Origin: Gemmatales bacterium
GTDB taxonomy: Bacteria; Planctomycetota; Planctomycetia; Gemmatales; HRBIN36
Length of the DNA stretch: 64,000 nt
NCBI GenBank assembly: GCA_041640595.1
Contig: JBEPZY010000001.1
Location: 352,001 to 416,000 of the forward strand
Direction of reading: 5' to 3'
Shown here: one piece after another, positions 1 through 64,000 of the stretch
Layout of the letters: the number at the start of each line of letters is the position of its first letter
Position numbering within the stretch: position 1 is the first letter of the stretch
Notes under the pieces: model-generated
Told to the model about the DNA's origin: nothing
The model's input: only the letters and a program-made list of their open reading frames with translations
Database searches by the model: none
Position numbers and translations under genes: made by a program

Positions 1-302
1 TGTCGCAAGGAGTTGCTGCTGAAAACGCGAACCTGCGTAACCTCCGGCAATCGCTGCTTTGCAATGAGCTTGTTTTCGGGACCGAACAGTTCTAAGTGCA
101 TCGAATAACGCATGCGCCCGGCTTCATCGTTTTTCAAGTTGCTAATATCAAACTGGAAATGCAAGATATCGCCAGGTAAATATTGCAAGTCTTGGCGGGG
201 TGGGCCTAACTGACCGTAGGTCGCCACCATATTGCTTATACTTGGCCCGTCCGCTTGCAGGATTACTAAGCATGCCAGATAGGTCGTTGCAAATGCTAGC
301 AT
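1..302 (-). CDS. Partial hypothetical exported protein (runs off the window start)
   Basis: Manual translation from ATG at 302 is open to the window edge: MLAFATTYLACLVILQADGPSISNMVATYGQLGPPRQDLQYLPGDILHFQFDISNLKNDEAGRMRYSMHLELFGPENKL... The N-terminus is signal-peptide-like. Absent from the ORF track because no stop lies in the window. Confidence 0.55.
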   Translation of the reverse strand, partial: MLAFATTYLACLVILQADGPSISNMVATYGQLGPPRQDLQYLPGDILHFQFDISNLKNDEAGRMRYSMHLELFGPENKLIAKQRLPEVTQVRVFSSNSLR

Positions 303-546
303 GGTTTGGCACCCAAGTAGATAGGGAGGTCAAGTCCTGGGTGGAATGTTAGTCTTGACCTAAAGCTAAGTTTGAAATGGCGAGGTCCGCTGGTTACCCT
401 TTTGATTGCCGAAAAGTACTTTCTGAGTGCAAGCAAGGAGCAGTTATACTTTGCTAGCCATGATAGCAGAATAACAGCAGCAGGCAAGCCGTGAGTAGTC
501 AGCCGGGAGACGGGGCTTTTGGGGCTGCTGGCCTATAGGAATACCG

Positions 547-1887
547 TCAGCGAGCCAGCCACTGAGCCAGGACATAAACAAAAGCTACGGCCAACAAGAT
601 GAGAGCCACAGCACAACCGGTTGATCCTGATTCAGGCTGGGCAGAATTAATGTTCGGCGCGGGCCTCGACGTTCGCGTCGGATTGCGAACGGGACCGGAT
701 ATGCTCGAGACGGCATGTGGCTGACCTGCCGATGGCTGCGGGGAACTGCTCACAGGAGTGGAGGGCGGCGACGACTGGGAAGAAGGTTGCGGGGATTGGT
801 TTTGGGTTGATGGATTAGTCGTCTGCGGAAGGTGATCAACCCACCACGGTTGAGTCCCGGTAGTTTGAACACTTTGCGTTCCTTTAGAATGCGATGGGGT
901 GGAGGGTGGTACTATGTGGTCGCCGTTCCAATCCGGTGAAACGATTATCGGGCTTTCCGGGTGAGCTGTCGGGGTTCGAACAGGAAGTTCGAAAATGCAG
1001 TCGGGAGCAGGTAACACAGCCGGACTCAGGTGGCAATACTCGGCCAGTCTTGCTGTCAGGTCCCGTACTTCGCCGGGTAGGCGTAACAAACGTTGCCAGA
1101 TAGGTGTCGCATTGGGGTTTTGAAAATCCTCGCGGCTAAAGATGAGCCGATCATCGTCATGGAATTCTTGCCAAAGCGACGGGTCATATCTCAAAGCCAG
1201 CAACGACAGATAAATGACCAGCGCGGAAAACGAATCAACGTTCGGACCGTAATAACCTTTAGCGAGCCGATTGGGGTGTTGGTAATTCGGATGCCCGACC
1301 TCATTTGGTGGATTGTTCCACAACGCAGGAATATAGATGCCGTCGTAGTCAACTAGGACAAGTTTGTCGTCTTCGGTTATTAGGATGTTGCCATGCTGCA
1401 GGTCGCCGTGGCCGATTTCGGCTTCAGCCAGTTGCTTGATCAGCTGTCGCCATTGTTCGATCCAGTTTTCCAGACGGTCCATCCGGCCGGTTACTAACGC
1501 GCTTCCAATAGCACTGTCCAGAGTTTGGCCATCTACCCACACCATTTTCACGATGGGATACCACTCGGAGTTGACGCAGATTCCTCGAGGCCGATAGCGG
1601 AACCGTACCAGACCGGTGACAGGATGCTGGCGAAGATGTTGCGAAAGCAGGCGATACCGTTCTTGGTGCGAAGTTACGGGGCGGATGAAACAACGCACAG
1701 CGTATTTCGCTTTTTTACGGGCACCGTTACTCTCCAGACAGAACACTACGGCAAAGTTGCCTGAACAAGTTATGGGCATTTCCCAGCGATCGAGAACAGG
1801 TTGACACTTGCGTAACTCGGAGTCTTGGAAGCATTGATTGCAGTCCTGCACAGCAAGTTGATAATCGGAGGGGGTGGGCCAAGGCAC
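547..1887 (-). CDS. Ser/Thr protein kinase-like protein (YegI/TerY-P triad type) with Pro/Ser/Thr/Gln-rich linker and C-terminal TM helix
   Basis: Motifs SGNFAVVF, YAVRCF, HGDLQHGNILI, LVDYDG and GHPNYQHP. GTG start with AAGGAG RBS. Hydrophobic C-terminus. Confidence 0.85.
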   Translation of the reverse strand: MPWPTPSDYQLAVQDCNQCFQDSELRKCQPVLDRWEMPITCSGNFAVVFCLESNGARKKAKYAVRCFIRPVTSHQERYRLLSQHLRQHPVTGLVRFRYRPRGICVNSEWYPIVKMVWVDGQTLDSAIGSALVTGRMDRLENWIEQWRQLIKQLAEAEIGHGDLQHGNILITEDDKLVLVDYDGIYIPALWNNPPNEVGHPNYQHPNRLAKGYYGPNVDSFSALVIYLSLLALRYDPSLWQEFHDDDRLIFSREDFQNPNATPIWQRLLRLPGEVRDLTARLAEYCHLSPAVLPAPDCIFELPVRTPTAHPESPIIVSPDWNGDHIVPPSTPSHSKGTQSVQTTGTQPWWVDHLPQTTNPSTQNQSPQPSSQSSPPSTPVSSSPQPSAGQPHAVSSISGPVRNPTRTSRPAPNINSAQPESGSTGCAVALILLAVAFVYVLAQWLAR

Positions 1888-1905
1888 GAGTTTTCTCCTT
1901 TTCAG

Positions 1906-3090
1906 TTATTTGACCGAATGGTCAACCGCATCTTGCAGCCAGCGCAATCGCGCCAAGGTTACGTCATCGTTTTTCATCCGTGACTGAGAACGCAAGTCGT
2001 TCAAAAATGTGACAATTTCTTGCCCAGCTTGGGGAAGAATGCTCGTGGCCGGGTGCTGATGACCGCGAACGCTTTGCAACTCCTGGACAATCCAGGCCGA
2101 CAGGGCATCCGTAGCCAACCAGATTTCATCTCCGGGCAAGAGTTGCCCATGCCCCAGATGGATGCACTGTTTTTTTAGGTAGCGAATATTGTAGTTGGCG
2201 TCGGTGCTCACCAGGGCAGGCGACACGCTGAAGTCCTTGGCCGTCATCCGGGGAATCATTTGCAACTGCTGTCCGCCGCGAAAGTGAAAAAGGCAATTAT
2301 CGCCGACGACTAACACCCGGTAACTGCAACCTGCGTGGCCGGTTTCCCCGGACAACACGAAATCGGCCACCAGGAGAGTTGCATGGGCACCCTGTTCGGC
2401 TTTGGCTTCGATAAACCAGGGAAGATTTTCCCAGTGCTGATGAGACCGCCACTTTTCTGCCTGCTGGTGGAGCCACTGTAAAAATTTGTGTCTGACCCGA
2501 CCGGAAACGCTTCCGGCAGTCAGGACGGTAAGGAGATCATTAGCAGCCTGGTAAGTGTCGGGACATTCCTGTGCATCCTGAGCCGCGTGGTAAGTGAGCA
2601 GTTGTGCCCACTCGGCGGAGGCATAGGAATCGCTGGCGCCATCACTGATGGCAATAGTAAGTCGGCCCGTGGATTTCCAGTTCCAGACCCGGCGATGGTC
2701 GGTACCGTAATTACTGCAATGATCCACGACGCAGTTGCAGGCATAGGCCCAGGCGTCCTCGCACTCATGAAGCTGATTGCCGAGCTTAGGCAACCGATAG
2801 ATTTCTAAATGCCAACCTTTCTTCAGCCATGTCCAAGCGGCAGGTCGTTCGGGCAATTTTTGCCGGTCACCTTGCTGGCCTTGTAACTGGGGTGAGCTAA
2901 CCGTCGCTTCAACAGACACCGAAACGGCAGGTCGTAATGGCGAGCCGGGATTTTCGGCTGGGGTAGGTCGAGTCCCCTTTTCGTCGCTCGGTAACCTGCT
3001 TTGTTGCAGCAGATTGATTTGCAGCGGATAGTATCGGGCGAATAGGGGACTATTGCGCCAGTGGAACATGCGTAGCCACGACCAGGGCAT
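1906..3090 (-). CDS. PP2C-like protein phosphatase (YegK/TerY-P triad type)
   Basis: Motifs ECEDA, AISDGAS, VGDNCLF, LATDALS and KNDDVT. Sits between the vWA and kinase genes. Start codon uncertain. Confidence 0.8.
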   Translation of the reverse strand: MPWSWLRMFHWRNSPLFARYYPLQINLLQQSRLPSDEKGTRPTPAENPGSPLRPAVSVSVEATVSSPQLQGQQGDRQKLPERPAAWTWLKKGWHLEIYRLPKLGNQLHECEDAWAYACNCVVDHCSNYGTDHRRVWNWKSTGRLTIAISDGASDSYASAEWAQLLTYHAAQDAQECPDTYQAANDLLTVLTAGSVSGRVRHKFLQWLHQQAEKWRSHQHWENLPWFIEAKAEQGAHATLLVADFVLSGETGHAGCSYRVLVVGDNCLFHFRGGQQLQMIPRMTAKDFSVSPALVSTDANYNIRYLKKQCIHLGHGQLLPGDEIWLATDALSAWIVQELQSVRGHQHPATSILPQAGQEIVTFLNDLRSQSRMKNDDVTLARLRWLQDAVDHSVK

Positions 3091-3107
3091 GTAGCGGCTT
3101 CCGGTGT

Positions 3108-3932
3108 TTAGCGAAGGTTTTTCGGGCGGGTGCCAATGTTCAGGAATCGAACGACTTCCGTCATGGGAGCGTTGAAGACGAAGCCGCGTGATCGATAAGT
3201 AACGGGCAGGTTTTCGTTTTGTGCCAGCGAGACAATATGCGGCGGCAAAATGCTGGACATGCGGAACAGTAAACGGGCATGATCGTCAGGCAGGTAAGCA
3301 TCATCTTCAGGATACAGGCAGGGCTGCGCTTTGGTTTCCGAGATGTGCAGGTTGAACAGCAAAACCTGGCCATCTTGGGTAGCCAGTTGGCGAATGGCGG
3401 TTGCTTCATCTTCCGGGTCGCCATCTGTTGGTTGCCCGTCTGTTATGTTGATCACAATAGGCGGGAAGGAGCGAGGATGTGCAGCGACCCAGTGGTTGAG
3501 AATCGCATACGCTCGCCGCAACGCTGCGCACATGGGAGTGCCATCATCGGCCACCGGCTCAACCCACACCGGGAATCGGCGTTCACGCTCCTGGTCCCGA
3601 CGTACTTCGACACGCAGAGGTGACGCAGCCAGTTCGGAAACGCGTACTAACTCCCTGCCACTCAACGCCCCGCCTAATGCCGAACCTACTATTCCCCCTT
3701 GAGCACCATAGCCGATGACGCCAATCTCGTAATAGTCGCGTACGCCTTCACGGGCATCTTTGGTGCAGCGAATGCACAAATCCATGAGCAGACGATTCAA
3801 AGCGTCGGCCAAAGCATCCGCTTTACGTCGGCCGCTTTCATCTCCTACTGGATCACTCATCGAGCCGGATTGGTCAATCAGGAACAGGAAGCAGGTTGGA
3901 TTGCTGCGGCTGATTTCTGCCTCGTAGGCCAT
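3108..3932 (-). CDS. vWA-domain protein (TerY/YegL-like)
   Basis: MIDAS motif DQSGSM, plus GTPM and NITDGQPTD. ATG at 3932 with AAGGAG RBS (ORF track extends to 3977). Confidence 0.85.
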   Translation of the reverse strand: MAYEAEISRSNPTCFLFLIDQSGSMSDPVGDESGRRKADALADALNRLLMDLCIRCTKDAREGVRDYYEIGVIGYGAQGGIVGSALGGALSGRELVRVSELAASPLRVEVRRDQERERRFPVWVEPVADDGTPMCAALRRAYAILNHWVAAHPRSFPPIVINITDGQPTDGDPEDEATAIRQLATQDGQVLLFNLHISETKAQPCLYPEDDAYLPDDHARLLFRMSSILPPHIVSLAQNENLPVTYRSRGFVFNAPMTEVVRFLNIGTRPKNLR

Positions 3933-4210
3933 TGTTGTACTCCTTGTTCTTGGTTTGCTTGAATTCCGCCTGTCCAACTACTTAAACGGAAGTCGTGAAT
4001 TGTTTGTGACACAAAAGTTGCCCGGAATCGTTTGGAGGAGACGATGCAGCGGGGATACGCCTGGGAGCCGTCGTTTACGGAACTGTCATCTTTTGGTCGC
4101 TTGCTGCGTTAAACAACTGGCACATTTCGCCGCGAAAGCTGCTTTCGTGCGAACAACGACTAAGCGGGATTTCTTCAGGCAAAGGAAAGCCAGTAAGGAA
4201 GGAGCATGCC

Positions 4211-4525
4211 ATGTACTTTCTGGTGGCTTACGACATTTCCGATCCGAAACGGTTACAGCGAGTCGCCCGCTTTATGGAACGGCGTGCTTTACGCTGCCAG
4301 AAGTCGGTCTTCATGTACCAGGGTGATGTCCAGGGGGTCAGTCGCCTTTTAAACGAGGTAGTCGAGTTGCTCGATACGCAGTCCGACATTGTGCAGGTCT
4401 GGCAACTGGCGCGAGGTCAGCCCTTGACCGGTTGGTATCGCGGTCGGCCCATGCCGCTGGACCCGGCTGGCTGTGTCGTAGCAGGTAACCGTGCCGTCCT
4501 GGTCGAAAAACCCCGACGGGGCTAA
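4211..4525 (+). CDS. cas2: CRISPR-associated endoribonuclease Cas2
   Basis: MYFLVAYDISDPKRLQRVARFM...CQKSVF signature, 104 aa, GGAG RBS. Confidence 0.92.
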   Translation: MYFLVAYDISDPKRLQRVARFMERRALRCQKSVFMYQGDVQGVSRLLNEVVELLDTQSDIVQVWQLARGQPLTGWYRGRPMPLDPAGCVVAGNRAVLVEKPRRG

Positions 4526-4564
4526 GGGGATTCGACCCTCGCTAATCATGTTTAGCGGCTATTT

Positions 4565-4854
4565 GTGCGAGATGACAGCGGGTTACTTTCTACGCGGGCC
4601 TACGGATACGGTCACGAAGGCAGTCATCCATGGAATCGCCCAGCTCCGTTACTCCCGTAAGTCGGTATAGCTCCCGCGGTGCAACCCGAGCGCTTCTCGA
4701 GGGTTGCTGCGCATGGATTTTCCTGACCCGGTCTCGCGTTCCTACGAAACCAATCAAGCACCGGTTGGCGCCATTGAAAGGGGCCCCGATAGCTGGTGCA
4801 GAAACAGCGTCGCGGGTAGGAAAATTTTTGTCACATCGAACGGTCATCTTGCGT
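4565..4854 (+). ncRNA. Candidate structured RNA between cas2 and the RT gene
   Basis: Nested stems read directly: 4567-4576/4843-4852, 4626-4632/4712-4718, 4642-4672 hairpin, 4681-4687/4701-4707, 4718-4730/4813-4824 and 4758-4766/4791-4799. No credible ORF. Expression is not shown. Confidence 0.45.
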
Positions 4855-4903
4855 TATCTAGGAGGAAGGAAAGTCAACCCATCACACGAAAGGATGCCTA
4901 GCC

Positions 4904-6556
4904 ATGCCAGCGATGAACGGCCAACCAGTGATTGAGGTGTTACCACGGGTTTATCGGAGTATTCCCGCTCCCCAGCGAGCTCTGGAAGAGCTGCAGGCAG
5001 AGCTTTACGCAGAGGTACGGGCGAAAGGTCGGCCCGTCGGCCAACTGGTAACTGCTCTGCTCGACCGCCGCAACTTGTACGCTGCCTGGCGATTTGTCCG
5101 GAATGCCGATGGTGCTGACACCCCGGGGCCGGATGGCCTGACTTGCAAGGACCTGGAACAATCGGCGGATTCCGGGGATGCTTTGCATCGCTTGTTCGAA
5201 CAGATTAGCCGGGACATACTTGATGGCCGTTATTGTCCGCAACCGCCGCGCTGGGTAGAGGTTCCCAAGCCTAATGGTGGTACTCGGCGTTTGGGCATCC
5301 TGACGGTGCGGGATCGCCTTGTGCATGCCGCTCTCAAAAACGTTCTCGAACCTATCCTGGAGCCGATTTTTACTTCCGCCAGCTTTGGTTTTCGACCGGG
5401 GAGAAGCACCACTGCTGCTTTGCTGGCGGCCATTAGATGGGCCGGCCCAGATGATCACGGCCGGCTCGTTTATCCCTATGCCATGCATCTGGATATCGAG
5501 GACTGTTTCGACACCATAGACCACCAGCATCTGTTCAGCGCCCTTTCCGAGCATGTTGCCGATGCTATCGTCCTGAAGCTTCTTCGCAAGCTGTTGGAAG
5601 CCTGTGCCCATTCGGTGCGTCGCTGGTTTCGCACTTACTACGTTGGGCTGTTGCAGGGAAGTGTGCTTTCGCCGCTTTTATGCAATTTGGCTCTGCACTC
5701 CCTCGACAAGGTTATGCTCAACATGCGCAGCGCCACCCAGAAGGGTATCGCTTATTTCCGTTATGCGGACGACTTACTCATCCTGGCTCGCAGCGAAGAG
5801 CTGGCAGTCAAGGCTTTTCGTTCTGCCAGCGCTTTTTTGCAGAGCATCGGACAGCGCTTCAAGGCCCGCAAACCGGAAATCGCTCTCCTCACTCGCGGTG
5901 TCGAATGGCTTGGCATGCGTATCTGCGTCACCGTCAATCCCTGGACCTCGAAACTTCAGCCCGGTTACTACATTCCAGATGCCTGTGTGGCCGAGATGGT
6001 CCAACGCCTTCAGGAAATGACCGTTCCTCCCAGTGCTAAGCTATCGGAGCAAACCTTCGACCTCCGCCAATGGATCATATCTATCAACCGGCAGTTGCAA
6101 GGCTGGCACAATGCCTATCAATACGCCGAGAATTTTTACCAGGTGGCCCGTACACTCGATGACGTTGTTCAGCAGCGGTTCGAAGAGCTTCTGATGGCTG
6201 TCACCGGCAAAGGGCGTCAGTACGTACGGGGCACTTATCGGGTTCGTTTGCCCCGCGGATTCACGACTTGGCAGGTAGATGGGGAGCAGTTGCTGGTGCT
6301 ATCGTCCAAGCCGCCGCATTTCCCCAATCCGAAACTGCTCTACCAACGACCCGCCTGGATGCGTGCTCCGCAGAACGCCATCCTACCGCAAGCCAACGCT
6401 GGCCAGACGCCATTCTGGTTGAACAATTTGCCTCAGCAGGCTCTGCCTCAGCCGCAAGCCCAACCGCCGAATGCCTTTGCTAACCCTCAGGATACCACAA
6501 ATCAACCTGGGCCCCCCACAGGAACTAATCCGGCCACCGGTCAGCACAATCCCTAA
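4904..6556 (+). CDS. CRISPR-associated reverse transcriptase (group II intron-like RT/maturase, not fused to Cas1)
   Basis: RT0 (NLYAAW..TPGPDG), PKPNGGTRRLGI, SFGFRPGRS, LDIEDCFDTIDH, LQGSVLSPLL, catalytic YADD, WLG and thumb-like GW. No HNH domain. Pro/Gln/Asn-rich tail. Located between cas2 and cas1. Confidence 0.92.
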   Translation: MPAMNGQPVIEVLPRVYRSIPAPQRALEELQAELYAEVRAKGRPVGQLVTALLDRRNLYAAWRFVRNADGADTPGPDGLTCKDLEQSADSGDALHRLFEQISRDILDGRYCPQPPRWVEVPKPNGGTRRLGILTVRDRLVHAALKNVLEPILEPIFTSASFGFRPGRSTTAALLAAIRWAGPDDHGRLVYPYAMHLDIEDCFDTIDHQHLFSALSEHVADAIVLKLLRKLLEACAHSVRRWFRTYYVGLLQGSVLSPLLCNLALHSLDKVMLNMRSATQKGIAYFRYADDLLILARSEELAVKAFRSASAFLQSIGQRFKARKPEIALLTRGVEWLGMRICVTVNPWTSKLQPGYYIPDACVAEMVQRLQEMTVPPSAKLSEQTFDLRQWIISINRQLQGWHNAYQYAENFYQVARTLDDVVQQRFEELLMAVTGKGRQYVRGTYRVRLPRGFTTWQVDGEQLLVLSSKPPHFPNPKLLYQRPAWMRAPQNAILPQANAGQTPFWLNNLPQQALPQPQAQPPNAFANPQDTTNQPGPPTGTNPATGQHNP

Positions 6557-6588
6557 TCCTCTGACTCTTTTCCCAGGAGGCACCCATC

Positions 6589-7617
6589 ATGGCGAAGCAC
6601 ATCACCTACGTGCAAACCCCGGTTGCCCATGTGGTCGGACCAGGCAAACTTAGGATTATCAACGGCCGCCTAGCTTTCACCACGGGCAACGGTACTCCCC
6701 TGCGCCTTGACCTCAACACTTTGCGTGCCATTTACTGCTACGGCAACGTCGGGGCAACTGATGAGGCGATACAACTGCTTTTTCAGCACGGCATTGACGT
6801 CGTTTGGCTTTCTCCAGCAGGTAACGAGTGTCGCGGACGACTCGTCCGCTACGATTCCAGCTCCGCTGCTTTGCGGATGATACAGCATCGCGTTTTGGCC
6901 CATCCACCCGCTCGACTGGAACTGGCCCGCTTCATCGTCCAGGCCAAAATTGAATCCCAAATGAAGGCCGCCAGGCATTATCAGCGCCAGGGGCTTTCTA
7001 TTGCCGGCAAATTCATCGAACAACTTCAGTCCGTTTTGGCTATGCTGCCCAGCGTGGCCTCTCTGGACGCCCTTCGTGGCTTTGAAGGACAGGCCTCCGC
7101 TCTCTGGTACGAGCTTTTCTCCCAGCTTCTTGTTCCCCCGTGGACCTTCCCTGGCCGCAACCGCAGACCACCTACAGACCCAGTCAATGCCTTGCTTAGC
7201 CTCGGCTACACCTTGCTCTTCCGCCGCACAGAGGCTAGAACCGAAGCTCACGGCTTGGAAGTCGCTCTGGGAGCTTTGCATGAATTCCGACACGGCCGAC
7301 CTTCCCTGGCCTGTGACTTTGTGGAGCCGTTTCGCGTCCCCGCTGTCGACCGATGGGTCCTGACTATTTGCAATCAACACCGCCTGCAGCCCCAACATTT
7401 CCAAAATACCCCGGAAGGTATCCGTTTGACCCCTGACATGTTTCCTCGTATCATTGCTTCGTGGGAACAACATTTCGTATCTCACGGTTTTGAACGCTCT
7501 TTGGAAAACTGCCTTCAGCAATGGATAAGCATCCTACGGTCCTGGGCGAACCGCTTGCCTGACCCCCTTTTGCCACCCCAGGACAGTGCACCCCCAGGCA
7601 ACACCGTAACTTCCTGA
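6589..7617 (+). CDS. cas1: CRISPR-associated integrase Cas1
   Basis: Motifs LRGFEGQAS, RRPPTDPVNALLSLGY, GALHE and LACDFVEPFR. GGAGG RBS. Adjacent to the array. Confidence 0.95.
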   Translation: MAKHITYVQTPVAHVVGPGKLRIINGRLAFTTGNGTPLRLDLNTLRAIYCYGNVGATDEAIQLLFQHGIDVVWLSPAGNECRGRLVRYDSSSAALRMIQHRVLAHPPARLELARFIVQAKIESQMKAARHYQRQGLSIAGKFIEQLQSVLAMLPSVASLDALRGFEGQASALWYELFSQLLVPPWTFPGRNRRPPTDPVNALLSLGYTLLFRRTEARTEAHGLEVALGALHEFRHGRPSLACDFVEPFRVPAVDRWVLTICNQHRLQPQHFQNTPEGIRLTPDMFPRIIASWEQHFVSHGFERSLENCLQQWISILRSWANRLPDPLLPPQDSAPPGNTVTS

Positions 7618-7748
7618 ACGCAAAACACTTACGTGCAAAAATGTCCTTACTGACAAAGCATCTCAACAAGCCTTTTCGTCGGGATGTCATACCGCTAGGC
7701 AGTTTCCGTTCTTATGTTCCGGCCCATTCGAGCGTTGCGCCCGCCAGA
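7618..7748 (+). promoter_or_regulatory. CRISPR leader
   Basis: Non-coding 131 bp between the cas1 stop and the first repeat. The decayed repeats are at the opposite end of the array. Confidence 0.75.
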
Positions 7749-10700
7749 CTCGCAACTTAGACCCCAACCAATAGGGGATTGAAACGATAGCGGCTACTAC
7801 CATTGTTCCTCCCTCCTTGGGCTCGCAACTTAGACCCCAACCAATAGGGGATTGAAACGCCGGGCCCTGGCCTTCCGGCTGGAGACCAGGGCCAGCTCGC
7901 AACTTAGACCCCAACCAATAGGGGATTGAAACAGTTCTGATGAGAAAGTTATACCCGCCGGCGTAGATGCTCGCAACTTAGACCCCAACCAATAGGGGAT
8001 TGAAACTGCATCTGTTGGCAAAGACTATCAATACCTTTAGAAACTCGCAACTTAGACCCCAACCAATAGGGGATTGAAACCGCCAGGGTTCCGGCCTGTA
8101 TCCGCGCTGCCGCCCCAGCCTCGCAACTTAGACCCCAACCAATAGGGGATTGAAACACTCGCAAGACGGGTATTGGCCTGTATCCGCGCTGCCGCCTCGC
8201 AACTTAGACCCCAACCAATAGGGGATTGAAACGACACTGCTGCCCCAGCAATAATCATGTCCAACCACCTCGCAACTTAGACCCCAACCAATAGGGGATT
8301 GAAACGTCGAAACTACTTCTTGCCCCGCCGCCCCCGCCCGGCTCGCAACTTAGACCCCAACCAATAGGGGATTGAAACCACTGCTGCCCCAGCAATAATC
8401 ATGTCCAACCACCTCCTCGCAACTTAGACCCCAACCAATAGGGGATTGAAACAATCATGTCCAACCACCTCCTTGGGCCCGTTGATAAACTCGCAACTTA
8501 GACCCCAACCAATAGGGGATTGAAACGGTGCGAGGCAGCTACTTCTTGTTTTTGCTACGCCCGCCTCGCAACTTAGACCCCAACCAATAGGGGATTGAAA
8601 CTGAACTTGCACCCTAAGCTTTTCCAGCTCCGCCAGACTCGCAACTTAGACCCCAACCAATAGGGGATTGAAACCATTGCGGCTCCGGCTATCATACTCC
8701 CCTCCTTTGGGCTCGCAACTTAGACCCCAACCAATAGGGGATTGAAACCTCCGGCTATCATACTCCCCTCCTTTGGGCCGAATAACTCGCAACTTAGACC
8801 CCAACCAATAGGGGATTGAAACAATCCGACAATGATGGATACTAGGCAGATTGCGGCTCTCGCAACTTAGACCCCAACCAATAGGGGATTGAAACCACAC
8901 AAACAACAACATCTTGGATAACCTTTGGTAACTCGCAACTTAGACCCCAACCAATAGGGGATTGAAACACCAACCAAACCTCCGATGCCGCCACGCATTC
9001 CCGGCTCGCAACTTAGACCCCAACCAATAGGGGATTGAAACAGCAGACGACCCCTGGCCGGACTCGATGAGTTGCATGACTCGCAACTTAGACCCCAACC
9101 AATAGGGGATTGAAACAGTATCCAACCAAGAATTACACTGACCAGTGCCAAACTCGCAACTTAGACCCCAACCAATAGGGGATTGAAACAATGACCATCT
9201 AACACTTTACCTTCATAAAGACAACCTCGCAACTTAGACCCCAACCAATAGGGGATTGAAACACCGTAGACGCCGAGGATGAGAGGCCTAAGCATTCAAT
9301 CTCGCAACTTAGACCCCAACCAATAGGGGATTGAAACCAAAGACGAGGCCTGCGGCTCCTCACTGGTCCACCCCTCGCAACTTAGACCCCAACCAATAGG
9401 GGATTGAAACACATTTCGTCAGAATCTGTTTGCCCCAACATTAACGCCTCGCAACTTAGACCCCAACCAATAGGGGATTGAAACGGCCAGGAGGAATCCG
9501 ACTAGCACAGATACTAAGGACTCGCAACTTAGACCCCAACCAATAGGGGATTGAAACACTGCCGCGCCGACAACAATCATAATTCTCCCCTCCTCTCGCA
9601 ACTTAGACCCCAACCAATAGGGGATTGAAACCAACGAATTTTGCAAAATTGGTAACGCAGTTTCCAAACTCGCAACTTAGACCCCAACCAATAGGGGATT
9701 GAAACGCGGGCGATGCGGGCCAGTATGAACCCGAGGAGGACCTCGCAACTTAGACCCCAACCAATAGGGGATTGAAACCCCGAGGAGGACAGAAACGAGA
9801 GAAATGCCAGCGCCCTCGCAACTTAGACCCCAACCAATAGGGGATTGAAACGTCTTCTTGGCCCGGGGCTCCCGCCGGGCCCGGCGGGCCTCGCAACTTA
9901 GACCCCAACCAATAGGGGATTGAAACATCATGTCCTCTCCTCCTGCGTCTGGGGCCCGTTGATCTCGCAACTTAGACCCCAACCAATAGGGGATTGAAAC
10001 CGGGCGATGGCCCTGTCGACGGAACTTACGGATCTGCACTCGCAACTTAGACCCCAACCAATAGGGGATTGAAACAGTGGTGCCCGCGCTTCCGCCGCAG
10101 AAGCGCGCCGACCTCGCAACTTAGACCCCAACCAATAGGGGATTGAAACGGGCACTCCAATTGAAGTGGTGCCCGCGCTTCCGCCGCCTCGCAACTTAGA
10201 CCCCAACCAATAGGGGATTGAAACCTTCCCGGCGTCCGCCGCCTGCGGCTCCCCACTGGGCCTCGCAACTTAGACCCCAACCAATAGGGGATTGAAACTT
10301 GCCCGCCGCGGGCCTCGTCAAAGACGAGGCCGCACTCGCAACTTAGACCCCAACCAATAGGGGATTGAAACATCGTTCATCAAACCCATCAACCAAATCC
10401 AACTCACAACTCGCAACTTAGACCCCAACCAATAGGGGATTGAAACAAAAGTACTGCGCCACGCGCTCCATATGGCTGCCTCCTCGCAACTTAGACCCCA
10501 ACCAATAGGGGATTGAAACATACCAGCTCCAACAATAATCATGTCCTCTCCTCCTCGCAACTTAGACCCCAACCAATAGGGGATTGAAACACCAGCTCCA
10601 ACAATAATCATGTCCTCTCCTCCTGCGCTCGCAACTTAGACCCCAACCAATAGGGGATTGAAACTTGCGGGTCTTGCCCCGCCGCCGCTCCCGCCGAGAC

Positions 10701-13700
10701 CTCGCAACTTAGACCCCAACCAATAGGGGATTGAAACCCCGATCAAGAGAGAGACCAAAGCAACCCCCGCCCCTCTCGCAACTTAGACCCCAACCAATAG
10801 GGGATTGAAACACGGCGCTATTTCTTGCGGGTCTTGCCCCGCCGCCGCTCTCGCAACTTAGACCCCAACCAATAGGGGATTGAAACGCCCGGGCCGCCGG
10901 GAGACCCGGATGCGGGCCAGGACACTCGCAACTTAGACCCCAACCAATAGGGGATTGAAACCTTACCTGCCTGTGGCGTGACGCTAAGTCTTGCGGCCTC
11001 GCAACTTAGACCCCAACCAATAGGGGATTGAAACCCGAGAACGACGGAAACGAGCGCTATTGTTGACCCGGCCTCGCAACTTAGACCCCAACCAATAGGG
11101 GATTGAAACCCCGGCTATCATACTCACCCTCCTGCGTTGCGTCTTTCTCGCAACTTAGACCCCAACCAATAGGGGATTGAAACTGAGCCGGCGGTACAAT
11201 TCCCGCCGGTCCTCGGTGGTCTCGCAACTTAGACCCCAACCAATAGGGGATTGAAACCCGGCTCCCCACTGGGCACTCCAACTGAAGTGGTGCCCGCCTC
11301 GCAACTTAGACCCCAACCAATAGGGGATTGAAACTGCTCCCAACACCATTTTTCTCCCCTCCATTTGGGCTCGCAACTTAGACCCCAACCAATAGGGGAT
11401 TGAAACTGTCCCGCCCGGGCCGCCGCCCCCGGCTGCTCCGGGCCTCGCAACTTAGACCCCAACCAATAGGGGATTGAAACCCATGTGGCGTGGCGGGTGT
11501 TAAGACTTGCGGCGGGTCTCGCAACTTAGACCCCAACCAATAGGGGATTGAAACGACGAGGCCGCAGTCAGGGCAGCGGCTGGCCTCCTCGGCTCGCAAC
11601 TTAGACCCCAACCAATAGGGGATTGAAACGGCGTCGACCGGGCGACCACCCGATCGGAATTTGTGGCTCGCAACTTAGACCCCAACCAATAGGGGATTGA
11701 AACGCGGTCAGATCGAAAAGAAAGGACAAAATTATAATCTCGCAACTTAGACCCCAACCAATAGGGGATTGAAACCCCCCCCGCGTTTACCGGCCTTCCT
11801 TGGCCGGTTGCCCCTCGCAACTTAGACCCCAACCAATAGGGGATTGAAACGCCAGTATGAATCCGACCAGGACCGAAATGATAGAAACTCGCAACTTAGA
11901 CCCCAACCAATAGGGGATTGAAACGACCAGGACCGAAATGATAGAAATGGAAGCTCCCAACAACTCGCAACTTAGACCCCAACCAATAGGGGATTGAAAC
12001 CCAACAACATTTTTTTCCTCCACATTTGGTTTTGGCCTCGCAACTTAGACCCCAACCAATAGGGGATTGAAACGATAGAAATGGAAGCTCCCAACAACAT
12101 TTTTTCCTCCCTCGCAACTTAGACCCCAACCAATAGGGGATTGAAACGCCGCTACAATGCGGCAAGGGCGTGGCCGTGCCACTCCTCGCAACTTAGACCC
12201 CAACCAATAGGGGATTGAAACGCGGGACAAGCGCAAGTAGCCGTCGTCACGATCTTTCTCGCAACTTAGACCCCAACCAATAGGGGATTGAAACAATGGC
12301 CGCTCCAGCAATAATCATATTCTCCCTCCATCTCGCAACTTAGACCCCAACCAATAGGGGATTGAAACAGCAATAATCATATTCTCCCTCCATTGGGCCA
12401 GTTGACTCGCAACTTAGACCCCAACCAATAGGGGATTGAAACACAGCGCAAGGCTGGATACTCAACGAAGCCGATGCACTCGCAACTTAGACCCCAACCA
12501 ATAGGGGATTGAAACACCCGGTTACGCCGAGTGAGCCGGCGATACAACTCCCCTCGCAACTTAGACCCCAACCAATAGGGGATTGAAACGGCCTGATGGG
12601 GTTTCCAGTCGCCATCCTGCCCGTGCCCTCGCAACTTAGACCCCAACCAATAGGGGATTGAAACAACTACCACGGCGGCCTGCCTCTGACCCCTAACCCA
12701 GCTCGCAACTTAGACCCCAACCAATAGGGGATTGAAACACGCCGAGTGAGCCGGCGATACAACTCCCGGCGGTCCTCGCAACTTAGACCCCAACCAATAG
12801 GGGATTGAAACTAGGCAGGCCTGATGGGGTTTCCAGTCGCCATCCTGCCTCGCAACTTAGACCCCAACCAATAGGGGATTGAAACAATAGACCTTGCGAT
12901 TAAGTCTGCGGAAGTTCTCATGCTCGCAACTTAGACCCCAACCAATAGGGGATTGAAACTTCTCGCCCGGCTCCTGGGCCTCCGGAGCCGGGCACTCGCA
13001 ACTTAGACCCCAACCAATAGGGGATTGAAACAACAGGTGACGGAACCCTAAACTTCTTCACCTTCGACTCGCAACTTAGACCCCAACCAATAGGGGATTG
13101 AAACACCTTCGACACTTTAACCTCAATGTTACCATCCAGGCTCGCAACTTAGACCCCAACCAATAGGGGATTGAAACTTAGCCTTCCGCAGGACTTCGTC
13201 CGGAACACGCAATCTCGCAACTTAGACCCCAACCAATAGGGGATTGAAACCGTCCCCCCACTACCCCGATGTAGTGGGGGCGGACACCTCGCAACTTAGA
13301 CCCCAACCAATAGGGGATTGAAACTCAAACAGGTGACGGAACCCTAAACTTCTTCACCTTCTCGCAACTTAGACCCCAACCAATAGGGGATTGAAACTGG
13401 CCATACATGCAAGGCGGCCACCTATGCCAGCCAACCTCGCAACTTAGACCCCAACCAATAGGGGATTGAAACCCGGAGCGGACCCGGGCTAGGATAAACC
13501 CAATCAGAACTCGCAACTTAGACCCCAACCAATAGGGGATTGAAACCCGCCGCCGCCCCCGGCTCTTGCCCCGGTCCCGCCGCCTCGCAACTTAGACCCC
13601 AACCAATAGGGGATTGAAACTCCCGGCGGCTCACTCGGAGGTTATCCGGGGCCTCCCTCTCGCAACTTAGACCCCAACCAATAGGGGATTGAAACCGCGG

Positions 13701-16700
13701 GGGCACGCTCGGTTCCTCCGAGTGAGCCGCCGGTCTCGCAACTTAGACCCCAACCAATAGGGGATTGAAACCGACCTTCCTTGGTCGGTTGCCCGCTGCG
13801 GCCCTCGTCCTCGCAACTTAGACCCCAACCAATAGGGGATTGAAACGCAGTCTGGGCAGCGGGTGGTCTCTTCCCTCAACGGCCCTCGCAACTTAGACCC
13901 CAACCAATAGGGGATTGAAACACCCGGGCAAGGATAAATCCGGTTAGCACTGAGATCACTCGCAACTTAGACCCCAACCAATAGGGGATTGAAACTCTTA
14001 CCCTCCATTTTTTGGTCCTTGGGGCCCGTTGACTCGCAACTTAGACCCCAACCAATAGGGGATTGAAACTCCACCGACGCGACTTCTGCACCTTTAAGCC
14101 CTCCTCCTCGCAACTTAGACCCCAACCAATAGGGGATTGAAACTGCTGCTCCGCCTGCTGCTGCTGCTGCTGCTCCCTCGCAACTTAGACCCCAACCAAT
14201 AGGGGATTGAAACAACTTCGATGTGACCACCATCCAGAAGAATCCTAGCACTCGCAACTTAGACCCCAACCAATAGGGGATTGAAACCGCAAAGCACATG
14301 AGATGTATTTGAAAAATCCTAAATCTCGCAACTTAGACCCCAACCAATAGGGGATTGAAACACTGCTGACCCTAGCAGCATCTTTCTCCTCCCTCATCTC
14401 GCAACTTAGACCCCAACCAATAGGGGATTGAAACTGTCCCGCCCGGTCCGCCGCCGGGCGAGGCGGGCCAGCTCGCAACTTAGACCCCAACCAATAGGGG
14501 ATTGAAACGCATCTTTCTCCTCCCTCATGGTCCTTGGGGCCCGTTCTCGCAACTTAGACCCCAACCAATAGGGGATTGAAACAGCATCTTTCTCCTCCCT
14601 CATGGTCCTTGGGGCCCGTTCTCGCAACTTAGACCCCAACCAATAGGGGATTGAAACATCACCCAATTACAAATAGCCGCCGGGATTCTTTCCCCTCGCA
14701 ACTTAGACCCCAACCAATAGGGGATTGAAACGACTTGCCCTGCTGAGGCTCGTCGAAGACGAGCCGGCACTCGCAACTTAGACCCCAACCAATAGGGGAT
14801 TGAAACGAGGTACTCGCAGGACGGGTATTGACCTGTATCCGCGCTCGCAACTTAGACCCCAACCAATAGGGGATTGAAACAGCGGGTGGCTTCCTCCGTC
14901 AACGGCCACCCGCAACGCTCGCAACTTAGACCCCAACCAATAGGGGATTGAAACGGAACGCACGAAACGCACGCAAACCATCCTCTAAACCTCGCAACTT
15001 AGACCCCAACCAATAGGGGATTGAAACAACGCCAGGAAACCTGCCCGTGCGGTGGGCCGCCCTCCTCGCAACTTAGACCCCAACCAATAGGGGATTGAAA
15101 CCGCTATTTCTTGCGGGTCTTGCGCCCCCGCCCCCGGCCTCGCAACTTAGACCCCAACCAATAGGGGATTGAAACAGTAAGATCGCTCTCGAAAGTCAAT
15201 CGCGATGTCCGCCTCGCAACTTAGACCCCAACCAATAGGGGATTGAAACGACAGTAACTCCATCGTTCCGGCAAACTACTTGGTACTCGCAACTTAGACC
15301 CCAACCAATAGGGGATTGAAACGATTCTTGCTCCGCCGACCCCGCCGACCCCGCCGGAGCTCGCAACTTAGACCCCAACCAATAGGGGATTGAAACACTC
15401 TTCGATGTCCTGTACGGGCCTGATGGCACCACCTCGCAACTTAGACCCCAACCAATAGGGGATTGAAACCACCCCTTCTCGCCCGGCTCCTGGGCCTACG
15501 GCAGCCCTCGCAACTTAGACCCCAACCAATAGGGGATTGAAACCGCGATGTCCGCCTCTTCTGGGTTTTCGTCATCCCAACTCGCAACTTAGACCCCAAC
15601 CAATAGGGGATTGAAACGGAATTTATCCTTTTCATTTTCCATAACCTCCTCAAACTCGCAACTTAGACCCCAACCAATAGGGGATTGAAACCTATTAAGA
15701 TGAGGTCGTAATATTACGTTTACGTGCCTCGCAACTTAGACCCCAACCAATAGGGGATTGAAACTTTTTTGAGTAAGATCGCTCTCGAAAGTCAATCGCG
15801 CTCGCAACTTAGACCCCAACCAATAGGGGATTGAAACCTTCGTCCCTTTTCGGCCCATCCTTCTCGCCCGGCTCCTCGCAACTTAGACCCCAACCAATAG
15901 GGGATTGAAACTCAGGAGCCGGGCAAAGTCCGACCCCCGCTACCCCGCTCGCAACTTAGACCCCAACCAATAGGGGATTGAAACGTTCCTTCCTAACATT
16001 ATCTTCTGGTTCGTGTTTTTCGCTCGCAACTTAGACCCCAACCAATAGGGGATTGAAACTTTTATAACTGCTACACGGACCACGGCCTTCCCTCCTTCTC
16101 GCAACTTAGACCCCAACCAATAGGGGATTGAAACCCTGTGGCGGGCGGCTACGACTTCTTGCGCTTCTTCTTCTCGCAACTTAGACCCCAACCAATAGGG
16201 GATTGAAACCACTACCATTCCTACACCTCCTTCCTTTGGTTTTGGCTCGCAACTTAGACCCCAACCAATAGGGGATTGAAACCCCGGGAGATTGGTCTTT
16301 GCCGCCGGGCCCGGGCCAGCCTCGCAACTTAGACCCCAACCAATAGGGGAATTGAAACGCCCATAACATTTCTCTTTCCTCCTGGTCTTTGGGGCCCTCG
16401 CAACTTAGACCCCAACCAATAGGGGATTGAAACGACCACGCCCCCGCCCGGGCCACCGGGAGACCCGGGCCTCGCAACTTAGACCCCAACCAATAGGGGA
16501 TTGAAACCATTTCTCTTTCCTCCTGGTCTTTGGGGCCCGAATACTCGCAACTTAGACCCCAACCAATAGGGGATTGAAACTGACAGCTGCCCATAACATT
16601 TCTCTTTCCTCCTGGTCCTCGCAACTTAGACCCCAACCAATAGGGGATTGAAACGGCCCGGGCGGGGGCGTGGTCTTTGGGGCCCGAATAAACTCGCAAC

Positions 16701-19700
16701 TTAGACCCCAACCAATAGGGGATTGAAACAACATTTCTCTTTCCTCCTGGTCTTTGGGGCCCGAATCTCGCAACTTAGACCCCAACCAATAGGGGATTGA
16801 AACGTAGTACTTTGCGTAGTGCATAATATCCCTCCTATAGCCTCGCAACTTAGACCCCAACCAATAGGGGATTGAAACAACGATAACTTCATAAACGCCG
16901 GATTTTTCAACAAACTCGCAACTTAGACCCCAACCAATAGGGGATTGAAACAGAACACAAACGTTTCAAACTTTGATTTAACCCAGTCTCGCAACTTAGA
17001 CCCCAACCAATAGGGGATTGAAACGACAGACAGCTGCTCCTAGCATGTCCATTTCCTCCGCTCGCAACTTAGACCCCAACCAATAGGGGATTGAAACACC
17101 TGGCGGGTGCGAGGCTAAGTCTTGCGCTTTTTTCTCGCAACTTAGACCCCAACCAATAGGGGATTGAAACTCCGTCTTTGGGGCCCGTTGATAAGACCCC
17201 TCCCTACTCGCAACTTAGACCCCAACCAATAGGGGATTGAAACGCTCTTGTCCCGCTCCCGGCGGGTCCGGGCCCGGCGCTCGCAACTTAGACCCCAACC
17301 AATAGGGGATTGAAACATAATTCCCGGCGGTCCTCGACATCGACCTGCCGGACCTCGCAACTTAGACCCCAACCAATAGGGGATTGAAACGCTGTGGGGC
17401 TAAGGCGGAAACCCCACAATCCTGCCTCGCAACTTAGACCCCAACCAATAGGGGATTGAAACGACGCGGGCAAGCAGGAATCCAATTAGGACGGAGGCCT
17501 CGCAACTTAGACCCCAACCAATAGGGGATTGAAACTCCTGTTACTTCTGAAAGAGTTTCCAGTCGACAAAACCTCGCAACTTAGACCCCAACCAATAGGG
17601 GATTGAAACCGCTTGGACCTGTTCTTGCTGAGGTTGATCAGCTTGCTCGCAACTTAGACCCCAACCAATAGGGGATTGAAACACTACCATTTCCCTTTTT
17701 TAGGAGTTGAAGCTGACCAAACTCGCAACTTAGACCCCAACCAATAGGGGATTGAAACTATAATACCCTCTATAAGGCTTGGCATGGGCCTTAATCCTCG
17801 CAACTTAGACCCCAACCAATAGGGGATTGAAACTCGGCGGGCCGCTTTTCTTTGGAGGGAACGCCGGTCCTCGCAACTTAGACCCCAACCAATAGGGGAT
17901 TGAAACAGAAATGGCCGCTCCGGCTATCATATTTCCTCCCTCCCTCGCAACTTAGACCCCAACCAATAGGGGATTGAAACACTATGTCCCTTCCGTGATA
18001 GAGGTACTCGCAGGACGGCTCGCAACTTAGACCCCAACCAATAGGGGATTGAAACGGCTAAGGCGGAAACCCCACAATCCTGCCTCTGGGCCTCGCAACT
18101 TAGACCCCAACCAATAGGGGATTGAAACCCTCGTCCGTCAACGGCCACCCGCAACGGGGGCACTATGCTCGCAACTTAGACCCCAACCAATAGGGGATTG
18201 AAACGGCCAATGCCGGGTAGATTGTATCTAACGCCACGGGCCTCGCAACTTAGACCCCAACCAATAGGGGATTGAAACACAGGTACACTTTATCAAACCC
18301 GTACTCCTTGCCTTTCTCGCAACTTAGACCCCAACCAATAGGGGATTGAAACGACGCCGTCTGCTACGCGGGGGCTACCGGGCTCCGGCCTCGCAACTTA
18401 GACCCCAACCAATAGGGGATTGAAACACTGGACAACCGGCTCGAACTTCAAGCCAAGACTGGCCTCGCAACTTAGACCCCAACCAATAGGGGATTGAAAC
18501 GTCCGTCAACGGCCACCCGCAACGGGGGCATGCCCGGCTCGCAACTTAGACCCCAACCAATAGGGGATTGAAACGACGTGGCCGCCGGACCCGTCGGATA
18601 TGGCCGCCGTCCTCGCAACTTAGACCCCAACCAATAGGGGATTGAAACGCAATCGCCTTGGGCACCACGGGACGTGGCCGCCGGACTCGCAACTTAGACC
18701 CCAACCAATAGGGGATTGAAACTCCATTTTAATGCCCACGCGGCAATCGCCTTGGGCACCTCGCAACTTAGACCCCAACCAATAGGGGATTGAAACACAA
18801 CGGAAACAATTGCTATGACTGATCTGGCTATCTCGCAACTTAGACCCCAACCAATAGGGGATTGAAACGTTATCCAGATCAACAACCTCAACCTCACAAC
18901 TTCCCTCGCAACTTAGACCCCAACCAATAGGGGATTGAAACTAATGTGTAGTCTCTCATCAGGTTGAATGCCACATTTCTCGCAACTTAGACCCCAACCA
19001 ATAGGGGATTGAAACGTGAAGCTGCGGCTTGTCATATTTGACCTCCTTTCTAACTCGCAACTTAGACCCCAACCAATAGGGGATTGAAACACCGAAACGA
19101 TTGCTACTGCTGCTCCTATAACCATAACTCGCAACTTAGACCCCAACCAATAGGGGATTGAAACGCTGCTCCTATAACCATAATTTCCTCCTGCGTCTTT
19201 CTCGCAACTTAGACCCCAACCAATAGGGGATTGAAACCCTGCCATCGGGCCATCCAGGCCATTGCGGCCCATGCCTCGCAACTTAGACCCCAACCAATAG
19301 GGGATTGAAACATATGAAACCGCATGGTAGAGTTGTTCATTTGCAGGCTCGCAACTTAGACCCCAACCAATAGGGGATTGAAACAATTACTTCAGCATAT
19401 CGCTCAATATATCGGACCATGCTCGCAACTTAGACCCCAACCAATAGGGGATTGAAACTCATATCCTCCCTCCATTATGGTTTGGGCCCGTTGACTCGCA
19501 ACTTAGACCCCAACCAATAGGGGATTGAAACAGCATAACATCTCATTAAGTGAACGCTCTTCCTAACCTCGCAACTTAGACCCCAACCAATAGGGGATTG
19601 AAACGCAAGGGCGTGGCCGTGCCACTCAGCCGGGTTCATACTCGCAACTTAGACCCCAACCAATAGGGGATTGAAACGCAGTCTGGGCAGCGGGTGGCTT

Positions 19701-29296: not shown

Positions 29297-30343
29297 ATGC
29301 GCCTGCTAACTATATTGGTGTTCGTTCTATTCGGATGCAAGGAAGAGACCAATCGTACCTATACTTCGAGTACTGAAGGAAATTGCGGTACAGTCCTGCG
29401 CATTTATTTTACCAATCCCGCTTTATCTACCGGCGCTCCAGAGCATCCGGCCAATGTCATTGCGGGATATATTGACCAAACGGTGCGCGATTTAGAAGTG
29501 TGCGCTCACGAGCTTGATAGTGAAGTTATAACCAGAGCAATAGTGCGAGCCCACCGACGTGGTGTGAGGGTCAGGATGGTGGTGGAAACATCTTACAAAG
29601 ACGAACCATGCATTCGCAGGTTACAAGAAGAGGGAATACCGATAGTCGATGATGGACGGGAAGGAGGATTGATGCATAATAAGTTCCTCGTTTTCGACGG
29701 CAGGGCTGTTTGGACTGGTTCAATGAATTTTACAGAAAATTGCACTGGTCGTAACGATAATCACGGTATCTATATTGCCGACGAGCGAGTGGCTGAAAAT
29801 TACCACACAAAGTTTCGGTGGATGTTTGAGGGGCGAAAATTCGGTGGCAAGCCAGACAAGAATAGCCGCATTCCTTACCCACAAGTTACACTCAAGGACG
29901 GGACAATTGTGGAAACCTATTTTGCACCTGATGATCATCCTGCGGGGAAGATTGTTGAGCAGATCCGCAGGGCGAGCAAATCGGTTCACTTTCTGGCATT
30001 TAGTTTTACACATCCAGGCATCGCAGATGCTATTTTGGAACGAGCCAGCAAAGGGATAGAGGTTCAGGGCGTACTAGAACGCAGGCAAGCGATTGCGGGA
30101 CATTCGATGTATTCAAAGTTCCTATTAGGGGGTCCTGCGGTGCAGGTATATTTAGACGGAAACAAATATAACATGCACCATAAAGTAATCATCGTGGACG
30201 GAGCGGTGACCATTGCCGGTTCCTTTAATTTCAGCATTGGTGCAGACCGAGACAACGACGAAAACGTGTTGATTATTCACAGTGCCGCAGTTGCCAGACA
30301 GTTTGAAAGCGAATTTCAAAGAGTCCTGGCACAGGCTCGCTAA
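29297..30343 (+). CDS. Phospholipase D-superfamily protein (two HKD motifs), probable lipoprotein nuclease
   Basis: HNKFLVFD...TGSMN and HHKVIIVD...GSFN motifs, plus lipobox-like LFGC. Confidence 0.85.
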   Translation: MRLLTILVFVLFGCKEETNRTYTSSTEGNCGTVLRIYFTNPALSTGAPEHPANVIAGYIDQTVRDLEVCAHELDSEVITRAIVRAHRRGVRVRMVVETSYKDEPCIRRLQEEGIPIVDDGREGGLMHNKFLVFDGRAVWTGSMNFTENCTGRNDNHGIYIADERVAENYHTKFRWMFEGRKFGGKPDKNSRIPYPQVTLKDGTIVETYFAPDDHPAGKIVEQIRRASKSVHFLAFSFTHPGIADAILERASKGIEVQGVLERRQAIAGHSMYSKFLLGGPAVQVYLDGNKYNMHHKVIIVDGAVTIAGSFNFSIGADRDNDENVLIIHSAAVARQFESEFQRVLAQAR

Positions 30344-31671
30344 GAAGGCAAAGGACGGCCTTTCGTCTCCGGTGCAAACCAGACTATCAGAAGACCTGCG
30401 ATATAAATCAAGCTGGTTATCGCACCGGCTTGGGCGTAGCTACCGTGGAAGACCTCGTTAATTAAGGTGCCGGTGAAGACAGCCCCGAAAGCGGCGACGA
30501 TTCTGCCGATGTTAAACGCAAAACCCTGACCGGTGGCGCGCAGGCGAGTGGGAAAGATTTCGGGCAGATAAAGTGGAAGCCAACCGTAGAAAGCTGCTGT
30601 AACCCCCCCGGCAAGAAATACCAAACACATGAAACGCCAGTTAGGGGTCGTCGGAGAAAAGGTCCACGGGAAGCGAAAAATCCAGGCGCACAACAAGAGC
30701 GAGGCCAGACTAATACTGAAATAGCCAATGCGCCGGCCCAAAGTTTGTCCTACGAAGCCACCGAGAAATGCGAAAACACAGGCACCCAGCCCGGAGCTTA
30801 TTTGAGCTAAGCTGGTTTGAAATTGCGAGTTAGTCTGGGAGTTGACCCAGGGAGGTATCCATTGTATCGAACCCCAGGTACCGATTAGTGCGATGGCTCC
30901 CAAGCAGGAGCCTATAATCGTGTTGAAGGCTATTCCGGGACGAAAGATTTCTGCTAAATGGGGTTTAGCCTCGGTTTTTGCGACTTGTTGCCAGCGCTCA
31001 GATTCAGGCACGAACATGCGGATGAAAAAAGTCAATAGAGCTGGGAAAGCACAAAATCCTAAAACCCATCGCCAGCCTCCCTGGGCGATAGGCAAACCTA
31101 AAGAATCAAAAGACCACGCTAATAAAGCGGCCAGAGTAAAGCCTATATTCGCTGCCGCTCCGATTAGACCTGCTAAAACTGGTCGCGCTCTGGATGGCCA
31201 GGTTTCCATGACCAGGGCGACACCCAAAGCCCATTCACCACCCATTCCCAGAGCAGCAGTGAATCGCAGAGCTAATAATTGCCACGGACTCCTGGCGAGG
31301 CCGCATAGTCCGGTGAACACCGAATAAGTGAGCACACTAAGCATAAGTCCGCGCACGCGGCCAAGGCGATCTCCTATCCATCCAAAAATCCAACCGCCCA
31401 GCGCGGCCCCTACCAAAAACGCAGCGGTGATGCGCCCATACCATAATCCCGATAGCTGCTGCACCTTCGTGGAGTCGGCTGGATTGCCGTCCGCATCAAA
31501 ATATTGGGCGGTGGGCTCCATCTCCTGAAGGCGATAGCCGAGCACATCAATCAAAGCTGGGCGGGCTACTGCCGGGAATATACCCATTTCGAAGCCATCA
31601 AAAAGCCAACCTAATAAAGCTGCGATTAGCGCCAACCACTGGCCTCGATTCGTATCGTGATACCAGCGCAT
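30340..31671 (-). CDS. MFS transporter
   Basis: GWIGDRLGR, GMGGEW, EIFPTRLRATG and PETKG motifs, with multiple TM helices. Confidence 0.9.
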   Translation of the reverse strand: MRWYHDTNRGQWLALIAALLGWLFDGFEMGIFPAVARPALIDVLGYRLQEMEPTAQYFDADGNPADSTKVQQLSGLWYGRITAAFLVGAALGGWIFGWIGDRLGRVRGLMLSVLTYSVFTGLCGLARSPWQLLALRFTAALGMGGEWALGVALVMETWPSRARPVLAGLIGAAANIGFTLAALLAWSFDSLGLPIAQGGWRWVLGFCAFPALLTFFIRMFVPESERWQQVAKTEAKPHLAEIFRPGIAFNTIIGSCLGAIALIGTWGSIQWIPPWVNSQTNSQFQTSLAQISSGLGACVFAFLGGFVGQTLGRRIGYFSISLASLLLCAWIFRFPWTFSPTTPNWRFMCLVFLAGGVTAAFYGWLPLYLPEIFPTRLRATGQGFAFNIGRIVAAFGAVFTGTLINEVFHGSYAQAGAITSLIYIAGLLIVWFAPETKGRPLPS

Positions 31672-31855
31672 CTTTAGTTTTGCTCCTAAGTTAGTTGAAT
31701 CCGCTTATACCAGTCTGGTGTCTCTCGAAGCTTGCTCGCTTTCCAAGGTGTGATTGTCGCAAATCGTTCGTTTGGGTGCAGGTGCAATTGGAAAATTGAG
31801 GCTTTCTAGCAATTGCTTTATGCTGAGGGCGATATTAGATGTGTATGGTGCCCAG

Positions 31856-32686
31856 CTAATTACTAGGAGATGAACGGTTAGCAAGAGCACGGGCCATCTG
31901 CTGAACTAAATTTTTCATCACAAAGCCACGCGAAGGAGCAACATCTACATGCACGCCGAGCTCATATAGACGTTTTTGTACCACCGGTCCAACGGCAGCG
32001 ATCCAGGACTTGTCCAGGCCGCTGCGTAATTCTGACTCTAAACCTAGCTTACGCGCTAGTTCGAATAGATGATCGGCTTGTGGCGAACTGGTAAACATAA
32101 TCGCATGTATCTGTTCGGAGGCCAGTCGCCGAATTAAGTCGGTAATCATCTGGGTGTCGCTGGCAGGAGTATAGATGTATGGCATGACTTCATAGACTAA
32201 AGCGCCGCGCGACTCTAAATATTGTCGCAATTCAGGATTTGGCTGGCCGTAAAGTGTAACACCGATGCACTTGCCCTTTATATCTTGGTTATCCAAGAAG
32301 GAAATGACCCCTGCAGTGGTGGGATTAGCCGCTTGATAATCTGTCTCCAGACCGAGAGCACGCAAGGCTTGCACCGGTTTGGGGCCGCGCGTCAACTTTC
32401 TGGTTTGCGCCAGTGCCTGAAGAAATGCCTCACGTAATCCCTCGTGTTCAGCAAAGCTCACCAGCCGACGCACAGCTTCGCCAGTCATCAGAATAACCAG
32501 GTCAAATTCTCCGCCCAGGAGTCGGCGAAGCCAGGCAAGTATTGAGTCGCGGTCAGGGTTATCCACGATGGCTACCATGGGACAGCGATAGGTGACCGCC
32601 CCTGCTTCCTCCAGGAGTTCCACTAAATCGTCAAGCTGACGGTGCTCGAGGACAGCCACGGTGAGACCGGCCAAGGGTTTATTCAT
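31856..32686 (-). CDS. hemD: Uroporphyrinogen-III synthase
   Basis: TRGPKP, FTSSPQ and AAVGPV motifs, 276 aa. Confidence 0.8.
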   Translation of the reverse strand: MNKPLAGLTVAVLEHRQLDDLVELLEEAGAVTYRCPMVAIVDNPDRDSILAWLRRLLGGEFDLVILMTGEAVRRLVSFAEHEGLREAFLQALAQTRKLTRGPKPVQALRALGLETDYQAANPTTAGVISFLDNQDIKGKCIGVTLYGQPNPELRQYLESRGALVYEVMPYIYTPASDTQMITDLIRRLASEQIHAIMFTSSPQADHLFELARKLGLESELRSGLDKSWIAAVGPVVQKRLYELGVHVDVAPSRGFVMKNLVQQMARALANRSSPSN

Positions 32687-32742
32687 CTCGGATGTCTCCC
32701 ACGTTCATCTCCATGTTGTTTCGTTGGCTGGCACCTGGGGTT

Positions 32743-34518
32743 TTACAATTGGAGCCATTCCTGCCGCACCACATCGAAAACACCACGGGCGGTCAATTTG
32801 AGTTCAGGGATCACTGGCAACGCAAGAAAAGAGAGAGCCCCAAACGGACATGCCAGAGTACAGCCCAGCGATTGAGCGGCTCGGCGGACGGCGTGCAATT
32901 GCTCGCAAACAGTTTCTGCCCGTTCCAGGGATAGGAGCCCGGCAAATGGTAGTGGCAGGCGCTCGACGAGCCGGCCTTCCCTGACCACAGCAAATCCTCC
33001 GCCTACTTCGGCGATCGCTTGCACCGCCTGAAGCATATCTGAGGGATTTGTGCCCGTCACGATGATGTTGTGAGAATCGTGGGCCACGGACGAAGCCAAA
33101 GCTCCGTGTCGCCGGAAACCGAAGCCGCTAACCAGTCCCAGGCCAATCCTGCCACTGGCGCGATGGCGTTCGATACTGGCGATAACGGCAACGTCTTCGT
33201 CGGGGCTAAACACCCATTCGCCATTCTGTAAACGAACACAGCGTTGCTCCCGGCGTGTGATCAGTTGACCTGGAACGACACCGATCACAGGGCAGGTGCT
33301 GGCTGTGGGGCGCAGGCGAAAAACATTTTCATCCAATCGCGGCAAATGAACGGTGTTTTCCGCCCGGACCGTTTGGACTTCTTCCGGCCCAAGGTATTTT
33401 CCTTCGTGGGCCACCAAGCGACCGTTTTTATATACCTGCCAAACGTGAAGTTCCGACAAATCGTCAACAATCACTAAATCAGCTCGGTAACCCGGGGCAA
33501 CTGCTCCCCGGTCAATCAAACCGTAGTGTTGGGCCGGTACCCAACTTACCTGTCTGATCGCGACTTCCGGACGTACCCCGGCTTTGACGATTTGGCGCAG
33601 CAGGCGATCCAGGTGCCCCCAGCGTCGCAGGTCGTCGGGCAGGATATCGTCCGTTACCAGAGTCCAGCGATCTCCTAGTTCTCCGTCGAGGATGAGCGGC
33701 AACAGCGTATCGAGGTTATGGGCAATGGAACCGTCGCGGACCTGTACCAGCATGCCCAATCGCGCTTTCTGTCGGGCTTCCTCCACACTGGAAGATTCGT
33801 GGTCGGCTCGCATTCCCGCTGCAACATACGCTTGCAGCGCCTTTCCCACAACGCTGGGTGCATGCCCGTCTATCACTCGCCTGGCGTGTTGCGCGGCCAG
33901 GATTTTTTCAAGCATGTAGGGCTCAGCCTTCCAGACGGCAGGCATGTCCATTACTTCCGCCAAGCCCAAGATTCGAGGCCGTTTCAATAACTCCTCGATA
34001 TCTTCAACGCCGATGATCGCCCCGGCATCCTCCCACGCCGTTGCTGGCACACACGAAGAAGCCATAAAGAACACGTCAAGGGGCAGGTTTTGGCTGGCTT
34101 TGATGAGCAAGTCAATACCGTGGACGCCCAGAACGTTTCCGATTTCATGCGAGTCGGAAATAATCGCTGTGGTACCGTGGGGTACGACTAGCCTTGACAG
34201 TTCGCTGGGCAGCAGCAAAGTGCTTTCCAGGTGCATGTGCGAATCTATCCAACCGGGGGCAACGTAGCGACCGCCAACGTCTATAACCTCCTTTGCCGAC
34301 CAGTTTTCCTGACCGACACCTGCAATCCAGCCATCTGCGATGATGATACTTGCTGGTTCTACGCGCGCAGTGAAAACGTTGACTACCTGAGCATTGACCA
34401 GCAACAGGTCGCCTGGTTCTTCACCGAGCCCCACACGTATTCGCCTTTGCAGCTTTGGCAAATCCACGGCGGTTTCAGACATTTCACGGTAGGCATCTGC
34501 CGGCCAGGTTGCACTCAT
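32743..34518 (-). CDS. ade: Adenine deaminase
   Basis: IDSHMHLES, DSHEIGNV, DGHAP, TDD and SVAHDSHN motifs. Confidence 0.92.
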   Translation of the reverse strand: MSATWPADAYREMSETAVDLPKLQRRIRVGLGEEPGDLLLVNAQVVNVFTARVEPASIIIADGWIAGVGQENWSAKEVIDVGGRYVAPGWIDSHMHLESTLLLPSELSRLVVPHGTTAIISDSHEIGNVLGVHGIDLLIKASQNLPLDVFFMASSCVPATAWEDAGAIIGVEDIEELLKRPRILGLAEVMDMPAVWKAEPYMLEKILAAQHARRVIDGHAPSVVGKALQAYVAAGMRADHESSSVEEARQKARLGMLVQVRDGSIAHNLDTLLPLILDGELGDRWTLVTDDILPDDLRRWGHLDRLLRQIVKAGVRPEVAIRQVSWVPAQHYGLIDRGAVAPGYRADLVIVDDLSELHVWQVYKNGRLVAHEGKYLGPEEVQTVRAENTVHLPRLDENVFRLRPTASTCPVIGVVPGQLITRREQRCVRLQNGEWVFSPDEDVAVIASIERHRASGRIGLGLVSGFGFRRHGALASSVAHDSHNIIVTGTNPSDMLQAVQAIAEVGGGFAVVREGRLVERLPLPFAGLLSLERAETVCEQLHAVRRAAQSLGCTLACPFGALSFLALPVIPELKLTARGVFDVVRQEWLQL

Positions 34519-35099
34519 GGCATCTCCTCAGCTGCACGGGCGTTGAATGTTTCGCATTGAGACGAATTTTGAGCAGGGATATAACCGATAAAATCCAGTT
34601 CGCGGTAAGCTTCTGCCCAGTCAATGCCATAACCGACCACAAATTGGTCGGGGATACGGAAGCCGACGAAATCTATTGTCACCTCTACCCGTCGCCGTGC
34701 CGGTTTGTCGAGCAAAGCGCACACACGGAGGCTGGCCGGTTGTTTTTTCCGCAAATGTGCCAACAACCATGCGGTGGTTAGACCAGTGTCCACGATGTCT
34801 TCTACTACCAGGACATGCCTGCCTGCCAGAGGAATGCTCGTATCAAGCTCGAGCCGCACCTGCCCACTGGTTTCGGTGCTCTCACCATAACTGGAAAGCT
34901 TGACGAAGTCGCATTGCAAAGGAAACCGCAGCTCTCGTACCAAGTCGGCGAGAAATACAAACGCTCCCTTCAGTACGCCTACTAGAACGGGGTGCTTGCC
35001 CGCGTATTCACTGCGTATTTCGCTCGCCAACTCGCTGATACGCTGGTGAATTTGCTCCGGCAATAGTAAACGTTGTACCGCGTTGTGCTTGTGTTCCAT
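34515..35099 (-). CDS. hpt: Hypoxanthine phosphoribosyltransferase
   Basis: GVLKGA, VVEDIVDTGLT, LLDKP and FVVGYGID motifs. Confidence 0.93.
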   Translation of the reverse strand: MEHKHNAVQRLLLPEQIHQRISELASEIRSEYAGKHPVLVGVLKGAFVFLADLVRELRFPLQCDFVKLSSYGESTETSGQVRLELDTSIPLAGRHVLVVEDIVDTGLTTAWLLAHLRKKQPASLRVCALLDKPARRRVEVTIDFVGFRIPDQFVVGYGIDWAEAYRELDFIGYIPAQNSSQCETFNARAAEEMP

Positions 35100-35285
35100 G
35101 GTCTCCCGCCCACCAATGCCTAGCACCGCTCGCCGGTTCACTGTTCAGAGGTTACCCAGCCACCGGCCACTCCCTCTATTTTCAGCTTATGGCGCAGATG
35201 CGTTGCCGAACATCGGCTCTGCGGTATGACACGGCGAGCAAGGAGGATACGTTTGCAAGCGGCCGAACAATGAGCTAGTCTTACC

Positions 35286-35750
35286 ATGGGAAACACTACT
35301 CATCGCTTGGTGCCTCGTGATTACGGTTTCGCGCGAGGGGAGCAGAAACCACGAATCGCCCGGGGTTTGAGCGTGGAAAACAAGGAAAGTGCTTTCGAGC
35401 AATTGTCGGAAGCAGCGGCAGTCCAGTCAACCAAGCGGGATCGCCGGGCTTACCAGCGCAAACCGCCGCGTGGCCGGTGTCAGGTAAAATTGTTTCGCGG
35501 TACTCTCGGTTTGGGGCGAAACCTTGCCTTGGAGCTGCTCGATGTTTCCTTGAGTGGTGCGAGGATTCGGGTTGAAGAAAAGCTGCGGCCAGGTGAGGAT
35601 GTTCAATTGCACCTCCTGGGACAGGGACACTTGCGCCCCGTAAAAATATTGGCCAAAGTGGTCTGGTGCCGCGCGGAAGCCGAGGGCGCTGTCGTTGGAG
35701 TGCACTTTGATAAAATGCTGGCGTATCTCGACTTCCTGCACATTACTTAG
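35286..35750 (+). CDS. PilZ-domain protein
   Basis: RRAYQR (RxxxR) and DVSLSGA (DxSxxG), plus KVVWC..GVHF. Start uncertain. Confidence 0.8.
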   Translation: MGNTTHRLVPRDYGFARGEQKPRIARGLSVENKESAFEQLSEAAAVQSTKRDRRAYQRKPPRGRCQVKLFRGTLGLGRNLALELLDVSLSGARIRVEEKLRPGEDVQLHLLGQGHLRPVKILAKVVWCRAEAEGAVVGVHFDKMLAYLDFLHIT

Positions 35751-35855
35751 GTTTGACCTCCCACTGCGTTGACGGGTATCCGGACAAGTGGGTAGTGGCC
35801 AGCTAACCAGTGGACAGTGGCCACGCTATCCATATATACTGAAAATTGCAAAGGC

Positions 35856-35881
35856 ACCTCGGCTTTTGCCGGGGTTTTTTT
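35856..35881 (+). terminator. Rho-independent terminator-like hairpin between the PilZ gene and nuoA
   Basis: ACCTCGGC-TTTT-GCCGGGGT followed by a T run. Confidence 0.5.
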
Positions 35882-35924
35882 CGGCCCAACTTTGTGAAAA
35901 AAATCACAAAGTCGCTGACCAGCT

Positions 35925-36311
35925 ATGGAAACTACCCTTCAATTGTGGCTGCCGGTGCTTCTGTACCTCCTCTTCCTCCTGGCGTTTGTCGCTGGGGTGC
36001 TACTTGTTGCGCATTGGCTGGCTCCACCACGTCATCGCCCGATAAAAGACATGCCGTACGAGTCCGGCATGGACCCTCTGGGCAATGCCCGACAACGCTT
36101 TGACGTCCGGTACTACCTGATCGCCGTTCTCTTTTTGCTGTTCGACGTCGAAATCCTTTTCTTATACCCGTGGGCAGTAGGTGCCCATAGTGCGAATGGC
36201 TTTCCGGCAGAGCTGCGAAACTTGGCTTTCGTAACGTTGCTTGTTTTTCTAGCCTTGCTGGTGATAGGGTACGTTTACGAGTGGGCCAGAGGAGGATTCC
36301 GATGGCGCTAG
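35925..36311 (+). CDS. nuoA: NADH-quinone oxidoreductase subunit A
   Basis: PYESGMDP and [15 protein letters not shown] motifs. Confidence 0.95.
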
Positions 36312-36940
36312 GCTTGCCTGAGAACGTTTTCATTGCGAATTTAGATAAACTGGCTAACTGGGTGCGGGCTAACAGCCTGTGGCCGATGCCCTTTGCCACT
36401 GCTTGTTGTGGCATTGAACTGATGGCTGTGGGGGCTTCACGCTACGATATCGCCCGTTTTGGTGCAGAAGTGATGCGATTCAGTCCGCGCCAATGTGATT
36501 TGATGATCGTGGCCGGACGTATCGTTATGAAAATGTTGCCGGTGCTGCAACGCATCTGGTTACAAATGCCCGAACCGAAATGGTGTATCTCCATGGGTGC
36601 GTGTGCTTCCAGCGGTGGGGTCTTTGACACTTATGCTGTGGTGCAGGGAGTGGATCGCTTTATTCCTGTTGACCTGTACATTCCCGGTTGCCCACCACGG
36701 CCTGAACAGCTTATCCAGGCAGTGCTGGACTTGCAGGAACAAATTAAAAAGACGGGAACGCTGCGGGGAAAAGAATTTCAGGAACGAACCCAACCGCGGG
36801 CACCTCGACTTTTGCAAGCGGAACCGACCGACCTTATCGTCGCCCCTGGTGATTTTTCTACCGCCACTGCCCGCTGGCCGGGCGATGATAAGTATCCCTT
36901 GCGGCCAGGCTCACGCCTGCCGCTGCCCCAGGTGAACTAG
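36302..36940 (+). CDS. nuoB: NADH-quinone oxidoreductase subunit B
   Basis: [16 protein letters not shown] and IPGCPPRPE motifs. Confidence 0.95.
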
Positions 36941-37007
36941 CTGGGGCAGGCCTCCTGCATTTCGGCAAACCAGCAATCAGGCTCTTCTCGCAGGTCAGGA
37001 GTCTAAT

Positions 37008-37520
37008 ATGGCTGGAATATCCTTTGAAGACATTGTGCAACATCTCCGCCGCCAAACAGGTAGCGATCAACTCGAACTGAGCACTTTTCGTGACAATGTT
37101 CGTTTGGTTGTGCCCCGAGAGCACCTTTATTCGGCACTGGAATTTCTGAAGGAAGCTTGCGGCTTCGACATGTTGATAGATATCACGGCTGTGGATTATC
37201 TTTACTACCCCGATGCCAGTCACCGTTTTGGCGTCGTGTATTGCCTGCTAAATACTGCAACGGGTCAACGCTTGATCGTCAAGACATATTTAGACGAGCC
37301 TGATTTAGTGGTTCCCTCTGTTTTTCCGCTCTGGAAAGCTGCTGATTGGCTGGAACGAGAAGTTTATGATATGTTTGGCATTGTCTTCGAAGGGCATCCA
37401 GACCTGCGGCGTATTTTGATGCCTGAGTGGTTTAACGAGTATCCATTGAGGAAGGATTACCCGCTTCGAGGACGGGGTGAACGGCACGATTTTCCAGTTA
37501 TCACACGCGCGGAAAGCTGA
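37008..37520 (+). CDS. nuoC: NADH-quinone oxidoreductase subunit C
   Basis: [22 protein letters not shown] and PLRKDYP motifs. Confidence 0.95.
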
Positions 37521-37536
37521 CTACGGATAACTGGCC

Positions 37537-38763
37537 ATGCCACTCGAATTAGTCGAAACCTGGGACGAACAAACTGACACCAGACAATACTTGTGGACGC
37601 TCAATTTCGGCCCTCAACACCCGGCCACTCATACCACTTTACGCCTTATCCTTACATTAGAGGGCGAAAAAGTGGTCCAGGCTGTTCCCGACATAGGTTA
37701 TCTTCATAGCGGTTTTGAAAAACTCGGCGAGGATTTGAACTATAATCAGTATGTTACCATTGTGGATCGTATGAACTATATCTCCCCCGTTGCCAACGAA
37801 ATTGCCTGGCATCATGTCGTTGAAAAATTGCTCGGCATCGAGATAACACCGCGCTGCAAGTATATCCGAACCATCCTTGCTGAACTCGCTCGTATCAGCG
37901 ACCATTGCCTCAACATTGGAACGGCCGCACTAGATTTAGGTGCTTTCACACCTTTCCTCTACGCATTTTATCAGCGAGAACTTATTTACGACATTATCCA
38001 GGAGGCTTCAGGACAGCGTTTTCACCCAAGCTACACCCGTGTAGGCGGTCTGATGTATGATGTTCGGGATGAATGGATTCGCAAAGTACGGGAATTCACG
38101 CGTGCATTTCCGAAGGCTCACAGCGACATCCACCGCTTGCTGACAAGGAATCGTATTTTCGTCGAGCGGACAAAAGGAATTGGGGTTTTACCCCGTGAGT
38201 TGGCCATTAATCTTGGTTGTACCGGACCGGTTGCACGGGCGAGTGGAGTAGTCCGCGACCTGCGCAAAGATGAGCCCTATTTAGCATACGGCGAGTTACG
38301 GGATACTTTCCAGGTTGTCTGTGCCAGTGGCGGGGACTGTTATGCTCGCTACTTAGTTCGCATGGAAGAAATGCTGGAAAGCCTGCGAATCATCAAAGCC
38401 GCCATAGAAAACTTACCTTCCGGTCCTGTCAACATAGATGTCGAGTCTAAAGAAGTTTTGCCGCCTAAGCCGGAGACCTGGCGTAACATCGAGGGCCTTA
38501 TCCAGCATTTCGAATTAATTATGACCAACCGTGGATTCAAGACACCTCGGGAGGAAGTTTATGGGGCGATAGAATCTCCGAATGGAGAGCTTGGATTCTA
38601 TATCGTCGCGGATGAGACTGATAGACCGTATCGTTGTCGTACTCGACCACCGTCCTTCGTGCATTTTGCCGTGTTCCCTTACCTGGCAGTCGGTCACCAG
38701 CTAAGCGACATGGTCGCTATTTTGGGTAGCTTGAATATTATCGCCGCGGAGTTAGATCGATAG
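37537..38763 (+). CDS. nuoD: NADH-quinone oxidoreductase subunit D
   Basis: NFGPQHPATH, GYLHSGFEK and ESPNGELG motifs; ends AAELDR. Confidence 0.95.
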   Translation: MPLELVETWDEQTDTRQYLWTLNFGPQHPATHTTLRLILTLEGEKVVQAVPDIGYLHSGFEKLGEDLNYNQYVTIVDRMNYISPVANEIAWHHVVEKLLGIEITPRCKYIRTILAELARISDHCLNIGTAALDLGAFTPFLYAFYQRELIYDIIQEASGQRFHPSYTRVGGLMYDVRDEWIRKVREFTRAFPKAHSDIHRLLTRNRIFVERTKGIGVLPRELAINLGCTGPVARASGVVRDLRKDEPYLAYGELRDTFQVVCASGGDCYARYLVRMEEMLESLRIIKAAIENLPSGPVNIDVESKEVLPPKPETWRNIEGLIQHFELIMTNRGFKTPREEVYGAIESPNGELGFYIVADETDRPYRCRTRPPSFVHFAVFPYLAVGHQLSDMVAILGSLNIIAAELDR

Positions 38764-38772
38764 GAGGGATTT

Positions 38773-39273
38773 ATGGCGGTGCTCAGCGAAGATATGCAGC
38801 GGGAGATTATGGCCTTCACACAGTGCTATGCTACGAAACAGGCCGCACTTTTACCATCGCTGCATTTAATTCAGGAGCGTTTTCGTTGTGTGCCCTTGAA
38901 GGCGATAGAAGAGCTGGCAAAGTTGCTCGACCTGCATCCTGCGCAGGTTTACGATGCTATGAGTTTTTACGGTTTTTTCCGCGGTGAAGATCGCCCACTT
39001 GGGAAATATCGTGTCTGGGTTTGTCGTAGTTTGCCTTGCATGTTGCGGGGTGCGGATGAGCTGCTGACAGAAATTTGTCGGCATTTAGACATCGAACCTG
39101 GAGAAACCACCCCCGATGGTTCCATTACGCTTGAAGTGGCCGAATGTATAGGTGCTTGCGAAGTGGCTCCATGCGTGCTTGTGAACGACGAATGTAAGGG
39201 CAACCTGACGTCCGAAAGCGCACTTCACTTGCTGGATGAACTTCGCCGTCAAGGAGGCGAAAATGGAATTTGA
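38773..39273 (+). CDS. nuoE: NADH-quinone oxidoreductase subunit E
   Basis: 2Fe-2S ligands CRSLPC and ECIGAC. Confidence 0.93.
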   Translation: MAVLSEDMQREIMAFTQCYATKQAALLPSLHLIQERFRCVPLKAIEELAKLLDLHPAQVYDAMSFYGFFRGEDRPLGKYRVWVCRSLPCMLRGADELLTEICRHLDIEPGETTPDGSITLEVAECIGACEVAPCVLVNDECKGNLTSESALHLLDELRRQGGENGI

Positions 39274-40597
39274 ACCAGTGCTATTGCGCAATGTTGGCAT
39301 ACCAGGCATCCAGCACCTCGAAGTATATCAATCTCGGGGCGGTTATCAAGCTTTGCGACACGCGCTTGAAATGACGCCAGAACAGGTTGTGCAACTTGTC
39401 AAGGATTCCGGTTTGCGTGGCCGGGGAGGTGCTGGCTTTCCTACCGGCGTTAAGTGGGGATTCATACCTAAGGGACATCCCGGCCCTATCTATCTCTGCG
39501 TGAATGCCGATGAAAGCGAGCCTGGCACTTTCAATAATCGCATTTTGATGGAGGAAGATCCTCATCAGGTGTTGGAAGGGACGATTATTGCTGCTTACGC
39601 AATTCGGGCGCGGGTAGCCTATATTTATCTCCGCTACGAGTATGGTCGTTGTTATCGTGTATTGAAGCAGGCCATTGCTGAACTTTATTCAAATCACCTT
39701 TTGGGAGAGGCCATTCTAGGCAAGAAAGGGTTCGACTTAGACATTTATATTCACCGCGGGGCTGGGGCTTACATTTGCGGCGAGGAAACAGGCTTGATTG
39801 AAAGTTTGGAAGGCAAACGAGCCTGGCCGCGTATCAAGCCGCCTTTTCCGGCTGTGCAGGGACTCTTTCAAAAACCTACTATTGTCAACAATGTCGAAAC
39901 GCTGGCTTGCGTCAAACACATCGTGGAGCGAGGGCCCCAATGGTTTCGGTCTATCGGTGTACCGCCGGATCCAAATAACCCACGCGATGCCGGCAGTTTT
40001 GGCCCTAAACTGTACTGCTTGAGTGGCCATGTCAATCGCCCTGGCTGTTACGAGTTACCGCTGGGTATTACCGCTCGGGAATTGATCGAAAAGTACGGTG
40101 GTGGGGTATGGAAAGGACGCAGGGTTAAGGCGATTATTCCTGGTGGACTTAGCATGGGGTTCATGACAGCTGACGAACTGGACACCCCTTTAGATTTCAA
40201 TGGCCCCACACGTGTTGGTTGTCTTGGCCTCGGCACCGCAGCGGTTATCGTCTTAGACGACCTGACCAGCATGGTAGAGGCTTTATATAACTCCTGTCGG
40301 TTTTTTGCTCATGAATCGTGCGGTCAATGTACCCCTTGCCGGGAAGGCACCGCCTGGATGGCGAAAATACTCGCACGCATCCGTCGAGGTGAGGGGCATA
40401 TGCAGGACCTGGATATCCTACTGGAGATTGCCAACGGCATCGGCATCATTCCAGGTACTACTATTTGTGGTTTAGCTGATGGAGCTGCCTGGCCAGTTAA
40501 GACGGCACTGACTAAATTCCGTGCCGAGTTTGAAGAATATATCAGGAATTCGAGGCACCAAAAAACTCGCCGAACCGAGGTTCGAACAGTCCTTTAA
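39263..40597 (+). CDS. nuoF: NADH-quinone oxidoreductase subunit F
   Basis: GRGGAGF, NADESEPG, GAYICGEET and ESCGQCTPCREG motifs. Confidence 0.96.
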   Translation: MEFEPVLLRNVGIPGIQHLEVYQSRGGYQALRHALEMTPEQVVQLVKDSGLRGRGGAGFPTGVKWGFIPKGHPGPIYLCVNADESEPGTFNNRILMEEDPHQVLEGTIIAAYAIRARVAYIYLRYEYGRCYRVLKQAIAELYSNHLLGEAILGKKGFDLDIYIHRGAGAYICGEETGLIESLEGKRAWPRIKPPFPAVQGLFQKPTIVNNVETLACVKHIVERGPQWFRSIGVPPDPNNPRDAGSFGPKLYCLSGHVNRPGCYELPLGITARELIEKYGGGVWKGRRVKAIIPGGLSMGFMTADELDTPLDFNGPTRVGCLGLGTAAVIVLDDLTSMVEALYNSCRFFAHESCGQCTPCREGTAWMAKILARIRRGEGHMQDLDILLEIANGIGIIPGTTICGLADGAAWPVKTALTKFRAEFEEYIRNSRHQKTRRTEVRTVL

Positions 40598-40622
40598 CAA
40601 GACCCATGCGGAGGGTAAATCT

Positions 40623-41267
40623 ATGTGCGGGCATCTAAATTCTGTTGATCTACGATGGGCAATGGCTGCTATGCTGGCAGGTGTTATAGGTTGTGGGGGC
40701 TCGTCTGGCGGGCCTTCTCAGATCGCCGGGAAAGCGAGTTCCGACCAATATCCCACTCAAAAACCCGATAGTGCCGTACCCGCAGCTTCCACAGTTCCAC
40801 TGTTTCCCCTCCCGTTACCACTCCCCGATAAACATGGTCCTTCCGAGACGCCTAGTGTTTCCACTGCGTCTTCGGTATCAGTCGCACCAACTTCATCCTC
40901 GCATCCGACTAACACTCGCCCCGTTGGGCCTTTTGGGGTTCGCCAAATTACTTTAGGCCTAAACGACTTGCGCCAAGCCGGAGCACTGTTACTTGCGTAT
41001 TATAGTGAAAACAACGGCTGGCCGCGCAACGATGTGGAATTGCAAACCGCTTTGCGCGAAATGCCGTATGTATATAAAGCTATTCAGTCGGGCGATTATA
41101 TCTTTGTCCCAGCTAAGAATCCTAATCTAGCGCCAGGGGCGCAGACGGTCATCATTTATGAAAAACTGCCAGATAAATCAGGAATTCGGCTGGTATTATT
41201 TGGCGACGGCTCCGTGAAACGAATGTCTCTAGGCGAATTCAACCAGCTTAAGCTGCCAATGCCATAA
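40623..41267 (+). CDS. Hypothetical lipoprotein inserted in the nuo operon
   Basis: Hydrophobic stretch plus VIGC lipobox, Pro/Ser-rich linker, and C-terminal IIYE...LVLFGDGSV. Confidence 0.7.
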   Translation: MCGHLNSVDLRWAMAAMLAGVIGCGGSSGGPSQIAGKASSDQYPTQKPDSAVPAASTVPLFPLPLPLPDKHGPSETPSVSTASSVSVAPTSSSHPTNTRPVGPFGVRQITLGLNDLRQAGALLLAYYSENNGWPRNDVELQTALREMPYVYKAIQSGDYIFVPAKNPNLAPGAQTVIIYEKLPDKSGIRLVLFGDGSVKRMSLGEFNQLKLPMP

Positions 41268-41288
41268 CTGTGAGGAATTGTCCCAGCC

Positions 41289-42944
41289 ATGGCCATTATT
41301 ACCATCAATGGTCGCGATATAGAGTTTGGCGAGCAGGAAAGCCTAAACTTGATCCAGGCAGCGCAACGAGCCGGTATAGAAATTCCGCATTACTGCTGGC
41401 ACCCTGCTCTCAGCGTGGTAGCAAGCTGCCGTATGTGTCTGGTTGAGGTAGGCGAGAAGCGCGCCGATGGTTCAGTAGCCATGCAGCCCCGCTTGGTGCC
41501 AGCTTGTCAAACACCAGCTCGCCACGGAACAGTCGTCATCACCAATAGTCCTAAGGTTAGGGCCGCGCAGGCTGCGACTTTAGAGTTCTTGCTACTTAAC
41601 CATCCCTTAGACTGCCCAGTGTGCGACCAGGCGGGCGAATGTTGGCTCCAGGATTACAGCTATAAATACGGCCGATCCCGCAGTCGCCTTCGCGATGAAA
41701 AACTCATTCGCCCCGACAAAGATTATATTGGCGAGCAAATTGTTCTTTTTACCGACCGTTGTATCATGTGTACCCGGTGTGTTCGCTTTACTCGCGAAAT
41801 AAGCGGCACGGCAGAATTGCAAGTTATCCGCCGGGGTGATCATGCCGAGATTGACGTATTCCCGGGCAAACCTTGCAATAACAAGCTCGCAGGCAACGTA
41901 GTGGACATATGCCCTGTCGGTGCCTTATGTAGCAAAGACTTCCTTTATAAGCAGCGAGTGTGGTTCCTCAAACAACAAAAATCGGTCTGCCCCCATTGCT
42001 CGACGGGTTGCAGCGTCTGGATTGACTGGAATAAGAACATCGTGTACCGCATTCGTCCCCGTTATAACCCTCAAGTGAACGGTCACTTCATTTGCGACGA
42101 TGGCCGTTTTGGTTACCACCACATTAATAGTAACGAAAGATTGCGTCTGCCAATGCAGCGGCAGGGTAGTGCCTGGGTGCCGACGAGTTGGCCGGAATGG
42201 AAACAAGCATTTTTAGCATATTTAGAGCGTATTTCTCGTCAAGATGGCGGCAATTCCTTGGCATTGATACTATCCCCTTGGCTGACACTGGAAGAAACCT
42301 GGTTGGCGATTCAGGTCGTGAAATCGTCATGTCCTGAGACCAGACTAATAATGGGGCCGGTTCGCGATTCTGGTGCAGACGATCTTTACCCGAAAGGTCC
42401 GCGTGGTGAGCCGCCTCTCCGCGAGCGTGCAAAGTTCATAATTCATGGAGAAAAAGCTCCGAACCGAAAAGGTGTTGAACTATTAATTCGGCATTTTCAG
42501 AACGAGACCTTAACATGGGATCAAGGCATGGATATGATTGCTAGTGGAACGGTCCGCGATGCAATTTTCATAGACGCGGATCCTATATATGATCTCTCCA
42601 ATGGTGAAATTAGAACTCTAGGTCAGCTTAATACGTTCATTGCTTGGTCTCTTTTCAAGAAAAATGGCTTGGACATTATCCCCCACTGGCTTATTCCCGC
42701 CACTAGCTTTGCTGAGAAGTCTGGAACGTATGTCAACTGTCAAGGTGTTGCGCAATCAGTGCGGCCTGCTATTACGCCTTATGCGAACATTTGGCCCGAA
42801 GCACGATTTTTTTGGGAAGTGCTGGGACGTGCCGGGCTGTTCCAACCTGCCTCAATTCGACGGGAAATGGCTACGGCTATTGCATCGCTTAAGCCCCTTG
42901 CCTGCGATGACCTTGGAGAATATGGAATACGTCTCGATATCTGA
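41289..42944 (+). CDS. nuoG: NADH-quinone oxidoreductase subunit G (short form)
   Basis: HYCWHP, CRMCLVE, HPLDCPVCDQAGEC, CIMCTRCVRF and CPHCSTGC motifs. Confidence 0.92.
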   Translation: MAIITINGRDIEFGEQESLNLIQAAQRAGIEIPHYCWHPALSVVASCRMCLVEVGEKRADGSVAMQPRLVPACQTPARHGTVVITNSPKVRAAQAATLEFLLLNHPLDCPVCDQAGECWLQDYSYKYGRSRSRLRDEKLIRPDKDYIGEQIVLFTDRCIMCTRCVRFTREISGTAELQVIRRGDHAEIDVFPGKPCNNKLAGNVVDICPVGALCSKDFLYKQRVWFLKQQKSVCPHCSTGCSVWIDWNKNIVYRIRPRYNPQVNGHFICDDGRFGYHHINSNERLRLPMQRQGSAWVPTSWPEWKQAFLAYLERISRQDGGNSLALILSPWLTLEETWLAIQVVKSSCPETRLIMGPVRDSGADDLYPKGPRGEPPLRERAKFIIHGEKAPNRKGVELLIRHFQNETLTWDQGMDMIASGTVRDAIFIDADPIYDLSNGEIRTLGQLNTFIAWSLFKKNGLDIIPHWLIPATSFAEKSGTYVNCQGVAQSVRPAITPYANIWPEARFFWEVLGRAGLFQPASIRREMATAIASLKPLACDDLGEYGIRLDI

Positions 42945-42968
42945 TCCCGCATATTAAGGAAGAACAGG

Positions 42969-44093
42969 ATGAACTGGGCAACTGTAGCATTGATTATTTT
43001 TGTCCTCAGCTTCTTACAAGCAACCTGTGCGTATCTTATCTATTTAGAGCGCAAGGTGGCAGCATGGGTGCAGGATCGTAAAGGCCCTAATCGAGTCGGC
43101 CCATGGGGGCTTTTCCAACCTATTGCGGATGGGCTAAAGTTTTTGTTCAAAGAACAAGTGGTGCCAGGCCATGTGAATTTGGTTCTATACTTCGTTGCCC
43201 CGAGCATTGCAGTGGTAACTACTAGTCTTGCTTTTGCAGTGGTACCCTTCGGCCCAACAGACGTACCAGACCAGGCAGGATTGCGATATGTCATTGCGCC
43301 CAATATTGATATCGGTTTGCTCTTTATCTTTGCCATTAGTAGTCTCAATGTCTATGCGATCATTTTGGGGGGGTGGTCATCTAACAATAAGTATAGCCTG
43401 TTAGGAGCATTGCGTTCAAGTGCTCAAATTATTAGTTACGAGATCCCGCTGGCCCTAACAGCCCTGGGAGTTATCTGCCTGGCTGGAACCCTGAACCTAG
43501 AGAAGATTCTTAATATGCAAGCACAGGCTGGCCTGCGAGGCTGGTTTATTTGGTATCAACCCCTTGGTTGGTTGCTATTTTTTGTCTGTGCTTTGGCGGA
43601 AAGCAATCGCCTGCCTTTTGACCTGCCTGAGGCAGAGCAGGAACTAGTCGGCGGTTACCACACGGAGTACAGCGGCTTGAAATTTGCCCTATTCTTCTTG
43701 GGCGAATATACACATGTGATAACTGTTAGCTTTCTGCTTTCCATCCTGTACTTCGGTGGATGGCATTTCCCCGGTATCGCAGAGTACGACGTTCGTTATC
43801 CAGGGGCTGTGCTTGTTAAGGTGTTAGTGCTTTGGATCAAGGCGGCAATCTTCATACTTCTAATCATGTTAGTTCGCTGGACATTGCCGCGCTTTCGTTT
43901 CGACCAATTGATGCACCTGGCCTGGTTGGGCCTTACTCCTTTGGCCCTACTTAACCTGCTTACGGTTATTCTCGTTCAACACTTTGAGCTAGATTACTGG
44001 TTATTGCCCGTCTTCGCTGTGGCCGTTTTAGTTGGCTTCGCTCTTCTCATATCCCGTGAGGTCACAAAAGTACCAGCTACGAGTGAGGTGTAA
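42969..44093 (+). CDS. nuoH: NADH-quinone oxidoreductase subunit H
   Basis: GPNRVGP, QPIADGLK and PFDLPEAEQELVGGYHTEYS motifs. Confidence 0.96.
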   Translation: MNWATVALIIFVLSFLQATCAYLIYLERKVAAWVQDRKGPNRVGPWGLFQPIADGLKFLFKEQVVPGHVNLVLYFVAPSIAVVTTSLAFAVVPFGPTDVPDQAGLRYVIAPNIDIGLLFIFAISSLNVYAIILGGWSSNNKYSLLGALRSSAQIISYEIPLALTALGVICLAGTLNLEKILNMQAQAGLRGWFIWYQPLGWLLFFVCALAESNRLPFDLPEAEQELVGGYHTEYSGLKFALFFLGEYTHVITVSFLLSILYFGGWHFPGIAEYDVRYPGAVLVKVLVLWIKAAIFILLIMLVRWTLPRFRFDQLMHLAWLGLTPLALLNLLTVILVQHFELDYWLLPVFAVAVLVGFALLISREVTKVPATSEV

Positions 44094-44094
44094 A

Positions 44095-44685
44095 ATGCCC
44101 ATCGCCAAGTCTGAAATCAAATGGGTAGATGAACGTCCAATGAGGGCCTGGGAAGCGATGTACTTGCCAGCCATTTTGGAAGGTCTAAGGACAACCGTGC
44201 GACACATGTTTGCACCGAAAATCACTTTAGAATTTCCTGAGCAAAAGCCTCAGCTGCCTCCACACTACAAAGGTGTGCACCGCCTTAATCGCGACGAGCA
44301 GGGGCGCGTACGCTGTGTTGCTTGTTATCTATGCGCAACTGCTTGCCCTGCTCACTGTATAGACATCGTAGCTGCTCCCTCTCCATGGCCCGACAGAGAA
44401 AAGTATCCCGAGGTCTTCGTAATTGATGAGCTACGATGTATTTATTGTGGCATGTGTGAAGAAGCTTGTCCAGTGGATGCTATTGAGCTTACCACACTTT
44501 ATGATTTGACTGGTTACTCCCGTGAGGAAATGCTTTTTGACAAGGAGAAACTATTAGCAATCTATGACTATACGGTGAGCAAAGGAACGGAAACGATTAG
44601 GACTACGCGGGGCTCGCTTGGGCCTGCTTCGGAAATCATAGCCCAGGACCACACGATTTCGGCATTCTCGGATGATCGGCTCTAG
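44095..44685 (+). CDS. nuoI: NADH-quinone oxidoreductase subunit I
   Basis: Two CxxCxxCxxxCP motifs. Confidence 0.95.
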   Translation: MPIAKSEIKWVDERPMRAWEAMYLPAILEGLRTTVRHMFAPKITLEFPEQKPQLPPHYKGVHRLNRDEQGRVRCVACYLCATACPAHCIDIVAAPSPWPDREKYPEVFVIDELRCIYCGMCEEACPVDAIELTTLYDLTGYSREEMLFDKEKLLAIYDYTVSKGTETIRTTRGSLGPASEIIAQDHTISAFSDDRL

Positions 44686-44724
44686 GCTGTACCGGGGGAA
44701 ATGGGCAACAGGGTGTAGCTTACT

Positions 44725-45816
44725 ATGCCAGTGCAGGAAACGCTACGTCATCCATTCTGGCTAACCACGGCTTTTATCCTATTGGCATTTCTAGGGCTAT
44801 ATTGGAGTCTAACATCCACTAGGCGCAAAGGAATGATTCTAGGTTTGTCGCTCGCATTGGTAGGGCTAGGCGTACAGGGCATGTTTCTACTCTGGGTCAC
44901 AACTGGGCTGCCCTGGGTCGATGTTGGCACGCTTATCTTTGCTGGACTAGCCTGCGGTGCAGCTTTTCTAATCATCGCTGTTCGAGATCCTCTTTACGCT
45001 GCTTTAAGTTTCGCCGTTTGCATCGTAGCCATAAGCGGCCTATTCCTGGTCTACTCAGCCGAGTTTGTAATGGCGGCGACCATTATCATATATACGGGGG
45101 CGATAGTAGTGACTTTTCTGTTCGTAGTTATGTTGGCAAGGCAAGCTGACCATTCTACCTATGATTTTGTTCCGCGGGAGCCTGTACTAGCATGTATTGG
45201 CGGGTTTCTTCTTTCGACTGGCCTCGGAATGCCCCTTTTTCAAATGGCGGCTGGGGGCAACTTACAATACAAAATTGACGGTATAGAGTCTGCGAACGGG
45301 AAAATTGCGGAACGGGAATTGGGCAAGCTGACGAAACAAGCCTTGCGCTCATTGCAGCCTATCAAACATGCAATCCGGGAAACTTTGCCAAAAGAGAAAA
45401 TTATTCGCCTTTTGATGGATGGCACCGCTGATATTCCGTCCCTCATGGATGTGATGGATAAGATCATCGGACGAGAATGGGTGAGAAACGGCTTTCTGCA
45501 ACGAAAACTGAAGGAGCTAAGGGCTGCTTACGACCAATTGGCCGGCACGCTTGCGCTAGAACCTGTGGACTACGATAAATGTGAAAGCCTGGTTTCGGCA
45601 TTAGAGCACCTGATAAATAATCTGAATGAGACAATAACTGGCCACTATGTTCTAACAAAAACCGACGTTAGATCGTCAACGCGTGGCATAGGCCAGGCCT
45701 TGTATAGCTACTTTTCCGTGCCGATCCAGTTAGCGGGTTGGCTTCTATTACTTGCGACTGTGGGAACATACTTAATAGGCGCGTCAGGGCAGCAACTTGC
45801 GACTAGGAGAGGATAG
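44725..45816 (+). CDS. nuoJ: NADH-quinone oxidoreductase subunit J (extended)
   Basis: DPLYAAL, AEFV...IIIYTGAIVVTFLFVVML motifs and operon position. Confidence 0.85.
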   Translation: MPVQETLRHPFWLTTAFILLAFLGLYWSLTSTRRKGMILGLSLALVGLGVQGMFLLWVTTGLPWVDVGTLIFAGLACGAAFLIIAVRDPLYAALSFAVCIVAISGLFLVYSAEFVMAATIIIYTGAIVVTFLFVVMLARQADHSTYDFVPREPVLACIGGFLLSTGLGMPLFQMAAGGNLQYKIDGIESANGKIAERELGKLTKQALRSLQPIKHAIRETLPKEKIIRLLMDGTADIPSLMDVMDKIIGREWVRNGFLQRKLKELRAAYDQLAGTLALEPVDYDKCESLVSALEHLINNLNETITGHYVLTKTDVRSSTRGIGQALYSYFSVPIQLAGWLLLLATVGTYLIGASGQQLATRRG

Positions 45817-45817
45817 C

Positions 45818-46177
45818 GTGTACGCTTTAGGATTATGGTCTTCGATAATCTTATTCGTGGCCGGAGTCCTGGGATTTATTGTGCGGAGGAACGCTATTGT
45901 AATGGTCCTGTGTGCAGAGTTGGCTATACAGGGTGCCACCCTCAACTTTATTGCTGGGTCAGCCAAACATCAGGATTACGGGGGACAGATTTTCGCTATT
46001 TTCATAATCACGATTGCCGCTTGCGAAGCAGCACTTGCGCTCATGCTGATATTGCAAATGTACAAGCGTAAAAATACGCTAGACATTTCGGTGTGGTCGG
46101 AACTAGGAGAAGAGCCTTATTTCGGAGAGGAACAGAGTTCGAGGCACATGCCAATTCTCCGTAAACCGGATAACTAA
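45818..46177 (+). CDS. nuoK: NADH-quinone oxidoreductase subunit K
   Basis: RRNAIVMVLCAE and GQIFAIFIITIAACEAALAL motifs. Confidence 0.92.
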   Translation: MYALGLWSSIILFVAGVLGFIVRRNAIVMVLCAELAIQGATLNFIAGSAKHQDYGGQIFAIFIITIAACEAALALMLILQMYKRKNTLDISVWSELGEEPYFGEEQSSRHMPILRKPDN

Positions 46178-46240
46178 TACGCCCTCGGAAACAAACAGAC
46201 GAATACAAGGGCTTGCTGCCAAACACTGTCGGGATTTTTT

Positions 46241-48208
46241 ATGCTTGCTGTGGAACAGGGATTGGTCTGGAATATAAATCACATCGGGTACTGGTTAATT
46301 CCTTTGGGGCCGCTATGTGGCCTACTGGTGTGCGCTGGGCTTGCATTTAGCAGTCAGCTTAGCGTTCGTCGGCTCGCGCACTGGCCATGCGTGCTGGGTG
46401 TTCTTGTCGCGTTTCTTGGCTCTATCATGGCTGTGCTCAATGTACTGCGTGAACCTCAGCATATAGCTATCTTTCCAATTTATACGTGGATTGCTACGGA
46501 CGGTTTTCGTATAGGGGTGAATTTATATTACGATTCATTGTCTTGTGTAATGGTTTGCCTGGTTAGTTCAGTCAGCTTATTGGTGGCTGTCTATTCAACT
46601 GGCTACATGAAAGATGACGAGGGATATGGCCGATATTTCACAGTCATGTCACTTTTCGTGTTTAGCATGGTCATGCTGGTTTTGTCGGATAACTATTTGA
46701 CAATGTATATGTTCTGGGAGGGAGTGGGACTATGCAGCTACTTGCTTATTGGCCATTGGTATGAACGCCCCGCTGCTAGTGCAGCTGCACTAAAAGCCTT
46801 CTTAGTTAATCGAGTTGGTGACCTGGCTTTCATGCTGGCGATATTGCTGATCTGGATAAACTGCGGAACCCTGCAATTAGTTGGTGTCTGGGTAGCGGCG
46901 GCTGGATTAGCTTGGCCTACAACCGTGCTTATATGTTTGCTTTTGTTAGGCGGGGCGAGCGCTAAATCAGCTCAGTTTCCTCTTCATGTGTGGTTGCCGG
47001 ACGCTATGGAGGGGCCAACCCCTGTAAGTGCGCTGATTCACGCAGCCACCATGGTAACTGCTGGCGTGTATCTTTTGGCACGAAGTTCGTTTCTGTTAGC
47101 CGGTGCGCCAGAAGCCCAGGTTGTGGTTATGGTCATTGGCATAACTACCGCCCTACTGGCCGCTCTCATGGCGATTACTCAGTACGACCTAAAAAGAGTG
47201 CTCGCTTATTCGACGATAAGCCAGTTAGGATTAATGTTTACCAGTCTTGGTGTAGCTGGTTACTCCGAGCAGATTTTGCCGGTAGCTGCCTCAGCAGCAA
47301 TTTTTCACCTGTGTATGCACGGATTTTTCAAGGCCCTTCTCTTCCTATCGGCCGGCAATATTATGCACGCGACGCATGGCATTATTGATATGCGTTTGTT
47401 AGGCGGCTTAAGGCGAAGCCTTCCGTATACCCATGCTTGCTTTGCGATAGGAGGGCTTGGCCTTGCAGCGATACCACCTTTGGCGGGATTTTGGAGTAAA
47501 GAAGCGATACTTGAAGCCATGGTTTTCGCTGCTCAGAAAACGCAGCATTGGGGAATTTGGTCGGTGATAAGCTGCTATTACCTCACTGGTTTGTTGACGG
47601 CTTTTTACATCACGCGGGCTTATGTACTGACATTTTGGGGTGAAATAAAACTGGATACCGAAACAGCTCAACACGTCCATGAACCATCTAAGATTATGGC
47701 GGCTCCGGTCCTGCTGCTCGCCCTGGCCACTCTAGTGTTAGGCGTTGTCCTTGGGCCGACAGGCCTGTTTCAGAAATTCCTGCATCTGTCAGAACCATTT
47801 GGTCCGGTAATTGGTAATCACCACAGTTCTATAGCGTGGATATTAGTGAGCATTGCAGTGGCATTGTCCGGGGCAGTGTTCGCTGCATACACATATGGGT
47901 CGGCTCCTGGTCTGCGTACGAAACTGGTAAGGTGGCTGGGCGTGGTTTATATCCTTAGCGCCGGCAGGTTTTTTATTGATGAATTCTACCGCTTCGCTAT
48001 AGTTAAGCCTAGCCAGCTATTAGCTGCGATTGCTGAATGGTTAGATAAACTTATAGATGGATTGATAGACCTAACTGGCTGGCTGGTGTGGTCAATGGGA
48101 CGCTTATTGCGGCCCATGCAAAATGGCCAAGTGCAGTTTTACGCGCTTGCCATGTTGCTGGGCTTGGTTGTTTTCTGCCTAGTGCTGGTCAGCAAATGGG
48201 GTGGATGA
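46241..48208 (+). CDS. nuoL: NADH-quinone oxidoreductase subunit L
   Basis: WEGVGLCSYLLIG and KSAQFPLHVWLPDAMEGPTPVSALIHAATMV motifs. Confidence 0.96.
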   Translation: MLAVEQGLVWNINHIGYWLIPLGPLCGLLVCAGLAFSSQLSVRRLAHWPCVLGVLVAFLGSIMAVLNVLREPQHIAIFPIYTWIATDGFRIGVNLYYDSLSCVMVCLVSSVSLLVAVYSTGYMKDDEGYGRYFTVMSLFVFSMVMLVLSDNYLTMYMFWEGVGLCSYLLIGHWYERPAASAAALKAFLVNRVGDLAFMLAILLIWINCGTLQLVGVWVAAAGLAWPTTVLICLLLLGGASAKSAQFPLHVWLPDAMEGPTPVSALIHAATMVTAGVYLLARSSFLLAGAPEAQVVVMVIGITTALLAALMAITQYDLKRVLAYSTISQLGLMFTSLGVAGYSEQILPVAASAAIFHLCMHGFFKALLFLSAGNIMHATHGIIDMRLLGGLRRSLPYTHACFAIGGLGLAAIPPLAGFWSKEAILEAMVFAAQKTQHWGIWSVISCYYLTGLLTAFYITRAYVLTFWGEIKLDTETAQHVHEPSKIMAAPVLLLALATLVLGVVLGPTGLFQKFLHLSEPFGPVIGNHHSSIAWILVSIAVALSGAVFAAYTYGSAPGLRTKLVRWLGVVYILSAGRFFIDEFYRFAIVKPSQLLAAIAEWLDKLIDGLIDLTGWLVWSMGRLLRPMQNGQVQFYALAMLLGLVVFCLVLVSKWGG

Positions 48209-49880
48209 AATGATAGATCGAGTCATTGCATTGTGGATGTCGGAGTCCCCGAATTTACTTGAAATTTTTATGTGGATGACCCTATTAGCTCCTCTAATTG
48301 CATGCGTAGCGGTCGTGATAACGGGTGAAAGAAGAAGTGCTTTGATTCCCTGGGTCTCTCTATTCTTCGCCCTGATAACCTTTGTCGGTGCCTGCGGCAT
48401 GTTCGTGACCTATAGGGTTTTGATCGAACATAGGCTCTGGTCGAAGCAGCAATCAGCATCGCCTATATTGCTTTTTGAGCAAGACCTGCTTAAACTTGGG
48501 TCAGAGGCCAATTTTCTACATTTCCGGTGCTTGTTCGGGGTAGATGGTATTAGCGTGGCCCTGATATGGTTAGTTTCGGTATTGGGAGTAAGTAGCATCT
48601 TGATTTCAATGAAGACAATACGTAACAGGATCGTGGAATACTATGCATTGGTGCTCGTCATGCTGACTGCGTGTGTCGGGTTTTTTCTCTCGTTCGATTT
48701 ACTCCTCTTCTATTTGTTCTTCGAGTTTACGTTGCTTCCAATGTTTTTCCTTATCGGTATCTGGGGTGGGCCGGAAAGAAGGTATGCGGCAGGTAAGTTT
48801 TTCATATACACGTTCGTTGGAAGCTTGATTGGTTTGGTGGCGTTGCTGGCATTTGTAGTGCAAGTCCACAGCCTCGCCAAAGAGCTGCATTTAGGTATGG
48901 AATTTCGACAGGGTAGTTGCTCCCTTGTTGACCTAGCTGCCATTAGTAGGGATATCACTCACCAAAGCCTACGTGATGCTGCGGTTCTGACTAAATGGAG
49001 CGGTTTGCAAATCTGGGTGTTCTGGGGTTTGTTTCTGGCCTTTGCCATCAAGGTGCCTTTGGTGCCGTTGCACACCTGGCTGCCTTTGGCTCACGTGGAG
49101 GCGCCTACTGCGGGAAGTGTTTTTTTAGCAGGAATCCTTTTGAAGCTCGGTACCTATGGCTTTCTCAGGGTTTGCCTGCCTCTTTTGCCAACAGCGACAT
49201 TGCAATACGGAACCACCGTAATACCTATATTAGCCTTGGTGGGCATAATTTACGGTTCATTTTGCGCTGCCGGTCAGATAGATATTAAGCGACTGATTGC
49301 GTATAGCTCTATCGCGCACATGGGCTTTTGTATGCTAGGGATGATGTCACTCAACACTACCGGCTTGTCTGGCAGCGTGTTGGAAATGGTCAATCACGGC
49401 TTATCTACCGGGGGACTATTTTTGTTGGTCGGCATGTTATACGATCGTTATCATTCGCGTCTAATGGGACAGTTTGGTGGGCTGGCAAAAAGGCTGCCGA
49501 TATGGGCGTTCTTTCTAATATGGCTAAGCATGGCGAGCATTGCCTTGCCCGGACTGAATGGTTTTATTAGCGAGACTTTGTGCTTAGCCGGAATGTTTCG
49601 CGTTTCACCTATGTATGCGGTTCTGGGAGCAGTGGGTATTATCCTTGGCGCCTGGTATATGTTGGAGATGATACGTAAGGTTGTGTTCGGACCACTGCGA
49701 GAGCCAGAGCAGCCACACGATGAGGCTGAGGCAGTGCAGGACTTGAACATGTACGAGTGGTTAGCCATCGCTCTACCGGCTATACTTTGCTTAGTACTCG
49801 GTTTATATCCGAAGGCGATTTTTGATATTATCCGGCCCGATGTGCAGGCGCTTGCGTCCCTTTTCGAATCTCTTCGCTAG
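48201..49880 (+). CDS. nuoM: NADH-quinone oxidoreductase subunit M
   Basis: KVPLVPLHTWLPLAHVEAPTAGS and LKLGTYG motifs. Start approximate. Confidence 0.95.
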   Translation: MDEMIDRVIALWMSESPNLLEIFMWMTLLAPLIACVAVVITGERRSALIPWVSLFFALITFVGACGMFVTYRVLIEHRLWSKQQSASPILLFEQDLLKLGSEANFLHFRCLFGVDGISVALIWLVSVLGVSSILISMKTIRNRIVEYYALVLVMLTACVGFFLSFDLLLFYLFFEFTLLPMFFLIGIWGGPERRYAAGKFFIYTFVGSLIGLVALLAFVVQVHSLAKELHLGMEFRQGSCSLVDLAAISRDITHQSLRDAAVLTKWSGLQIWVFWGLFLAFAIKVPLVPLHTWLPLAHVEAPTAGSVFLAGILLKLGTYGFLRVCLPLLPTATLQYGTTVIPILALVGIIYGSFCAAGQIDIKRLIAYSSIAHMGFCMLGMMSLNTTGLSGSVLEMVNHGLSTGGLFLLVGMLYDRYHSRLMGQFGGLAKRLPIWAFFLIWLSMASIALPGLNGFISETLCLAGMFRVSPMYAVLGAVGIILGAWYMLEMIRKVVFGPLREPEQPHDEAEAVQDLNMYEWLAIALPAILCLVLGLYPKAIFDIIRPDVQALASLFESLR

Positions 49881-49894
49881 GGAGGGCAGCAACA

Positions 49895-51403
49895 GTGCAA
49901 TCTGTTTATCAAACATTCACAGAAAACTGGATAATCATTTTGCCGGAATTGCTGCTACTTGGCGTGGCAGCCTTGAGCGTGCTAGGTGGCTTATGGGTCA
50001 GGTCGAGGGATGTTTGGGCAGTTATCTGCCTAACGGGGCTAATTGTCGGCATGCTGATACTGGTTACAAAAATTCCATCGCAATGGCCCTCGCAGTGGAT
50101 ACCCTCAGCAAGCTTGTTCATGACTGATGAGCTGAGAGTGGTATTGAGAGGATTTAGTTTTTTTACGGGCATGGTTTTATTGCTTCTGTGTTGGACGCAG
50201 GCCAGACAGGATTACTCGCCGGAGTTTTATGCCTGTTTACTAGGGGCAATTGCAGGGATAGGGATGGCTATTGCTGCTTATGACTTGGTCGCGCTATTCC
50301 TGGCATTAGAAACAGTAAGTATCCCTACCTATATTGGGCTCTATATCTTACGTCGTGACAACCCCGGCCTGGAAGCAACTGTGAAGTACTTTCTTTTGAG
50401 CATTTTCTCTTCGGGTATCTTTCTCTTCGGAACCAGTTTGCTTTACTTTGAAGCTGGTAGCACCAATTACTTGCGAATTCAGTTAGCTCTGGCACAAGGG
50501 GCTGACGCTTCGACCCTAATACTGAGTGGCGTTTTGGTCATAGCCGGGTTGAGTTTCAGGCTTGCAGCGGTGCCGTTTCATTTTTATGCACCTGATGTAT
50601 TTGTTGGTACTCATCCGGCGGGAGCTGCTTTCCTGGCTGTTGTGCCTAAGATCGTCGGTGTTATCAGCATAATGCAGTTGCTAACGGAAATCTATAGCAG
50701 CGCAGCGAAAGTCTCACCAGCTGAAGTCAGTGTGCTTCAGGTTTTATTGGTGGCTTTAGGAATTCTGGCTGCGGCCAGCATGGTGCTGGGTAATATAGCT
50801 GGTTTACTACAGACTGAACTGTACCGGCTGCTCGCCTATTCGAGTATTGCTCACGCAGGCTATATGTTAGTGGGTCTGGCGGCGGGAAGCGATGGCACTC
50901 CGGTATCTGGTTACCAAGCAGTCGTTTTTTACCTGGGAACTTACCTTCTTATGACAATTGGTACCTTCGCAGGCCTGTTGTGTGTCAGACAGGATGGGAA
51001 GCTGCTGGCTTACATTGACGAGCTGTCGGGATTGGCTCAGGTGAGACCGGGATTGGCGTTATTGTTAGCGGTGGGCCTGTTTAGTTTGGTCGGCTTACCG
51101 CCTACAGCAGGTTTCTGGGGCAAAGTGAATTTGTTCTTAGCAACCTGGTATGCTCCAGGAGGTCGGAGTTTGTTACGTTTTCTGGCCGTTTTTTTAGCAA
51201 TCAATGCCGCTGTAGGGGCCTGGTATTATTTGCGGGTGATCGGAATTATGTACCTGCGACAGCCGATTAAACCGTTTGACAAGGTGAATGACTGGCCAGC
51301 TTTGCTCGCCTGCTCGGTGTGTACAGTATTGACGGTGGTGTTATTTTTCGTGCCTGGCTTGTGGTGGAAGCCTATCGAAAACGCTTTCGGCATGATTCGC
51401 TGA
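49895..51403 (+). CDS. nuoN: NADH-quinone oxidoreductase subunit N
   Basis: EATVKYF, AVPFHFYAPDV, LAYSSIAHAGY and GLPPTAGF motifs. Confidence 0.95.
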   Translation: MQSVYQTFTENWIIILPELLLLGVAALSVLGGLWVRSRDVWAVICLTGLIVGMLILVTKIPSQWPSQWIPSASLFMTDELRVVLRGFSFFTGMVLLLLCWTQARQDYSPEFYACLLGAIAGIGMAIAAYDLVALFLALETVSIPTYIGLYILRRDNPGLEATVKYFLLSIFSSGIFLFGTSLLYFEAGSTNYLRIQLALAQGADASTLILSGVLVIAGLSFRLAAVPFHFYAPDVFVGTHPAGAAFLAVVPKIVGVISIMQLLTEIYSSAAKVSPAEVSVLQVLLVALGILAAASMVLGNIAGLLQTELYRLLAYSSIAHAGYMLVGLAAGSDGTPVSGYQAVVFYLGTYLLMTIGTFAGLLCVRQDGKLLAYIDELSGLAQVRPGLALLLAVGLFSLVGLPPTAGFWGKVNLFLATWYAPGGRSLLRFLAVFLAINAAVGAWYYLRVIGIMYLRQPIKPFDKVNDWPALLACSVCTVLTVVLFFVPGLWWKPIENAFGMIR

Positions 51404-51485
51404 TCGGATGGAATTAATGTAGTCAGGCGGAGGGCTGATGGACGGATAGCGAATTTTGGACCAACCTTTGTTAGTCGGGCTGGAA

Positions 51486-52781
51486 CTAAGCAGTTTTCCG
51501 CTGCGCCACAAGGGTTTTGTCGAATAAAGGTTCTTCGCCGCGCACGACTTTGTCTGTTACCACAAAGCGCCCTTTATGCTCTAACTCGGGAAGATAAAAC
51601 ATGATGTCCATCATCAGCTCATCAACGATGGCACGAAGGCCACGGGCACCTGTATCCTTTTCTTTCGCTTTGCGAGCGATTTCGTGCAAAGCTGCTTCGG
51701 TGAACACCAGCTCCGCACCTTCCATTTCGAAGAACTTCTGGTACTGACGAACAAGCGCGTTCTTCGGCTCAGTCAAGATGCGAACCAGGGCATTATGATC
51801 GAGTGGCTCGAGGGGGGCGATAATAGGTAGGCGGCCAACGAATTCGGGGATCATGCCGAATTCTATTAGATCATCGCTGGTAACTTTGGACAGCAATTCT
51901 CCAAGGCTATGTTCGCGGGCAAGGGGATCGGAACCAAACCCAATAGTTTTCTTGCCAATACGGCGAGCAATGATGTTTTCCAAACCAACAAACGTGCCGC
52001 CGCAAATAAAGAGAATGTGTGTGGTGTCCACCTGGATGTACTGCTGTTCTGGGTGTTTGCGACCGCCTTGCGGGGGAACATTGCTAATGGTACCTTCCAG
52101 CATCTTCAAGAGCGCTTGCTGAACGCCTTCGCCACTCACGTCTCGGGTAATGCTGACATTGTGGTGGGTTTTGGCGATTTTATCAATTTCGTCAATGTAA
52201 ACGATACCACGCTGGGCAGCCTCAATGTCAAAGTCGGCAGCATGCAGCAATTTCAAAAGCAGATTTTCCACATCCTCACCAACATAACCTGCCTCGGTTA
52301 ACGTAGTGGCGTCGCCAATGGCGAAGGGAACATCGAGAATCCTGGCAAGAGTGCGAGCAAGTAACGTTTTTCCACTACCGGTCGGGCCGATCAACAGAAT
52401 GTTGCTTTTGTCTAGCTCTACGTCGCTACGTCCGCCAGACTCGTACAGGTTGATGCGCTTGTAATGATTATGCACGGCCACAGAAAGAACTTTCTTGGCG
52501 TACTCTTGCCCGATGACATATTCGTCGAGTTTTTGTTTAATTTGGCGCGGGGTGGGAATGTTGCGGAACAGGCCCCGAGTTTGACCACGTCGGCGTTTTT
52601 CCTGCTCGATAATGGACTGGCACAATTCGACGCACTCTCCGCAAATGAAGACATCGCCCGGACCCTCTACGAGTGGCCCAACGTCGCGGTAGCTTTTTCT
52701 GCAAAAAGAGCAAAACGCGTTCCGGTTGCGGCTGGAACCCGAGTTGCGGCGTCCACCATTGCCTGCGTCACGACCGGACAT
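51486..52781 (-). CDS. clpX: ATP-dependent Clp protease ATP-binding subunit ClpX
   Basis: CSFC...CGEC zinc finger, [13 protein letters not shown] and [14 protein letters not shown] motifs. Confidence 0.97.
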
Positions 52782-52954
52782 GAAATCTCCTTCGTCTTTC
52801 ATCATGGCTGGCCTGGTTTGCTTTGTTGGTAGCTCTGTGGTAGGGGGTGGCGTAATTCTGCCGGCTGATACTAGCTAAGACGGGATAGTGAAATCACTCG
52901 ATTTTACCGCCAGAACTTCCTGTAATCAAGCAAATAGCCGTTCCCAGCCGACTT

Positions 52955-53467
52955 TTATTTGGGCGGCGAATCGCTATCGTTCTTTTGTTCCTTGTCCTGG
53001 GGTTGACCAGTATTTTCGGACGGTACGGACTCGGTGTAAGTTTCCGATTCGAGAATGGGTAACTCTTCCGGCGAAGGTTCGGTCTGGGCGGGTAATCCCT
53101 GTGTGGGTATTGCTTCTCCTGCAAGCCGTCCAACCAGCAAACGGCGAACCCTTGCGAATTCTTCGGGGCTCATCTCGCCGCGTCGCAATGCTTCCTGAAA
53201 TTCCTCAAGCAGTTCACGGTCGGCCTCTTTGCGTTGCTGGCTTCGGAGATATATTGCACGTGCTGCCGACAAGACCACCACGGCCAGACAAATCGCTGCT
53301 AACAGGAGTATCCAGAGCCAAAATAGTTCCTGCACTGCCTGGCCTTGTTCCGATGCTAAGCCGACCAGGCTTGATATTGCCCAGCTGTGCACCAACCCGG
53401 ATTTTTGCATCATGGCTACAATTCGATTATACAGCAAAGCCGGGCCAGTTGCTACCAGCCAGGTCAT
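52955..53467 (-). CDS. Hypothetical membrane protein
   Basis: TM segment followed by RRGEMSPEEFARVRRLL (SHOCT-like) and an acidic tail. Start uncertain. Confidence 0.55.
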   Translation of the reverse strand: MTWLVATGPALLYNRIVAMMQKSGLVHSWAISSLVGLASEQGQAVQELFWLWILLLAAICLAVVVLSAARAIYLRSQQRKEADRELLEEFQEALRRGEMSPEEFARVRRLLVGRLAGEAIPTQGLPAQTEPSPEELPILESETYTESVPSENTGQPQDKEQKNDSDSPPK

Positions 53468-54216
53468 GCCGATACCGCAGTTGATTCGGCCGGTGCAACA
53501 CGGCTGATCCAAATGTCGCCGAACAGAGTTTCCTGTTCGACCGTGACCTGACGGGTCCGAATCAATTCGAGCAAGCCGAGGAAAAAGCCTACCAACCGGC
53601 CCCGGGTATGCGGTGGTTCGAAAATCTCGCGAAACGGCAGACGCGATGTGGTGGCCAGCCGTTGCAGAATTCGGGAGATGAACACCTGGGTGGGGGTTTC
53701 ATCAAAAACGATTCGGTGCGGTTGCACAGCAAGGGTCTCGCGCATCAGCCGGCAGAACGCACTGACCAGGTCCCAGATTTCCACTGCACGGATCGGCTCA
53801 CCGCTGGGATCACGATCCTGGTTTGGTTTTTCATGCACTCGCCTGGCAAACCGCGCAGCCTGCTGATGCACCTGCTGCTCAATCCGTTGAGCTGCCTCTT
53901 TGAATTTTCGGTATTCAATCAGTTGGCGTACCAAATCGAGGCGTGGGTCAACGTCTTGCTCATCGTTCTCTTCGTCGCGGGGCAAGAGCATACGGCTCTT
54001 GATTTCCATCAGTGTGCTGGCCAGGACGACAAATTCGCCTACACGCTCCGGGTCAAGCATGCGTAACATCTCGAGGTACTGCAGATACTGGTCGGTGATA
54101 CGCGCGATGGGAATGTCGAAGATATCCACCTCTTCTCGCTCGACCAGATAAAGTAACAGGTCGAGCGGGCCGCGAAAGATGTCCAGTTCGACCAGATAAT
54201 CATGCGTGGGAACCAT
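53464..54216 (-). CDS. scpA: Segregation/condensation protein A
   Basis: FRGPLDLLLYLV, IKSRMLLP and FLGLLEL motifs. Confidence 0.9.
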   Translation of the reverse strand: MVPTHDYLVELDIFRGPLDLLLYLVEREEVDIFDIPIARITDQYLQYLEMLRMLDPERVGEFVVLASTLMEIKSRMLLPRDEENDEQDVDPRLDLVRQLIEYRKFKEAAQRIEQQVHQQAARFARRVHEKPNQDRDPSGEPIRAVEIWDLVSAFCRLMRETLAVQPHRIVFDETPTQVFISRILQRLATTSRLPFREIFEPPHTRGRLVGFFLGLLELIRTRQVTVEQETLFGDIWISRVAPAESTAVSA

Positions 54217-54217
54217 T

Positions 54218-55093
54218 TCAGCTGGCAAGCAGCACCTTGCGGACGGTGGCACCGATCTCGGCCGGGCTGTCGGCAACGGTGACACCGGCGGCCTTTAAAG
54301 CAGCAATCTTACTGGCAGCAGTTCCTGCACCTCCGGATATAATCGCTCCAGCGTGTCCCATCCGTTTACCAGGTGGCGCCGTGCGGCCAGCAATGAATGC
54401 CACCACTGGTTTGGTTATGTACTGGCGAATGAAAGCAGATGCTTCCTCTTCCTGATTGCCGCCAATTTCTCCGATAAGCACGATGGCCTCGGTCTGGGGG
54501 TCGTTCTCAAACATACGCAGCGCGTCAATAAAACTGGTACCGTTGACCGGATCCCCTCCCAGGCCGACACAGGTAGATTGTCCTAGCCCCAGTTGCGTAA
54601 GCTGCCAGACGGCTTCGTAAGTAAGAGTACCACTGCGACTCACGATCCCAACATTACCGGGCCGGTGAATGTAACCAGGCATAATGCCGACCTTACATTG
54701 GCCCGGCGTTATGACGCCAGGGCAATTGGGCCCAATGAGGCGACATTGTGGCTTATGTCGGAGTTGCTCCATCACCCTAACCATATCGAGCACGGGAATT
54801 CCCTCGGTGATCGCAATGATCAAACGAATGCCAGCATCGGCGGCTTCCAGGATCGCGTCAGCCGCTGCTGGTGGCGGTACGAAAACCATGCTGGTATCGG
54901 CTCCGGTTTTTCGCACAGCTTCGTGAACCGTGTTGAATAACGGAAAACCATCTTTGCTGGTTCCGCCTTTGCCGGGTGTAACGCCGCCCACGATTTGTGT
55001 CCCGTACTCCCGACATTGCTGAGAATGAAATAATCCGGCTTTCCCCATGCCCTGCGTAATTACTCGCGTATGTTTATCCACCAGGATGCTCAT
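54218..55093 (-). CDS. sucD: Succinyl-CoA synthetase alpha subunit
   Basis: [15 protein letters not shown] and MGHAGA motifs. Confidence 0.97.
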
Positions 55094-55203
55094 TGCTTGC
55101 CTCGCTTCGGATCAATTGACCGCACAAAGCAGCGGATCTTCGGGTTGAAAGAGTCTGAGGGTCGGGTTAGCTATGCATTTGACGATTCGGGGTTACATTG
55201 CGC

Positions 55204-56403
55204 CTAGGAAGAAGCGGTGTTTGCGGCAGCGACGGCTTTTTTCGCAGCCTCGCTGAGAGTTTCGGCAGTGATAATGTTCAGACCACTTTCTTTCAGGAGT
55301 TGCCGGGCCAGTTCGACGTTGGTTCCTTCCAGCCGCACAATGAGCGGTACGCGGAAACCTACTTCCCGAGCGGCGGCGATGATGGCTGCCGCTATGGTGT
55401 CGCACTTCATGATCCCGCCAAAGATGTTGACCAGTACGGCGCGGACATTCGGGTCGCTGAGCAAGATGCGAAAAGCCTCGGTGACTTGTTCCTGGCTAGC
55501 TCCGCCGCCAACGTCCAGAAAGTTAGCAGGTTCGCCGCCGTGGAGTTTGATGATGTCCATGGTGGCCATGGCCAGACCAGCACCGTTGACCAGACAGCCA
55601 ATATTACCATTCATGCTGACGTAACTAAGCCCCGCCTGCTTGGCTCGCCATTCCCGCGGGTCTTCTTCGTCCAGGTCACGGAGCCGCTCAATTTCGGGAT
55701 GGCGGAACAAAGCGTTGTCGTCAAAGTTGATTTTGGCGTCCACAACAAGAACGCGACCGTCGTCTGTTACGGCCACCGGGTTAATTTCGGCAAGACTGCA
55801 GTCTTTTTCGATGAAGACTTTAGCCAGTGCGGAGACCAGCCTTTCCGCTGCTGGCACCTGATCGTTCTGGAAACCGAGTTCGTATGCGAGGCGACGAGCC
55901 TGGAACGGTGCTAGTCCGCGGTCAGGAGAAAAGGGCACGCGCAAAATACTTTCCGGATTCCGGGCCGCTATTTCTTCAATGTCCACTCCACCTTCAGCAC
56001 AGGCCATCAAAACCGGACATCCGCGACCGCGATCCACCACGGCACCAAGATAAACTTCCCGACGAATCTCGACAGCCTCCTGTACCAGGACTTTGCGAAC
56101 GCGCTGACCAGAGGGTCCCGTCTGGCGCGTTACCAGTGGAAAGCGGAGCATTGTTTCGACAACATCCCGGCATTCGTCAACGTTATGCACAATTTGCACA
56201 CCCCCGTAGGGCCTATCGCTACCAGCAAACCGGCCTTTTCCGCGACCGCCAGCGTGTATCTGCGCCTTGATGACCGCCCGTTGTCCGCCGAGACGCGCGA
56301 ATGCTTCCAGGGCACTCTCGACACTCTCCGCGACGAATCCGGGTACCACCGGAGCACCCGCTTGAGCAAGCAGCTCTTTCGCCTGGTATTCGTGAATTTT
56401 CAT
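55204..56403 (-). CDS. sucC: Succinyl-CoA synthetase beta subunit
   Basis: MKIHEYQAK, KAQIHAGGRGK, NGAGLAMATMD and NIFGGI motifs. Confidence 0.97.
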   Translation of the reverse strand: MKIHEYQAKELLAQAGAPVVPGFVAESVESALEAFARLGGQRAVIKAQIHAGGRGKGRFAGSDRPYGGVQIVHNVDECRDVVETMLRFPLVTRQTGPSGQRVRKVLVQEAVEIRREVYLGAVVDRGRGCPVLMACAEGGVDIEEIAARNPESILRVPFSPDRGLAPFQARRLAYELGFQNDQVPAAERLVSALAKVFIEKDCSLAEINPVAVTDDGRVLVVDAKINFDDNALFRHPEIERLRDLDEEDPREWRAKQAGLSYVSMNGNIGCLVNGAGLAMATMDIIKLHGGEPANFLDVGGGASQEQVTEAFRILLSDPNVRAVLVNIFGGIMKCDTIAAAIIAAAREVGFRVPLIVRLEGTNVELARQLLKESGLNIITAETLSEAAKKAVAAANTASS

Positions 56404-56818
56404 GCCATTTCCTTTGTGGTGTGTGCCAGACAGCAAAGCCTAATTCGATTGTGTCGAGCGCAATGGTATTTCCTTCCGGCCGGGTCAGATGATAGTTCGG
56501 AGGCGACCATGCCGGCCAGCATGAGGTTCGCGCCTTTGCGAAAAGTGTATTGCCAAAGCCGCCCTCTTGGTAGTTCCTATTCGGTTGCTCACCATGACGA
56601 AGTTGTCTTTCTTGTGGGCGACCGTGTCGTCCCGAAACAATGGGTCGGTCTATCCAGGATTTCGCTCAACCTGGGCAAGAAGGAGAGCCGGACAGGATCG
56701 TTGCGTGAAGCTGGGTTTGCCCAAGCGTTTGGCTCCGCATGACTTTGAACCGACGGTGCGGCTTGCCGTCTTATCCAGGGCAGCGTAGGTTTTCTTAGGA
56801 ATTCTCACGTGGGAGATA

Positions 56819-59677
56819 ATGAGCATGGCTGCGCAGGTACACGTCTGTCCACAGTGCCAACGACCCAACCCATCTGAGGCCACTTACTGTTACTATGACG
56901 GGGCAATTCTAATTTCGACCGCGGCAATGGGCTACGGCCCGGTGAACGTGGCCAGTTTACCTTTTCCTCGGCCGTTCGTTTTTCCGTCCGGTCGCATGTG
57001 TCGCACTTTCAATGAACTAGCGATGGCTATTGTTCAGGAGTGGCAGGCTGCCCGCGACTTACTGGTGGGTGGCTTTTTCGAGTCGTTTCTTGGCGGAATT
57101 GGCCGTGCCGATCTAGCACTGGCTGCACGCCAGGCTGCGCAATTCCCCGACGCCGACCGTGGACTGGACCAGCTGCTGGGGCGATTGCCTTCGGACTCGG
57201 AAGTGATCCGCCCCGCCAAGCTTGCTGCCGAGCCGTTACAGGTCAATCTCGGCACAATGCAAATCGGCCAGGACAATCGTTTCGAGTTGCACCTGGCCAA
57301 CCAGGGAATGCGCTTGCTCTATGGTACTGTCTCAGTAACGAACACCCCCTGGTTAGTGCTGGGTGAAGCCCCGGGCGTGCAAGAGAAAGCTTTCAAGTGC
57401 GAGCGAGAGCTGGTCATCCCGGTGCAGGTGGTGGGCCACAAGCTGCGGGCCAGTTTGAAACCGCTCGTCGGAAAAATCGTCATTGACTCCAACGGCGGCA
57501 AGGCAGAAGTAACCGTTACTGTTCAGGTGCCAGTCAAGCCTTTCCCCGAAGGTATCTTGCAGGGTGCACAAACACCACGCCAGTTGGCTGAACGAGCGTT
57601 CAAACAGCCAAAAGAAGCGGCCGTTTATTTCGAGACCGGAAAGGTAAAGGAGTGGTACGAAGCAAACGGTTGGACATACGGTGTGCAAGGGCCTCCGGCC
57701 AACGGACTGGCAGCAGTTCAGCAGTTCCTCGAGGCCTGCGGCTGGACTACTCCACCTCGCGTCGAATGCGAAACGCGGGAAGTGCAGCTGGAAGGACCAG
57801 TTAACGGCAAACTCGAGTTCAGCGTTCGTGTCAAGGGCTTGGATCCCAAGCCGGTCTTTGCCTGGGCAGTGAGTAACCAGCCCTGGTTGGTGCCCGGTAA
57901 AGCACATTGTGCTGGCCGAATAGCCACCGTACCGGTTACGATCCCACAAATTCTTGCGCCGAGCAATGGCGATCGGCTTCAAGCGGAACTCACGGTAACC
58001 AGTAACGGGCGGGCCAAATTTACTATTCCGGTTACCGTTCGAGTTTCAGGGTTCGTACCTCCGCCCCCGCCGCAAGCCGCAGCACCGTCGGCATCCGTTG
58101 CCGAAGCAACGCCCGGCATGCAAATTCCAGAGCCGGTCGCAGCTGCGGAATCAAGTTCAGCAGCGGAGAGTTCGCCGTTTGCCTTCGGCGAAGCGTCTTT
58201 GTCCGAATTGTCGGGTGCCCGAGGACGTTCTGCGAGCGAAGGCGTCTCTTTGCTCGACGAAGAGCAGGTTGCCTCTGTTCCAATTCGGCGACGCTCAGAT
58301 TACGGCTGGATCCATCTGTTGCCGTTGGCTTTGCTGCTTGTGATTCTGGCAAGTTTGGTGGTTGTGGACATTTTCCGGCGACCGGGAGCGATTCACGCAA
58401 CAGACAAACCGCCTCTCGAAGCCAACGTCGAGAAACAGGAGCTGCTGGATGATACGCCCTATCTCCGCATTAGGTTCAATTCCAATCAGGGGTACCGCCA
58501 GCGTTTTGGCATCGTCATCCCCGGTGGACAGGGTAACCCGGACAAAGCCCTGACTTTTATGGATCGCGATTTTAAAGGGCGATTGAGCAACCCGGGTAGA
58601 ACAAGCAACTTGTGCATCCGTTACGACGGCAAGGACTTTTTGTTTGGGCGGCGAGGGGACGGCCAGCCGAGCGTAATTCACGTGCGCGCTCACAGCGACC
58701 GTAAAGCCGAGGCTCAAGCAGACGGCTACATGCCGGTTGAACAGCCAGTCGCTGGTGAAAAGCATCATGTTTATCGCAGTGTCTTCATTTATAGCGACGA
58801 GAATCAGCGTGACCCTGAAGGCGATCCGGTCGGGATTCGTGTAACTCAAGAGGTGTCCTTGCGGCGCTCAGATGTGTCCCGGAAATACGAGGTCGTTCTG
58901 GTTCGTTTCGTTGTCGAAAATACCGGTTCCAAACCACATCGCGTCGGCTTACGGTACATGCTGGACACGTTTATCGGCAGCAACGATGGCGTGCCCTTCC
59001 TTGTTCCGGGTCAGGATCGCTTGATTCAGGACAAAGCGGAATTTCGAGGCCAGGATATTCCGCAGTTCATACAGGCTCTGGAAAAAGCTGACCTGCAAAA
59101 TCCCGGAACGGTTGCCCACCTGATGTTGCAGCTTCCGGGCTCGCGTTATGAGCCGCCAGAGCGAGTCGTAATCGCCGCCTGGCCGGATAGTAAATTGGGC
59201 GGACGATGCAGGGGGCATTCTACGGAATGGGAGCCCGATTTTCATCCCATCACCAAGACTTCGGATTCGGCTGTGTTTATTTACTGGGCAGAGAAGGAGT
59301 TGTCCCCCGGAGAAAAACGCGAGATGGGCTTTGCTTACGGGCTAGGACAACTTTCGCCGAGCCTCGCTGCTGGCGGCAAGACGCAGCTGGCCATGAGTGT
59401 CAGCGGTGCATTACGCAGAGGCAGCGATTTCACCGTAACCGCATACGTTGCCAACTCGGAGCGTGGTCAGCAAATTGAAATTCGCTTGCCGGAAGGATTC
59501 CGTCTGGTTCGGGGAGAGCCCAGGCGAAGTGTGCCAGCGGTGTCCGGTTCCTATGTTCCGATTAGTTGGCGCGTACGGGCGCCCGACCGACTGGGTGAGT
59601 TTGAAATCGCGGTGCAATTGGGCCAGCTTCAGCAAGTGCAAAAAATCCGAATTGCAGACAAGAGTTTCCTCGATTAG
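56819..59677 (+). CDS. Large single-pass membrane protein with N-terminal zinc ribbon and beta-rich (Ig-like) domains
   Basis: CPQC...CYYD, beta-strand-rich segments, central Pro/Ala/Ser linker and one TM (WIHLLPLALLLVILASLVVV). Confidence 0.75.
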   Translation: MSMAAQVHVCPQCQRPNPSEATYCYYDGAILISTAAMGYGPVNVASLPFPRPFVFPSGRMCRTFNELAMAIVQEWQAARDLLVGGFFESFLGGIGRADLALAARQAAQFPDADRGLDQLLGRLPSDSEVIRPAKLAAEPLQVNLGTMQIGQDNRFELHLANQGMRLLYGTVSVTNTPWLVLGEAPGVQEKAFKCERELVIPVQVVGHKLRASLKPLVGKIVIDSNGGKAEVTVTVQVPVKPFPEGILQGAQTPRQLAERAFKQPKEAAVYFETGKVKEWYEANGWTYGVQGPPANGLAAVQQFLEACGWTTPPRVECETREVQLEGPVNGKLEFSVRVKGLDPKPVFAWAVSNQPWLVPGKAHCAGRIATVPVTIPQILAPSNGDRLQAELTVTSNGRAKFTIPVTVRVSGFVPPPPPQAAAPSASVAEATPGMQIPEPVAAAESSSAAESSPFAFGEASLSELSGARGRSASEGVSLLDEEQVASVPIRRRSDYGWIHLLPLALLLVILASLVVVDIFRRPGAIHATDKPPLEANVEKQELLDDTPYLRIRFNSNQGYRQRFGIVIPGGQGNPDKALTFMDRDFKGRLSNPGRTSNLCIRYDGKDFLFGRRGDGQPSVIHVRAHSDRKAEAQADGYMPVEQPVAGEKHHVYRSVFIYSDENQRDPEGDPVGIRVTQEVSLRRSDVSRKYEVVLVRFVVENTGSKPHRVGLRYMLDTFIGSNDGVPFLVPGQDRLIQDKAEFRGQDIPQFIQALEKADLQNPGTVAHLMLQLPGSRYEPPERVVIAAWPDSKLGGRCRGHSTEWEPDFHPITKTSDSAVFIYWAEKELSPGEKREMGFAYGLGQLSPSLAAGGKTQLAMSVSGALRRGSDFTVTAYVANSERGQQIEIRLPEGFRLVRGEPRRSVPAVSGSYVPISWRVRAPDRLGEFEIAVQLGQLQQVQKIRIADKSFLD

Positions 59678-59783
59678 GCGGTAATCAAGTGCGACCGTGC
59701 TCGCAATTGGCGAGGCCCATGCTGGTGCAACGGCATATTTCTGACTCCGAGGATAGTACCGGAGTCGGATTCCCTGACGCGGT

Positions 59784-60092
59784 TCAAACACGCTGGCGAG
59801 CGAGTTCGGCTTTAGCGCGTCGCAGCACCTCGTTCAGGTGCTCCAGCAAAAAATCACTGAGCAGCAAAGCCTCTTCTGCGTTTTCAAACAATTTATCCAG
59901 CGAGTTTTTGAGAGCCTGAACAGTAGGGAAGCGGCTCTTTTTGCGAGTGGGTCGGCTGACTTCGTGGAAATCCGCCAGGGTGGTAAACAGTCCCGCATGA
60001 AAATGTTCGCTTAACTCGCGGGCACATTTCTCAGACTGGGTCAATAATTCCTGCAAGGTCATGCGGTTAATCGGTTTCGGCGGTCGTTTCAT
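59784..60092 (-). CDS. Hypothetical helical protein
   Basis: 102-aa ORF with GGAG-like RBS and amphipathic helical pattern. Confidence 0.65.
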   Translation of the reverse strand: MKRPPKPINRMTLQELLTQSEKCARELSEHFHAGLFTTLADFHEVSRPTRKKSRFPTVQALKNSLDKLFENAEEALLLSDFLLEHLNEVLRRAKAELARQRV

Positions 60093-60295
60093 GGCCAGCT
60101 CCGTGGAACTGGATAGTTTTCAAAACAATTCCGGTTCGCCAACCCTCCGCGCTGGTTGCAGGGCACCGCAGTCGTTTGTATTATACACTTATTCCGGCGA
60201 ATGGTGCAACGGGAACAGACAACCGAAGCCGGCATTGCTAGCCTCGGTCGCAAAATCCAGCAGCTAGGTGTTACGGAAATTTTTGGACAGCAGCT

Positions 60296-61084
60296 ATGCG
60301 TATTCTGATCCTGGCGGACATACATGGCAACTGGCCAGCACTGCGAACTATCCGTGAGCCTCATGATCTTTGTGTGTTCCTCGGCGACCTGGTGGATTAC
60401 GCTCTGAATCCTGGTCCGTGTGTGGATTGGGTTCGGCAATACTGTCAGATTGCAGTACGCGGTAACCATGACCACGCCGCTGCTCAGCGAGCGCAGACCA
60501 ACGGAAGGAGTGGTTTCAAATATCTCAGTGGTTTGACCCGCCAGATAACGTGGGAGAAGTTGAATCGTGAACAATTGCGGTTTTTAGGGACTTTACCGAC
60601 GATGCGCTGGGCGACGCTGGACCACCGGCGATTCTTGTTCGTACATGCTACGCCCACCGACCCGCTTGATGAGTACGTTTACGACGACCCAGAGGCCTGG
60701 GCACGCCGACTGGAACGAGTTGAGGCAGATGTGATTTGTGTCGGCCACACTCACATTCCTTTTGTCCTGCCTGTTGGTAACAAATTGGTAATCAACCCAG
60801 GAAGCGTCGGCCAACCGCGGGATGGCGATCCTCGCCTTTCTTACGCCATCTGGCAAGATGGCCGCGTCGAAATCAAACGCCTGGAATACCCGGTCGAGGA
60901 AGTGATCGCAGAGATTCAGGCAAGCTCGCTGCCCGATCTCGCCAAGCGACTCTCCATAGAGGCATTTCGTACCGGGGCCGGTGTCCTGAACGGGGTTGAT
61001 CAAAACGAACCGAAGATAAGCAGCAGTGAAACAAATAGCCCGGTCGCTGTTGTTGGGGCAGCTAATGACAGTGCTCGCGGATGA
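60296..61084 (+). CDS. Metallophosphoesterase (YfcE/MJ0936-like)
   Basis: ADIHGN, GDLVDY, RGNHD, GHTH and NPGSVGQPRDGD motifs. Confidence 0.92.
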   Translation: MRILILADIHGNWPALRTIREPHDLCVFLGDLVDYALNPGPCVDWVRQYCQIAVRGNHDHAAAQRAQTNGRSGFKYLSGLTRQITWEKLNREQLRFLGTLPTMRWATLDHRRFLFVHATPTDPLDEYVYDDPEAWARRLERVEADVICVGHTHIPFVLPVGNKLVINPGSVGQPRDGDPRLSYAIWQDGRVEIKRLEYPVEEVIAEIQASSLPDLAKRLSIEAFRTGAGVLNGVDQNEPKISSSETNSPVAVVGAANDSARG

Positions 61085-61233
61085 GCCGTGTTACAGCCGA
61101 CGACGCCGTAGTCCATACTTTACCGGGAGAGTCGTCCCTCGTACCGGGCAATTCGTGAACGCGAATATTTCAGTGGCGGATTCCTTGTGATTCAAGGTTG
61201 GCAACGAACAGCGGGTTGCAGTAGAACAGCCCG

Positions 61234-62280
61234 CTACTTTGGGGGCGACCGATGTGAACGGGCATCTTGGTTTCCGCTACGGGAGCGCAGCTTTTCCAAA
61301 AATCGCATCAAATCAGAGGGTAATTCCGACCGAAAGCTCAGCCAAACGTCGCGGGTGGGATGGGTGAAGCCCAGCTCAGCTGCGTGGAGTGCCAGGCGCG
61401 GTGCACCGCTGCGATCCGGGATGGGTTCTCCGAACAGCGGTTTGTTGTACACTGTCTCTCCGCAGAGTGGATGTCCAAGCTCGGCCAGGTGAATGCGAAT
61501 CTGGTGAGTGCGGCCCGTTTCCAGCCGACATTCGACCAGCGTGTAATCGCCTAAACACTCCAGCGGTTTCACATGCGTAATGGCAAGTTTTCCGACTCGC
61601 GGTAAGGTAGTACTCCCTCGGCGACCATCGCCCCGATCCCTGACCAGTCGGGAAACAATGGTGCGGGGTTGAACGAGACCGTGGGCAATGGCCAGGTAAA
61701 CACGGTGAATGCTGTGCTTGCGGAATTGCATACCGAGTTTTCGCTCAGCCTCAACAGTGCGGGCAAACACCATCAGTCCGGACGTATCGCGATCCAGCCG
61801 ATGCACCGGACGTACTGGCGGCAACGTGCCGCGAGTCCCTCGTCCTTCATGCTCGGCGAGAAGACGAGGCAATAACTCGGCCACAGTTGGTTCGTAAACC
61901 CGTTCCTCTTCAGGGTGGCGGACCGCATTGATACCTGGAGGTTTCTCGATAACAACGACCTGAGAATCCAGGTGTCGGATGACTATATTCGGCTTTGGTC
62001 GCTTTGCGCATACTGCTTTGGTTAATATTTTCACCACGTCGGTGGGTAGCAGTCGGCGTGCGGGATCGCGGCAAACTGCACCGTTGACAAGCACCCGCCC
62101 AGACTCGATGATTTGTTTGGCCTTCGACCAGCTAACTTGGGATTGCCAGACTCGCAAAGCCGCGGCCAGGGTTTTTCCGACCAGGTCCGAACGAACGTGA
62201 TAGACCGATTCGCCTTGTTTTTGCGCCTGCGGCTTGTTATCCGCAGGGAAAAACTCTCCTGTCATGGAGGGCATTCTCAT
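61234..62280 (-). CDS. RluA-family pseudouridine synthase with S4 domain
   Basis: VHRLDRDTSG and TGRTHQIRIH motifs. Start approximate. Confidence 0.92.
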   Translation of the reverse strand: MRMPSMTGEFFPADNKPQAQKQGESVYHVRSDLVGKTLAAALRVWQSQVSWSKAKQIIESGRVLVNGAVCRDPARRLLPTDVVKILTKAVCAKRPKPNIVIRHLDSQVVVIEKPPGINAVRHPEEERVYEPTVAELLPRLLAEHEGRGTRGTLPPVRPVHRLDRDTSGLMVFARTVEAERKLGMQFRKHSIHRVYLAIAHGLVQPRTIVSRLVRDRGDGRRGSTTLPRVGKLAITHVKPLECLGDYTLVECRLETGRTHQIRIHLAELGHPLCGETVYNKPLFGEPIPDRSGAPRLALHAAELGFTHPTRDVWLSFRSELPSDLMRFLEKLRSRSGNQDARSHRSPPK

Positions 62281-62557
62281 CCGGTTGTAAAGGCCCCTTT
62301 GCCGGAACCGAAATGCTCCGCTCGATTACGCAATAGTGCAGGAGCTAGCTGGCCAATGTAGTGGCAATTGTTCTGGATCACCTGCCTGGCCAAAGACTGA
62401 ACTAAGCTCCCAATTCGCCAGGGCATTATACGCACCGGCGGAATGGACAGCCTGCGGAAGTGAGGAACCAGAACGAGTATCCGTAGCCGGAACCATTCCA
62501 GTTTCTGTTGCAAGTAGCTGAGCCGACTTTCAGACTGGTAAGCTGATGTGCCCGCTG

Positions 62558-64000: not shown

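Follow-up and report, generated by a model that had tools for sequence, protein, structure and literature searches.

In the 64-kb stretch of a Gemmatales bacterium genome analysed here (the window), a compact CRISPR adaptation module was found on the + strand, composed of cas2, a stand-alone group-II-intron-like reverse transcriptase (RT), cas1 and a long array. The cas2 gene (4211-4525, +; 104 aa) was recognized by PF09827 (E = 2.9e-12), TIGR01573 and the PADLOC Cas2 models, and its product is 80-81% identical to those of the related loci L022-L024. The cas2 stop and the RT start are separated by an intergenic region of 378 nt (4526-4903, +) with a promoter-like element and the RT ribosome-binding region. 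The RT gene (4904-6556, +; 550 aa; RVT_1, E = 1.6e-33) is the sole RVT_1 match of the genome. In an alignment of 26 homologues, residues R286, Y287, A288 and D289 are invariant and D290 is present in at least 90%, which places the YADD motif at nt 5762-5773 (+), whereas the C-terminal tail past about residue 490 is of low complexity and rich in P and Q. The RT scored 241.5 bits against group_II_RT_mat, under the 300-bit cut-off of that family, and 209 bits against the PADLOC RT model; its best solved relatives are GsI-IIC RT (E = 1.4e-59) and the Cas6-RT-Cas1 protein 7kft (E = 3e-34). The cas1 gene (6589-7617, +; 342 aa; PF01867, E = 6e-74; TIGR00287) encodes a protein 70-73% identical to those of L022-L024. 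The RT reading frame ends at 6556, and a stop codon and 32 nt lie between it and cas1; the two genes do not form the single frame of an RT-Cas1 fusion, and the same split is seen throughout the RT clade. The two proteins match successive parts of the 617-position PADLOC Cas1_IIIb profile, read as a fused RT-Cas1 model, with the RT at positions 45-288 and Cas1 at 344-554.

The leader, read from the sequence as the 131 nt from the end of cas1 to the first repeat (7618-7748, +), is followed by a CRISPR array (7749-25934, +) of 247 repeats of 37 nt and 246 spacers of 33-40 nt. All repeats but the last are identical (246 of 247). The sequence-only reading of this DNA had described an intact, unfused YADD RT 32 nt upstream of cas1, with cas2 in front and a huge array behind, and the Pfam matches, coordinates and repeat count agree with it. 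With its intact YADD, an RT adjoining cas1, cas2 and an array, the locus has the features of an RT-CRISPR locus. Transcription of the array is taken to run along the + strand. Positions 3900-4647 and 4668-7776 are covered by RNA-library contigs, the second of which reaches into repeat 1, and one of them extends 877 nt upstream into an oppositely oriented neighbour gene; these contigs may be DNA carry-over. Since this evidence consists of contigs, one of which enters a gene on the opposite strand, it establishes neither transcription nor an operon.

No cas6, cas10, csm/cmr, cas3 or cas13 family was found in a Pfam scan of 42 longer non-overlapping ORFs, drawn from the 102 window ORFs of at least 100 aa; those Pfam-blank window ORFs that were re-scanned with PADLOC and NCBIfam gave no effector family, and whole-genome searches for RAMP genes and two Cas6 families had zero matches inside the window. 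The earlier statement that no effector gene lies beside the module in the 64 kb is therefore confirmed among the ORFs scanned. The further suggestion that the module feeds a type III effector encoded elsewhere was likewise supported by the genome search, in which type III loci were found at four sites and an orphan cas6 gene on each of contigs C5 and C7. The type III loci comprise III-B (cmr1-6) together with I-B on C8, III-A on C20/C23, and two III-D-like loci at C1:14-23 kb, about 336 kb from the module, and at C3:409-418 kb. The clade RT (E <= 1e-200) was detected in 11 of the 201 genomes of the order. RAMP genes occur in 10 of these 11 genomes versus 48 of the 190 others, a comparison between related genomes that are not independent; the one exception, G180, is 86% complete. 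Since TIGR03986 exceeded its cut-off in just 4 of these 11 genomes, the search points to no one effector as the partner. Within 6 kb, 13 of the 15 relatives' loci had no type III gene, the exceptions being L040 with a TIGR03986 RAMP and L033 with a weak CARF match.

The order cas2-RT-cas1-array recurs in about 25 Planctomycetota loci. In the 25 loci L022-L045 and L082 (RTs at least about 33% identical), cas2, RT and cas1 stay together as far as the contigs extend; cut contigs leave L039 without cas2 and L042 and, outside these 25, L097 without cas1. Both the order and an intact YADD are kept from 66% down to about 33% RT identity, and within the sampled loci this lineage is limited to Planctomycetota. 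The conservation of the RT-cas1 linkage across relatives argues against a chance insertion. In a quick, preliminary RT tree, the RT falls within a 23-row clade (SH-aLRT 96) that is separate both from the 15 rows of fused RT-Cas1 and from the 22 RT-only rows, the latter taken to be introns and other RTs. The grouping with mobile intron RTs and the loss of linkage to cas1 in relatives, which the sequence-only reading had named as grounds for abandoning its proposal, were thus not found. Its view of the gene order as atypical did not hold as a sign of novelty: cas2-RT-cas1 is the norm of this lineage, and RTs unfused but beside cas1, as well as RT modules without effectors, have already been published (PMC5513706, PMC6013744, PMC5541045). 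The module is for this reason a further member of the published RT-linked adaptation systems, and the gene arrangement itself is not new.

In the published accounts, the RT is described as not fused to Cas1 in clades 9 and 13 and, for some of the members, in clades 4, 5 and 7 (PMC5541045, PMC6013744), and roughly half the RT-cas loci are reported without effectors, with action in trans proposed (PMC5513706). The RT-CRISPR type III modules of these papers (PMC5513706, PMC5541045, PMC6013744) are similar to the present one in their group-II-intron-like YADD RT, cas1, cas2 and array, and also in the effector-free locus, the type III genes elsewhere and the untraceable spacer sources. They differ in order, cas2-RT-cas1 here and RT(-)cas1-cas2 there, the numbered clades 1-15 having been compared by text only. 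Brocadia and Pirellula staleyi are the Planctomycetes named in those passages of the 2017 supplement that a term search brought up, and the term Gemmata gave no occurrence. RT-Cas1 systems are reported to take spacers from RNA, with the antisense orientation favoured (PMC6821258, PMC8632793). The Cas6-RT-Cas1 of Marinomonas mediterranea and the RT-Cas1 proteins of Fusicatenibacter saccharivorans and Vibrio vulnificus (PMC8632793, PMC6821258), as well as the Thiomicrospira protein 7kft, belong to the same RT family, and the fusions share with the present system, as far as described in those papers, the antisense lean of the spacers and the absence of a PAM. Here, in contrast, RT and Cas1 are separate proteins without a Cas6 domain, known from sequence alone. 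Each of the three experimentally validated systems that the 2021 review presents is a fusion, and the function of the unfused RT is consequently extrapolated from them.

Turnover of the array was assessed against L102, whose flanks show 1 mismatch to those of the window in the regions compared. The 64 leader-proximal spacers of L102 are all absent from the 246 of the window, and one DNA contig ends at 7747, the point where the spacers diverge; judged from these sequences, spacer turnover in the RT array is very fast. The repeat was found in no other array of the genome, yet its 3' end, GGGATTGAAAC (11 nt), is also that of the C8 array repeat, and by reading of the printed repeat the C20 repeat likewise ends in ATTGAAAC. 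The 8-nt AUUGAAAC tag is common to all three array types of the genome.

The spacers were compared with those of the RT-less I-B/III-B array C8/C10 of the same genome (317 and 27 repeats, 341 spacers). Resemblance to another spacer was found for 137 of the 246 RT-array spacers versus 42 of 315 in C8, and 198 similar pairs were counted in the RT array versus 3 after shuffling. Among the near-exact overlaps, 110 of 113 share one orientation and 33 are no more than 3 array positions apart; the full set of 198 similar pairs contains 34 that are equally close, versus 4.8 expected at random. Neighbouring spacers overlap by at least 14 nt at unphased offsets. A similarity cluster of 53 spacers, about a fifth of the array or more, falls on one short gene family, and in the layouts the spacers tile, invariably in antisense, several variants of a short gene whose peptide is hydrophobic and rich in Arg. 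Since many spacers aim at this one family, the counts are not independent. The motif GGAGG-N3-9-ATG, a Shine-Dalgarno sequence followed by a start codon, is carried by 32 of the 246 spacers when the target-sense strand is read and by none on the crRNA-sense strand, versus 0 and 3, respectively, of the 341 C8/C10 spacers. The per-spacer GC skew is -0.147 in the RT array and +0.021 in C8/C10 (Mann-Whitney p = 5.6e-16), and -0.143 for the 108 unclustered RT-array spacers. No PAM was apparent, CC at -3,-2 being present in 5 of 43 inferred flanks versus 32 of 36 C8 protospacers on the co-resident element C15. Two further strand tests were less informative. A codon-usage classifier, 74% accurate on host fragments, gave antisense fractions of 0.63 and 0.62 and did not separate the arrays, and a longest-open-frame test on the rebuilt contigs ended in 23 ties of 33.

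The sources of the RT-array spacers proved difficult to trace. The only match in the own genome was that of spacer 243 to C15 (25/27 nt), an element on whose 9 ORFs PHROGs found zero families. No match was obtained by megablast with the RT-array spacers against GenBank phages, and searches of IMG/VR with three patterns returned 0, 18 and 0 stretches, the 18 matching spacers over only 14-18 nt, consistent with chance. When the whole array was compared with the 201 genomes of the order, repeat matches were confined to the genus, and three borderline partial matches (E = 5e-4 to 8e-4; the one inspected was 27 nt with 2 mismatches) were not accepted. As no protospacer was found in these searches, the target strand is deduced solely from composition and from the starts and stops that were reconstructed. 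A similar situation is described for Arthrospira platensis in Silas et al. 2017: each genome has an array linked to an RT together with an RT-less array, protospacers can be traced for the RT-less array and are essentially absent for the RT-linked one, and close strains differ extremely in their spacers. Here, one assembled array is redundant enough for its targets to be partly rebuilt, exposing the strand and gene-start bias.

These observations are best explained, with good confidence, by an autonomous RT-assisted adaptation module in which Cas2, a free-standing group-II-intron-derived RT and Cas1 serve their own leader and array and supply guides in trans to type III complexes. The RT and Cas1-Cas2, presumably in contact, would capture short pieces of foreign transcripts, an RNA substrate being the likely one, in a PAM-free manner; these would be inserted at the leader end, mostly oriented so that the crRNA complements the transcript. 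One of the genome's stand-alone Cas6 proteins would cut the + strand pre-crRNA to leave the 8-nt tag, and the crRNAs would be loaded on III-D-like, III-B or III-A complexes, whichever is the partner, that attack transcribed invaders. A bolder version, a reasonable but tentative possibility, holds that the free-standing RT, acting with Cas1-Cas2 in trans, might record RNA in nature, strongly favouring the 5' parts (RBS and start codon) of foreign transcripts that are short and abundant; insertion would be directional and would make almost every crRNA antisense. In that case this one assembled array would preserve, in readable form, RNA-templated acquisition as it happens in nature, and the Planctomycetota cas2-RT-cas1 lineage might represent an undescribed clade whose unfused state is stable and working. 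The array content fits such RNA-derived capture, as far as the spacers themselves can tell, without proving it. The earlier claim of unusually productive RNA-derived acquisition is accordingly retained in part: the very fast turnover and the RNA-like signatures favour it, but the RT-less array is longer (317 and 27 versus 247 repeats), and an RNA origin is what we infer.

The spacers could instead have been taken from DNA in the usual way, with the RT accessory or idle and the one-strand, start-rich content produced by later selection favouring crRNAs able to pair with transcripts made early and in abundance. RT-less type III systems are described as acquiring spacers by conventional machinery during phage infection (PMC7515739). 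Antisense spacers could become enriched through nothing more than selection by type III interference, and use by type I-B may be enough to set the C8 array apart. The equal weak antisense lean of the RT-less array in the codon-usage test is also in line with capture from DNA, and RNA-only features such as splice junctions were not seen in the spacers. Nevertheless, a 53-spacer cluster with unphased overlaps of at least 14 nt on one short gene family would rarely be expected from the DNA of a multi-kb element; C15 was sampled 36 times by the I-B module and just once, imperfectly, by the RT module; and the RT is intact and conserved beside cas1 in about 25 loci. Capture from DNA is thus considered rather unlikely.

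The locus bears on what RT-linked arrays record in nature, to our knowledge a question since 2016-2017, such spacers almost never matching anything. Within one genome, the 246 spacers of an RT-linked array can be set against the 341 of an RT-less one, with a co-assembled mobile element sampled essentially by the RT-less module. The redundancy of the RT array allows targets to be rebuilt and yields predictions about the strand, about a bias toward gene starts and about a hot spot in a small gene for a hydrophobic peptide, checkable in the hot-spring metagenomes and metatranscriptomes that already hold the locus, the host appearing to be a hot-spring organism. Additionally, a natural set of unfused RT and Cas1-Cas2 would lend itself to biochemistry and could serve RNA-recording tools.

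The cas2-RT gap had been taken in the sequence-only reading for a structured RNA, a large structured insert, and this part was not upheld. The + strand of 4526-4903 has a minimum free energy of -124.6, whereas shuffled versions average -126.65 (z = +0.30) and 56 of the 100 are equally or more stable; the - strand gave z = -1.54, and Rfam returned nothing over the gap, either at the gathering cut-off or at E up to 10. The gap is 73.8% identical to that of the 84%-identical relative L103, close to the 72.6% of another intergenic stretch and below the 79-95% of the coding regions. A functional structured RNA, such as a template or primer for the RT or a regulator, is thus very improbable: the gap is long, retained with few indels in L103 and covered by RNA-library contigs, but these break at 4647/4668 and may be DNA carry-over, and in the more distant L022-L024 the gap measures 199-289 nt and shares, by eye, little beyond a TTTGTCAC-like element (reduced to TGTCAC in L022) and the RBS region. 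In several remoter clade members it is much shorter, as estimated from match coordinates. The ORF at 4630-4935 has no family match, and the L103 alignment contains 1-, 3- and 4-nt indels in the region. A pseudogene in the gap was set aside because this ORF has no family, and a degenerate repeat because ATTGAAAG, as judged by eye, lies out of register with the CRISPR repeat.

A reading of the RT as what remains of a group II intron once inserted between cas2 and cas1, with the gap as ribozyme remnant and no role in adaptation, is largely refuted already and hardly credible: the best RT family and the nearest solved structures are those of RTs from group II introns, and the published origin scenario, as outlined in PMC6013744, begins with an intron insertion, but the RT is below the family cut-off and present in a single copy in this genome, mobile introns often having several, a Rfam search of 3900-8000 at E up to 10 gave only weak CRISPR-repeat models and no intron RNA family, the gap folds like its shuffles, the gene order and YADD persist across divergent relatives, the RT clade is apart from the RT-only rows, and RT and Cas1 fit two halves of the Cas1_IIIb profile. 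The gap most likely carries the RT-cas1 promoter rather than a functional RNA, and contains the promoter-like conserved element AAAATTTTTGTCACATCGAA (4821-4840, +); sites found in a scan for consensus promoters and terminators were no commoner than in shuffles. Short direct and inverted repeats were also noticed between the regions upstream of cas2 and upstream of the RT, and were judged to be possible chance matches.

The cas2-RT-cas1 cluster and the CRISPR array behind it form a real, intact RT-linked adaptation module, in a source genome (4.45 Mb in 42 contigs) that carries in total two cas1 genes and one reverse transcriptase (RT). The genes are as the sequence-only reading had described them: cas2 (4211-4525, 104 aa) is followed by an intact RT (4904-6556, 550 aa) and by cas1 (6589-7617), which starts 32 nt past the RT stop, with a large array behind. 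The RT start was placed at 4904 because the N-terminus is conserved in the six closest homologues, and in an alignment of the window RT with 25 homologues R286-Y287-A288-D289 were invariant and D290 nearly invariant. The nearest solved chains were group II intron RTs (GsI-IIC RT, E 1.4e-59), and the Cas6-RT-Cas1 structure 7kft matched at E 3e-34. The PADLOC profile Cas1_IIIb (617 positions), which was taken to describe an RT-Cas1 fusion, was matched by the window RT at 45-288 and by the window Cas1 at 344-554. The named homologues of the RT belong to Gemmatales (Planctomycetota) and to bins from hot springs, and the locus is present in public runs of hot-spring and microbial-mat metagenomes. 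A leader of 131 nt separates cas1 from the first repeat of the array (7749-25934), which consists of 247 repeats of 37 nt and 246 spacers of 33-40 nt; 246 of the 247 repeats are identical, the odd one being the last and bearing an insertion. The + strand was taken as the transcribed strand because the array lies downstream of the cas genes and leader, the variant repeat stands at the distal end and the repeat ends in ATTGAAAC. This ending is the usual 8-nt crRNA tag in type I and type III systems, and the tag on mature crRNAs of the RT array is presumably AUUGAAAC. The last 11 nt, GGGATTGAAAC, are common to the RT-array and C8 repeats in the crRNA sense, and the repeat on contig C20, read by eye, also has the ATTGAAAC end.

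The value of the locus lies in its array, and the clearest sequence-based signature obtained came from setting it against the RT-less array of this genome, which has 317 repeats beside the III-B/I-B locus on contig C8 and continues on C10 with 27. Among the 246 RT-array spacers there were 198 similar pairs, against 23 and 1 among the 315 and 26 spacers of C8 and C10, respectively; clustered spacers, those similar to at least one other, numbered 137/246 in the RT array and 42/315 on C8, and the largest clusters held 53 and 3 spacers. The pooled GC skew was -0.133 for the RT array and +0.013 for C8, and the mean per-spacer skew was -0.147 against +0.021 for C8/C10 (Mann-Whitney p 5.6e-16), with the 108 unclustered RT-array spacers at -0.143 (p 2e-7 against zero). 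The coding strands of the host have a skew of only +0.02 and the ORFs of the mobile contig C15 one of +0.116, and the sign is suggestive of crRNAs antisense to foreign coding strands. The motif GGAGG-N3-9-ATG was found in the target sense, i.e., in the reverse complement of the spacer, in 32/246 RT-array spacers and 0/341 C8/C10 spacers, whereas in the crRNA sense it occurred in 0/246 and 3/341, respectively. A looser SD-start motif gave target/crRNA-sense counts of 48/4 for the RT array and 6/15 for C8/C10. Some two thirds of the 32 spacers with the motif fall into one small-peptide family, and by eye about six further gene starts could be made out. Two strand tests failed to tell the arrays apart: a codon-usage classifier, correct on 74% of host fragments, returned antisense values of 0.63 and 0.62 for the RT and RT-less arrays, respectively, and open-frame length produced 23 ties in 33 rebuilt contigs.

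The redundancy of the RT array allowed parts of its targets to be rebuilt. Of the 198 similar pairs, 182 were in the same orientation and 34 lay within three array positions (4.8 expected at random), while per-spacer shuffling left 3 similar pairs. Near-exact overlaps (at least 95% identity across at least 14 nt) numbered 113, of which 110 were in the same orientation and 33 within three array positions; their offsets ranged from -23 to +25 and were unphased. In unscored layouts made by eye, the reverse-complemented overlapping spacers gave a 5' region, GGAGG, ATG and a short-peptide coding sequence. The peptide of this hot spot starts with M-(I/L/V)-(I/L/V)-x-G-A-A and a hydrophobic stretch and ends in an Arg/Gly-rich tail and K-K-x-stop, followed by a G+C-rich hairpin (likewise by eye and unscored). 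The gene is represented by at least six sequence variants among the spacers, and the spacers of this family are non-independent events. Other layouts of the same unscored kind gave a 142-nt stretch containing hairpins and a frame that bears a CPDCG motif and closes with TAA. In the reverse complement of spacer 121 (16700-16780), the Gly/Arg-rich part of the hot-spot gene seems, by eye, to follow straight on its 5' leader, which could reflect template switching or a target variant with a deletion.

For the RT array, spacer overlaps allowed 43 5' flanks and 41 3' flanks of the targets to be deduced, and no preferred base was found at either protospacer end among them; CC at protospacer positions -3,-2 was present in 5/43 cases, compared with 32/36 for the RT-less array. 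The latter array has 36 spacers matching C15 (9,585 bp, GC 0.498), including 22 of the 26 leader-proximal ones; a 5' CCD PAM marks these protospacers, 32 of the 36 lie on one strand, and relative to the underlying ORF 28 spacers have the same sense, 5 are complementary and 3 fall outside the listed ORFs. A PHROG search with nine C15 ORFs gave no match, and C15 looks like a mobile element in ongoing conflict with the host population. RT-array spacers gave only chance words of 15-20 nt against the host genome, except for spacer 243, which matches C15 at 25/27 nt, and no protospacers of this array were found in GenBank phages, IMG/VR (three patterns) or 201 genomes of the order. The contrasts between the arrays indicate that this cell has two adaptation modules that draw on different pools and follow different rules. 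The sampling by the RT array, which is PAM-free, one-stranded, redundant and rich in gene starts, would be the expected product of abundant-transcript capture, a candidate origin of these spacers.

The turnover of the RT array is high in absolute terms, as judged from the leader-proximal part of one metagenome contig, L102, the RT-less array being known from one strain. The compared flanks of this contig (three upstream genes, both intergenic stretches, cas2 and the RT start) differ from the window by one mismatch and a few alignment gaps and its RT protein is 100% identical, yet 0/64 of its leader-proximal spacers are among the 246 of the window, the best ungapped agreement being 24 nt. Other samples gave contigs that extend across cas1 and the leader and begin to differ past a repeat. 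Contigs from an RNA library (run X11) span 3900-4647 and 4668-7776, with pieces in X17 and X18, although DNA is possible in such libraries; one RNA-library contig reaches 877 nt upstream, into the oppositely oriented neighbour gene.

The module had been thought to lack effector genes beside it and to feed a type III effector encoded elsewhere, and both claims held. Pfam, run on the longer non-overlapping ORFs of the window (42 of 102 of at least 100 aa), revealed no cas effector and instead housekeeping genes (the nuo operon, clpX, sucCD and others), PADLOC and NCBIfam found no effector among the re-scanned Pfam-blank ORFs, and RAMP domains occurred at 14 places in the genome with none in the window. 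The search for cas6 and cas10 in the rest of the genome was positive, and CRISPR components are spread across at least seven places. A III-B system (C8:21-38 kb) comprises cmr1-6 and adjoins I-B genes, seemingly without cas8 (cas7, cas5, cas3, cas4 and cas1), and a III-A system (C20/C23) has csm1-5, a CARF protein, a cas6 fragment and a small array. Two loci are III-D-like, one on C1 (14-23 kb) with TIGR03986, Csx19 and Csx7-like and Csx10-like RAMP fusions, and the other on C3 (409-418 kb) with HD-Cas10 and Csx10 and Csx7-like genes, with IS5 fragments close by. No CRISPR-like array was found near either by a k-mer scan, and their guides must therefore come from an array elsewhere. Orphan cas6 genes sit on C5 (156787-157536, TIGR01877) and C7 (73991-75145, PF10040, followed by a TIGR02619 CRISPR-associated protein), both amid housekeeping genes (ribosomal protein S1, trpC and a peptidyl-prolyl isomerase). 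The RT array probably serves type III effectors encoded elsewhere. Some 336 kb separate the C1 III-D-like locus from the RT module; the fused RAMPs of this locus (C1:14280-23000) measure 827 aa (TIGR03986, 333 bits), 507 aa and 791 aa, and no cas1 was seen among the scanned ORFs nearby. The I-B Cas1 (C8:22441-23817, - strand in its extract) has 458 aa, of which the first ~155 residues fall outside every Cas1 model, and the next ORF (236 aa), where cas2 would be expected, had no NCBIfam match.

The association with type III was also followed across relatives. Among 201 genomes of the order, RT-profile matches were bimodal: an RT of this clade (E ≤ 1e-200) was present in 11, including the window's own and all three other genomes of the genus, and 11 further genomes, several of them multi-copy, scored 1e-60 to 1e-73 and were read as having other RTs. 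RAMP genes were found in 10/11 clade-RT genomes versus 48/190 others (raw counts from genomes that are kin), the sole exception (G180) being 86% complete; TIGR03986 exceeded the cut-off in 4/11, so that the module accompanies type III systems without being tied to any single subtype. In three genomes (G159, G094 and G155) RAMP genes share a contig with the RT, at a distance of ~5-19 kb. At the loci themselves, where 95 flanking ORFs were searched (up to 6 kb per side), a type III gene was found in 1/15 relatives (L040, a TIGR03986 RAMP beyond the array); L033 had a weak CARF match (3.8e-7), and the other 13 had housekeeping or unnamed neighbours. A module that accompanies type III systems of varied subtype is what Silas et al. 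proposed (PMC5513706): they found effector genes missing from about half of RT-cas loci and considered that such a module may act in trans.

The cas2-RT-cas1 order, which had been called atypical, proved to be a conserved trait of the lineage. A survey of one genome per species gave 80 loci. As judged by tblastn with Cas2, RT and Cas1 of the window and by ORF tracing, 25 loci form a close family (L022-L045 and L082, with L097 in addition; RT identity 66% to ~33%). Within it cas2, RT and cas1 occur together wherever the contig extends far enough, one gene being absent from each of three cut contigs (L039, L042 and L097), and arrays lie downstream in most. The order is cas2-RT-cas1 in 16 traced loci; cas1 is elsewhere on the locus in three (it stands upstream of cas2, in L029 and L030 on the other strand), and L035 and L037 have RT-cas1-cas2. 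The bulk of the more distant matches (~30-38% identity) consisted of RT-Cas1 fusions followed by cas2 (Actinomycetota and Burkholderiales), the others being RTs without a cas gene. In a quick maximum-likelihood analysis of 71 RT rows (SH-aLRT support only), the window falls in a four-row group (support 100) within a 23-row clade (96) that, cut contigs aside, holds solely stand-alone forms with cas2 upstream; with further Planctomycetota stand-alone forms it makes a 29-row set (96). The 15 fused and 22 RT-only rows fall outside the window's clade; the RT does not group with RT-only forms, and its linkage to cas1 is kept in relatives. Two rows of the clade are labelled Alcaligenaceae, which we suspect to be a binning artefact.

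The module is a further member of the already known RT-linked adaptation systems. Unfused RTs are described for clades 9 and 13 in PMC6013744, which also proposes a history of intron insertion, adjacent RT, fusion and Cas6 gain; members of clades 1, 4, 5, 7 and 9 are given as stand-alone RTs in PMC5541045 (Table 1), and a 2021 review counted 15 RT clades (PMC8632793). According to PMC6821258 and PMC8632793, RNA capture is demonstrated in three systems, all fusions, and new spacers lean antisense even without effectors. The natural sources of RT-linked spacers are termed "enigmatic" in PMC5513706, and a term search of the 2017 supplement returned the Planctomycetes Brocadia and Pirellula staleyi and no Gemmata. 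A limited literature search found no prior report of a gene-start (ribosome binding site) bias of RT-Cas1 spacers, a weak negative.

Directly upstream of cas2, on the opposite strand, lie genes that match the PADLOC models TerY (3108-3977, E 2.3e-95), PP2C (1906-3090, 1.6e-27) and STK_OB (547-1887, 2.3e-61), a trio that we take to be the TerY-P candidate anti-phage system. L102 and L103 (the latter a metagenome contig with 84% identity across 5.3 kb) have the same neighbourhood, so the RT module stands within a small defence island. A 952-aa ORF at 56819-59677 (+) had no match in Pfam, NCBIfam or PADLOC.

The stretch between cas2 and RT (4526-4903) had been proposed as a structured RNA, a proposal that found no support and is best dropped. 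Its sense strand folds at -124.6 kcal/mol against a shuffle mean of -126.65 (z +0.30; 56/100 shuffles equal or better) and its antisense strand has a z of -1.54, Rfam gave no match, either at gathering thresholds or with E relaxed to 10, and its identity to L103 (73.8%) is at the level of the other intergenic stretch (72.6%), compared with 79-95% in five coding stretches. The alignment with L103 has indels of 1, 3 and 4 nt, and an ORF within the gap (4630-4935, 101 aa) had no family match. In the three relatives L022-L024 (RT identity 62-66%) the gap measures 199-289 nt and shares by eye little besides a TTTGTCAC-like element, ~60-80 nt upstream of the RT start, and the ribosome-binding region; TGTCAC occurs in L022 only. 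We infer that the gap is a promoter region for RT-cas1; a consensus sigma-70 scan gave no excess of sites over shuffles. Upstream of cas2 stands a palindromic TTTGTGACACAAA (4003-4015), half of which, TTTTTGTCACA, recurs in front of the RT (4825-4835); this half-site is conserved in L103 and partly in L022-L024, and the two elements may represent a regulator site common to both or a promoter element.
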